Positions 1 through 64,000 of a stretch of DNA of 64,000 nucleotides are shown piece by piece. Source of the DNA: Takakia lepidozioides (Eukaryota > Plantae > Bryophyta); assembly GCA_030704615.1 (NCBI GenBank), contig CM060731.1, positions 33,170,001 to 33,234,000 of the forward strand, read 5' to 3'. How positions within the stretch are numbered: the first letter of the stretch is position 1; each line of letters opens with the position of its first letter. The translations under genes and the position numbers were made by a program. Under the pieces are notes generated by a model. The model did no database searches and was not told the DNA's origin. It was given only the letters and a program-made list of their open reading frames with translations.

Positions 1-3000
1 GCAGGGACCTCCTCTGGATTATCTCCCAAAAGCCAATCCTGTATGTTTCTCACTCCATTAATCTTGTGTGTTTTGAAATCTCAAATCCAATCAAGATCTT
101 GTATGATTGATATCAAATCTTGCTGTTGATGAACACCAGGTGTGCTCTCTATCAACTGGGTCAGTTTCTTGAAATATTGTCAAAGAATTGGTACGATACT
201 TAGTCTTGCAATGCAATCTAGAGCTGTCAAAACCTTTCAGCTCCCATCCTTCCAGCTCGCCTTTGGCCGGCCTTCATTGATTTCTCTCTCCTCCTTCCCT
301 GAGTGCAAGGCTGTTAACCCTATGTAGTTCAGTGATTCTAATGGGTGTTCACAGTTGGAGCATTGTTCAGGACTGTGTAGATCACGCATCCTTGTAAGCT
401 ATTCTAGAGCTGGCATGTCTATCCTGTGATAACCATGTTTCTGGCTTCATCTCTTTGTGTTGTAGGAGCAGATCTGGTGTCAGCTGCATTGATCGTTTCC
501 GCAATTGCATCATTTATCCAAATAGTGCAGATCAAGGTTCCTTTCACACATTTTGTGATCGGTAAGTGACTCTTTACTTTATCTGCCTGCAGCACCCACC
601 TGTGTATTTTTTCCCTTGTTTGTGAGCACTTAATCAATACACGAAATTCTGATTAGGAATCTGTACTGCAGGCTCGGGTTTGCTGTCCGTGATGGGGATT
701 TCGTTCTCCTTTGTGCCTATCAGTAAGTGCTGCTTTCTCCCTCCATCACACTGAAATGGAAGTGTTGAGACTCTTGAAATCATTCAAGGTTGCTTTTCTA
801 TGTTGCCCACTGGTTTGGTGGATTGGTGCTCCCATTAGACTTTCGATACTGCTGCATCCTTGCAGTCATGGATTGGGGCTGGTTTTGCTGAACCTTAGAA
901 ATCCTCTCAAAAGCCCTCATCAAAGCATCAATTTGATGTACAACTATACCCAGCTTACATCATTGTTCTGAGCCTCTTTCAAACTTGCCCACTGAACTGC
1001 TGCAGTGACAGACATCAGTTGGATGTTTTGAACATTTTCCTCTCGATAGCCAATATCAAATCATCACTTTGATGCACAAATATAGCCGACATGAACCTTG
1101 CCTATGAACCTTGCCCAGTGAACTGCATTCACAGCTACTTGATGCTTGCGAAGAGTTATCTTGCTTGGAGGACACTATGGTTGAAGGGACTGTATGCCTG
1201 GGCTTGTATTGGGATAACTAGAAAGAGTGATTTGATCAGTGTTGTTGCTGGAGGTCATTTCCTCAACACAGATTGATGAAGTTGGTTGTATTTGCACTGC
1301 AGTATTGCAATAAACTGGGCACAGAGAAGGTAACAAGAACATCTAGAAGGTTTACTGAATGCACCAGTACTATGGACCATACGAAAGAGAGAGAAAAAAG
1401 AATTTTATAATGTCGCGGGAAGCTTCTGCTGCAAAGGAAAAGACTGTACTCATAAGACGTTGTTTGCCGTAGCCTTGTGGCCATTGACCCCGCGCCCAGT
1501 TTGAGCGGGAACAAAAGGGACAGAACCTACCTCTGTCAGGGGCTGACGTTGGTAGTAAGACTTACCTCCATATAAAGAATTAATCCGGGTTTTCCAGATA
1601 TCCTCTAGAAATCCCTTCACACAAGCATCAATCTGCTGTGTGTGATTTGCCCAAAAACTAGGCCTCAGGAGGGCCTGGGCTCAGCCTCGAGACTTTCAAA
1701 GTTGGTGAACAGGGGTACAGGCACAATTCCCTTAATAGATTTGAAGAGAGCGTCTCTTTGGTGAGAGAACCCCGGACAGTGTATCAGAAAATGAATACTG
1801 TCTTCAGATTGCCCACACAACGGGCAATTGCACTCTCCCTTTCCTCTCTGCTTCTGTTTGCTGTTCAAAGGTAGGCTTCCTGCCCTGAGTTTAAATTTCA
1901 GTCTAGTGCCGAGAGTGGGTAGACCCTTGAGGTCATCCAAGATGTCCTCCCCCACGTCACAGACTGGAAACAAGTTCAGGGAAGTTTTCTGCCTAACTTC
2001 ATTTTCATCAGACAATCTCATGGCAACAGACATGGCTGAGGACACTACAGCCTCTAAGTCAGATTGCAAAGGAAAAGAGAAAGCAGGATAGAAAAGTGGG
2101 CCACGACAACTAGCCACCCCAACCAAGAAAAAAACTACAGTCCAACTTTGAGTGATTCTCTGAGGTGGAACTTGGATAAATATCCCGCAAGTCTCTTACC
2201 CCCAGAACTTCCTTCTGACAGCTAGAGGCAATAGTAGCGATCCAGATTTCATTGTAGAGAGGACGGAGAAAGAAGAAATTTCCCTGAATTGTTCCAATGC
2301 CCTAACAAGAGAAGAAGAGAGAGGCCCAAACAACTAGTTGGGCATTAAGATGCTGTTCTCGCTGAGAGTAAGAAAGGCCGATACAAAAAAGGATACTAGT
2401 GTATTATGTCCACGAGAGCCCAAAGGGCCCAAGGGACAGACAAAGAATCACACCAGAGAATGTACTCATGTTTGCAAGGAAGGATTTTATAACGTACACA
2501 GGGGCCCTTGGGAGAAGGCAGAGAAAACCATGAACTACTTCAGAATGCCTACATCAGGTGTCGCCTGCAGACAAGGTGGCTTATAATAAGAGAAATTTCA
2601 TGGCGTCCACTAGAAGCTCAGGGGGAGAGAGAGAAAAACGTTACAGGGGGCTCATTGGACAACCTAGAGATAGAAAGAAACAGTAACTTCCTAGGACAAC
2701 CAGACCACTACACTTAAACTTCTGGCAAGGCCAGCTGTCTAGGGAATCCCAAGCTGGAGGGCCTCATGCAGGTAAAGCCTGGAGAAGACAAATCTAGTAT
2801 GTTGCAGAGAGAGAAAGAGAGATGTATTTGTCGACCTTTATATGGGAACATTGTATAAGATGTACCCGTACGGGCATGGTTCCTGCCAAATCTAACTCCC
2901 CCAGCGCAGGGGGTTTTAGTGAACCAGGAGAGAGAAATGTCACTCTTAACATGTGTATGAAGTATCCAAGTAGCACACTCTATGTAAATCTATAGTTGTA

Positions 3001-6000
3001 GCTTTTATGTTCTTTTGGCAGGGGGAAGCTAGTCTAAACTTTATATTGGTTCAGCTCAACAGGTAATTGCGACTCTACGGTCATGCACTTGTGGCGGGTT
3101 AGCATGTACAGTCGGCAGTTCCTGCGACACGTGTTCAGGCCTGCTTGAAGGCAATTGCTTAACTGGAGAGCAAGCCTATGGGCACGTCCTTGGGACAGTG
3201 AGTAACCAGACTTCGCTTCCTTGCAAGGGCATATTCTGCACTTCGGATCATTGAGTTCATTCCTCTGCAGCTTCAGCAGGATGTGAGCCAACTACTACTT
3301 GCATTGGGGATGACGACTATCGGTCCTCATTTGTGTCACTGGTCTACAAGGATAACAAGAGAGCTTTGTGGTGTGGCAGTTTTGCTCGGTTTAACCCCAA
3401 GGTTTTATCAATCTTGTTCATGTATTTATCCTACCAACTTTTGGCAAGCATGTCTATGCAGGTACTGGTGTGTTGCTGGTTGCAAGTGGCCTTGTCATTC
3501 TGTCCACCCCGAATTTTAGGCCGCATTTTTCCTCCTGTTGTCACGGGCTCATGTCTGATACTGTTGGGTGTCTCGTTGGTCTCCTCTGGGTTCCAGCAAT
3601 GGGGCGGTGGGTCATATTGTGCCAGCCAGGTAATCTCTCGTTCTTATCTACCGCTCCTTTTCCCCCACCTTCATTGCTCTCATAGTCATATTGCTGATAT
3701 CAGTATACTTATTTCATATAATATGATGTGAATGCAAGCCCTCAAACCCCCACTGACTGTCCTTGAACAGGAATGTGATTGGCTCCAGAATATTAGCATC
3801 TGGCTGGGACTATGCCTACTCACTCCCTGTGTAAATTGGTAAATAGTTTTGAATGTCCAAAGGAGGGGCAATATCTTACGGGCTGCAAAAAGAATGGAAC
3901 TCATGTCCTCGCTACGAACTACTACCACTACCATCATAACGTTTTACCAGGGAGATGTAAAAGCAAAATAATTAAGCAGCATTGGTATGCGCACGGCTAA
4001 TTGTTATGTGGAATGCATGGCAGGTGTTAACTAGTGCGGCTATGTGTACTGGAAATGGAGAAGTGATTCTTCCCTTTGGCCATAGGAACTACTTGGGGCT
4101 TGGGTTCGTGGTCTTTTCTACACTCGTTATAACCGAACTTGTCGGATCTCCATTTATGCGTAACACCCAGGTAATTACCTGATCAAGATCAGGGTATCTC
4201 AGGATAAGCTACCCTTATCATTTTTAGACATGTTTTAGAAGTCCTGAATTCTGCAATTCTTTGAAACCACTATATAGCAAACCCCCTGTTGCTGGCAGCC
4301 CATCATTTGATGATGACCTGAGAGAGAGAGGTCAGAGAGAGGAATTTGCTTGCAGGCCTATAAAACAGCTTAACTGTACAGTTGGTGACAAGGATTTATT
4401 GCTTTAATGGGCCCTGACCAAGAGACACTGTCTCACCAATATCCAGATTTATCGTGACCATAGGTGTCTACTTCTTAATGCCAGTTGTCCCCCTATGAGT
4501 TCCTGCACAAACGATGTGAGAACATGCGTTTGAGGTGTTGGAATGATCTTCATGGCGAGATAAGCCTGCTATGGAGTGTAACTTTAGATGGGTTTGATGG
4601 TTTGAAATGTACTTTTTGATAATGGGGAGATTTTGATGTGATGGAAGCAGGTGATAATAGGGCTGCTTGTTGGCATGGTGGTTGCATCTGTCACCCGTGT
4701 TACTGAATGTAGTGGAGGCACATGCCACCACTACAGGTATTCCCCACTTTTCATGTCATTTGAAATGTTTCCCCCCTTCAGTTTTGTCCCCTTTCTCTTG
4801 TTGTTGAATTGTTTGCCTTATCTAGTCATCCTCCTCCTACAGTGCAAGTGGAAACTGGCAATTTGATACTGGTAGCAATTACTCGGTCAACCAGGATTCC
4901 CAATTTAATTCGTCTAGATCTGCACATTCAGCTTGCATGATCAATCCAAACTGACATCATTTGTTGCAAAACTGCCCACTGTCCTTCCCACCTTGCTCTA
5001 CCAAAGTATGGCCACTGGTGCCACCTTCGGTCACATTCTCAGATACCTTCTTTTGTTATCAAGTGCATGCTTCAGTTTATTATTCACTTCCCTTTGGACT
5101 CCTTTCTACATTCTCCATGCTTGATAGCCCATGAGAACTAGGACGCTGTCCTCAGCTCACTTAGAAACAGTGGCTAGTTTTGTACCTCAAATGCTTATCT
5201 GAAGATTACCATATAATGTTGACACACGTTAGAGATCTGCAACTTGGGCACCAACATTTAGCTGGAGATTAAAACATATAGGACCTTAATTTCTTTAACC
5301 ATGTTTGACAGAAACCATATGTTTTAGGCTCAGTGATTATCCTTGGTTGAGGTTCAGTTGCTTTGTTTAGAGTGGACAGTTTAGTTATAGTTATCTTGGG
5401 ATTCTGTAAAAACTTGCAGTTTCTATAGGGTTCTTCATATGAATGAGTTGAATGTGGGGCAGGTACGTGACAGGAAAGCAGATTTCAGATTCGAACTGGG
5501 TTACATTTTTGTGGACGCAGAGGTTCCCACTGGGCTTCTATGCACCAGCTGTGCTGCCCATGCTGTTTGCTTTCATGGTTACCACTATGGAGTGCATTGG
5601 GGACGTCACGGCCACAACAGAGGCCAGCGCACTTGAGCCTGTTGGTAGCTCTCTCTCTATATTGCTCTTTCTTCTCTCTATCTTTGTCTCTTTCCAAGGG
5701 GCCACAAGGCCACAAGGCTACGGCAAACAACGTCTTATGAGTACAATCTTTCCAAGGGGCTCGTGGCAAGGGCCCTCACAACATCTATGAGGCTCAAAGC
5801 TGCAGGTTTCAGGAACTCCTGGTATGCTCGAGTGGACAGTTTATTTCAACGTAACGGACTTTCTACTGCTTTCCTATTACCAATGAATCCAGATGAGGTG
5901 GACATCACATCCAGACATGACCGCAACAGACTCATTAGGAGAGAGCTCATGGAATTACATGTCAAGAGATCTTGGAAGCTACCAATCTCACGACAAAGCT

Positions 6001-9000
6001 CCACCTCTATCGAGAGACATTCTTGGTGCTCCGCGATGATAGAATCTTGAGACCAAATTACCTTTCAGCATCCTTATCTCCTTCCCTCCTGAGGGCATTG
6101 GGGCGGTTCAGGGTGGGTTCCCACAACCTACGGATAGAGACTGGCAGATGGGAAAACCTGCAACGGGAGGACCGCCTATGTCCAGCTTGCATAGGGCGCA
6201 GCAAGGAAATTGAAACTGAAGAACACTTCTTCTTCTACTGCCCTCTATACTACGAGATCCGTGGGAGATTCCACTGTTTATTCAGTGGAACCCAAACTCT
6301 CACTGATGTCTTCCACTATGAGGATAAAGAATGCTTGGCAGCCTACCTGCACGAGGCCTTCACCGTTAGACAATCGCTAGAACATTAATTGTGGTTTCTG
6401 GATTTGTTCTCTCTCATGTTTTCTTCCATTCTGTCCCATAAGCTCTATGTGCTTTCCGCGGACGTTATAAAGCACCATTTCATTTCATTTCTCTTCAGAC
6501 TGAGCAGACAGTCTTACTACCAATGTCAGCCCCTGGCAGAGGTAGGTTCTGTCCCTTTGGTTTCTGCTCAAACTGGGCGCGGGGTCAATGGCCACAAGGC
6601 TACGGCAAACAACGTCTTATGAGTACATTCTTCAGACTGAGCAGGTTGATGCTTGTGTAAAGGGATTTCTAGAGGATATCTGGAAACCCGGATCAATTGT
6701 TTATTCCAAGGCAAGTCTTAGTACCGGCGTCAGCCCCTGACAAAGGTAGTTTCTGTCCCTTTGTGTTCCGCTCAAACTGGGCGCGGGTCAATGGCCACAA
6801 GGCTACGGCAAACAACGTCTTATGAGTACATCTCTTCAGGCTGAGCTTAAAGCCCTGACCTTGTTATGGTCTAATTGCTGGGCAGCTCACACCCAGCAGA
6901 TTGATGTTGTGTGTGAAGAGCTTTCTAGCAGAATAGGTAAGTCCCACTACTGGAGTGAGTCCCTCAGGAGGGTAGTGTCTGTTCCCTCTTGTTCTGTCCA
7001 AACTGGGCATGGGGTGTATTGGCCACAAGGCTACGGCAAACACGTCTTGTGAGTTCGTTCTTATCTCTGTCTGCTATTGTCCCCTTTTCGTCATTTAGTG
7101 TACAAAATATTTCAGTGCAAGCACCCCTAAGGTTGTGATACCCAGTGTCGCACAGACATAGGAACTGTGTTAGACTCCACACCACACTAACCGACCCTCA
7201 GATCACCATACAATCCCTGCCTTACCAGTTTGTCACCAGCTGTGTGTGAGCTTTTAGTGATGGGTGATTTTCATGTGGTGTGGCCCACGAGGCCATTTTG
7301 TAGTAGACCTTTGCAGAGACCAATCAATCAACACATCTTTATGTATCTTTTCTTTCCACTTAGGGCTGTAAGTTCTGGGCACTTGTTGTCCCAGTTTTGT
7401 GGCGGGAAAAAAAAATGGAATCGCTGCAATCATCTTTCCTCCCAAGGAATGCTTGGAGCTAGAGGTACAAGTTCGTTGTGTGGAATTTGCTTGCATACCG
7501 CTTCAAACCGAGGCCATCTTCCAGTTTACAATCTTTCTTACAAGGTCACAAGCCCCTCCACCCAAAGGGCTGATAGCTCGGGCCCTCACAACATCTATCA
7601 GGCTCAAAACCGCTGGTTTCAAGTCCTCCTGGTATGCTCGGGTGTCCAATTTTTTTTGAGTGCAATGGACCATTGCTTCCCTACTGCCACAAAATTTGGA
7701 GGGGGTGGAAATCGCGTCCAAGCAGGACCGCAATAGATGCATCCGAGGAGAACTTATCAGGCAGCCATGGAAACCAGCCCATCTTACGACAAAACTGCAG
7801 TTGTTTTGGGAGACAATCTTGGTCCTCCCTGACGTTAGAATTTTGCGTCCAATAACCTGTCAGCAGCTCTATCTCCCTCTCTTCTAAGGTCAGGGTGGGC
7901 TTCCACAGTCTGTGGATAGAGACTGATATTAGGGACAACCTGCAATGTAAGCACCGCCTAGGCCCCACTTGCGCTGGGATCAGGGAAGTAAAAAGTGAAG
8001 AGCGTTTCTTCTTTCACTGCCCTTTCTACTATGGGATCTGTGGGAGATTCATTTGTCTATTCCGTGATACCCATTCTATCGTGGAGGTCTTTGATCATGA
8101 GGATCATAAATGCTTGGCAGCTTACCTGCATGAGGCGTTGACTCTTCAATGATACCTTGAGCAATAGTTGCTTTTTGGGCTGCTTGTGGAGGGCTCCTCT
8201 CTTCCTGTTTCTTCTTTCACTTGTCCCATAAGCTCTTTGAGCTTTCTGGAGACTGTATAAAGTACCATTCCATTTCATTTCTTCTTGTCGGGGCCCACTC
8301 TCTTGTTTCAAGCTTTCTCTTGTTCCATAAGCTCTTTAGCTTTCCGTGGACGTCATCAAGTATCATTTCAATTCTCCTGCTCACAAAGAGCTTTCTTCCA
8401 TGCAGGGTCTCAATTTGAGAAATCCATTCAAGGGGCCATACTAGCAGATGGGTTGAATTCGTTTTGGGGTGCACTCGCAACATTGACACCTGTAACTACA
8501 TTCGCACAGAATAATGGGGTCATCTCCCTCTCACGATGCGCATCGCGTCGTGCTGGAATAGCATGCTGTTTCTGGCTGCTATTCTTTGGAATTTTTGCAA
8601 AAGTTGCTGCCATCATTCTCACTATACCCAACTGTGTGCTCGGAGCCATGACGACTTTCTTGTTCACCAGTGTTGTAGTTTCAGGCATTCATGTCCTCAA
8701 CTTACAGGGGCTCACAAGGCGAACTCGATTCATTGCTATCATGGGACTTGGCATCGGACTTGGAGTGAATTTGGTGCCGGCATGGGTGAACATTACTGGA
8801 CAAGACAAATATCCAAAACAAGGCAATTTTTGGCCTGTGAATCCTGGATGGAGTTCATCATATCGAGGTCTCACTCTTGGGCAATGTCTGGAGTCTCTTT
8901 CGCAAGTGTAGGTTTTGTTGGTTAGATGCTGCAGACCTTAAGAGTGGTGTGTCATGAGGTCGAACTCTGATTCGGCTTTCTGAAATATAATTTCATATCA

Positions 9001-9860
9001 CTTTCTATTGTTTCTGTGTAGGGCCCCCCTCTCATTCTTGTTTCATGCTTTCTCTTGTCCCATAATCTCTTTGACCTTTCCATTACGTTATAAAGTATCA
9101 TTTCATTCTCTCTTGCATAGGACCCTTGTCTGACATTAATTTTTAGCTACCTGATCTGGTGCTCTCTATGCTTTCCAAGACCTACCAGCGAACTTATAAC
9201 CTGAAATGTTTGAGCTTCATCTTGAAGGCCATCAGTTCTTACTTTTGTTGACGAGCTGTTGGCTGAATTTGCAGGATTTCGTGACTCCATCATCATTCTC
9301 ATGTCCAATGGGTTCTCAATAGGAGGACTCATAGCCCTCTTTCTCAACCTCGCTTTACCTTTTGATATGGAAACCGCAACCCAGTCCCTACTCGCCAGTT
9401 CAAGTGCCAGGTCTGTCCCCTACCTACTTCATTTTAGTAGCTGAATTTGGTTGGTTACAAGTCAAATGCATGCTCATGTGTGTCCATAGTTTCCATCTCA
9501 ATGGAGCATTTAATAGGTTTTTCCCTACTATCTAAATGATCTCTTTCCTCCTCTCATAGCCTGGTCTCTCCAAACTGAGGACTGGGACTACGGGATTATA
9601 GCCACAAGGCTACTGAAATCTTAACAAGTCATCTTCTTTATCCCTCTTTTCCAGTATGATAATTAAAAGAGGAAATGCAGTATCTGACAATGGTGGTGGC
9701 AAAGTCTTTAGTTGCCAGGCTGCCCTTAATCCTGGACCCCCAAATCCTAGCTGTCCTTCCTCTTTAGCAAAGTGCATGCAAGGATTGACACGAGCTTGTA
9801 TGGACTTCTTACTTTCACAGGGAGCAGCTGAATAATGGTGATCAGAAAGAGGAACCTTAG
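1..9860 (+). CDS. NCS2/NAT-family nucleobase:H+ symporter, UapA/UapC-like uric acid-xanthine permease (5' end lies upstream of the window)
   Basis: Exons <1-40, 472-561, 672-722, 3055-3197, 3462-3629, 4024-4170, 4651-4736, 5463-5644, 8406-8867, 9275-9410 and 9821-9860 join in frame through GT..AG introns and end in TAG. Motifs: YLVSAALIVS, GSGLLSVMGISF, AYGHVLGT, FPPVVTG, MECIGD, ILADG and the NAT signature TTFAQNNGVISLSRCASRRAG. Confidence 0.93.
1445..2980 (-). mobile_element. 5'-truncated, degenerate non-LTR retrotransposon (LINE family A) in a permease intron
   Basis: ORF 1665-2126 encodes KFKLRAGSLPL..CPLCGQSEDSIHFLIHCP, a C-terminal CCHC-type domain of LINE ORF2. The 3' terminus GGCCACAAGGCTACGGCAAACAACGTCTTATGAGTACA is shared with at least six other copies in the window. 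The 5' limit is approximate. Confidence 0.75.
5703..5746 (+). mobile_element. About 44-nt extreme 3' fragment of LINE family A with a 14-bp target-site duplication
   Basis: The family A terminus is flanked by TCTTTCCAAGGGGC at 5689-5702 and 5747-5760. Confidence 0.8.
5747..6490 (+). mobile_element. 5'-truncated LINE family B (RTE-X/CR1-like ORF2 C-terminus) with a (CATTT)n tail
   Basis: ORF 5972-6388 encodes LGRFRVGSHNLRIETGRW..DRLCPAC..ETEEHFFFYCPLY. The element ends ATAAAGCACCATTTCATTTCATTT and is similar to 7290-8280. Confidence 0.85.
6491..7054 (+). mobile_element. Three head-to-tail 3' fragments of LINE family A (about 6508-6627, 6645-6830, 6831-7054)
   Basis: Each fragment ends in the family A terminus. 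TCTTCAG(A/G)CTGAGC recurs at 6492, 6629 and 6833. Confidence 0.8.
7290..8280 (+). mobile_element. Second, more decayed LINE family B copy
   Basis: Colinear with 5760-6490 (ARALTTSIRLKTAGF; GFHSLWIET..EERFFFHCPFYY) with stops and frameshifts, and a CATTT-type tail. Confidence 0.8.
8290..8375 (+). repeat. Short LINE family B 3'-UTR fragment (a similar one lies at about 9021-9108)
   Basis: Matches the 3' UTR of the longer B copies (TGTCCCATAAGCTCTTT..ATAAAGTATCATTT). Confidence 0.65.
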
Positions 9861-10262
9861 GTCACACTCCTGTATATGAAGACACCCGAGAAATATTCCA
9901 AACGAATATTCCTTGACTGCCTGGGACTTCACACTTTTATCATCAGCCACATTGAAGGAGATCAATGGATAGAATGTAAGTTGTATGAACAGTTCTTATG
10001 AGATGTTGGAGGACTGCTAAACGCCCTTCCTAACGGATGCAATCGTGATCAAGATGTTTCAGTTTCTGCTCTGCTCTTTTTCTGCGTTTTGCAACTCATG
10101 GTGCTTTGTCAGCGTGTATATTAATGCCTAGACAAAAACAAGGTGCAGGCTGGCAGAAGGTCAGATCTGGACGTACATGAAGTGGGCGGAAAGCTTGTCT
10201 GTGATTTGGATTCCATAGAGAGTGTGTCAGGATCCTTGGACTAACTGTAGGATGAGACTACC

Positions 10263-10715
10263 CTACAGAGGTTCTTCTGAAACAAGATAAAATGTCTCTG
10301 TATCTGTATCCTCTCTTGACAGCGAAGGAGGGTTGCCTTGCACTTCTTCCCCAAGTTGTGACCATTTCCCTTCGAGGAACCGCCAAACCTTCATTCTATG
10401 TTGTTGGATCCCTCCCGAGTCTCCAAGCACTATCTTGTCAAACACGCTCACAACAATGAAGTGTCGCGTCTGCATCGGGAAATAGTTGTTCTTCCAGAAG
10501 TCAATGTTCAGCACAGGTTCATTGAACAAAAAGAGCAGCGAGAATGTCCTCGTGTCCAGGTTGTGCAGCTCCTCGACCGAGCCCTTACTCGAAAAGTTAG
10601 AAGTGAAGATACGGGACTCTTTTCTATATGAAAAGGGCCATGGCACAACTCTCCATACAAGTCCATGCTCTTTGAGATAGACAGGCAATCCGACTGGCTG
10701 TGTGCCCTCCCTCAT
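10263..10715 (-). CDS. Possible terminal exon or gene fragment of unknown function
   Basis: 150-codon ORF with globular-protein-like composition (..FIVVSVFDKIVLG..MKVWRFLEGKWSQL). No family recognised and upstream exons not identified. Confidence 0.3.
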   Translation of the reverse strand: MREGTQPVGLPVYLKEHGLVWRVVPWPFSYRKESRIFTSNFSSKGSVEELHNLDTRTFSLLFLFNEPVLNIDFWKNNYFPMQTRHFIVVSVFDKIVLGDSGGIQQHRMKVWRFLEGKWSQLGEEVQGNPPSLSREDTDTETFYLVSEEPL

Positions 10716-12665
10716 CCCACAAACGGGCTATCTGATCCTGATGATAAGTAATACAAGTGGGAGCTCTTCGCATCCTTGTCACCAAATTTGTCATACAAGT
10801 TGCTGTTACAATACGAATCACTTCCCGTACCAGTATATCCTGGGATTCAGGTATATCTAGCGGTCTGAAAGAAAAAAATACTCAGACCAACTATTATCAT
10901 GCCCAAACCACCTAATCTGAAAAGGAGTATGCGAACTAGGTGGTGCTCTATCACCATGTAATATTTGGAATGAAAATTTAAAGACCAAAACATGTACAGT
11001 ATCACCAACATATTTGTGGGGATGCTGAAGAATTGGATGCTCAAAAGTCTGGCAGAGTTGCTCATATAGAAAACTCTACCCCTGGAAAGCTGGTTAGGAA
11101 TTGCTGGCCTTTGGTGGAAAAATTCCTAGATGCCTAAAATGTTGCCACAAAGGAGATCTCAATGAGATCTCAATGAGATCTACAAATGCAAAACCACTGC
11201 TCAAAAAATATTGCAACCCAACAAAGCTGTTTGATTGGCTCTAGTTTCAGTAACAACTCTCTGCCAAAAAAAATGGCTCTCAAGTACTTGGATCCTTTTG
11301 ATACGTGCTGAAAGACATCCCATCATTATACTTAAACAGATCCCTTTCAGAGAATTGGAAAATCCCATAAGAAGATGGTGGTAATGCATCAATCATCTTC
11401 CCATATATTTCTGAAGGAAAATCCTCTTCAACCACCTCGCAACACTCTTCCAAGTGCACAATAAGATATAATTGAACAAAAAACTTTGATTCAGTAGATG
11501 ACGCAAAATGGGTGGTAAAATATATTACTTGAATTGACAAAACTATTTCATTCCAGAAGAAGAAAACTACCAAAAGAACAAAATTGCCTACCCAACTCAT
11601 CAGTGCTACACGATGGAGATTGATCCATTTGTAGAATAGGGCGGCGTATGACAGAGTTGTCACTCTTGACGCTTTCTCCCTCATGCATGATCCTCAACTT
11701 GATCTATTGTCTTCTTCACGGGAGTGATGCTCCTTGCTCTAGCTCCAACACTAATAGAACTAACTTCTTTTAAATAAAAAACAATACAGAAATAAAAATT
11801 TCCACAAGAAACATGAAATAAATACAAGGATATTGAAATTTCTATTCTCATACAAGCTAGTAGAGTGTAATACCTAGAATTTGTTGGAATTTGACAAAGA
11901 ATAGGGATGAAAGATGAAATGATTTCTTCAGATCTCTCTATCCAATCATAGGAACACAACTGTCCACCCTGGGAGCTCTACCTATTTATACTTCAAGGTC
12001 CCGGGTTAGTGACTACAATATGATTGCATGCTCAAATTGAGTTATCTTCAACTCTTGTTTTGATACTCTGATGACTTGCTTACCAGCGTTGTTAACTATG
12101 ACTTGTCAGCATTGCTGTTATTGCACTGTGACTTGACATCATAGTAATTTTGCGGAAAATTTGAGTAGAAATAGCCTATAAGTAAGCAGTTGATTTCCCA
12201 CAGAATTAAGCCTGAAATTCTATTTATACATAAAAACATCAGCTGCTTGCACCTTTCTAAAGTTAAGGGTGGCTGATGTGATTGTGCACATTTTGGTTCC
12301 AAAGGAGTGAAACCAAAAAGTCATAGAAATGCTAAAACTTTGATCAAGTGCTCGGTGTGGTGAAACTCATTTTCAGAGCTACCTGTTGTAGGCTAGCCAG
12401 TTAGAATGATCTCAATGTAGTGTCAGGTAGGAGCAGAGTACTTAGTTGTTATGTGCCTTGCTTGACTTGACAAATTAATAACAACTTGTGCATAAACCCC
12501 TGATGCTTCAGTCTAATCTAGATAAGGATAATGATCTTCATCATGGTTCCATCGTTTAACACAAACAGAGAAATGGCCAAGGCGCAAAGTTCATTGGAGC
12601 TGTTGCTGGCACCTTTGCTCAAATAATTAAAACATTTGATAATACATAACGGAGGTATGTTTTAA

Positions 12666-13491
12666 CCTTAAGTTCCAAAGCGACCTGAATCGGGTCACTT
12701 TGAATTTGCAGTTCGACCTAATTTTTGCAGATCTAATCTGATGGGGCCCACTCCTGAAGCTTTAATGACAAGGGATTTGTCTCTAGTATGATGCAAAAAA
12801 ACAAAATTAAAAAAAAAAGAAAAAAGCTTCGACCTTCAAAAAATATCTTAGATCTCTCATTTACGTTTTGGGGCCTGAAAAGGGCTTGTTGATCGCTGAT
12901 GTGGCAGGTAAACAAGCCCAAAACAGATTGCACTCCAAAGGCCATTTTTGGCATAAGATTAACAATTTTGGAAAAAGCACTTCACCTTGTGGTGTGTGAG
13001 CATTACATACACACATCCACCATTGGCTTTTAAGAAATTTGTAGAAAAAAAAGTACTTCATTTGGAGGCACATTTTCTCTTGTCAATTTTGAGATTTCAA
13101 CCCCATGTAATTGCATGCAAAGCAACCATAGGTGAAAAAATCAGTTGGACCTGCAATTTAGTGGGGTCATAGCCACTCCACTATTGATTTGGAAATGGTG
13201 GGTCTTGGGGCAACCAAAATTGGAGAAAGCTAGGTTTTGATTTGGTCAAACCAATTTCTTTCTCACTTTTTCCTTGGGACCTGATATTTGAGGTCCGGGC
13301 CAACGCTATAATCGCACAATTTCCAGGGTGGACTTGGCTCCTTTTTTGGTATGTCATGCATAAATGAGCTGGGCCCATTGCTATAAGGCTGGAATCTCTT
13401 GATGATTTTCGGTAGGTTTCTAGGGGCAATTTACTGCAGTTGGGTACCCAAAATTGGTAAAAAGTCAAAAAAGGGCTTGGGAACTTAAGGA
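12666..13491. mobile_element. piggyBac-like non-autonomous TIR element
   Basis: TTAA at 12662-12665 and 13492-13495 flank the inverted ends CCTTAAGTTCCAAAGC / GCTTGGGAACTTAAGG(A). Confidence 0.6.
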
Positions 13492-14560
13492 TTAACAGGT
13501 CCGCGTATGCAAAATCAGGCTCCTGATATTCAACTACTGGCGCTTTCTGGAAAAAAAAACTTCAATTTTTACACTCCATAATTCCTTTGTAAAACTACAT
13601 GACCCATTTTCCAGGTCGAAATCTGGCAAATGTTTTGCTAGAGGAAAAAGAAAAAAGAAAAAAAGAAAAAAACACAGTGAGTGTGTTGATACTCTTACAA
13701 AGTATTATGTTTTGAAATTGGGGTGTATGTTTCATATGGTAGGTATAATGAACTTATATCAATGATACTATTAATATGTAGAGCAGTTTCATTGGGGCCT
13801 GATTCTAGAGTGGTCTAGGAATTGCTGTGGCCCAGGAATTAGAGTGGGGCCCTTATGCAGGAAGGCCACTTGTATTAAGGAGATGAGGGGGTCCAAAAAA
13901 AGAAGGGAGGAATTGGCCAAATTTAGAATAGGAAGTCTTGTAGGGTTGACATGTGTCCGGGGCCTTCTAGAAGGGTCCCTCAGAGGGGGGGGGGTTTTAG
14001 AAGGGTCCCACCGCCCCGAGAGGGTATATAAGGGACAAGGGGTAAAAGGGTATGTAAGAGGGTACAAAAGTGTCATGTTGAAATTGGGATGTATGTTTGA
14101 TGGTAGGTATAATGAGCTTTTATACATCGACAAAGGTATCATAAATTGGACCAATTACAAATTGAAGTCTTAAAATTTAGAGTACAAAAACAATATTGGA
14201 AATCCGAGCCCTCAGTGTTAATGGTCCTGTGATAGAGTGTTGTTGCAAGAAGTACAGTATTCTGTCAAGTATTCTGTCATTACTTGTAAACTTTCTAATT
14301 CCGTGAGGGAGTGCATAGGACACTATGAGGAAGTTGGCGGATGGCAAGCCTCGCAGCCGGGGACCACTAGGTGGCTGTCTTTGAACTACATATTGAGTAT
14401 GCCATTCAAAGCTGAAGGATGGGGGTTGCTGGGGAGAGGAACACGCTTTTTCCATGTCCCTCCCGGTCCACCTTTCTCATACCTTCTCCTGAGATCATAT
14501 TTTTAAAGCACAAATTTGTGCAGATATGATGGGTGATTAGCCTTGTCTACTGGATCACCC

Positions 14561-15635
14561 TCATCCAACTTCAGTGTGTGCTTGTAACTGTGATAATGGT
14601 TTGACAACCAACTTCTCCCCTTTCTTCAGTTTCTCCCCAGAGTCTGAGAGACACATTATGCTCTCAAATGCCTCCACCAGCACACGGACCCTACTGCCCT
14701 CATTCAACTGTGGCCTCTTATTGATGGCTTCTTCAATGGCAGTATCCAACATCCACTCCCCTGCCTGCCTCCTCTCTTTTACCTCTCCCTGCTTAAGCGT
14801 CACTGTCCTAGTTGTCGGTCTCTCGGAATGTGGGGAGTCCTTCCTCTCTCCCTTTCTTACCACAACCGTGTCTTCTACTGGCACCTTGCCCCCAGGTGGG
14901 TTCTGCTTTTCTGCCTTCTTGAGCTCAAGTTGCTCATTGAGTGGGGTTTCACGTTCCTGTACATTGTGGTTTTCAGTTGCTTTCCATACCAGAGTCCGGC
15001 TGCCAGACATCTCGCTCTCTGTCAAGTTTAATGCTTGCATTGTTGTGCTTCTGCCTTCAAGTTTTGATTCGAGCTTCTCCACTGCAATAGTATGACAACA
15101 AAAATGAAATTAATGCAACACTCAGTGGAAAGGATACTATGAAGTCACGAGAATGTAAACAATTTCAAACATTACTGTCGCATTAATGCCATCCAACAAA
15201 ACCCAAACATTGTTACCCACCTTTTCTGATGTTTAGTTTGAGTCGGATCAGATTTTAGCATCAATACCACACAATTAATGTACCTGGTGCATGAACGTGC
15301 CTCTCGACCTTCTTTGAAATCACAGTCTCGGTTATTGCTGCACCGCTAAGCTGATCGTTATGCCTCCACCTGACTCCTTGATTGGTGGAGTATTTCTTGA
15401 CACCAGATCGGTCGAGCCCATTTGCATCTACAGTTGATGGTGATTTGGACACTGACGCACCCCTCTGTTGATTATCATGGAGAAATGCTTTTCGGTATTT
15501 ACCATGTTTAGGACAGTTGGGGTCGATACTCACGATCTCAAGAAGTTCACCAACATCACTCCCGTCACTACAAGACTCGTCGTCTGAAGTAATTTCTGTC
15601 TCCGCTATGACAGGTTTAGGTAGCTCCCCACCAGT
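14561..15635 (-). CDS. 3' exons of a plant calmodulin-binding-domain protein (PICBP-like CaM_binding domain)
   Basis: The last exon 15081-14561 encodes GEWMLDTAIEEAINK..SRVRVLVEAFESIM, typical of the plant CaM_binding domain. It joins in phase via GT..AG to exon 15635-15284. Further 5' exons (probably up to about 19.4 kb) could not be resolved. Confidence 0.72.
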
Positions 15636-16677
15636 CTGTCAAACACAGTATTCCAGAATGCTCTGTATGAGGATGGTCCAAGTTATATCAGTCACCTTCT
15701 GAGCACCCGTAGTTGGAATCCATGTGAACGACTACCACATGAGCCCCCAATGACAGTGGAAAACGTATGCCAGTCTATATGTGAACCAAGCAGATAGTGA
15801 ATCATAGTCATCATGCTGCTCAAAAATGTTATCTATCATAGGGCACTTTGATGGACTGGCCTGCAAGATGTTGGGATTTAGATGGCGAGGATTAGCTTTA
15901 CTTGCACGATTAATACACTTTGGCAAGAAAATACTGGCCTCTGGAATGGATGTCCTCCTGTGATCAGCAGTTTCTTTACGAAACCACGAAGAGGACAAAG
16001 GTAGGGGACGTTCGCCATGACTGAACCCTGAAAGAATTTTGTTTTTGCATATCAGAATCTTTCTGGTGGGCACAGCTGCAGGACCTGCATGTTGGGAGCC
16101 GGGAACCGCAACCCCCCGGGATTGTGCCTGTCTGCAACATGGGCAGGACTCTTGTTGATCAGTGAGTGCTTGGATGTATCTTCTCCAGGCAGTGTAACTT
16201 GAGAGTAAAATAGAAAATGGGTAAAAGCTAATGCTCTCCATAGTTATTGTTGGATAAACGCACGCCTGACTTCACTCAGGTCCCTCCTGCTACGGGTGCG
16301 AAGCTCCTAAGCACGCTTTGGGATCCGAACCAGTGACTACAAAATAAGCAGCGTTCTGGTATATTAAGAACAGTCTTTCCCAGCTTTGGGCATGCATAAG
16401 AATCTTAAATAAGCAGATTTTGCATGTTGATGTACTGCTGGATACGGGAGTATTGATGCTAGTCAGGTTCCTATATGCGAGGTGAGCTGAGAAGTGAAGG
16501 AGTTTCGGACCAAACTTGTAACTGGTTCAAGAGTGCCTGTTCCGCCTACACTTTTGCTCACCAATCAGGCATCGTTTCTGGGTGGTTATCAGTCTTGCAT
16601 CAGGGGATTGGCAGAAATTCATGGGAGGCAAAATCGCTGATATCAGGTGAAAATAACAGTCATCATTTAGTTGAGAA

Positions 16678-16732
16678 TGTACTCAAACGTTGTTTGCCTT
16701 AGCCTTGTGGCCATCGACCCCGCGCCCTGTTT
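16678..16732 (-). mobile_element. Short 3' fragment of LINE family A
   Basis: The reverse complement reads GGGCGCGGGGTCGATGGCCACAAGGCTAAGGCAAACAACGTTTGAGTACA. Confidence 0.7.
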
Positions 16733-19701
16733 CCATTTGGCCGATACAGCCCAAAGAACTGACAGCTGCTTGGGACCACCAAACGGAAGAAGGAACTTAG
16801 ACTGAAATTAGTAGTCTCAGTTGAATGACAAAGACACTAACCTCAATGAACCCGTTTGATGTTTGTGAGGTGGCAAGTCAAAGTTCGGTCTGATGTGCTT
16901 GAGACTGTTGGCTGGAGCTCCCTTAGAGCCCCTTCTCAAGTTCCTGGAGGAGGCGGGTCTCGAGTCTGATGGGAGCTCTTCGATGATCATTTCTGATGCC
17001 ACAGCAAATTGGGATCTTTCCTTCACTTCATTGTACTAAGAATTATGACCTGCATGTTCAGGGACCTTTTCTTCACATACCCATTTTGAAAATCATCATT
17101 GAGAAGATCGTTGAAGAGAAAGAAGACCAATATTGCAGTGCAAGATGAATTTGGTTCCAAGCAAGCTGTTCTGGTTCTCAAATTGAATGACTCTGTTTGC
17201 AAGATAAGGGCAACACAAGTGGCTTCACAGAATCCCTAGACAGAAACCCCATCAGTTGCACTGGGCTTGCAGAGTCCTGTAAGTACCAGTATCCGTTTCA
17301 GCCCTTTGCCTACCTAGGAATTTATAAGATTGCTGTCAGCTGTGTGGAAGAAATAAGGATTTTGGACTGATGAATCTATCATTCGACTGTTGCAGAGGTG
17401 AGTTGTATGGGGCATAGCTTTTGCGAGGCCTTGAACTGATATACTACATTTTTGCTTGATTGGGCAATCAGTTGGGAGGAGCTTTCCATTGTTAGTCTAC
17501 ACATTTTGGTAGGTTCCATTTTTTACTGCTTAGATCCCAGCTTAGCTTGTTCTCCCACTTTCTTTCATGTAGGTCCTCAGAGGGGAGGGTGTGGGGTCCC
17601 CAGTGGTTCTCAGTGGCCAAAAATGATTAGGTGGAACTATTCACTTCTTCACTTCAGTTTCACACCCAAACAGGCCAGAATGATTCTAGACCCCATGAAT
17701 GAGAATGGAAGATTACATTGTGCAATAACACAGTTTCTAATTTGCAAGAGCGCGAGGCTTATCATGTGCAGAGTACTGTAGACATTGGCTCTCTGCTCTT
17801 TCAACCAGGAAACCTTTGCTCTAGCCAAAATTGTCGCACACAACCTTGGTTTCCACAAAGCTACTGTCTCCTTGTGCAAGCACCTCAGGAAAGGCAAAGA
17901 AAGTCATTCCTAGAGTTGTGATCCCTGGGCAGACAATAACAGGGTGGTGCATCACTTATGCTGCACTGAACTACAAAGCTACATACAACTAAGGAATTTC
18001 CTGTTGGTCCATATCCTTGGATTGCCTTGACACAGCTCCTCCTAAACTTGAACTTGCTTGTTGCATGAAAAACTAAAAGTGGACAGCTCAACTATTGGAG
18101 CACGCCTATAAAACCTATGCTGCAGCCCGTGTAGCACAGAATTGACAGGTAGTACAAGGATATTCGAGTATAGAAATACTGGGAGGGAGACTCAGGAATG
18201 TAAATAAATAGAAATGGCCATCACCCTAACAATGTGATATGGGATTTTGGAAAGCTCGAGATGATCAAGACCTCATTTATCGAAAAGTCAAAACCCTCCC
18301 TTGTGAAAACTGAGATTCAAACTAAGGCAAGGATCTCGGGGGTCCTATTAAACCAACCTGAATCTCGCCTGCACAGCTTAAGAGAATGGAACGAAATGAA
18401 AAATGTCAAATGTAGGCAGCAAAGCCTGCAGATTTCTGTGACCATCCTGAGTTCACATAGCTTACAACCAACATTGGTGGTCATATTTATGACTTGGCAT
18501 GAAACTCCAGTGAGAGATAAAACATGTGACTCTCATAGGCTTGTGCGGTTTCAAACTCCCCAGACTGCAAAACTCGATTACCATCCGATGTACACCAGAG
18601 CTGTGGCTTACTACTGGCATTCCAGGAATATCCTCTCTCCAAAAGCCAGATCAAAGGAAAACATCCTCCACCTCGAAAACAAAAAGGGTAAATTACTGTA
18701 GATTGTGGGGGGATGTATGGCTTAACATTATATACTGGGAATGTGAGCTAAAATTCAACTACTTAATATGTGAAGGGTACAGAAATTGACTCCCCTGAAC
18801 AGTAGACCTGCCTAAGTGGTAGTTATGTGCTCCATCAATGGCAAGTCTGAAGTGTTGTATGTAATGTGTACTAACTGGACAACTGTAATTTAAACTCAAA
18901 CAGATTAATGACTAGGAGGTATAAAAAATATGAACAGTGTATACAGAGAGCATGGCAGCTCATGAGTTTCTACACTAAAATTGGGGGTCAGACTGGAGGG
19001 CATCGAGTTCCTTTCAGCTTCTGACCATCAAACAATAAACGAAAGAAATTTACAACAAACTAATCAGACTCAAGGGGATGAAGAAGAAAGATAGATTAGA
19101 ACTCTAAACGTAAACAATGTAAGACAGATAGACAGCTGGTGTTGGTGGTCTCGTCACTCTCTTCACGAGACGGCCAGCGAGGAGAGTTGTAAGATCATTC
19201 AACAGGAGCTGCATACTGAAGAAATTAAAAATGCATGTATAGCTTCACAAACCCAACCTCTCCAAAGCTTGTGTCTTTGGAAAATGTCCTTAGCTGGTCG
19301 TTCTCGGATCCAGATGGCCCTGTTTCCAACGCAAAGGGCACGAACAAATAGTAGAGATGGTGATGCACTGCAAAAAGAGTGTCAGAGTTAAATGTCCCTT
19401 CGCAGTACTGTTGCCACGGGATTCCAATAGACACTCTCGCCAGCAACAGACCTCTTCGCACCATTTAGGGTTCATCCTCTCGACCTAATGTGTGCGTCTT
19501 AGGGCTCATGTCAATTGTTGACTTTCGTGATGTCACACCAAGTTCACACGTCATAACCGTTTTTTTAGAGCAGACTCGCTGACGTGGCGTGTTTCTACTG
19601 CATTTGAGGAGGAGTGCTATATATGGTATTCTACGACCTACTAGATTTTAACTACCAACACGGCTCGGTAGGTCCTGGCTCCCTGCTATATAGGTACGTA
19701 C

Positions 19702-20402
19702 CAGTGTTGTACTGGTATGTGCCAGTCGGCGGCGTATAGGTGAGGATATGCCAGAACCAACCCAGCTGGTATGTCATGCAACCTATACCCCGGTTGTATG
19801 TAGAACTTAGGGTTTAGGGTTCCAGACATACCCAAACTGATACCATACCAGTCAGAGTAGCTGGCGGAGCGGTACTGCGATTGGGAACAGTACTAGGGGG
19901 GAGTGTTTTGAGATGGGAGGGGTAGAAGATATCGCATACAATGGTCAGCGTATAAGGTATGGCATACAAGGTACAATATACAGGATTTCTTCTGTTTTTG
20001 TCATAGCATCCAGCTTTTCTCCCATTTGTTACGATCCAGCCTTACAATACAAAGACCTTCACTAATTTATGAGCAATACAGATTAGTTTGCATGGGCATG
20101 TGTGATTGCAATTTTTGTTTACTTTTTGTATGTTGCCCTCAATCTGGTTTATTTTCAGCTTTGAATTCAATATGATGACAGTTGGGGTATACCATACCAT
20201 TGTACATACTACCCCAGTATGTCATTTGAGTTTTTGCCATACCCATGCCTAGGACCAGGGTATCTCAAAATGGAAAATACCCATACCCATCCTATAACCT
20301 ACTCCTAATCTACACTGGGCCCTACCTGTTGGACCCAACAGCCACGTTGGACCTACCAGGTCCAGTCTGGTATGCCAAAATGGACATACCAGTACAATAC
20401 TG
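19702..20402. mobile_element. hAT-type non-autonomous element (MITE)
   Basis: TIRs CAGTGTTGTACTGGTATGT / ACATACCAGTACAATACTG, 8-bp TSD GTACGTAC / ATACGTAC, and internal GGTAT/ATACC subterminal motifs. Confidence 0.8.
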
Positions 20403-22914
20403 ATACGTACAAGGGTTTAACTGACTTGCTCACTGCCCTAAAAACCAGATATGTCCGGTGGTAGCGCTCGAGAGCAGGGGCTCCTCTCGAATGCTACCTG
20501 GATGGAGTGGAATTGAAGGGCCCACCGGATTGCTTTCGCTTGTCACCCACGGAAGATGATGAGGAGTCAGGAAGAGTGGGAGGGGACTCAGCCAATTGCA
20601 GGGGAGTGTCGGTAAGCAATCTGCATTAATTAGCCCAGTCAACTGTCAATCAACGATATCTGTGCAGAATGGACAGTTATAAAAGAAAGTGATCATACAT
20701 ATGGATCAGTGAGATTTGTCAGTTGGGGGTGAGCCTAAAGAACACTGATAATCACGTCACGATAGTCACGAGGTAGCTCTGTCGGTATGTACTGTAGGGG
20801 CTCAATACAAAGATCCCTGGAGGCTGGCATGTGCCCAAAAGGTACGACATACAGGAGTAACACTGACACTGAGCTTTTAAAAGTATTACTAACAGTGTAT
20901 AGCATTCCGTTGAGAACATGTCAAACAATTTCTTTTTCCAAACTGCGTGCCTGCAGATTGAACGGGATGCTTTGGAAACTTGCGAGGGTTTGCTAGTCGT
21001 CCAGTCGTTCACGCTATTTCGACAGTGATGTGCATAGTGTGAGGCAATTGACATATCCTGAAGTGCACGAGCTGGTCAAACTGAGTGTCTGCATGCCTAT
21101 TGAAATTTGAAGATGTGACTGGTCACAGTAGTTAGGAAGGAATTTCCTGACTAAGTTTACCGCCCATACTGGTTGAGGACAACATCAGAATCATCGGTAT
21201 CCACTGGGCAGTGCAGAGTGTCTTTTATTGAAATATGAGGCTGCAGATCTATAGATGCGATGAAAGCAGCACCCCAAAACAAAAACACAAAAATTGTTGT
21301 CTATGAAGGAAGAGCCGTGACAGTCGAACAAACTGCAGATGACGATGCAAGTTTAGGATATAAGAGTGATGTGGATCCAACTGAGATTGCCGTTCTGGCA
21401 CGTCTGTACGTGTGTAAATAGAAAATGGCAGTGAGCACATGGCAACTACTCACGATCGGTGTTCTTCTTCTTCGTCCTCATCCTGTCAGTGATACCCTGA
21501 CTACTATCATTCTATATCATAGATATTCCATTGTTTTACAGATTATGTATAGTGGACCTACAAACCTACCGTGCAAAGTGGAGTTTGGCTGTAAATGTAT
21601 TCGGGTCCAATATTTACTATGAACCTCTTTCCTCAAAATCTTTTCTACAGTTCAAGATGGAGACAGTGATCAGCATGTCGCAGTCAGTTCGCACACAAAT
21701 CAGGGGGCCTCCTGAACTGTATAGCCATGCCATCCCCCTACAAAAGGTGGTTACAAGTTACAGCGCTCGACCAGCTACCCTGGAACTCCGGAGAGATTAT
21801 GGGTGCGGTCAAGATTCATTACAATATATCAACATTCATATACAACAACACAGGAGACATTCCAACCCATGTGCTCCACAGTCGAATCTCAAAATCCCAA
21901 AGATCTCACTCCATACCTATTCACAGAAAGAATATTCACAAACTCTTGCATATACCTCTCCAACCTATCACAAAGCACATTCCATCCCTGCGAGTATCCC
22001 GACACTCAATGCAAATGGTGGGCTGACGTACCTACCGCATCTCCTAGTCCAGAGACACTGACCTTCGGGCAGGGTGGTGCACACCAGTCGAGTTCAGCAA
22101 ATCCGAATGCTAATTTCAGCACAACGTAAACCGGAGGGACACTTTTTCAAATGGTTTACTCTACTTCACTCGATTCCTCTTCCAACTATGTCAAGATGCT
22201 TGTGCGGTAAAAGAGAGGAAGCGTGGCGTGCATGAGGTGAAGGCAGGATTCCAGGACGCGTTTTCTTCACTGGGCCCACACGCTTTCAACCGCTCTCTGC
22301 GTTATATTCAATGTTCTTCATAAATTTTTTGGACTACTCCTTGGAGAGTACGATACTTTTTGTCACCACAACTTTTCGACTCACGTCAAAATAAGCTCGA
22401 ATTTTCACAACCATTGCCGCTCCGAGCTCAGTGGGCGCCCATATTGCGGAGCATTACGCGGCAGAAGTGTAGACGCCAATAGGTAGCTTCGAAGTTCGTC
22501 TATGCCTATACCGACAGGCGCGGGGCACGAGGGAATGCAAAACCAACTCACCTCTGAACACCAGGGAATGGGCCGCGGCAGGCAGACCTTACTAATAACC
22601 CAGACAGGAGAGGGCGTCGTACATCATTGCCTGGTGTGTTTGGGTGGTGGGTTCTCGCTTGCGTGGGTGCCATGGTTTAATTTGTATCAAGTCCATAATA
22701 TGTAAGTAAGTACCCCAAGTTGAATGGAAAAAACGTCCCGCAATGGGCAGTCGACATGGAATCCAATGTAAAGGAGGGAGTTTGTCCCACAATGTCCTCA
22801 CTGCAGTAAGATTTAGCTCTCAACCACTCCAACCCACTTGATTGACGACTCAAGTACAAAACTTCGAACCCAAATTTTGGAAGGAGTTTTTTTTTATGAG
22901 GCCTAAAATACATA

Positions 22915-23584
22915 CCGTAGGTTCATAGCAGATTAGGCACAAATTAAATTTAAAAACAAATGCCTACGCAAATCTGTGATTTTTCAAGATTTATGCCTAA
23001 AAGGTTGGAAAAATAATATGAAAGTGCCTTAATTCAGTAAAATTGTCTAAAAAAATCCTACTCTATATAATTTCGAGAACAAAAAAACAAATGCCTCCAT
23101 AAATATTCAAAAAGTATAGGCCAACTCCCTAGGTCCATACAATCTCCAAAGGACCTTCCAATGAGTCTCCAACATCATGCATATGCTCATCATTGAAGTC
23201 TTCATCCCCATTCAAGTCAGGTACATATGAGTCTTCAATCCGCAAATTTCCAAGGCAGCAACTCTCTCCACCACCTCAATATCAAGATAGAAATCTAGTA
23301 CTGACCCCTGAGCAACTAAGAGTCATTTCCGCTTCCACTTGAGGAGCTGCGGCTGTAAACAAAGGCTCTGTAAAATTGGCTCTCATAGCCTCACACTGAA
23401 ACTGAATAAGGGTGACATAACAAAAAAGCATGTAACATTTATCCAGGGTTGACTGTAATACATGCCTAATGTTTGGAAAATGCCTAGGTGAGGTGCCTAA
23501 ATAATAAAAACGAATCTGCCTAATAATATTCCAAATTTAATAATTATTAGGCACTCGGGTGCCTAATCTGCTATGAACCTACAG
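22915..23584. mobile_element. Tc1/mariner-type non-autonomous element
   Basis: 26-bp TIR C(C/T)GTAGGTTCATAGCAGATTAGGCAC with one mismatch, and TA on both flanks. Confidence 0.8.
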
Positions 23585-24986
23585 TAATACATATAGCGGA
23601 GGAAAGCCCTTACTTCCAACATGATACTAAGTTACTGCCATGTTTCCTAAAACAAAAAAACAAAAAAAATGTTACTCTGGGTGGACACAGCCCCACTTTG
23701 AAAACTAGGACTACCAACCAATCGTGATGTAAGAGCCCGGTTGGAGGGGTACTCCCAAACGCCCCCCAAGCAAGCGCCCCCATAAGGGAATCGCCCCTTG
23801 CAAAAGAGAGGGGGTGGTTCCTAGTACAGGTTTCCATTCACCCCTCTAGAAATCTTTGGCACCAATTGTTGTGGGCCCGTGACATATTAAATGATAATTA
23901 ATATAAGTTTAGGTTGAAAATGTCAAAAATCATTCCCTCTCCTAAAATCTAACTTACTTTGGATGGAAATTAGTGGTATTCTGTAAGGCTGCATCTGGTG
24001 TGTCATGAAGGTGTCCACCTTCCTTTGGAAGGCAGTAGCCCTTTGGGGTCAAGTGACACCATAAGTTACGCTCCCTTGGGGAGGTGTCATACTTTACTTT
24101 TTGTAAGGCTGCGGCCCCGCTGTAGGAAAAGACAAAGGTGTCAGTTAGGGCCCATGAAACTCCATCTCCCTTTGTGAAAAAGGGACATCTTTTTTGCGCC
24201 CCTTAGGGAATATGCTATTTCGACCAATAACGCCTCGTTAATCCTGGGGCGATTTATGGGGGGTGCGCTTCAGCTGCCCATGGAACCTGGCTCTAAGAAT
24301 CACAACAAAGGAGGCCCACTTCAGTAAGGCCACCGGCTAACATGATCACTGACCAAACTTGTGACACCAACAGTTTCACCTTCCAACAGCAAATTTCTCT
24401 TCCTGTATATATTTGTGCTACACTAATCCACAGCAGGCTTTTCTCTTGCTTTGAACATCATAACAACTGCACATGCACCAATGCCTAAGGATGCAAAGTT
24501 ACAAGGGAGAGAAGAGCGACTGTCAATTTCATAAATTACTACAACAGATCTTTCTCAGTTTGGCTCAAGGCAGCCAAAATTATTCTAATTGAGGGAAGAC
24601 ACATGAGTAACATGGAGGACTCTTTTAAGGGAGGACTCAGGAGTAACAAAGTAAAGCAAAAGCGAGAGAGAAAGTAGAGAGAAAGGAAAAAACATGTATG
24701 TGAGACAATCCTTTAAAGGGGACTAACCCTTTTTTTTTTCCTTAACCCTTTAAGGTGCCATGACTGGTCAGACTAGGTACACTCAAGTCCAGTACATCGT
24801 TCGGCGCACTAACTACCATGATCACTGACCATGCTATTTAAGGAGCATTAGGGTTTCACTTATAATAATTAACCAGTAGTAAATAGTAATTTTAGGTATA
24901 ATATAGTGTAGGTAGGCTAAAAAGTTATGAGGACCTTTGAAGTAACAAATAACGTGGGTGGAGAAAGTTGGTCCTTTCGTCCTTTC

Positions 24987-25843
24987 CAGTGTTGTGCGGG
25001 TTCTACCTTTTTAAGGAACCCACCGGGTCCGGGTGCGGGTTTTTTTTCGGAGCCAAGTCCGGGTCCTGATCCGGGTTTTTGAAATTTGGAAAATCCGGGT
25101 CGGGGTCCTAATTTATTGATTAAATGAATTAGAAAAATAAGATTAATTAGGGATAAAATTATTTGTGGCTGGAAAAAACTTTAAATCTTAATAATGAATT
25201 TTATTTTAAGAGACATTCCTTCAAAATATACCATGAATATGAATATGTATACCACGAATAAGAATTAAAATAGAAGTTTGAGTTCCATTTTCTATTTTCA
25301 ATTCTCTAAACATGTTAAGAATAGTAATATGCCTCAAGGGTAGATCACTATAGCATGGATGTGTGGGATCTGGCCTAATAATAATATGTGACGCCTCCTT
25401 TGGGAGGTGTAAATTATGGTCCCATAGGGCACAACTTTGTGACACCACCCCGTGGATTGAACCCACAACCGCTTTTGAGGTGGTATGTGGGCATTACCAT
25501 TGGGCTACAACGTGGTGGGGCTGGCTGCTGCAGTGGCCTATTGCTGCTCGTCCCCTCCACACATATGACAAAACCTACCAAATCTAAGGTGGACCCCAGC
25601 CCCATTTAAAATTAAGACCGGACCCTGACCCGCTACATTGGCCCGCGGGTAGCAGCGGGTTTAACGGGTTCTGGACCCAGCAGGCGGGTCCGGATCAAGT
25701 TTCGGGTTCATTTTAGAAATGAACCCGGGTCAGGGTCCGGGTTTTTTGTGATAGCACAGGTCCGGGTCCGGGTGCGGGTGCGGGTAACCCGGATCCTAAC
25801 CCGCCGGGTATCCGCCTTCAAAACCCGGACCCGCACAACACTG
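24987..25843. mobile_element. hAT-type non-autonomous element
   Basis: TIR CAGTGTTGTGCGGGT / ACCCGCACAACACTG, perfect 8-bp TSD GTCCTTTC, and many CGGGT/ACCCG subterminal repeats. Confidence 0.9.
25444..25510 (-). repeat. tRNA-derived SINE-like head inside the hAT element
   Basis: The minus strand has A-box-like TAGCCCAATGGT (25507-25496) and B-box-like GGTTCAATCC (25463-25454) but no full cloverleaf. A similar head lies at about 45982-46031. Confidence 0.45.
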
Positions 25844-26114
25844 GTCCTTTCTCAAGAACCATATGGAAGGCTGGAAGCACCATGGGACCTGGTAGTAGGA
25901 GCTTGGAGAGAGTTGAGGAAGCTAAAATGGGAGGGTACGAGTTGTGTACATATTTTCATCTGGTTTATTGAATTCATCAGTTTCATAGCCGTGATTTTGA
26001 TAAAGATATATATATGACGCCGGCCGAAACTAGCGTAAACTTTGATAAAGAGAATTAGATTAGTGGAAGAAAATATTAGCTTTAAAACTCAAAACGGTTT
26101 TAAGAAAAGCCGCT

Positions 26115-26557
26115 TCAATGAGAACAATGACGTTTAGGGAATGTGATTAAACCTACAGACATAAAATCCAGTGTGCAGAGCAGGATGCAAGCAATGGAAG
26201 AGTGTCCTCATAATCATAGAGGCTCCTCATGAATTGTCAAATTCAATAGTAAAAAATGTGTTACTGACGAGGAGTGTATGCATTGCGGGTTTAGTGAGGT
26301 TAACTTAGGATATATTTGTCATAGTGCAAATATGGGAGATGCCATCATGGATAATAGGTCATTTCAAGTCTATTTAAATGATAAATCATTGAAATGGCCC
26401 ATTTAGTTCTATCAACAATGGTATTGTTATTGAAGTTGACAATTCATGAAGAGTCAGTTTGATTATGAGGACATTGTTCAATTGCTTGCATTAGTTAGCT
26501 TTGCACAATGAATTGATGATTTATGTGTGCATTTCTTAAACATCTCATTGTATTGAT
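26115..26557. repeat. Degenerate long inverted repeat (old foldback element or MITE)
   Basis: 26173-26250 is an imperfect reverse complement of 26427-26507 (GCAAGCAAT..TGTCCTCATAATCA..CATGAATTGTCAA). Confidence 0.65.
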
Positions 26558-27924
26558 TTGTGATTTTATATTCTAGTTTATATCAAGAACCACTCACGTA
26601 TCTTTTGGGAGTTCGCACTACAGCAATGTAGGCCTCTATAAATCTACCACTGTATACCCAAAGTGACCTATCACAAAATTAGAAAAGTTGCTCAAAACTT
26701 ATATGGTTGAATATATATATATATAATTGTTATAATATATCAGCTATTAGCGTGCATAACTTCCTTTAGTAGAAGAACAACAGTTTATAAAGTAAACCTA
26801 TTTTCACTAAACATATCTATAAGGCTTGAAGACTCTATTCATTGTTATGGTACGAGGAAACTTCTCCAACCATTCTAGAGATCCACATGTTGAAGTACTA
26901 ACAACAAACGAAAAAGTTGTAGAGGACTTGGTAAAGTGTTAAGATACTATAATATGAAAGCATGGCAGTTACCTTCTAGTATGTATTGGTTTGAATGCAC
27001 ATGAGGATTTGTTGATCAATTTACATATACATGAACCATGCAACCATAGATGGAATGTTCAATATTGCCGATAAGATGGTCTATGAAGATAATTTTTCAT
27101 ACATCCATGTAAATAGATGGAAAACGATAAGAAGAATGTAAAAACTTAATACAAAAGTGTGATCTGACTGTACTTTTGCCGCCTCTCGTAGGCCATTGTC
27201 AAATCCTCCCCACCCCCTCTTACTCCGACTCACTATTAAAGATTTTACAATGCTAATGGTTATTGTGCCATCGAACAAGGGGAAGAGACTTTTCCTTATG
27301 CTAACTCCGGTTGGCGTTATATATACTTATATTTATAGATACAACAATGAATAGTCGGTTAGTAAGGCCATGGTGTGAGACATGGGTACAATTATTATTG
27401 GATTAAATATTGCATTGTCATTTTGGTGATGTCACCCCCCATCCCCTAACTCCCCTTAACTCCGGTGTTTTCATATTCCCCTCTGTATGCTCTGGTGTCA
27501 CGTCAACATGTGTCAACATGTGTCACTCTTGAGAGAGGATGGGGAAGATTTGATAGGCCAAAAAATTGGCTACTATGTTTGTCGTAGATTGCACACTTGC
27601 ATTAAATTATTAAATTAGTGCTATTGTAAACCTGAAATAACTGTTGGACTGGTACCTATCACAAAAACATGATACCAGACTGGTCTTAGTATCACAATGG
27701 CCCGTACTTCCCAAGACTGGTATGGTCATGGTGTTGGGGTAAGGGGGCCGGGTAGAGTATAGGAGGGGGTATCAATAAAGTATTGTGGCTGCATAGGAGT
27801 AGGGTATAAATACTTACTTTTTCCATCTCATATTGGGGGAATCTGAATATTGCCTATAAAATATTCAATATATTCAAGAGAATACTCAATAACCTGAATA
27901 AAAAATTGACCTTCACACTGGATC

Positions 27925-28027
27925 ACTATTACTACAGGTATTACTATTTACTATCACTACTACTATCATTATCATTATCACTATCACTATCATTATTAAT
28001 ATTACTATTACTATCACTATTACTATT
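27925..28027. repeat. Imperfect trinucleotide microsatellite (TAC/TAT/CAT)n
   Basis: Directly visible in the sequence. Confidence 0.9.
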
Positions 28028-29522
28028 GTGTTGTTTGGAGTCTCACATTGCAGCAATACTGGTATCAACAGCAATCTTGTCCATCGCCAAAAAGCGCTAG
28101 TACTTGAATATTAGGAGCCTAATTTAGCCAACGTGGACTTGTCAAAATGTGCCACCTGCTAATTTAGCGACTTTTCCAACCCTACACCTTGTTTTCTCAC
28201 CACACGGGCGTAGGATAAAATTTACATGTGGCATTGTGGCGATTTTGGAGACATGAGACCAAAAAAAAACAAAAAACACTCACACACACATATGAAATGA
28301 TTACTTCACAAGTGAAGAAGACAATTAATTTAGTATATGTTAGGATCAAATCAGGACTTTATTTCAGGGTCTAAATGAGTATTTGCTCAATATTATATTT
28401 GTATATATCCTTCTTTGTTAACGAATTGGATCATACTAGGTTAACCTCACATCATGGTGTTTGTTTTCCATAGGGAGAAACAATAGACTAGAGAGACATT
28501 GTTTTGTTTTTCAATCCACAAATTTTAAAACCTCTTGTTTTAGATCAATAACCTCTTCTATACAAATACCAAAGTTTTATATATATATATATATATATAA
28601 GATCATATGTAGTCAAACCCCTCAAATAAGATAGAGCTACAATGTGTCCCTATTTATAAACAGACGCACTTTATTAACAAGACATTAATTTTGGGAATAG
28701 CTAGTATCCATGAGTCTTTTGTTGCCTTATGGTGAGGTTGGTGAAAGAGGTTAGTTTCATGCTCAATAAAGCTAGGGTCCTACCTACATCTGCATGATTG
28801 TACCAAGACTCGAACGAGAAGTCCATGATAACCTCTCACTGCCATTAACTAGGAGATCGATTTGTTACCCTTGAAAAAAAAAAACTCAAATTCACAATTG
28901 AAAGATTTAATGCAAAAAAATCACCAAGCTTTGTTGAAAGCTAGAAAGAATTAAAAAAACTAGAGCGTGACGAATTATTCTTGTAGAAGCCAATATTGTA
29001 TTTTATGGTGTCATTTCATCCCAACAGACTACATATCGTTTCCTATGGAGATTATGCAAAATAATTTTTTGGTCACAAATTAAAAGCTTCCCTAGCTATG
29101 GAAGGTGACATACTCAAACGCCTTCAATAGAGGTTGGGCAACTCTAGTGATGATTGAAGGTTGACGACTAGTTTTAGGGCACACACTAGAAAAGGCCCGG
29201 GACTTTAATGCGAGTCCTTCGGTCCTGCCTGCGTGGCACCCCCACAGCAGCCCCCCCTAGGGCTCCCTCGCGGTCGCTGCAGCCCGCCCCCCCTCCCCTC
29301 ATCCCATGGAATGTCGTTTATATAACACATGATACATGTAGGTCATGCACGCATCCATGCCAGATGTCAGATGTGGTCATGAACATAACATGAGCCCATA
29401 GTGAGAGTGAATCCAACACATGCGTACCCAAGTTTGAATTTCAAATTTCCAATTTGAATTTTAGTATTATTTAATGGACATGACTGTTCGTCTACTTGTG
29501 GGATTTAGGATCAATGTGTATG

Positions 29523-29679
29523 GATGGATGAGAGTAGGATGCATGTTCAATAAGATGGAGGAGAGTAGGATGTATGTGTAATCAGATGGATGAGAGTAGG
29601 ATGGATGTGTAATCAGATGGATGAGAGTAGGATGGATGTGTAATCAGATGGATGAGAGTACGAATGGATGTGTAATCAG
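29523..29679 (+). repeat. Five tandem copies of a 31-bp subterminal repeat
   Basis: Unit GATGGATGAGAGTAGGATGGATGTGTAATCA. Confidence 0.9.
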
Positions 29680-29796
29680 AGGCGAGTCTCCATAGAATCA
29701 CCCTCCTGTAGCTTCGTGTCTGAAACGGTTCTGTCAACAGGAAACCTTACGTTCAGCCTGTATCAGCACCGCCTCCTCTTTGAATTGCAAATTGAC

Positions 29797-32613
29797 ATGT
29801 TGGTTGGCGAGAAATCTGAAGCCATCGTGTCCCATCTTGTTTTGTTGCTTCGAAACCAAGTGCAACTGCCAAATGCAGGTGCTTTCAACCATCATGTACT
29901 GCAGTGGCGTTTGCAATGGCATGGCAAGCCTCCTGGCTAAGCCTCAGCCCAAGTCGCCTACATTCCATGGAATCGCGTAGCTGATTTAATTACTGGGAAT
30001 CCTCCCGTACAGATGGCCCATGCACTTTCCACAGGCATCACCAAAGAGGCCATCCGGAGGGATCTCTGTTGGCTCCTCACACCAAAAGTGCTTTGACTAT
30101 GACAAGGTACATCTTGGGCTGCCGTTCATGTGTTGCAATGCCTATTCCATGATTTCCATGAATGCAGAGAGTGCCTGAGTCCCCTTAGAGTGATAGTAAC
30201 GGAATGTAGTTTGTGGTTGTAGGTATCACTGCTCATATGGTCCAGAGGACAGAACTACGGCCCTCTTGGATGCTACCCCTGCAATGGCACACAAGAAACG
30301 TCGAGCAAAACCTGCAAAGAAGAAGGGGAGGAAGCCAAGAGTCACAGCCGCTTCCACTGAAGCAAAGCCAAAACAAGCAAGGACCACACAAACAAAATCG
30401 GGGGAAGGCATCAAGAGGGGATGCATGTGCAGGTTTGTACTGAAGCAATGTTATGTGGACCTTGATATTGCAAAGCTGGTCTATTATGAAAAGAGACATG
30501 TCAATGGGGCTGGAGAGGTCTGCCATGGACCCACTCAGCAACTAGGTCGTGTTTCATTAGCTCCCCACTTGAGCGATGACATGAAATCCTAGGTGTTACA
30601 TAACCTACGTATGGGACTAAGCATCAACAAGATAATGGCAAAGCACACGCAGAGGGTGAGGGATATCATGGATGGGGGGTTGGAGGTTACTCGTGATACC
30701 TTCCTTCTTTCAAGTGACATCCGAAATATTGCCAACAAGTGCGATGGAGAAACTTTCAAAAAGCACTCCAATGATGCACAAAGTGTCTGAATGTGGGTGC
30801 ATGAAAACCCAGCAAGCATTTTCTACTACCAGGAAGAGTGTAATCACCTTGCGTGGACGTTGAATGACCGAAAATTGGACCTTCCATTTGTGCTTGGCTT
30901 ACAAACTGATTGGCAGAGAAAACAAATGCTCAAACACGGCCATCGTCACATAGTTACTTGTGATGCAGCCTTTGGAACGAATGAAAAAAAGGTTGCGGCA
31001 GTTTCTTAACCCAAATGTCCTCAAAGCTTGTCAAATTATGTTCTTCATGTGAACTTTTCTGTTCTCGTACCATTTCCTTTGAACTCACTTCAGTTACACA
31101 TGATTATTGTTGCAGTACCCCTTGTATACCATGATGGTATTCGACGACTGGCTGAATTGTATTCCAGTGGCTTACATTATCACTGCAAGGTGCAAAACCA
31201 TTGATCTTACGCCTTGGATGGAGGCACTTAACAAACAAATGACAAGTCTGCAGGTAGACTGGAGTCCGAATGCCTTTATTGTGGATGACGCAGATGCTGA
31301 AATTGTTGCAATTAGATACGTCCATGAACTCAGGCAATATACCTACCATGATCTCTTAGTTACACATGAATTTCAGTTTACCTGCCTGATAAGAGAATAG
31401 ATCTGTGTGGGGGGATTGTGCTGTTTTCTTGTGCTTGTGGTATGTTCGCCGAGCCTGGCAGAAGAATGTTGTAGCAAAGGTGAAAGACCCAGTAATGCGA
31501 GCGGCTATCTTATAAGACCTGGCACAGATCATGTATGATAGAAAGGAGACCTCTGGGGATGCAGGTGAAGCATGGGTCGTATTCAAAATTCTGGGCCTAC
31601 GGGAGAAGTACCCTTCTGAGACAGAATTCTGCACCTACATGGAGACAGAGTGGCTTCCAAAAGCCAAACTGTGGATGAAGGGATCCCGGAACATACCTCA
31701 TGCCTCTCAAGACACCAATGTTGCCATTGAAGCATACCACGGGAACCTGAAAGCGCAATTGAAGAGCACCAAAAGTGTCCTCGGTAGTAGGCGGGTGGAT
31801 TGGCTCATCTCTGAACTGACAGGTGATGTGCTAACCCATTACTGGTACATGTCACATGCGAAGGCTTATGGGTTCATCCGAAACAAGCGGCAGGAGGGAT
31901 TTGTTTGTACTTCTATTTTTCTTGCCAACGACATTCCAGATGCGAATGTGCACCTGCCTGACACATCCGGAGGCATTGCAACAGTTCAATGCCACCGCCA
32001 ATTGGGTATGACATATACTGTCCCCAATCCGGATTCTAAGTGGGGTTCCTGTGATTGTCATTGGGCACAGAAAGGAAATATGTGTGCACACCAGGTAAAG
32101 GTTTTGAAGATGCTCCACCCCCATGTGGAGGACGGGCTGATTGCAAAGTTGTGCGGATCCCTATTGGGCACATGTAAAGGTGGCCTCCACAACTTGCTAG
32201 CTGCCCATCAGTCCCCCTCTTCCATGCCTTCATCTTCACAAACTCCCCCAGGTCTGACCTCCCCTTCTATGGCTCACAAAACATCCGCTGGTACAAGTCC
32301 ATTGCCCAACCTACTTGCCCTTACCTCTACAGAGTGGGAAAGTATTCTTCAACTGACAGATACCAGCAAATTCCTCCAGCAACATCTTCTTGCATTGGTG
32401 AGAACTACGAAGGGAAAGATTTTGGACTTGACTGCCATGATGGAGGAGGGTCTTCAGTACCCTGGTGAAGACCCAGTTATGACTACTGTGGATGATGGGA
32501 ATGGAAAGTCACTTGCACGGTACAAAGACTTTCTGGAGAGGCATGGCTACACAGGCAATCTCCCATCCGTGCCGTCTCCCACCAGGAGCAAGAAGAGGTT
32601 GTACACTGGCTGA
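29797..32613 (+). pseudogene. MULE-type DDE transposase with SWIM zinc finger (At1g60560/At4g13970-like), decayed
   Basis: Exons about 29797-30106, 30223-30991, 31116-31315 and 31401-32613. Motifs VAYIPWNRV, YHCSYGPED, RGCMCRF, VTCDAAFGTN, FIVDDADAE, TNVAIEAYH and SWIM CDCHWAQKGNMCAH. Premature stops (e.g. 30590, 30788), frameshifts and a mutated donor site. Confidence 0.85.
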
Positions 32614-34698
32614 AAGACTTCAGGTAAGGCACCATATTCCTGGAATCCCTGCAGTCCATATAATGAACTAGGGCTTGTTTGTGCCTACAAGGAGCGAATG
32701 AGACAGTGAGATGGTTGGGCAGCTGCTGGATGTGCCTTCTTTCCTTTTTGAACTTCAGGTGGATTGGGCTGAGGAAGCATGTGGCTGACAGCATTACCAG
32801 TACTGCAATTTCATTTCCATTTTCAGCTCCACAATTTCAGGCAATGTCTACCGTTTTGCAAGTTCTCACATCTTACTTGCACATGCACGGGCGTACTGAC
32901 AGTACACTTCCGTATGAACAACCCATGTACAACTGCTACGCATTGAAAATGTGCAATAGGTGGAGTTCCGAGTGAAGAATGTTTGCAATTTGAGGTGCAT
33001 GCATGCATGGCCCCCGGGGATGAAGTATGTGATGTGCATGGCCTACGGGTCTGAGGGGGGATAATACATGTTTATTCATAATGCACTTCATAACTGTGTC
33101 TGGAAAGTGAGGTTTACGGTTTAGGACACATGCTTAACTGGCTCATTCCGAATGGCATCAGATACACGGCGGATTCTCTTTCTGTTTCTAGCCTTCTGTG
33201 ACTTTTTCATGTGCGGTGGGATGTAGTTCAACTTGGTGCGAGTTCGGATGTGGGCTTTGGGTCATTGCAGTTTAGTAGGTATTTTGAATTAGGAGACGTT
33301 GTTGAAATGTTTGGGGTCGAAGTTTTTTATTCATTCCTGAGGCAACCATTTGCAATTGAAGATGGCATTCCGAATTTACACGTCATTCACATTGCAGTTG
33401 AATACCTATTTTGATTCGCTGGCCATGTACAACTCTTTCATTTGAAGTTGGTAATGTTGCCTTAGCAAAGGACCTGCATTTGAGGTTGAAAGAAAGATTT
33501 TCCATGGCTCTCTGGCGTCCAATATATAAGGTCGGAAAGAACTATCATCCATACTTGTGTTCCACATGAAAGGGAGCATGCACAACCTGCAGCAATACAA
33601 TGCCCATGGAATAATATTATTTATATGATTACAGAGCAAAGGACAGAGTTGCCACTGAGGTTACAAAGAACGACGTGGACAGAAGTTCATTCGGACCCCA
33701 AAGAGTCAAAAATATGAAGACTAAGCTTTATGTCCATCAGAAAATGCAACAATATTGCCCCCACTGCAGTCCGTTCAGAAAGCAACAAATATAATGCCTC
33801 TCCAACCACATATGTGAACAAAACAGCCCACCCAGAATGAATATACTGACATACTGGTGTGGCAATGCCAATTCAAAAGGAAGCATCCCTCACAAGCACC
33901 CGCCACTATTTCCCGCCCTACCCTCATGTGGGTGGAGGCTGCCAATGAGAGACATTGCCTCTAGTTCATGCATGTTATGTGCATGTCATATGGACCAATG
34001 CGGGAGAGAGTACGAATGTGCACAATCATTTGAAAATGGTTTTGTGAATGCCTTACCTAGCTCCAGAAGGTTGCTTTGCACCTGATAATGGAATCAATAT
34101 TCAAATCGCATCCCTTTAGTCCTAAAAATGCATGTGGCCATCTGAAACCATGCAGCACATGATTTCCCCCTCAAAATGTCATGTTCTCCAGCCTCACTGA
34201 ACACATACTCTCCACACACCACATTGCCATTCAGCACTCCCAAACTCCTTCAGTTTCCTCAGACCCCCCATTGCCTCATCCGCACTCTCCCTCATCCATA
34301 TGCCTCACCTTGTAGCCTCTTTCACTTCCGCCTCTCTCACTTAGCAATGTCAGACTCTCAAGAAGGAGTAGGCAGCTCCTGGCTGCAAGAGGAAACTTTA
34401 GTTGATGTCGACACTCACAAGGAGTTGGTAGGAGATATTACTGGCATCGTGGGGACTCGCAACGACGCTACCATGTGAGCCTGGTGCGTGAGCATGTGAG
34501 CGTATGCTCACACAACGATGACGTGGCGTGAGCCTACGCTCACGCAGCTGACGTGGCGTTGATGCTGACGTGGAGTGAGGCTGGTCCAGGTCATGCCACG
34601 TCACCACAAAGAAGGTGGGCCTATAACCGTGGAGCCTACAACTGCTGATTTCACCACATGAAGGTGAAACGGATGAAGGGTTTCGGGCTTTCCTGGAG

Positions 34699-34936
34699 TT
34701 CAACATTCTGTTAACAGAAGCTTCATTTCCTAGAACTGAAATGAACGTTGTGTTAACACGAGGTTGTTTTCCTGGAACAAAAATCAACTTTGTGTCAACA
34801 CAAGGTTGATTTGAACATCTCCAAATCAACCTCGTGTTGACACGATGTTGTTTTCTTAGAACTAAAATCAACCTTATGTAGACACAAGGTGGATTTGGAG
34901 AACTTCAAGTCAACCTCATGTTAACACGAGGTTGAT
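34699..34936. repeat. Six palindromic units at exact 42-bp period
   Basis: 28-bp imperfect palindromes start at 34699, 34741, 34783, 34825, 34867 and 34909 (e.g. ATCAACTTTGTGTCAACACAAGGTTGAT), separated by 14-bp linkers. Confidence 0.9.
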
Positions 34937-35155
34937 TTGATCATCTGTCTATCTGAAGGTAGCTTCTTGTGTTTGCTAATGAAAAGAATAGGACAAACCA
35001 ATGCAACAAATGCGTTGACCCACGCATAGCAAAAATGTTAGAGGACATACATTGAGAGACACTGGACTTGAACAGTCATTCCATTACAAGTTGTAGTCAA
35101 GGAAAACACAGATTTCTTCATGTCAAGTGCATGTTGTCTATGGGCTTGTATCCTG

Positions 35156-36060
35156 CTATAGAAGTGTGTTGACTTCGTTGAAACTCATAGTGGCTTGGTG
35201 AATGAAGAAGTCGCGCTTTGGATCACAAACCATCTTTCTCAAGAAGACAAAGTACAGATGTTTGCACAGTATGAACTTCCCTCTCTTTCCCAAACTACTT
35301 GAAAGCATACCAACAAAATCAGGACGGATGCAATTGGGAAAATTGGAAACAGTGATGTCGTACGTCCTGTCCTGCAGCGCAGATGCGGATGAGATCATGG
35401 TGAAGACCCGACCATACCCTGGATCAGGTACTTCCATTGTTCCCGCAACACGAGCGTGAAGCATTCTCGCGGACTCGATTTTGCCGTAGTGTTCTGCGGT
35501 TGGAGGGAATCGTCGAACCAGCTTCCCATTCCGTCTGGTTGGCCACAAGTGAGCGTCAGGCGGAGGTACCCGTGAACCGCTTGAACTTGAAGCACCTCCA
35601 CGTGCAATGGAATGCCTGGCTAGGGAGAAACCCGCCTCTTCCAGCATTGCGATCTCTTGGTGAGTGAGACTTGTGCCCATCTTCATAGGCCACACGGTTG
35701 GTGGAGTAGGCTTCCTCACCACGGAGGGCCTCACTATCCCACGCACACATCTCCCACAATTGTCAACGCAGAACCAGAACTTGTGGTTCTTTGCCTCTCC
35801 TTGTCCGTAAGGGAGAAACAAACTAGTGAATGTAGGAGCTGCAGTGCGTTCTCTGCCTCTAGATATTAATGATATACATTTTTCATGATTGGTGGCCCTG
35901 ATCGCCGCGCATTTCACACGCGATCCAGCTTTGTGCATTCTATATGCCAAACCTCGTCCAAGCACATGGACTCCATTACATCCAGCACCATGTTCTGGTC
36001 TTCAACCATTGCAGTGATAGTGCTTGATGCAGGGGTCCGATCTGGGGCACTGGTCGAATG
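35156..36060 (-). pseudogene. Cys-rich protein with a C-terminal SWIM zinc finger (transposon accessory gene, 5'-truncated or fused)
   Basis: FWFCVDNCGRCVRG..PTVWPMKMGT and YDITVSNFPNC(I)RPDF..CKHLYFVF (second SWIM Cys mutated). Frameshift near 35940. Confidence 0.7.
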
Positions 36061-38611
36061 TGTGGTCGCTAACAACTTTTATTGCTTGTGTTTTTGAGTC
36101 CCTCTCAGGAGTTGGGAACATGTTGGTGTCTCTCACAAGTGGATCCGAATTCCAGATCTCCAACCACCTGATTTTGGTTGCATTGTCCACCATTGATATG
36201 GAAAGGTGATGCAGTTTTACTTGGGTCATTTCTTGCTTGGAGCCATACTTGTCATAATGTGCTTTCACCTGCTCCAGAAATTCCGTGCCCAGACTTGGAT
36301 CTGCTATGCGAATTTGTTTATCAAAGGCACTCATGAGGTTCTTCCTTTGATTGTTCATCTCAAATCTCATAATGTCCTCAAGCCCAGTTGCAGACCTCTG
36401 CTCTTCTGTATGGGATGCATAGTACTCTACTTTCGCCTTCAAACCAGTCTCTGCTATTTCTTGCTGCATACAGTACAGGGAGAAAGGATCAAACACTGGC
36501 GTTTCTTGGTAAAATTTACACTAACAACAAACAAACAGATGTCAAGAAGCTTACCATGTACATGTAGTCAAGAAAAGCCTCCCTTGTCAGGCTGTACCAT
36601 GTGCTTGTCTTCTTTTCAGCACACCTCTTCATCTGCTGAGGACTGAGCACGTTCGTGAATGACTCCAGTGGCATCAACCCTATCTTTTGGATACGGAATA
36701 GAGTATGGCAGAGATTGGTCGTCACATGGGAGGTTTCATTGGACCTGAAAAAACCTTCAACTCATAAGATGATTTCGAATTGTGAAAACGCAGATCGGGT
36801 GGGAACAAGGTTTGTATCTTACTTGTTTATGTCGTGCATGGCTGTCAAGAGCTGCGTGACACGTCCTTTGTGGTTGAGTACCATGGAAACCACGCTCCAG
36901 TGCCATTCGATCTCGTCCGAGTGCAAGCTTGAAATGTAATCCATCCAGACAAGCAGTCTATGGTTCCCATCTCAGACAAAAAAAACATCTTTCCCATAAA
37001 TGCTTTTGTTGAGGCCTTTTTCGACAGCTTGTGCTCAAATTCCCTGTTTACATCCCGCCAGCATGCATCCCAACTTTGCTCTATGTCCTCTGTTACAAGA
37101 CATTCATCTCCTTTCGTGTTCACAGTGGATACGTAGAACACTGCAGATCCCTTAACATAGCCGTGAACAAAATCGTTCTTCAACTTCGTGATGTCGTTCC
37201 TCAATATATGCGGGTTGAACCGCGGGCATGGAGATCATCCGGCATAGTGGGATAACCAGGTTTCTGCCGTGAACCTCCATCGACAAAATCAACTTCGAGG
37301 AGTTAACTTTTTGCCCCCCCATTACCTCCTCGGCCTTGTCTTCATAGTGTTCCTCAAATGATTCTTCCTCACCATCACCTTCTGCCACTACCACATCTCC
37401 CCCCACGGATTTCCTTTTCCTTTTCCTCTGCAAAGAATGAATATCCCTGCGAGTGACAGATTGAGCTCCCATGGATCAACCTTGCGTTGACGCAAGGTTG
37501 ATTGATGGGGTTCTAGCTTAGTCTGAAATGCATACTGGAACATTCCAGTGAACCCACTAAATGGTTTGCGTTGACGCAAGGTTCTTTTGATGGCTTCACA
37601 TAATCAACTTCCCCTACCTTGCGATTCATGAGACGGGACTTCGTATGCTGGGAATGAACAGAAGAGGCATCCAAATCAGCCTCGCGTCAATGCAAGGTTC
37701 ATTCGAGTGCTGCATCTGCTTCGTTTCGTGCCCAAAACATACACTTTAGAGGTCGAGATCAACCTTCCGTTGACGCAAGGTTGATGTCGAGCTCTCAGTT
37801 TGGCGTTCAAGAGACAAAAAAAGCAAATGGCAAAAGAGATTACAACTCTAGTTTCTTCTTCGCACTTCATGATGCATCGGGAGTATTCGTCTTTTTCATG
37901 GGGTCTGGAAGCAGCATGCTGCCAGGCAGATGCGGGTGGTGGGACTGAAAATAAGAGGCACCCAAATCAACCTCGCGTCAACGCGAGGTTAATTCGTGTG
38001 CTGCATCTGCTTCGTTTCGTGCCCAAAACATACAGTTTGGAGGTCGAAATCAACCTTGCGTTGACGCAAGGTTGATGTCGATCTCTCTATTTAGAATGGA
38101 ACATACAAAAAAAGGAAAAGGAAAAAGAGGGTTGATAGCCACCTCTGGTTTCTTCTTTGCACTTGATGATGCTCCGGAGGTATTCAACTTCTCCATGAGG
38201 TCTGGAGGCAGCATGCTGCCAAGCAGGTCCCTATGGTGGGAAACAGGGGCAGATGGCAGCGTACCCGCGTCCTCCTCTCCTCGCTGCTCACTCATGACCT
38301 AATTCTCCACTCGCAGTGCTTCCTCCCTAGCCCAACTGACTTCCTCATCCTCCCCTCCCTCTATTGGAGGTTGTTCTTGGGTCGCCTCCTGAATCGCTTC
38401 AAGACCTTCATCTCCAAAACGTGGTTGCAGACTCGGATTTTGCCCTTCGTCCTCATCTCCGACGGAGGTTTCCTCTCCCATTCTAAGTTCCCGTCTTGCC
38501 TTTGTCATCCTCTCCTTAGGGCGTGCCCTCTGCTTGTTTGATGTGAAATACAATGTTCTTCGACGCCTTCTTCTCCCTCGGGATGGGGGTCACCGTCTTT
38601 GCAGAATCCAC
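36060..38611 (-). pseudogene. ParB/Sulfiredoxin-like domain protein, spliced and decayed
   Basis: Acidic N-terminus and a KRKRK NLS-like motif, then IPLCRMISMPAV..DITKLKNDFVHGY..FFV(W>stop)DGNHRLLVW..LLTAMHDIN (DGNHR at 36971-36957). GT..AG introns at about 36822-36745 and 36554-36467. The DGxHR box is the hallmark of the ParB/Srx fold. Confidence 0.72.
37475..38076. repeat. Six copies of the 28-bp palindrome ATCAACCTTGCGTYRACGCAAGGTTGAT in intronic sequence of the ParB-like gene
   Basis: Copies at 37475, 37566 (partial), 37675, 37758, 37966 and 38049. Includes an approximately 290-bp tandem duplication (about 37660-37930 vs 37950-38225). Confidence 0.9.
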
Positions 38612-39276
38612 GGTTGCAGTGAGAAGAAGGAAAAAAAGGCACTACGGGAGGTTCATCGCAAGGCCAACCACGCCAAGATGATCACTCGAAATGACCTCAG
38701 CGCCACATGCTCATTCCACATGCATGGCGGACACGTGTCCAATTGTCTGTTATGAATATCGCCGGAGATCATTTATTCCTCATCCACCGACATTCGTTCG
38801 GGTCGACCTCTCATCCACAAAAGTTTATTAGTGGGTATCCGCTTTTGGGGTGTTTCAGAGGAATGTGCAGTTGGTACAGTTGTACAGCGGTGCAGTTGCC
38901 GTTAATATTAAATGGAAATGGGCACCTCTTCTGGCCTCTTTGACATGACAGCCAAATGGCGGCTCTGTCAGTCAAAATTGCTTAATACGTTGTCCAAGGC
39001 ACTGGTGGGGCACCTGTAAAAAGAGAGTCGGATTTTTTAATTGGGACTGGAATTATCCACTCCGCATTTGGGCACTCTCTGACCATTCACTTGGTTCGCA
39101 TGTCCACACATTTCTTTGATGTGCCGAACCGCGTTGGGAGACCTGCATGCGAAAGCGACACCTGCAATTGTGTGTAAGGACGTCTTGTATACAGCCAAGA
39201 AACTCCACTCTAGTACAACCTATAAACAGAAGCAACATTGGACTTTGAATTGCGCGCTTTCAAGCAACATTGACAG

Positions 39277-42200
39277 ATGGCCTCCCAGGCCGTGGGCTCC
39301 CTTGACGCGGACTTCTTAAGTGAGGACCACCTTGTGCCATTTTCTTACGAGGTGGATGATGACGGTTTTGTGGTGGTGCATGAACACGTGCTCGCAACGC
39401 AATTTCGGTTGGAAAATGGAACTCTATTCCTCGAAAGGGAAGTGTACGATGCCAATGGAAATCTGCTATTCTTATGATCTGTCTTGCTGCAGTTGGAAAA
39501 CCGAGTGGTGGCTGCACTTGGGGAGTCAATGGCAGACTACAAAATCCAGATGGCTTTCCCCCGGATCATACAGGAGGCCTATATCAGGAGATGGAAGCTT
39601 GCTGTCTGGAACAACTATTTCTTCAGGGAGTTTGAGAGAGACAAAGGAATCTCCAGATCCTATGAATTCAAAAACCAGTACAACAGTGAGCAAGCAATGA
39701 AACGAGTGTTGTACAGGTGTGACCTCCAAGAATCAAATGTGGTACTAGAAGTGTATGTTTCAGTATTCTTGTGTCGTGTTTTCTATGGACAATTTCGAAT
39801 ATGCATGTTTTGAGGGAGGTGTGAAGGCTCTGGACGTACAGCCGAGCAACATTGCGTTAACACAAGCTTAAATCCCGGCTGCCACGAATGTGGTTTTTGT
39901 TTCACTTTTCTGTACCTGGGGTATCCAATGATGTCATTTCTGCATTTTAAAGTGAAAAAACCACAAGGCAAATCAACCTTGCGTCAACGCAACGTTGATG
40001 AAGGGGCAGGCTATGTAGGTCTTCCTGTGTTTTGGTACTGTTGTTTGCTGTCGTTTCCAGTTCCGCTACTGCCAGGATGAACATAAAGTCTGTTTGGAAT
40101 GAAGAGCTGTTTAGAGCTTACACTGTACCACCAAACAGCCTTGCGTTGACGCAACGTTGTTTGACGGTATGGATAGCTAGAAATGTTCTGCAGAAATGGC
40201 CCGATTTCCATAGAATTATAGGAAAGTAAAAGTTATCAAATACCATGGAAAGGTGTTTTCAGTAGAGGTATTCAACTTGCGTCAACGCAAGGTTGAATAT
40301 CCATACAAACAGATCTTCGGATGGGTGTTTTCTGGCACTGTTTTCCATTTTTATGTTCATGAAAACAACCTTGCATTGACGCAATGTTGAATTCCACTTG
40401 TCAATCACTGTCTTTTTTCATGCAACATTATCATATGTGGATCCGCCGATCTACTTTGCGTCAACGCAAGGTTGATTGGGGATTCAATTTTGTGCATACG
40501 ATGGATTATGATAATGGGCTTTCCCTCTCGTTAGTGCTCGTTGAAAGTGCAGTTCTCCACATTTGGTGTTTTCCTTTTCAGCTCGAATCAACATTGCGTC
40601 AACGCAAGGTTGATTCGGGCTGATAAATGTTAGTTTCGACGACTTGCTGATCTGCATTTGAATACCCTTCTCGTGAGGTGTGATCTGTGTGCTGTTCAGA
40701 TCGTATTACACTGGGTTTTGGGTGTGTGTGATTCAGGTACATGTATCATGTTCTCATACCGGGAAAGTACCTTAGAAATGACCCTGATTTCATCTACTCA
40801 TGGGCTGACCCCTCCAACGACAAGACAATGTACACGACTGGTATTGCCAGAGACTGGAGCAGGGCACACTTCAGAGACTGTGGATGGTACCTCGATCTGC
40901 CAAAATAGGACACACCATTCGATGAAGTGGTTTTGAGAAACCTTAACGACAACGCCGCGGCACTTGCCCCGCTTACTGACAAAGACATTCAGGACAGAAT
41001 CATTCAAGCTCTGGCTACAAAAGAGCCTGAGAAAACTGCTACTCCAAAACGGAAGGGGAAGATTGTCGGGGAAAGGGAAGAGTGCAGCTCCGCAGGAACA
41101 GGGCCCGTCAGAGGTATACAACCTTCTCCAACGAGGAGGGATAGGAGAACAGCGAGGGAGCAGCCTTTCGAGGCGAGATAACATTCATCCAGGGTTTTGG
41201 GCCAGTTCCATCGTAAGGTTGAAAGATGAAAGTTTTCTGGCAATAATGGAATCCATGAAGTCCACATTCAAAGGGGTACCATCGAAATCATGGGACATGC
41301 TTGTTTCGTTCCTTACTCAGGTAAGCACATATGTCTTAACTGTGGTATGAATGATATTGTTTTGGCAATTCGTTCTGGCTTGTCAACGGGATTGATTTCG
41401 TGTTGTATTTGGTTAGGCTTATGACATTATCTCTTGTTTTTTGTTACAGGTCACAAAAAGGCCAGATTGGGTGAATGGAGTTCAGCAGGCATACACGACT
41501 GACCTTGTGGTGCTGGACATTCTTGACGGTTGCCTGTCCCTGATGTGTTGCCTTCCAATGCAACCCCCACTTGGAACAAATTCCTTTCTAACTCGGGGGC
41601 TCTTCTTCTCATGCAGTCAAAGGACATGTCGGCACGGAGAACTCTTTTCAGCTACATGAAAGCTTCCGGGTTTCGTGTCATCAAAACTTAGACATGCATC
41701 AACACTCTGCCTCTTACGAAGGGCGAGTTCCCGGGGCAGAAAGTGAGTTGGTTCCTTTGAATTAAAGTTTCGTGGTTCTTAAGAAAGTGTCAAAAGAAGT
41801 GTATGTTTTTTTGCTCATGCTCTCTTCGTGATTTTTGGCAGACTCGGGTGTTCAAAGCTTTGTGCCTGGTGAGGGTGTGGAAGGACACTCTTCCTCCTGG
41901 TATTGCTGAGTTCCAGTTGAGGGACCTTGCAGCTCACATTGACCCCACCTGCGAGCCTGTGGAGGATGATGTAATCTTCAATTACGTGGACTCGGGCCGA
42001 ACTACGAAAAGGTCGACTGGTGTCCCTTGGAGAGGTGCCCGGGAGAAATCCCCGGCTTTCATGCAGACTTTGGTGGAGACATGCAGCCGTCACGGTGGAC
42101 AAGTGGTTGACTTGTCTATTGGCATAGGTGGGGCCCTGAACTCTGTATTTGAAATATGGGCAGTGGGCTTAGGGAAGCCCTGTTTTAATTTCTCGTTCCT

Positions 42201-42401
42201 CTTCGATTTGCATGAGCATCTTTTCATGCGTGCAAAAGCGCCGGAAGGCACTTCTTCGGCATGGAGGCTGATACAGAGCTCTTCTCAAGCGAGCTTCATC
42301 AGCTTGAGACGGACACAACATGTCCCCATCCACAGAGGCACCTCTGGAGGAGCCCGAAGCGCCTGAGGAGGATCTCGACGTGGACTCCGATTTTGAGTGT
42401 G
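39277..42401 (+). pseudogene. Beta-class (circularly permuted) N4-cytosine/N6-adenine DNA methyltransferase-like gene, spliced and decayed
   Basis: The reconstructed C-terminal domain from exons about 41450-41742, 41842-42127 and 42214-42401 reads TDLVVLDI(L)DG (motif IV position) ... PWRGAREKSPAFMQTLVETCSRHGGQVVDLSIGIG|ASFHACKSAGRHFFGMEADTELF. This matches the motif X-I-II pattern KPxxLxxxLI..S..G..VLDxFxGxGxT..A....GR..xGxExD. Stops, frameshifts and one dead acceptor site. Confidence 0.78.
39845..40614. repeat. Seven copies of the same 28-bp palindrome in the first intron of the methyltransferase-like gene
   Basis: Copies at about 39845, 39972, 40134, 40270, 40364, 40449 and 40587. Confidence 0.9.
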
Positions 42402-42579
42402 AGTAAGTTCAGCTTCTCGTCATTCAATATATGATGCATTTCCTTGTGTCATTCCCGTTTGACACTTGGTTGCTTACATGGCATATTTCTGGGTAATGAC
42501 ATCTACCACCATTCCTCTTCTTGCTTTCCAGAGTTCGGCACCAGTCATCGAATCAGTAGACACCTTTCGGTTTCCAAGG

Positions 42580-44620
42580 ATACTTGTCGCGTTAGACAGA
42601 GTGAGAAAACATCTAATCAACAACGGCAGATCCCCTGTGTTGAGATCTTGGAGAGGAGCAAGGAGGCATGCTTCTGACGATGAATAGGAAGAGGAGGCCA
42701 TGGAGGTCGGTCAGGATATAGCTTCAACAAATGGAGGGATTAATCGAGACCGTGTTGCCGGAATCGTAGGACAGCCTCACCGGACACATGGACAACTGGA
42801 CATGAATGTTGAGGTGCAGCACATGATCCAAGAGACCTTTCAGATCATAGACACACCTGAAATTGCAAAGGGGCCAGAAGTGGAGTTAGATGATATAGAT
42901 GTTCAATGTGACACGAACACCCTAGAAGAAGCCCATGACCCGATTGCGGGTGGGGACTCTCGCACTGATGATCCCATCTCATTGGAAGAGGCATGTCTAC
43001 CTTTATATGAAGGCTGTAAATCCTCTAAGCTTGTAGCCACCATGCTTATAATGAATCTATGTGCAACACATGGGGTTACAAATGGCTTTGCGGAGGAAAT
43101 GTTATCTTTGCTGCAGAAAACCTTTTTGCCACAACCAAATGTACTACCCACATCTTTCTACCATGCAAAGACCATGGTGAGCAAGCTTGGGCTTGCTTAT
43201 GAGAAGATCGATGCTTGTCCAAAGGGGTGTGTGTTGTTTAGGGGGGACTTGAAAACTTCAGAGAGTTGCCCCAAGTGTCAAAGCGCACGATTCAAAAAAT
43301 GTGGGGAGATCCAAGGTACCTATGAAGGTGCTTCGACATTTTTCTTTGATACCACGCCTTTTGCGTATGTATAAATGCTCTTCTATTGCAGAATTAATGG
43401 CCTGGCACAGTCCACTACAACATATCGCGGTAGTTATGACTGCCAAACCGTGGTAGTCATGGTTTTCTTGACTTTGACCATGACTGCACCATGTTTTTAT
43501 ATAAAATTGACCTCCCGCAGTCGTTCATACGACTACAGTCGTATGAACGACTATCTAAGTAGTCGTCTGTATGACTACATGGCTCCGGAATGGGCGAAAG
43601 GCTGGTCAACGATAATTGACCAGATTTAGCTCACCATTCATAGTAATTTCCATGACTACAATGTACATGGATGAGGTTACATAGTCATGATGACTACTGG
43701 GGATTTTGTAATTTGGTGTGTATAATACAATCAAAACACCATATGATCATATGAATGACTAATGGGTGTATTGGTTAGCAGATAGTGAACTATAACTTTT
43801 ATAATAAAGAGGTTGCAGGTTCAAACTCCTCTAAGTACAATCAAATGGATAAGATGGCCCTAGGGTTAGTAGGCGAGCTAGGAATAGCACGTGATACCCT
43901 AGATGGGCTGTCACGTGGTTTTTTTTAAATTATAAAATGCATTATGCCACGTGGCACAATGCGGTGCGACGCGACGCGACGTCTGACATATGTTTTTATT
44001 TTTTTTAGTTTTTTTTTTAATTTAACTTTTTTTTTAAATCAATTGCGTCTTGTCACGTGGTGCGGCAGCACCAACTGGAGTATGGTATATATGACTGCAG
44101 TGAGAGATATCACTTGGTTCATCTGACTGTAGTCATCTGGACCTACCATCCTGTACTCATTGTATTCACTTGGTTTGCACAACTTACATTCATAGAAGTC
44201 ATATGTATCGTTTATGACTGCAGAATAGTTATATATACAGTCGTAAATACCGCGATCTGTTGTAGTGGTCGGAATGCAAGCAACAATGGCCTTGTGCGCC
44301 ATGCAGCTGATTCAAAGGCTTGGAAACACATTGATGCTATCTGGCCCGACTTTGCAGGAGAGCCTCGCAATGTAAGGCTTGGTTTATCCTTCGATGGAGT
44401 CAACCCGTTTGGTGATAAGAACAATTGCTGGTCAACATGGCCAATGTTGACGCTGGTATACAACCTACCTTCGTGGCTCACTACAAAGAAGTTCTTTGTC
44501 ATGCTTACTCTCTTGATTCCAGGAAAGCAGTCAGTTACAAGTGAGCACATAGATGTGTGCTTAGCACCACTGATGGAGGAGTTACTTGTTTTGTGGAGGA
44601 GGGTTCGGGCATATGACATA
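42580..44620 (+). pseudogene. CACTA/En-Spm TnpD (Tnp2, Transposase_21) N-terminal half
   Basis: PLYEGCKSSKL, LPQPNVLPTSFY, YEKIDACPKGCVLF, CPKC. After removing the nested MITE the frame continues WHSRNA..HAADSKAWKHID..EPRNVRLGLSFDGVNPF..STWP..YNLP. Truncated at about 44620. Confidence 0.92.
43413..44267. mobile_element. Non-autonomous CACTA element nested in the Tnp2 gene
   Basis: 30-bp TIR CACTACAACA(T/G)ATCGCGGTA.. and 3-bp TSD GTC. Excision restores the Tnp2 frame. Confidence 0.93.
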
Positions 44621-45095
44621 TGCAGCTCAGTTCTTCTTCAATGAGATCCTTATGCGGCATAGGTGTCCTTGGGAGATACTAACGGATCAGGGCAAGGAAT
44701 TTTGTAACCAGCTCCTCACGGTGGTTTGCTTCAACTTTGGTGTCAAGCATTCCACCACCGCCCCATACTATCCCCGGACCAATGGCCTTACGGAACGCTT
44801 CAACCAAACTCTTTGCCGAATGTTGGAGAAGAATGGCGCACTTACCAGGGAGTGAGATACCTTTCTTCCCCCTATTCTCTTTGCTTATTGAACCGTCGTG
44901 CATGCTAGCACCAAGAAGACTCATTTTGAGTTGTTGTATGGTCGCAAGTGTGTTCCTCCTTTGCATTCTACCCCTCTTATCTCTACTGTTGCTGATCCGG
45001 TTGATCTTGAGACCTTTGTTGAGGATCTTCATGCTCGACATGCGGTGTCTATCCATGATGCCAAGACAAACATTGGTAAGGCTCAACTAACCCAG
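44620..45095 (+). pseudogene. Ty3/Gypsy integrase fragment
   Basis: ILTDQGKEF..STTAPYYPRTNGLTERFNQTL..HASTKKTHFELLYGR, the rve core D..E, with stops. Confidence 0.9.
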
Positions 45096-46031
45096 GCCCG
45101 GGGAGGGGAGGGGCAGCGGAGCGGGGGGCGGGCCGCGGCGACCGCGAGCCGCGCGGGAGCCGGGGGGGGGGGGGCCACGCAGGCAGGACCGAAGGGCTCG
45201 CATTAAACTCCGGGCCTTTTCTAGTGTGCGCCTAGTTCTAGTGTAGAACAGGAATATGGTATACCATAGTGCCATGTCATTATCGTCCTGAATTTTGAGA
45301 ATTGTTATCGTCCCCACATAACCACATCATTATCCATCATTTTTAAGTTGTCCGAGTGAACATATATATATAATCATTTTTGCGAATGTGCTGTAATATT
45401 AGTTTATTCCTTGCGTTCTTTAGTTGTTTCACATTCAATGTAAATGTTATGTCAAATTCTTTATAAGATACAACTCGTAATTACGTCAGCTCTAATTGAT
45501 TTTTTAATGTCATTAATTGATTAACATATGTTTGTTTTTAAATTATTATTATTTAAATTTTAAATTTATGTGAAGTGTAGGTTATCAAAGATGTATTGTA
45601 TTTTTTTTATTTAAAAGGGCAAAAAATAACTTTTGTAAAAGCATACCTAACTTATGGTGTCATTTCATGCTGAACAGCTGCTGCCTCTTTTTTGAAAGGT
45701 AAATAATTTTTAACGGCCGTAACCAAAGCAATGTAGTAGGATTAAGTAACTAATTGATCCAATACCCTCATTTTCTCATAAAAGCTTAAAGAGCCGACGT
45801 TGCCTAAATCCGACAAAAACCCATCCAATCGCATGCATGCATTAAGTTCTTACATTGTTCCTATTGTTTTTCAAATAAAATATATTTCCAATCAATAGAA
45901 ACATTGTTCGCAAAAGTTGTCGGTAGTACTGTGGACCAACACTTAGCCCAGTGATGTTACCCAAACAAAAAACAACCAAGTTGTAGCCAAGTAGTAATGG
46001 GCACGTATAATCTCAGAAGTGATGGTGAGTT

Positions 46032-46481
46032 TGTGAAGCCTTAAAACAAGCCTGAAGCATATATTCATTTCCTCTCAAGAAGCGAGGTTGCACAACAAAG
46101 GGGCGAGCGGAAAAAACAAGCAACGCGCGAGAGGAGGATCAAACACACGAATCAGGCACTAAACAGCTCTCATCCAAAGCTTGTACATCAAAATCACATA
46201 TACACCAACACCCGAGTACACCGCCCTGACCTTGTGTCAGGGCGCCGTCTTTATACAAAAAGCCCTAGCCGTAGTGGCCCACCGCGTCGCGAGGCATCAT
46301 AGGCCAAAGCCCACGGCGCTGCCTTGTGGCCCTAGATTTGATGAAGGGCCAGGATCAAGCCACCTAAATATCATTGTAACGGTTTAACGGCTTCATACGC
46401 CAAAAAAATATACTATGGATGTGCATCGCCGTTTCGGATGAAACGGGCTATTTTCCAGCTGAGCAAATATGGGGCTTTACA
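46032..46481 (-). mobile_element. Probable LTR remnant
   Basis: Bounded by the short inverted termini TGTGAAGCC..GGCTTTACA, with TATA-like TGTATAAA on the minus strand. No partner LTR or TSD found. Confidence 0.5.
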
Positions 46482-49400
46482 TCTGTGAAGCCTACCCCCA
46501 ACGAAAAACCTGAGCTCCGTGAAGGAAGACAAATAATTAGGAAAATATCACCCTCCACTGCTGGGTGAAAAACCTACCAAGGGAAAACCTGGCACCTGCA
46601 AGTTGGGCCGAGGACAAAACCCCTGGCTAGGAAAACCATGCAGGGAGTACAGATGGTGAGATGTCATAGAAATGTTCTAAGTCCTAGAGAGGTCAAGTCC
46701 GAGGACCCCAAGAGTCGTCAGCCGCAAACTAAAGACTAAGCCGCGGAGAAGAGAAGTGGAGTAAACTGAAGTAGATCGCTAAGAAGATCAAGACATCACC
46801 CCACCGTGCGCCCCTCCACATTGATACATGTGAGATAAAAAAACTAGCTCAGAATGCACCAAGTCTGTCAAGGAAACAGGTTCATTCCGCACTTCAATGT
46901 TAGAGCCTTGGGGAAGAATAAGAGCACGTCGTCCACGTAAAATCTGATAGATCAAGTATGGACCGTCGATCTTGAGCTTAGATTTGCATGCATGCTTGCC
47001 ATGCTGTAATCGAACGCACAGGTAACTGTTACCACTCAACGCATTGGTAACTCTACTTTGGACAGACCTCATGTTGTGCCACAGGTACATGTTACCACTC
47101 AACGCATTGGCAGCTCTACTTTGAATGGACCTGCTGTTGTGCCACAGGAAAGTCGCCGACCTGAAGACCACATTGTGAAGGAGGTACATGTTGCATCTTT
47201 AAGTAGAGAAGAGGCCATAGATGGATTTGTCAAGGCGTCCTTGCTGCTGACCTCGGATATTGTTGTGCCTCCGAAACCCGCACCTGTTCCATGCCCAGGA
47301 CTCACCTATCTAATGAAGTATGGCTTGCTGCCCGAGGGATTCCCTTCTCTGGATGATGCTTCTTTCCCGGACCGCCTTGTTGCACTTATTGGGAAATTCG
47401 AGTTTTCAGACCAAATGATAGGCACTGCCTTTGGTCAATGGTGGCTTAAGGCACGGGTATGTACACCTTCTTTCTGGTCCGCACCTTCTTTTACATGTTC
47501 CTTTCCTTCATGATGCGTGTCTCTACAATTTGTTTGAAGTTCCGAGCTGTAGTAAGTTTACTATGACTGCTGAAATGAACCTTGCATCTCGGGGGCCGTC
47601 CTGGAGTATGTCGTGAGCATATTGCTTAGTTGAATGAATGCCAACGTGTGTTTGCACATCACAACTATACCAAGGCATTGCTGGATTATGAACTCAAATT
47701 GGTTGCAGCTCAGTCTCAGTTGGAGGCTCGTAGAAGGCTGTTCGTGGATGAGAACATTGCAAAATGGGATAGAGAGCAATATGACGTCAAACAGGAGGGA
47801 GTCTGGGGCTGGTCCCCTCTGTACCAAATTATTACAGAAGGTGAGATCCCTGAGGTGTTGCCCATTATGTTCACACATGAAGAGGACGAAGCCGAGAGGT
47901 TGATGGTCAATCTGGTCTCAGCTCGGAAAATGCTCCACCTCCAAAGGTGCCGCTAATCATACGGATATTGCATCAGATTTGGATGTGTCAAGTTCACAAG
48001 AGATCACCTCTTTCCATTCCCCAAAACCTGGTTTTGGAAAGCCTACAACACCATCTTCTGAATACGCAGGATGGTCATGGTGCCCTCAGAAATGCCAGTG
48101 ACAACTTCCTCAAGATTGGATATTTTCTGTACGGTGCCGTGCCCCCATATGAGGAAGCCTGGATTATGGTGCAGGGGGCGGTTGCAGCCCTTGTGGGTGT
48201 GAGCAATGAGGACTGCGATGGAGTTGTTCATGAATTGGAAGAGTTCATGCGTGAGGTCCGCTGCAGACCTGTGCGTGACCTCGTTGTACTTAATCCGAGT
48301 GCCTCCAAGATGTTATGGTGTGGGAGTGCAACAAGTGAGGGTGCAGGGGCCAGGAAAAAATTCGTGCAAGACTTCATTCATATTCTGGGACATCGGGAGG
48401 AAGTCGACATTGGGATGGCTTCCTTGGCCACCAGGTCTGTATTGGCCTTACATTTTGCTGCGATATGCATATTAGATTGTCCTGCTTAGTAACAATGTTA
48501 ATGTGCTTGTTTTCACCTGTTTGCAAATGTCACTATAACATATACTAAATGCATTCATACTTCTGCATGTTCTTTAGATTACGGGGAATCCAGCATACAT
48601 GAGAACAGCCCGGCAAAGCCTGCATGATGTCCACATTGAGAGGCATGCAAGGGATGAGGCACGTTTCTCCAAACCTCCACATGAAGAGCGAAATTCGGGT
48701 ATCCTCGAACGTCAGTCACAAGACGCACGAGGTCCACCTCCCAACAATACGAACATGGGGGCACTCATCCTCGCTACTGATATGGCATGCTCAGGCATCA
48801 TTTCTGAAGACATGTCAATTATGCTGGTGGAACATGTGTTGCAGGATCCTCTCCTCCCTCAGCCCAAACACAACACTAATCCTGAATAACCATGTGATGA
48901 CATACACTGCCCAGAACCAGGTCCCATGACTCAACCTGAAATGCAACTAAACACCAGTCAAGTATTCCCTGACTTGTCTGGACCGCCTCCCCCTGTGGCG
49001 TCTTTTACTTCTGAACAAACCCTCTTTCACATGAGTGACTTCAACAGTCCTCCACCCCTTAGTACGCGATATCCGACTGATGAAGATGTCATTGTACATG
49101 CAGTAAGCAATGTCGGATCTTCCGTAACCCCAGCTAATTCACTGGTTAACCATGGGACAGAGCCTCCCACCGCCAATGTGATGGTTTTGGCAGTGCCTTC
49201 GCCCTTGCGTCCTTACCAGCTCCTATTTGTTGGTGATCATACTCCTCACAGTACAGAGGCTACTACACGATTTCAAGGTGATGTAGATGGCAGCGTGCGG
49301 GCATTCGATAAAAACGCAATCTCCGTCACTATTGCCAAACCCACTGCCATCCATACCACTGATGCTGCCAAGGCAAAGGATGCGCTTCCCCCACCAGCCC

Positions 49401-50274
49401 TTGCATGCCAGCGCAAGAAAACCATGTCCAGGTAACCAGTACCATTCTGCTTTTATTACTTTGAAGGTCTTCCCTCTCCCGATTCCATGTGCTGCATGTA
49501 CGTTCTGTAGTATGCATTCACACATTGTGCTCCTGGATGTGCAGGATACATGATGGCCTCGAAAATGTATTGTGAGTTCGAAGCCCATGCACCCTTATTT
49601 CCTGAATGATATGGTATACCTTCAATCCTTAGTTTACAAGTCCCCATTATGTGCATAATTATGTGGCCTCATTTTCACATCACATTCTCTGTGCCTTTTT
49701 TGCAGGCTCCGATGTGGTGCACTCGTCAAAAAAACCACTGACATATGGTTTTTGAAGGGCTCGGTGTTCCGGTGGTGCCTCTGAAACTAGAAGATGCAGA
49801 TGACTTGCAATCTAGAAGAGGCTGGATAAGTGATCGTCTCATGGACTTCTGGGTGTTAGCTAAACTGCTTTCTATTCCCGAAGATGTGTGCAATAAAATT
49901 CATGTGTTAGATAGCTTTACATGGATTTGCCTTTGCGATCATTGTGCCAAGTATGGCAATGGAGTGGAGTCTGTACGGACTTGGATGCAAAGAAGATTCC
50001 CTAACCTGAGTTCTGAGGGTGTTGAAGCCGTTATTGTGCCAATTGTGGTCAAGTGAGTTTCATGTGTAGCCATTACCCCTTCTGCTGAATGCGCCTTGCA
50101 ATCGCACTCTTGCATACAGAACTGGACTAACCTGCTCGTGTTTCCCTGTTCTGCAGCTTTCATTGGAGTGTGGTGATTTTGGAATGGACTCTCTACATTC
50201 ACTTGAATAGCATGAAAACCACACACAAGCACTGGAAGCCATTGTTTACTATGTTCTGGACCATGCTTAGAGAA

Positions 50275-51401
50275 GAGGGCATCAAAGGTATGAGCAGAAC
50301 CCGTGAGCAGATTCCCCCAAGCGTGAGCAGATTATTGATGCGGACCCTAAAAGCGGGGGAACAAGTGGGCCTATTGCCGTGGATACAAACTCCACTGCAA
50401 CGGCGTAATCTTCTCTCCATCGAACCGAAGACAAACAGACTCCATGACGACAATGTGGCATGAATGTCGATGAAAAACTGTCGCATGACTGTATCTATGA
50501 TGAACGTAAAAGGGAATGGATGAACATTGGATGAGTGTCGGATGAAAAATTGCCCAGATGAGTGAACCATGGATGACTGTAACAATATGTGCGTAGGGAT
50601 CCATGTGTTGTTGAGTTTAAACAAGTGTATTTTAATTTGGCGGAACTTAATTCTGGCCCAGAAGACCAGCCAGATTAAGTTGGCGTCAATGCCACCTTAA
50701 TCTGGCACATTCAAAGAAGAAAAAACAAAAAATATTAAAAAAAAAATTTTTGTTTTTTTTAATTTTTTGGAAAACTTGCAAATGAACCCAACCCCTGCTT
50801 TGCAAGCAAAAGACCTGGCGTTCACCCAGCATGGATTTCTGGTCACCTGGAGGAAGGACATGACAACAAATCATAAGCCAAGCAATTTGTAGATGCCATT
50901 CATCCCAAATAGCGCACCAGAAGACCAATCAGATTAAGGTATCGTTGACGACACCTTAATCTGGCACATTCGGGGAAAAATAATAATAATAATTTATTAT
51001 TATTATTATTATTATTATTTGAAAACTTGCAAATGAACCCAGCCCTTGCTTTGCAACAAAAGACCTGGCATTTACCCAGCATGGATTTTTGGTCACCTGG
51101 AAGAAGGACATGACAACGAATCATAAGCCGAGTAATTTGTAGATGCCATTCACCCCAAATAGCACACCAAAAGACCAGCCAGATTAAGGGCCAGATTAAG
51201 GTGTCGTTGAAAAAAATTATATATATATATTATTTTTATTTTTATTTTTGGAAAACTTGCAAATGAACCCAACCCCTGCTTTGCAAGCAAAAGAGCAATT
51301 TGTAGATGTCATTCATCCCAAATAGCACACCCAAAGACCAGCCAAATTAAGGTGTCGTTGACGACACCTTAATCTGGCACATTCGGGGAAAAATAAAATA
51401 A

Positions 51402-51446
<45 letters not shown>

Positions 51447-52703
51447 AACCTTGCAAATGAACCCAACCCTGCTTTGTAAGCAAAAACCTTTTACCCGGCA
51501 TAGATTTCTGGTCACTTAGAAGAAGGACATGACAATGAATCATAAGTTATGTGGTCCGAGCAATTTGTAGATGCCATTCACCCCAAATAACACACTAGAA
51601 GACCAGCCAAATTAAGGTGTCGTTGACGACACCTTAATCTGGCACATTCGAGAAAAAATAAAATAAAAATAAAAATTGCAAATGAACCCAATCCCTGCTT
51701 TACAAGCAAAAGACCTAGCGTTTACCCAACATGGATTTTTGGTCACATGGAAGAATGAGATGACAACGAATCATAAGTTATGTGGTCCGAGCAATTTGTA
51801 GATGCCATTCACCCCAAATAACACACCAGAAGACTAGCCAGATTAAGGTAGATTAAGGTGTCGTTGACGACACCTTAATCTGGCACATTCGCGGAAAAAT
51901 AAAAATAAAATAAAAATAAAATTAAAATTAAAATTGGAAAACTTGCAAATGAACCCCACCCTTGCTTTGCAAGCAAAAGACCTGGCGTTTACCCAGCATG
52001 GGTTTTTGGTCACATGGAAAAAGGACATGACAACAAATCATAAGTTATGTGGTCCAAACAATTTGTAGATGCCATTCACCCCAAATAGCACACCAAAAGA
52101 CGTTACAGATGTCATGTTATGCGGAGGCTGCAGCTTGCAAATTTAGTCTCATCTCTGCTCCCCCTCCTGTGCTTTACAATAGAGAGGATTTTGTGCAGAG
52201 CAAGGCTAGTGTCTTCATAGACAGTTCTTCCTTCGTTTTGGACTCCGACTCCAGTAGTAGTGGATATTCTTTTCGGAATGAATCGGCTGTTTTCAAACGA
52301 TTTATATTAAAGCACCAAATGGCCTCTCCACCTTCTTTGCAATTGGGTGTCAGCATCTTTCTCGACTTAGGATACCTGGTGAAAGGACAACCACAACCCT
52401 CTGTAGTTGGCAGAGGTTCACTCTGGAGCTTGGGGGATTTGGCAACCACTACTCCAAAATGCTTTTTAATTTTGCAGTCAACCACAAACTACATTCATCC
52501 ATGTGCCATTCGTCCAACATACATTCATCGCCCATTCATCCGTCATTTATCCATAACGATGATTTGGTATGCATGTTATACTGGACACTACCCGCAATAA
52601 TGGGTCCTCTAAGCCGAATAGGTGTCCGCGGTTATAGGTGAGCACATCTAGAAGCGTGAGCAGAATTCTGCTCACGGATTCTGCTCACTGTTTAGCAATC
52701 CCC
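50275..52703. mobile_element. Non-autonomous MULE-like element inserted in the Ulp1 exon
   Basis: 9-bp TSD CTTAGAGAA (50266-50274) / CTTAGAGGA (52704-52712) and imperfect TIRs with the core TGAGCAGAA(C/T)CCGTGAGCAGA. Removal restores the Ulp1 reading frame. Confidence 0.8.
50660..52100. repeat. About six tandem units of roughly 260 bp, each with a 38-bp palindrome and a variable A/T microsatellite
   Basis: GCCAGATTAAGGTGTCGTTGACGACACCTTAATCTGGC variants at 50669, 50928, 51190 (half), 51341, 51606 and about 51850. Confidence 0.9.
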
Positions 52704-54021
52704 CTTAGAGGAATCTCCCTTGACACCCCGGAGCGGAAGGATGGTACTGATGCAAAGCGGTGGACATGCCCAACTGTTCCACAGCAGGCCAACTTATTCG
52801 GTTTGTTTGCGTGTCATTACATTGACTTGTATTTAGAACAAACGTTTCTAAACCCGCAACCTCATGGTGCAGGCCCGGTAAGAGGGACGTTATCCTGGTT
52901 TACATGGTTGTTTGCCGACTGGTTTACTTCGGTAGCATGAACAATGACGGAAGGCACTATGTATAGAAACATGTGTCACCTTCAATGTGCTTCTTTACGG
53001 CAATCAGTTCTCCCTTACATAACAAGTGTGGTTTACTTGTGGCCAATGATATCCACACATGCACATGACATTCCTTGTTCATTCTTTGCTTGTGCATTCT
53101 TTGTTCATCTTTGCTTGTAGCTCACAACAAACTGGTTCCCTGTTGAGGCCGGGCTCCAGAAAAGATATGACCTACAACGAATCATTTTGGATGAGCTTCA
53201 GGGTCAACCAACGCAACGCACCAGCTTCCATATGCACTTCCCCCCAGTCCAAACAAGTCAACAGCTAGTTGCAGCAGCCCCGTCCACCCTCTCACCGACA
53301 TTCCAGCTCCGATCACACGCACACGTTGTAAACGTCCCAGGAAGGCCGCAAAACTGCAGTGACTCTCATTACAATTGCGTACACAATTTAATTTTACTTC
53401 ATTGTGTGGCTTTCAGGCCTTCTTTCCTGCCATCTAGGTAGGTGTACAAATTCTTGGCAAATGAATCTTCTCTGCACAAGTGTTCCCTACTTTTGCTCCT
53501 TTGCTTCCAACAACGGTATTGTAGCGATAAGTACTTGTAATTACTGCTAATTTTCTTCTTTTGTGATCTCGATCGCCTACCGTCTCATGCATGGAGGATG
53601 TCGGGCCTTGCTGTTCACAATGATTAGCATGTCATTTTCTTCCAATGATCATTGTTTCTTCATTCCATGTCCTGGGGTTGCATCGGACGGTCCACGTCCA
53701 TCCAGTGGCAGAGATGGGATGTGGACACGTCGTTTTTTTTCAAAATAAAAACTAGGGTATAAAGTAACCACAACCTTAGTGTCCATAACAACTGCTCATT
53801 GCTGACATGGCAGTCAGTGAGGGGCTATTGTAATCTAGGGACGTCGTTTATGTAGTTTGGCCGATGACAACGCATGGGAGGCTACGTTGGGCCACGAACG
53901 AGGGGGAGCGCAATGCAAGTGTTACTTGAGCAAATGAGGAGCTTAGAATGTGAGCCAAACAATGAAGAAGGAGGGGAGCACTGCATGTAGAGTAGCGGAG
54001 CGTGGAGACTGCTTTGACTTA

Positions 54022-54237
54022 CCCAGGACTGCCCTTCTGTTGCCATTGTAACAACCAGGCTTTGTTCTCGGCTATTCTTTGGGCACGGAAGGCTTCGTAT
54101 GTGAGCATCCCATCCTCTTCTCCTGGGGTAAGTGACTCCTCTTCTCCCCCACCATTAGATTCAGCAACGGTTCTTGCTAAATCGCCTCCAGTGTAATCGT
54201 CATTCTTGTGTTTTGGGCTGCGTTCACTATCTGCCAT
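54022..54237 (-). CDS. First exon of a small transposon-associated gene
   Basis: MADSERS..LTYEAFRAQRIAENKAWL followed by a GTAAGT donor. The YExxRxxRIxEN helix is common in plant transposon and chromatin proteins. Downstream exons not resolved. Confidence 0.4.
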
Positions 54238-55188
54238 AGAAGGACTCTCGGCTTTTTGCAAAAATAGGAAGAGAGAGTATAGTACTATACCCTACAATGT
54301 CAACATTCAATGCTGATTGATGGATTAGGCTGTAGATACAAGCACATGACAACAAATGGGCTGACGCTTGATGCCAAGAAGAGATGCAACGAATGGGCTA
54401 GGCTGCTGCTCACCACCTTAAAGATATCCAATCTTAAAGCAATATACCTTGTAGCTAGAAGTAGGGTCTGCTAGCTCATTGAATGAGTGGTTAAATCCGC
54501 TCCAAATATTACTACGAAGGTGGTTTGTAGATGATAACAGTCATGTTTTTCCATTTTCTGCACTATCAATCGTCTTACTGCAACAACATTTGCTTGCGAC
54601 CGCTCGTGATGCCACTTTTTTTGGCATCACCTTGAGCAAGGGTTCACCTTGAACCCTTTTTGATTAGGAAGATAACCTTGAACCAACCGTGCGCCCCAAT
54701 CACTACAATTGGGTCCACCTTGGAATGCTGGCCTGAGGTACGGGAACACGCCGAAGCCGCACTACAACTTCGTCCCGAGGCTACACGATTATAGTACGTG
54801 AACGGAAGCACGTAGCTTTTGTGTTAGCCCGCACTACAAGGCAACCCCCTCGGTAGCACAGTTATAGTATGCGCATGCGCTAGGTGCGCACTAGCACGTG
54901 AACTCCCAAAGAAGGCGCACCCTTACACTTCCTGCAAGGGCAGGTGCACTTGTTGATACCATATTCTCGACACCGGGCCTCTTCACATTGCCAAAGAGCA
55001 CCGTCACGCTCTCGACATCGAAGCAGGTGGGCAGCCGCTCTGTCTCACATTTTTTCTCTACTTACACACACAGTCTCTCGCGTTTTTTGCATAAGGAGCT
55101 TTTATACACTACTGACTCCCTCTCTTGTTACTGTTCTCCGAGTTCCTACTGTAGAGAGAAAGAGTGCGCCTTGCGAAAAGCCCGTTAT

Positions 55189-58100
55189 GTATGGAATGGC
55201 CCATTGCGAAGAAGTAGTCGCTTGAGTGCAAATACTCATGTTCACATGGGTGTGGGGGAGAAGGAGTCGAGCGATTTGGAGAAGAATTTGGAGGAGGATA
55301 GTGCTGCGACTTGTAGTGCAGACTACTCCCCAGAGAGCGAGAGCGCGGAGGAGGAGGACGTGGATAGTACTGACAAGCTTGAGCAAGCTCGTCCACAAAT
55401 GACTCCTGCCAAGCAGCCTACTAGGACTGCCACCCCCACTAAGGAGGCTAACAAGATGGCGGTGGGATCCCTAAGACCTCTCGCTTCTCTCTCTCTCTCT
55501 CTCTCTCTTCCAAGGTAAGTCACATTACCTTTCGTACGAGTCTTACAAACCTAGTTTTTGACCATGTTTAATTCTGTAAGTACGCTGGTTGGGTGGTGGT
55601 GAGGGCACCTTCTTCTTCAACCTATTGTAGCCTGTTTTTCCCTCTCATCAGACTCAGATATCAATGCATGTTAAACCCTAAAGTTAGCTGGTTGGGTGGT
55701 GGTGAGGGCACCTTCTTCTTTAACTTATTGCAGCCTGTTTTGCCCTCTCATCAGACTCAGCCGTGAATGCATGTTAAACCCTAAAGTTAGCTGGTTGGGT
55801 CCTCATGAGGGCACCTTCTTCTTTGACCTATTGCAACCTGTTTTGCCATGTCATCAAACTTGTCCCTGAATGCATGTTGAATTCTATTAGTTAGCTGGTT
55901 GGGTGGTGGTGAGGGCACCTTCTTCTTCAACCTATTGCAGCTGCACTATTGCCTGTTTTGCCCTCTCATAAGACTCACCCTTGAGTGCATGCTGAATTCT
56001 GCAAGTTAGCAGGTTGGGTGGTGGTGGGGGCAGCTTCTTCTTTGACCTAATGCAGCCTATTTTGCCCTCACATCAGACTCCGCCCTGAATGCATGTTGCC
56101 ATTCTAAAGTTAGCTGGTTCCGTGGTGGTGAGGGCACCTTTTTCTTTGACCTACTGTTGCATGGTTTGCCCTCTCATCAGACTCAGCCCTGAATGCATGT
56201 TGAATTCTGTAAATTAGCTGGTTGGGTGGTGGTGAGGGCACCTTCTTCTTTGACGTATTTTTGCATGTTTTTCCCTCTCATCAGACTCACCCTTGAGTGC
56301 ATGTTGAATTTTGCAAGTTAGCAGGTTGGGCGGTGGTGGGGGCAACTTCTTCTTTGACATATTGCAGCCTATTTTGCCCTCTCATCAGACTCAGCCGTGA
56401 ATGCATGTTAAACCCTAAAGTTAGTTGGTTGGGTGGTGGTGAGGGCATCTTCCTCTTTGACGTATGTGTGTTATGTTTTGTCCTATCATCAAACTTGGCC
56501 CTGTCAAATGCATGTTGAATTCTACAAGTTAGCTGGCTGGGTGGTGGTGAGGGCACCTTCTTCGTTGACCTATTGAAGCCTGTCTTGCCTTGTCATCAGA
56601 CTCGGCCCTGAATGCATGTTGAATTCTGTAAGTTAGCTGGTTGGGTGGTGGTACCTTCTTCCTTGTCGTATTGCAGCATGTTTTGCCATGTCATCAGACT
56701 CGGCCTGAATGTATGTTGAATTCTATAAGATAGCTGGCTGGGTGGTGGTGAGGGCACCTTCTTCTTCTACCTATTGCCGCCTGTTTTGCCCTGTCATGAG
56801 ACTCGGCCCTGAATGCATGTTGAATTCTGCAAGTTAGCAAGTTGGGTGGTTGTGAGGACACCTTCTTCTTTGACGTATTGCAGCCTATTTTGCCCTCTCA
56901 TCAGACTCGGCCCTGTCAACTGCATGTTGAATTTCTGGAAGTTAGCAGGTTGGGTGGTGGTGATGGCACCTTCTTCTTCAACTTATTAAATAGTGAAAGG
57001 GGTTTTTTTAAGCAGCGAGACTTTCTTGTCAGATCTATCAACATGAAATTGTACCTGTAAGAATGAGTGTACTCCCAAGATGTTGTTTGCAGTTGTTTGC
57101 CGTGCCCATTGATCCCGCGCCCACATTGTTTGGTCAACAAAGGTACAGGAAGAATTCCCTTGGTAGATTTGACGAGAGGGTCTCTCTGCTTAGAAAACCC
57201 CGGACAGTTTAGATTTTCAGAGAGAGGGAGGGAATCAGCTGCAATACAACTTGGTTTTGTCATGGTTTTTCAACTACAATAGTGGGTACAGATAGGCTTA
57301 CCCCCACTGAGTTTAAATTCAATCTACTTTGCCCTCTCATCAGACTCGGCCCTGAATGCATGAGGGAGGGTATTTTGGAATGGGCAGTGTACATTTTGTA
57401 ATATGGAAATGGATGTGGGACATTGCAAGGTTGCCAGAGAACGACGTTCCATGCATTCACAACATCGGATGCCAAACATTTTAAAGCACATTGTGCCAAG
57501 GTCTATATGCGTTCATTGCTTGCATGCAGGTTCAACTTTTGCCATGCCACTTCATTTTTTCCCTAAGTTCCAACTCTGTGGGGTGGAGGGGCTTGTGTTA
57601 GGCTACATCAAAGCGTGCAAAGGAAGGGGGACCTCAGGCTGTGGCTCCTGCTGCAGGTCCACCTTCGACATGGGTGCAACAGGCCCCGAATGGGCCATGG
57701 CTACAGTCCACAGGCGGGCAAACGTCGCTGAGCAAGGACCGCCTACCTGGCAGCAGCCCATGGCCCCACTACCCATAACCAATTCATGGTCATGGATACC
57801 AGGTGGGTCCAATTCCGGAGGTAATGGAGCATGGGTACAAGGAGCTGCCCAAACTTGGGCACCTCCTTGTCCCACTGCTAGTGGGCAGTGGGCAGGCCCC
57901 CCTTTTAATGGTGGTCCTCCTCCATTCACACCCCCTCATGGTGATGATCACGATTCCACACAGCAAGGGGATGTGCATTCTGAGGCTGCAGACAGAAAAT
58001 GTGCAAAGAGGCAGGCTTCAAAGGCACAAGACACTAATCCCAAATCCCGAAAGGCCGCTGGGCTGAAGGCGCACAAGGTACAACTAAACTCTAAGGGGGC

Positions 58101-60548
58101 AGTAGACCAAGGGTGTGAGGGGAAGGATTACTGGCAGAGCTCCTTGCGGGGACTGTGCATCAGATATCTTGATCCTAGCATTTTGCTAGCAGACAAGCAA
58201 GAACCCAGTGACATGGCCAAGGTTAAGGAAGCCATGGACGAGGATTTTGAGTACAATCCTCAACCTATGAGCGTATCCAAGTTCCATGCAGCATGTGGGA
58301 GGATTGTAAAAGTGTACCGCCAGAAACTGAAGTTGGGGTGGAAGGCTGGAAGTTCATGCCCTCCGAGTGTAGAGTCCACCCATTGGGAGGCATTGGTGAA
58401 GTATTGGGAGTCCCCCAAGGGGCAGAAAGAGAGTGAGAACATGAAGAGAGCACGAGCCAATGTTACCAACCCATCGAGGGTTGGAAGAGCAGGGATGACT
58501 AGACAGGCAATGCGCTTGGTAATATGAATACCTGCACCACATGTATTAGTATATGTATATGTGTATGCATATTTACATGGTCTATGTGCATGGAGTAGGA
58601 CAGTAGAGGCGCCCTGTGGGTTTGTTGCGAAGTGGTGGTACAGTCTTGACTCTGTAAACTTGGAAATGATTTCATGAGTAGGGGCTTACTTGTTTTTGTT
58701 GTGGCACTGGCAGAAGAAAGACCGAGCAAGCAGTCCAAGCTTGACTGAGTTGGCACACGCCGCAAAGGTGGACAAAGGATATGGCTCCCAGTCACGTCAT
58801 GACGTAGAGGTAAATGTCGTGTGGCCCTTACTTTTTCACTACCTAGATTTCTTGCATCAGCAGACAGACCATACAAACTCATTATCTCCATGTTGTTTGG
58901 GTCTGTAGGGAGGAGGGAGTGCGATGCAGGCTCGACTGTCCCATCTTGGCGGTAGTGTGGTTGCCTTGTCAGAAACCCAGATCCCCACGATTGAGGGCGC
59001 ATTGGCCACTATAAAAGCTGAAGTGGCTAAGGCTTCCAAGGATAATGCCCAAAAACTGGATGCATTGATGGCAATGATGCTGGGAATATCGACGCCCGCC
59101 CCTCCTCCAATTGCTATACCAACATGTCCTTTAATTGCACCAGTGGATGATGACGCATGCTTGGAAATCAACACTTTTGTGCAAGAGGTGGGTTACATTA
59201 TTCTTCACCCCACGATTTTTTTTTTTTGCGTCCCTAAAGTGTTTCTTGAGTTTGAGATGAGCTGCTGTGGTATGTTTTGCTCAGGTGCAGGAAGAGAGCT
59301 CCACAAGTTGGGGAAAAGCCACATTTAGTGGTTGAGGACCCTGTAATCACTACTGTACGGGTGGGGTGCAAGGGGGCTCCTGACACGCAAGAAGAGAGGT
59401 GCAGGTGGGACAACACTGGCTGCTGGTGATGACGTCTGCTCCATTGACAATGCTGGTAAGGGTGACAGTAGGGTGTTGGCAAACAAGAATGTACCTATTC
59501 CTCACCAGGCAACTTCCCCACAGAAAGAGGTACCTCCTCCCAGACTTTATCTTGTTTCATTTTATTGGGCAGACTGTCCGTCATCTGTTACTCTCATGTA
59601 TGTTTTATTTAATGGTGTGCGTGACACCAATACAGCCATGAATGCATTATGAACATGTTGGTAAGTACTCATGTATTGTACCATGTTGTTTCTGGCATGT
59701 AAATAGGGGAGAAAAGCTGAGGAGCCTGCCCCAGCCGTCGTGAAGGGAGCTGAAAAAAAACAAACACGAAAAGCTGAACGTGTGACCAGAGCCACTGCTG
59801 CCAAAGACAGTTTCAAAATGGCTGATGCAATTGGCGACATAACACCAGCATCTAGCGGGAGTAAGGATCAGGTGGGCCTTTGAGGAGGCACCTGGTCCTG
59901 CTGTAATCCCCGTACTAGAGGTGAGCACCCATAAGCCTTCCCTGTTGGCTACGTTTGTTGTAGAATGTGGTCATTTAGCCATGTTGGGTACATGGCTGTG
60001 ACATTTACAGGGCTTTAGAGTTCTAAGGGGTGTTGGGGGGTGATGTTTGCAGGCTAAGAAAGCTGTTCTTCATACTTCCACATGCACTGCACCAATTGCG
60101 CCTACATAAAAGCCAACTCACAATTCAACCCCCTGCCACTCTCACAGATCCACTTATGCTACCAAAAGTACTGTACTCTTTCAATTTTTAATTGTAGTTG
60201 ACGTTCCTCATTCTCTAGCTTTCAATACCATCAGTATGGGTTGATTCATATGCATTTTGTGGTGGGTGTTGGGTGCAGTTTAAGATGAAGGACAAAGTCC
60301 ACCTGTATGATCTTTTATCATCACGACATAGGGTCTGCACTGGAGTTGTCACTGGTGTGCCTAACAAAGACACATATCACTGTCGAGTTATTCCTGAAGG
60401 CATGTACCATGTTGAGGTCCAGTATGTCCATGTTTCACATTGTGTGTTGCCTCATCCTAATGAGGAAGATGACCCACCGCAAACCGAGTTAGACCACGTC
60501 CTTAGTAGGAACACCCTTTGGCCAGAGAAGAACCTGAGGAGGGGTTAG
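55189..60548 (+). CDS. CACTA/En-Spm TnpA-like gene (Transposase_24-like and Transposase_23-like domains), multi-exon
   Basis: An exon ending at 55514 splices in frame to 57657-58518 (YRQKLK..CPPSVESTHWEALVKYWESPKGQKESENMKRAR..SRVGRAG). The last exon 60279-60548 encodes IPEGMYHVEVQYV..LPHPNEEDDPPQTELDHVLSRNTLWP. The start codon and middle exons are uncertain. Confidence 0.75.
55577..56985 (+). repeat. About 14 copies of an approximately 104-bp tandem repeat in an intron of the TnpA-like gene
   Basis: Unit GTTAGCTGGTTGGGTGGTGGTGAGGGCACCTTCTTCTTTGACCTATTGCAGCCTGTTTTGCCCTCTCATCAGACTC..GAATGCATGTTGAATTCT. A partial unit resumes at about 57329-57362. Confidence 0.95.
57068..57327 (-). mobile_element. 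Internally deleted 3' fragment of LINE family A
   Basis: CPGFSKQRDPLVKSTKGILPVPL matches CPGFSHQRDALFKSIKGIVPVPL of the 1.7-kb copy. It ends ..GCAAACAACATCTTGGGAGTACA. Confidence 0.75.
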
Positions 60549-60879
60549 AAGTATGGTTCGACCAGGCATAAACATTGCTGGCAGTGAAGAAAAGGCAGGA
60601 AAGTATTCATGGATTTTAGCATGCTTGCGGAGACGTAGTGTAGATGTAGTATGTCACCCTTGTTCATGGCTAGATTCTGTTGACTCTGTTCCTGCACTTT
60701 CTCTCTTGGATTCTATTGTGTTTTTTGAATGGTGAATCTTCAAGAGTATTTGGGTATGCATATTCGCTTGGAATGTATGGGAAATGTATGAGAATGTATG
60801 AATCACTTGCACACCACTCTGTTAGTGGTATATGTGAGACTGTCACAGTAGGCAAGAGTGGTTGTACGCCTCCAGATGC

Positions 60880-61680
60880 AGCCCTAACCACTAACATACC
60901 ACTCTGGCAGTAATAATTCCAATATATGGTCCCTTACGGACACATTGAGTGGTTTCAGCACACAACCTAACCACTACATCAATACTGGTACAACCACTCA
61001 GTCCGTGGTTTTAGCACATCAAGTAACCACTACTGCAATAATGCTACAACCAGTAGGTGGGCTTAGCACACAACCTAACCACTACCTCAATACTATTAGA
61101 ACCACTCAGACAATGGTTTTACCACACATCCTAACCACTATAGCAACACTGGTAGAACCACTCAATAAGTGATAATATACATTGTTTATTCTCGTTTCAT
61201 GACTATTCTTGTTATTCAATGCTCACTCATAGAGTTGTTTGTGTAGTCTTTGCATTTTCCAGCGCATCCCTAAAATAGGGCACGTGCTAATTTGCAATAT
61301 GGCCACGTGTTCATATCGTGGTCAACATAACCGTGCAACCGGATGCGTCCACGTGTCCATATGGATACGGACACATGTCCGTCCATTGCTAAGTATGATC
61401 GACGGAGTTGATGCATCCACGTCACATACGGTGGAAGTGGTTGGAATCACTATGTTCTAAAGTGATTTGTTTGCCACTGTGACACGTCAGATGTGACCTG
61501 GCTTACCACTGTGACACGTCACAAGTGGTTATTTTACCACTGTGACATGTAAGGGAATAGCTGGACTTGGAGGCAAGTGATAGTAAGCACTGTCTTTAAC
61601 CACTTTGGACACGTCATGTCTTTAACCACTGCTGAGTCAAGATCCACTGGTTCTATACCACTAGACATGCCAGAGTGGTT
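60880..61680. repeat. ACCACT/AGTGGT-rich short repeats, probably CACTA subterminal repeats
   Basis: Repeated AACCACTAC and ACCACTGTGACACGTC motifs in both orientations downstream of TnpA. The terminal TAGTG was not found. Confidence 0.5.
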
Positions 61681-61699
61681 GGGTGTCTTTTCCCACCAT

Positions 61700-63315
61700 A
61701 GCAGGAGGAACATAGGGTGAGGATGTTGCAGACATGCCAAGCTCTGAGCCCACTGGAGCTTGAAACTTAGCATGATGTTGCATTGATTTGCTGTCAGCCA
61801 AGTCTGCCATTTTAAGATTAATTTATGCTAACATAGTCTTGTCATTGACAAAATGACGTCGCTGAGCCCAATTCTGAATAGTGGAAGGCAACCCAAGGAG
61901 AAAATACCTTTTAACCTTACGATCCCTCTCTGTCGGGTCTATGATATTTTCAACAGCAGCAAATTTAAGATCCATGTAATACTTCCACAAGGATTCCCCA
62001 GGTTGGTAAGTCCTGGCCGAAAGCTTGGTAAAGCAATCTAGAGGCCTCTCAGGAGGTTTGAACAAGGTCTTTGCCCGTTCCACAAAGAGTTGCCCAGTTG
62101 AGGCTGGGATCATCCATGACGGCTGCATGCAGGAAGTCACGAGCTGGTCCCTTCATGCTCATCCTAAAGATCACCATCTTGAAATTCTTAGGCACTCCAT
62201 TGATACTAGCAATGACCTCAAACATCTGAAGATGTCTATCAAAGTCTTCTCCCATGGTATATTCTGGATAAGGTTGAGTGGTCAGCTGGGAGATCAGATG
62301 ACAAGGCAGGCTATGGTTGATGTGACCAGGGAGGACAGACCCATGAGGAGGGCAACAGGGAACTATGGGAGCAGTACTACCATGCACATATCCAACATTA
62401 GATGCAAAATTATAACTCATACTATTATTGCTGGTTGATCCTGTAGCAGTTGAAGCTGACAGACGTGACGCCACCGTGCCCATGGGGAGAGCAGGTATTG
62501 CCACACTTGGCTGAGCAGCAGGGTTAGTAGACTGCAAGTGGGTTTGTGGCATTCCACTCATGGGAAGAGTGGATGCCACTCCCACCGGTTGTGTTGACAC
62601 AGATCTCTTATACTGCTAAGAGGGATATTGCTAGCATCCACGGACTGGCTAGAGACAAGATGTGGTGGCACCCCAGCCTGTGGAGCAGGGAGGGCCCCCA
62701 CTGAATGGCCAGCGATGGTAGGAGTCGGAGCAGTAGACACCTAGAGGGCCCTTGCATCATGACACCCCCACCTTGAACAACACCATGCACGTTCAACACA
62801 GGAAGATTGCCCACATGCATACCCAAATTTACAGGCAACAAGTTCCCTCCCCCGAGAGTGGGACTAGGGAAATTCACAACAGGCAGCACACTAGGACTCA
62901 AGTTAGCAACCTGGGTCGGCATACTGCTCGTAGTAGCCCATACATCCGAACCAGACCCTTTGATCCCTTGGACATGAATAGGATGGGAGGGCAGACCGTT
63001 TGATTCCCGAGCCAGCATAGGCTCGGTTCGTCTAGCCACCAAGGCCTCATCACGCCGATCATAAACAGAAAGGCCCTCGAGGGTGGCTATCCCAGACCCC
63101 TCATCAACCAATGTAATACTAGTTGGGGACTCTACAACTGCTCCCATCGTCCCAACATTCAAAAATTCATCATCATTCACCATGAAATTACCTGCCTGCA
63201 GGTTGTCCGATCCCTCATTCACTTCCACTACATTTTCGGCGAGCGGCTCTCCTGAATTATTCATGGACCTCTGTCTTCCGGATCTCAACCAAGTAGTTCT
63301 AGAATCATCTAGCAT
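61700..63315 (-). pseudogene. Ty3/Gypsy-like gag, frameshifted and 3'-truncated
   Basis: EDFDRHLQMFE..MSMKGPARDFL..W and YQPGESLWKYYMDL..YFLLGLPSTIQ (retrotransposon capsid with major homology region), preceded by low-complexity N-terminal ORFs. Confidence 0.8.
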
Positions 63316-63966
63316 ACAAGAAACGAGGTTGGATTGGAGGCATAACCTTTAAGCAGCAGGGATATGGAGCGTGGGCCGAGCACTTAGCGAGCTGTCTTCT
63401 GGAACCCAAGTGGAACAATACACCAACCTCAGCACCTTGTGTGACTGTAACTCGTAGATCCCCAACGCCAACCACTCCCAACCGTCAGCTCCTTTAAGCC
63501 AAAAACCAACGCGGGTGGTGTCACCCTCTCTCCAGGTGCGCGAAACCACAGTCGAGTTTGAACAGTCACTCAATCTCTCAAACGCACTCGGACGAACCAC
63601 TCGCTGTGAAGCAAAGGTAGTACCCACACCCAAGACCACTAGATAAGTTGACTGCACTATCAAGGCCCCACCTTTCAGACCATCAATTAACTGTGAATAA
63701 GTAGGTGCCAAGGCGCAAGGCCGGAGCTGAAACCGTAGTGCCCTCAAGATCAAAGCCCCCGTGCCTTGTAACATTAATGACAACCAACTTCGCCCTACCA
63801 CACCAGGGCCATGATGAAGCTCCGCACTTCGAACACCAGAAAGAGGTAGATACAAGCCAACTTCCAACCAGGTCAATTCACGATGGTTCAGAAAACGCGA
63901 CTTGATCGTCCTGGATGGTAGACGCTCTTCGTTGCGTAGCTCAATTTCGTGCTTAGCAAGTTGTCT

Positions 63967-63980
63967 GGCTTTGGATACCA
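63967..63980 (-). other. tRNA-iMet-like primer binding site of the Gypsy element
   Basis: The minus strand reads TGGTATCCAAAGCC, close to the canonical TGGTATCAGAGC and upstream of gag. The adjacent LTR end (CA) is not evident. Confidence 0.45.
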
Positions 63981-64000
63981 CCGCACCAGGCTCAAGCAAA

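What the first reader, a model, noticed from the sequence alone, without database searches (positions are those of the whole stretch)
41450..42300. Bacterial-type beta-class methyltransferase domain hidden by introns, with an atypical catalytic motif
Seen: the domain appears only after splicing three exons and correcting a frameshift. The motif order is IV ... X-I-II (beta permutation). The DPPY/SPPY position reads DI(L)DG, probably DIPDG ancestrally, and so lacks the aromatic residue; the FxGxG position reads SIGIG. Established: eukaryotic 4mC writers of bacterial origin are rare (bdelloid rotifer N4CMT, Marchantia DN4MT1), and canonical plant MTases are C5 enzymes. Inference: either an active enzyme with unusual chemistry or a catalytically dead SAM/DNA-binding decoy.
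Basis: partly seen in the sequence, partly recalled or inferred. Interest (0 to 1): 0.76.

Follow-up and report, generated by a model that had tools for sequence, protein, structure and literature searches.

The report
Transposon-borne pseudo-methyltransferase family in mosses
This is a broken copy of a many-copy gene beside a transposase in a likely moss genome; its relatives are predicted to keep the fold of bacterial DNA methyltransferases, but all those examined replace a key catalytic residue with an acid, so the protein likely binds DNA for the transposon rather than methylating it.

Summary
Three exons (41450-41742, 41842-42127, 42214-42406) encode a beta-class amino-methyltransferase-like domain. 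This copy is dead, with frameshifts, stops, a 45-nt deletion and a lost acceptor. The missing aromatic is a family trait: 26 of 26 homolog rows have D/E there. The domain is under purifying selection (dN/dS 0.07-0.11 for 7 divergent pairs), and a Ceratodon homolog is predicted to fold like CcrM, MboIIA, PvuII and N4CMT (Z 12-14). The gene is larger than reported (from about 39.3 kb), multi-copy, and lies upstream of a CACTA Transposase_21 among 18 palindromic repeats. Best reading: a catalytically dead, likely DNA-binding accessory protein of moss DNA transposons; activity and binding are untested. It fails the SPPY test for DN4MT1/N4CMT-type 4mC writers. The transposon link outside this window is thin (1 of 20 loci).

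The parts
39493..39716 (+). Exon for an N-terminal helical domain (Y-x-x-x-W-[RK]-x-x-x-W ... KR-x-L-Y-R); a possible upstream start lies at ATG 39277 (uncertain)
   Evidence: tblastn P0022 E 3.6e-5, L020 E 1e-6; begins at the same exon border as in L002
40737..41320 (+). Exon for the second part of the N-terminal domain (CGWYL) and a low-complexity linker; premature TAG at 40906-40908 and a frameshift near 41150-41180
41450..41742 (+). Methyltransferase-like exon 1: motif IV, conserved W-N, motifs V-VI; -1 frameshift near 41532, 45-nt deletion at 41575-41581, TAG at 41689
41516..41530 (+). Motif IV position: DILDG here, DIPDG in other copies; D-x-P-[DE]-[GN] in homologs, aligned on CcrM DPPYN
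41842..42127 (+). Methyltransferase-like exon 2: DDV-x-x-N, motif X WRGAREK, motif I DLSIGIG
42214..42406 (+). Methyltransferase-like exon 3: end of motif I, motif II (GMEAD) and acidic tail; acceptor AT here, AG in other copies; frameshift near 42316-42324
42592..44620 (+). CACTA/EnSpm transposase remains: N-terminal piece (identified by recalled motifs) and Transposase_21 at 44288-44620, cut by a gypsy integrase fragment after about 44644; a junction unique to this copy lies near 42584-42593
   Evidence: PF02992 E 2.8e-37; rve E 2.2e-6; loose ends
34743..40612 (.). 18 copies of a 24-30 bp palindrome in three clusters (5 at 34743-34911, 6 at 37477-38051, 7 at 39847-40589 inside the gene's long intron); none elsewhere in the window
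35156..38590 (-). Divergent broken gene: acidic start, a DGNHR (ParB-like, recalled motif) piece at 36971, a helical piece at 36325-36113 homologous to residues 17-86 of the Ceratodon proteins, then a SWIM-like end (recalled motif)
   Evidence: no Pfam or PHROGs support for the ParB or SWIM labels

Best explanation
A decayed copy of a multi-copy moss-type gene that lies upstream of a CACTA transposase and encodes a predicted beta-class amino-methyltransferase fold with the catalytic aromatic replaced by Asp/Glu; it is likely a catalytically dead accessory protein of the transposon that would bind, probably as a dimer, the element's palindromic repeats. Shown: gene structure, lesions, family-wide D-x-P-[DE] motif, purifying selection, many copies, adjacency to Transposase_21, palindrome arrays. 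Predicted: the fold. Inferred: loss of N4C/N6A methyl transfer (about 0.7), being a working part of the element rather than a neighbour (about 0.7), and binding of the palindromes to help transposition, expression or escape from silencing (about 0.35). SAM or SAH binding may persist, because the motif II acid, the second Pro, the following Trp and the motif X Lys are kept.
For: Motif IV position 4 is E in 23 and D in 3 of 26 rows, aromatic in none; the motif I Phe is present in 1 of 52, the first Gly in 26 of 52. The profile aligns advPegl on CcrM ADPPYNL, E 1.3e-4. In N4CMT that Tyr is modelled to stack the target base and the motif I Phe lines the adenine pocket (PMC10406627 section 12); SPPY to APPA abolishes activity (PMC8885841 passage). 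Predicted fold: residues 401-622 of P0012 confident; Foldseek CcrM E 8.5e-10; VIA Z 13.9 CcrM (rmsd 3.6, 190 aligned), 13.7 MboIIA, 13.0 PvuII, 12.4 N4CMT. All 21 measurable pairs have dN/dS below 1 (0.07-0.52). 1223 contigs of one DNA run lie on 2.1 kb across all identity bands. Transposase_21 follows on the same strand here and in locus L019. Palindrome arrays also flank the gene in L002/L003 and L017, against 0 of 60 shuffled loci. Tested beta-class enzymes act as multimers, usually homodimers (PMC10406627 passage). Precedent: DIRS1 methyltransferase domains are described as likely inactive (PMC4738411 passage).
Against: An invariant acid at position 4 and near-invariant R-G-x-[RK]-E-K look like a maintained functional site, not decay; the first Asp (23 of 26) and motif II acid (17 of 17) survive, and P0048 keeps DIGAGTG and passes PF01555 at 35 bits. 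Transposase linkage was seen in only 1 of 20 loci, and that copy is degraded; L010 and L017 show none in 2.7 and 1.8 kb downstream. 17 of 20 loci show no palindrome array (most flanks are short). Element ends are not established: the inverted CACTA-containing repeats at 29167/45242 have no matching target duplication. A MULE-like transposase also lies nearby at 30200-32600, and no contig bridges the gene and the transposase. Motif rows are not independent, since many come from near-identical loci.
Confidence: 0.5

Rival explanations
1. The intact protein is an active SAM-dependent enzyme with a rewired site: Asp-x-Pro-[Asp/Glu] and the conserved RGxREK loop carry out methyl transfer to a non-standard target or another SAM reaction on the element's DNA or RNA.
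For: The position-4 acid is invariant (26 of 26), motif X R/G/E/K are kept in 56-60 of 62 rows and motif II in 17 of 17; strong purifying selection; motif I position 4 is often W or L, which could replace the Phe; P0048 passes PF01555. Transposon-borne DAM enzymes go with raised 6mA in other lineages (bioRxiv 10.64898/2026.05.21.726589 abstract).
Against: From recalled knowledge, active amino-methyltransferases keep an aromatic at position 4; here the aromatic, the motif I Phe, the motif X His and half of the first glycines are lost together.
Confidence: 0.2
2. It is an inactive partner subunit, as METTL14 or MTA9 are (recalled), that pairs with a separate active methyltransferase or is a domesticated host chromatin factor in most lineages.
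For: METTL3-METTL14 and MTA1-MTA9 chains are among the structural neighbours (Z 9-11); the family is old and diverse, with two Ceratodon clades only 34% identical; most loci show no transposase.
Against: No second methyltransferase gene was found in the window; the copy number and many decayed copies fit a mobile element; true N6/N4 enzymes score higher than the MT-A70 group.
Confidence: 0.15
3. The gene is a passenger or belongs to another element (the MULE-like one upstream, or an element fused to the CACTA fragment by a deletion) and has no role in CACTA transposition.
For: The junction at 42584-42593 is unique to this copy and no contig bridges it; the region is a nest of fragments; the palindromes stop at 40.6 kb and do not bracket the transposase.
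Against: The same order, gene then Transposase_21 on the same strand, recurs in L019; purifying selection among paralogues argues against a neutral passenger.
Confidence: 0.15

Closest known systems
Prokaryotic beta-class N6A/N4C DNA methyltransferases (CcrM, M1.MboII, M.BceJIV, M.PvuII, M.RsrI; PF01555)
   Same: Predicted fold and permuted motif order (Z 11.6-13.9); motif II acid, second Pro and motif X Lys are kept.
   Different: Only 9-17% identity in structural alignments; no (D/N/S)PP(Y/F/W); motif I Phe lost; spliceosomal introns; a 260-residue helical N-terminal region with no clear structural match.
Marchantia MpDN4MT1a/b (bioRxiv 10.1101/2021.02.12.428880; seen: abstract, outline, passages)
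   Same: Bryophyte protein of the same beta-class fold family with prokaryote-like motif order.
   Different: DN4MT1 has TSPPY, is an active sperm-specific 4mC writer and is a tandem pair of host genes; this family has D-x-P-[DE] and many copies. I could not obtain its sequence, so orthology is untested.
Bdelloid N4CMT (PMC8885841, passages; PMC10406627, passages and section 12)
   Same: Intron-containing eukaryotic beta-class domain; structural match Z 12.4.
   Different: N4CMT has SPPY, a chromodomain and silences transposons for the host; this protein lacks the catalytic aromatic and sits beside a transposase.
DIRS1 and LTR retrotransposon DAM-like methyltransferases (PMC4738411, passages; bioRxiv 10.64898/2026.05.21.726589, part 1 of 5 and term search; PMC5890265, passages)
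   Same: Prokaryote-type methyltransferase domain carried by a eukaryotic mobile element; DIRS1 copies are described as likely inactive.
   Different: Those are non-beta (PCIF1/DAM-like) or C5 domains in retrotransposons; this is a beta-class domain in a separate intron-rich gene beside a DNA transposase. The 2026 preprint has 0 mentions of CACTA, 4mC or moss.
TnpA of En/Spm and VANC proteins of VANDAL (recalled; VANC seen only in search listings and passages)
   Same: Possible role: element-encoded accessory protein acting on the element's own repeats.
   Different: No sequence or fold relation was found; the analogy is functional and untested.

Membership tests
Beta-class N6A/N4C DNA methyltransferase (PF01555) | Permuted order, motif IV before X-I-II, on the amino-methyltransferase fold | tested here: met
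   (model of homolog P0012)
Beta-class N6A/N4C DNA methyltransferase (PF01555) | Profile score above Pfam gathering threshold | tested here: inconclusive
   9 of 47 homologs hit PF01555, 1 of 47 (P0048, 35 vs 26.7 bits) passes; single window exons give no hit
Beta-class N6A/N4C DNA methyltransferase (PF01555) | Catalytic motif IV (D/N/S)-P-P-(Y/F/W) | tested here: not met
   aromatic in 0 of 26 rows, D/E in 26 of 26; DIPDG in same-species copies
Beta-class N6A/N4C DNA methyltransferase (PF01555) | SAM-binding motif I F-x-G-x-G | tested here: not met
   F in 1 of 52, first G in 26 of 52, last G in 44 of 52
Beta-class N6A/N4C DNA methyltransferase (PF01555) | Motif II acidic residue for the SAM ribose | tested here: met
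   E/D in 17 of 17
Beta-class N6A/N4C DNA methyltransferase (PF01555) | Methyl transfer to DNA | not testable with these tools
   needs an enzyme assay
Beta-class N6A/N4C DNA methyltransferase (PF01555) | Homodimer | not tested
   no complex prediction was obtained
Eukaryotic 4mC writers (DN4MT1, N4CMT) | (T)SPPY motif IV | tested here: not met
   for the known motif; for this family
Eukaryotic 4mC writers (DN4MT1, N4CMT) | Common ancestry in a tree with DN4MT1/N4CMT | not tested
CACTA (EnSpm) transposon | Transposase_21 gene in the element | tested here: met
   PF02992 E 2.8e-37, 1.9 kb downstream, same strand; also L019
CACTA (EnSpm) transposon | CACTA terminal inverted repeats with 3-bp target duplication enclosing the gene | tested here: inconclusive
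   inverted repeat with CACTAGAAAA at 29167-29290 and 45242-45100, but no matching duplication
CACTA (EnSpm) transposon | Dispersed multi-copy family | tested here: met
   1223 contigs of run X1 in four identity bands; Ceratodon paralogues with locus tags on chromosomes 1, 6, 9
CACTA (EnSpm) transposon | Linkage of this gene to the transposase across genomes | tested here: inconclusive
   1 of 20 loci, most with under 2 kb downstream
Phage-type ParB-methyltransferase fusion | ParB/Srx domain N-terminal to the methyltransferase | tested here: inconclusive
   DGNHR piece (recalled motif) on the divergent gene that also carries the family's N-terminal helices; no Pfam or PHROGs ParB hit

The most novel reading that the evidence does not exclude
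Moss DNA transposons carry a phage-derived (ParB-)methyltransferase whose active site was rebuilt to Asp-x-Pro-Asp/Glu and which performs a SAM-dependent reaction not yet known in eukaryotes, or reads methylated bases, on its own palindromic repeats: a third, transposon-borne route for bacterial amino-methyltransferases into eukaryotes, and a new anti-silencing strategy.
Probability: 0.2. Interest if true: 0.88.

Novelty: new variant of a known kind. Interest (0 to 1): 0.58.

Why it matters
Beta-class N4C/N6A methyltransferase domains are reported in very few eukaryotes, and a 2016 survey says land plants have few N6A methyltransferases (PMC4738411). This is an old, selected family (41 clusters at 50% identity) that profile annotation mostly misses. 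It has a fixed non-canonical active site and a likely link to DNA transposons. If dead, it shows a transposon reusing a bacterial enzyme as a DNA-binding accessory. If active, it is new chemistry. Intact Ceratodon genes make both directly testable in a transformable moss. It also warns against reading weak PF01555 hits in bryophytes as 4mC writers.

Tried and rejected
No whole genome is held, so copies and element ends could not be mapped. Single exons gave no Pfam, NCBIfam or PDB hits, and the first word-index protein search found nothing. Pattern scans found no relative in viral contigs (0 of 12 pattern matches) or prokaryote genomes (0 of 22). P0035 had no phage match; P0048 gave only 22-30% matches in the rows shown, so no donor can be named. 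The N-terminal 259 residues (mean pLDDT 69.8) have no clear structural match: Foldseek none at E 0.001 or below in PDB or BFVD, best VIA Z 5.0; the Atlas gave no usable hit. No homodimer prediction was obtained, so dimerisation is open. No run on record as RNA holds the stretch; the spliced contig comes from a run only guessed to be RNA. The tree (quick method, 43 rows, 7 near-duplicate loci left out) does not place the window sequence in any well-supported group. Rejected: DIPYG as the family state; DILDG as mere pseudogene decay (only the Leu is decay); a C5 methyltransferase (Z 6.1 or less). Literature: 10 searches found no description; supplements of PMC12973397 have 0 hits for N6_N4_Mtase or PF01555. 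The 2025 journal version of the DN4MT1 paper is not held and bioRxiv supplements are closed; either could mention these homologs.

Full report
Observation. Translation and splice-site inspection give three exons inside the stated range: 41450-41742, 41842-42127 and 42214-42406. They carry DILDG (41516-41530), then WRGAREK, DLSIGIG and GMEAD, which is the beta order IV...X-I-II. This copy is a pseudogene. It has a -1 frameshift near 41532, a TAG at 41689, an AT acceptor at 42212-42213, a 45-nt in-frame deletion at 41575-41581 and a further frameshift near 42316-42324. The spliced model scores 164.9 bits against a 29-sequence homolog profile; the best reported shuffle scored 3.5 (partly circular, as the homologs were found from this window).

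Other copies in the same species. Public contigs laid on 40600-42700 show a large family: 1223 contigs from one DNA run, spread over identity bands from 99% to under 90% (depth is not a copy number, and runs X1-X3 are one sample). They correct each lesion. At 41523 all depth in 4 of 4 runs reads C, giving DIP. No variant at 41525-41527 reached 1%. Divergent contigs read ILDIPDGLP with different synonymous codons, and one loose end (2 contigs) is degenerate at the motif. So DIPDG is the family state and DIPYG is not. One 440-nt contig from a run guessed to be RNA joins 42127 to 42214 exactly, and a loose end in that run reads DLSMGTG. This is weak evidence that a paralogue is spliced.

The wider family. 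phmmer against 1.84 billion representatives returned 41 clusters at E 0.001 or below. Further searches added 7 proteins and 20 metagenome loci. The 4 named proteins are all Ceratodon purpureus hypothetical proteins. Earlier scan notes also call this genome moss-like (unchecked), so the host is likely a moss. Intron positions after motif VI and inside motif I recur in homologs. The gene extends well upstream of the finding: exons 39493-39716 and 40737-41320 match the homologs' N-terminal region. That region models as a helical domain with no clear structural match.

Fold and active site. The AlphaFold model of P0012 is confident over about 401-622. It matches CcrM (Foldseek E 8.5e-10; VIA Z 13.9, rmsd 3.6, 190 aligned), MboIIA 13.7, BceJIV 13.2, PvuII 13.0 and N4CMT 12.4, with MT-A70 proteins at 9-11 and C5 enzymes at 6.1 or less. 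PF01555 hits 9 of 47 homologs but only P0048 passes the gathering score. A family profile aligns advPegl on CcrM ADPPYNL. Tallies over distinct but non-independent rows: motif IV is D 23, P 25 and, at the aromatic position, E 23 or D 3 of 26. Motif I has F in 1 of 52, the first G in 26 and the last G in 44. Motif II has an acid in 17 of 17. Motif X has K in 59 of 62, and its His is replaced. In N4CMT the motif IV Tyr is modelled to stack the target cytosine, and Phe280, His253, Pro109, Trp142 and Asp301 contact the cofactor analogue (PMC10406627 section 12; the mapping to this family is my inference). The family therefore lacks the base-stacking residue and part of the SAM pocket, and keeps the rest.

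Selection. Among 14 sequences (13 of 20 loci plus the window), 21 of 91 pairs had enough shared codons and unsaturated dS. All have dN/dS below 1 (0.07-0.52), and the 7 long, divergent pairs give 0.07-0.11. No pair with the window was measurable. The odd site is maintained, not decaying.

Context. Transposase_21 (E 2.8e-37) lies 1.9 kb downstream on the same strand and is cut by a gypsy integrase fragment. The same order appears in L019, 1 of 20 loci; most loci have short flanks, but L010 and L017 show no transposase in 2.7 and 1.8 kb. Eighteen palindromes occur only at 34.7-40.6 kb, 7 of them in this gene's long intron. Different palindrome arrays flank the gene in L002/L003 and L017, against 0 of 60 shuffles; 17 of 20 loci show none. 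A divergent minus-strand gene holds the piece matching Ceratodon residues 17-86, behind a DGNHR motif that I recall as ParB-like; Pfam and PHROGs do not confirm that label. Element ends are unproven, no contig bridges gene and transposase, and a MULE-like transposase lies at 30.2-32.6 kb.

Mechanism. The most likely reading (0.5 overall) is a pseudo-methyltransferase accessory protein of a CACTA-type element. A prokaryote-type beta-class enzyme lost its base-stacking aromatic and was kept as a DNA-binding module that would recognise the element's palindromes, probably as a dimer as tested beta-class enzymes are. Gene structure, motifs, selection, copy number and adjacency are shown. The fold is predicted. 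Inactivity, element membership and palindrome binding are inferred. Rivals are an active enzyme with a rebuilt site (0.2), an inactive partner subunit or domesticated factor (0.15), and a passenger or member of another element (0.15).

Comparison with known systems. It is built like a beta-class amino-methyltransferase but fails the motif IV and motif I membership tests, so I do not file it as one. It also fails the SPPY test for DN4MT1 and N4CMT. Mobile-element methyltransferases are known, including DIRS1 domains described as likely inactive, C5 enzymes in retrotransposons and DAM enzymes in retrotransposons. I found no beta-class, aromatic-less family beside DNA transposases in 10 searches or in one supplement set. 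The journal version of the DN4MT1 paper was not available. Papers seen: the DN4MT1 preprint (abstract, outline, passages), PMC8885841, PMC4738411, PMC5890265, PMC12973397 and PMC8566409 (passages), PMC10406627 (passages and section 12), and the 2026 DAM preprint (part 1 of 5 and a term search). Statements on METTL14, MTA9, TnpA, ParB, SWIM, MULE and ULP1 motifs are recalled.

Verdict. A real feature and a new variant of a known kind; interest 0.58. The locus itself is dead, but it points to an apparently undescribed, selected family with intact, testable members in Ceratodon.

Noticed in passing
window 36113-36325 (-) versus 39478 onward (+): Residues 17-86 of three Ceratodon proteins match the minus strand (E 1.5e-10 to 1.7e-6) while later residues match the plus strand; either an inversion of about 36.1-39.5 kb swapped the 5' halves of two divergent genes, or two paralogues share the module.
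   Followed up: partly
window 34743-40612 and 50658-52101: Two unrelated palindrome families share a GTTGAC/GTCAAC centre (6 GTTGAC, 6 GTCAAC, 3 GTTAAC of 18 in the first family), as expected if a central CpG of a perfect palindrome had deaminated; not tested further.
   Followed up: partly
L002 34-182 and 3769-3916; L003; L017 1208-1592: Arrays of 20-bp palindromes at about 73-nt or 128-nt spacing beside homologous genes, on both sides in L002/L003.
   Followed up: partly
window 29167-29290 and 45100-45242: Inverted GC-rich repeat pair (82% over 123 nt) containing CACTAGAAAA and enclosing 16 kb; no target duplication; could be ends of a large element or two copies of another repeat.
   Followed up: partly
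window 30200-32613 (+): Intron-containing MULE-like transposase remains by recalled motifs; Pfam gives only a weak SWIM hit, E 0.052.
   Followed up: no
window 47000-50460 (+) and 57364-58527 (+): A broken gene ending in a ULP1-like protease segment (recalled motifs, no Pfam hit), and a Transposase_24 (En/Spm) fragment, E 1.3e-5, after a tandem array of about 105-nt units at 55563-56990.
   Followed up: no
window 3255-8911 (+) and 14561-15109 (-): Host genes: a nucleobase permease (PF00860) and a plant calmodulin-binding domain (PF07839).
   Followed up: no
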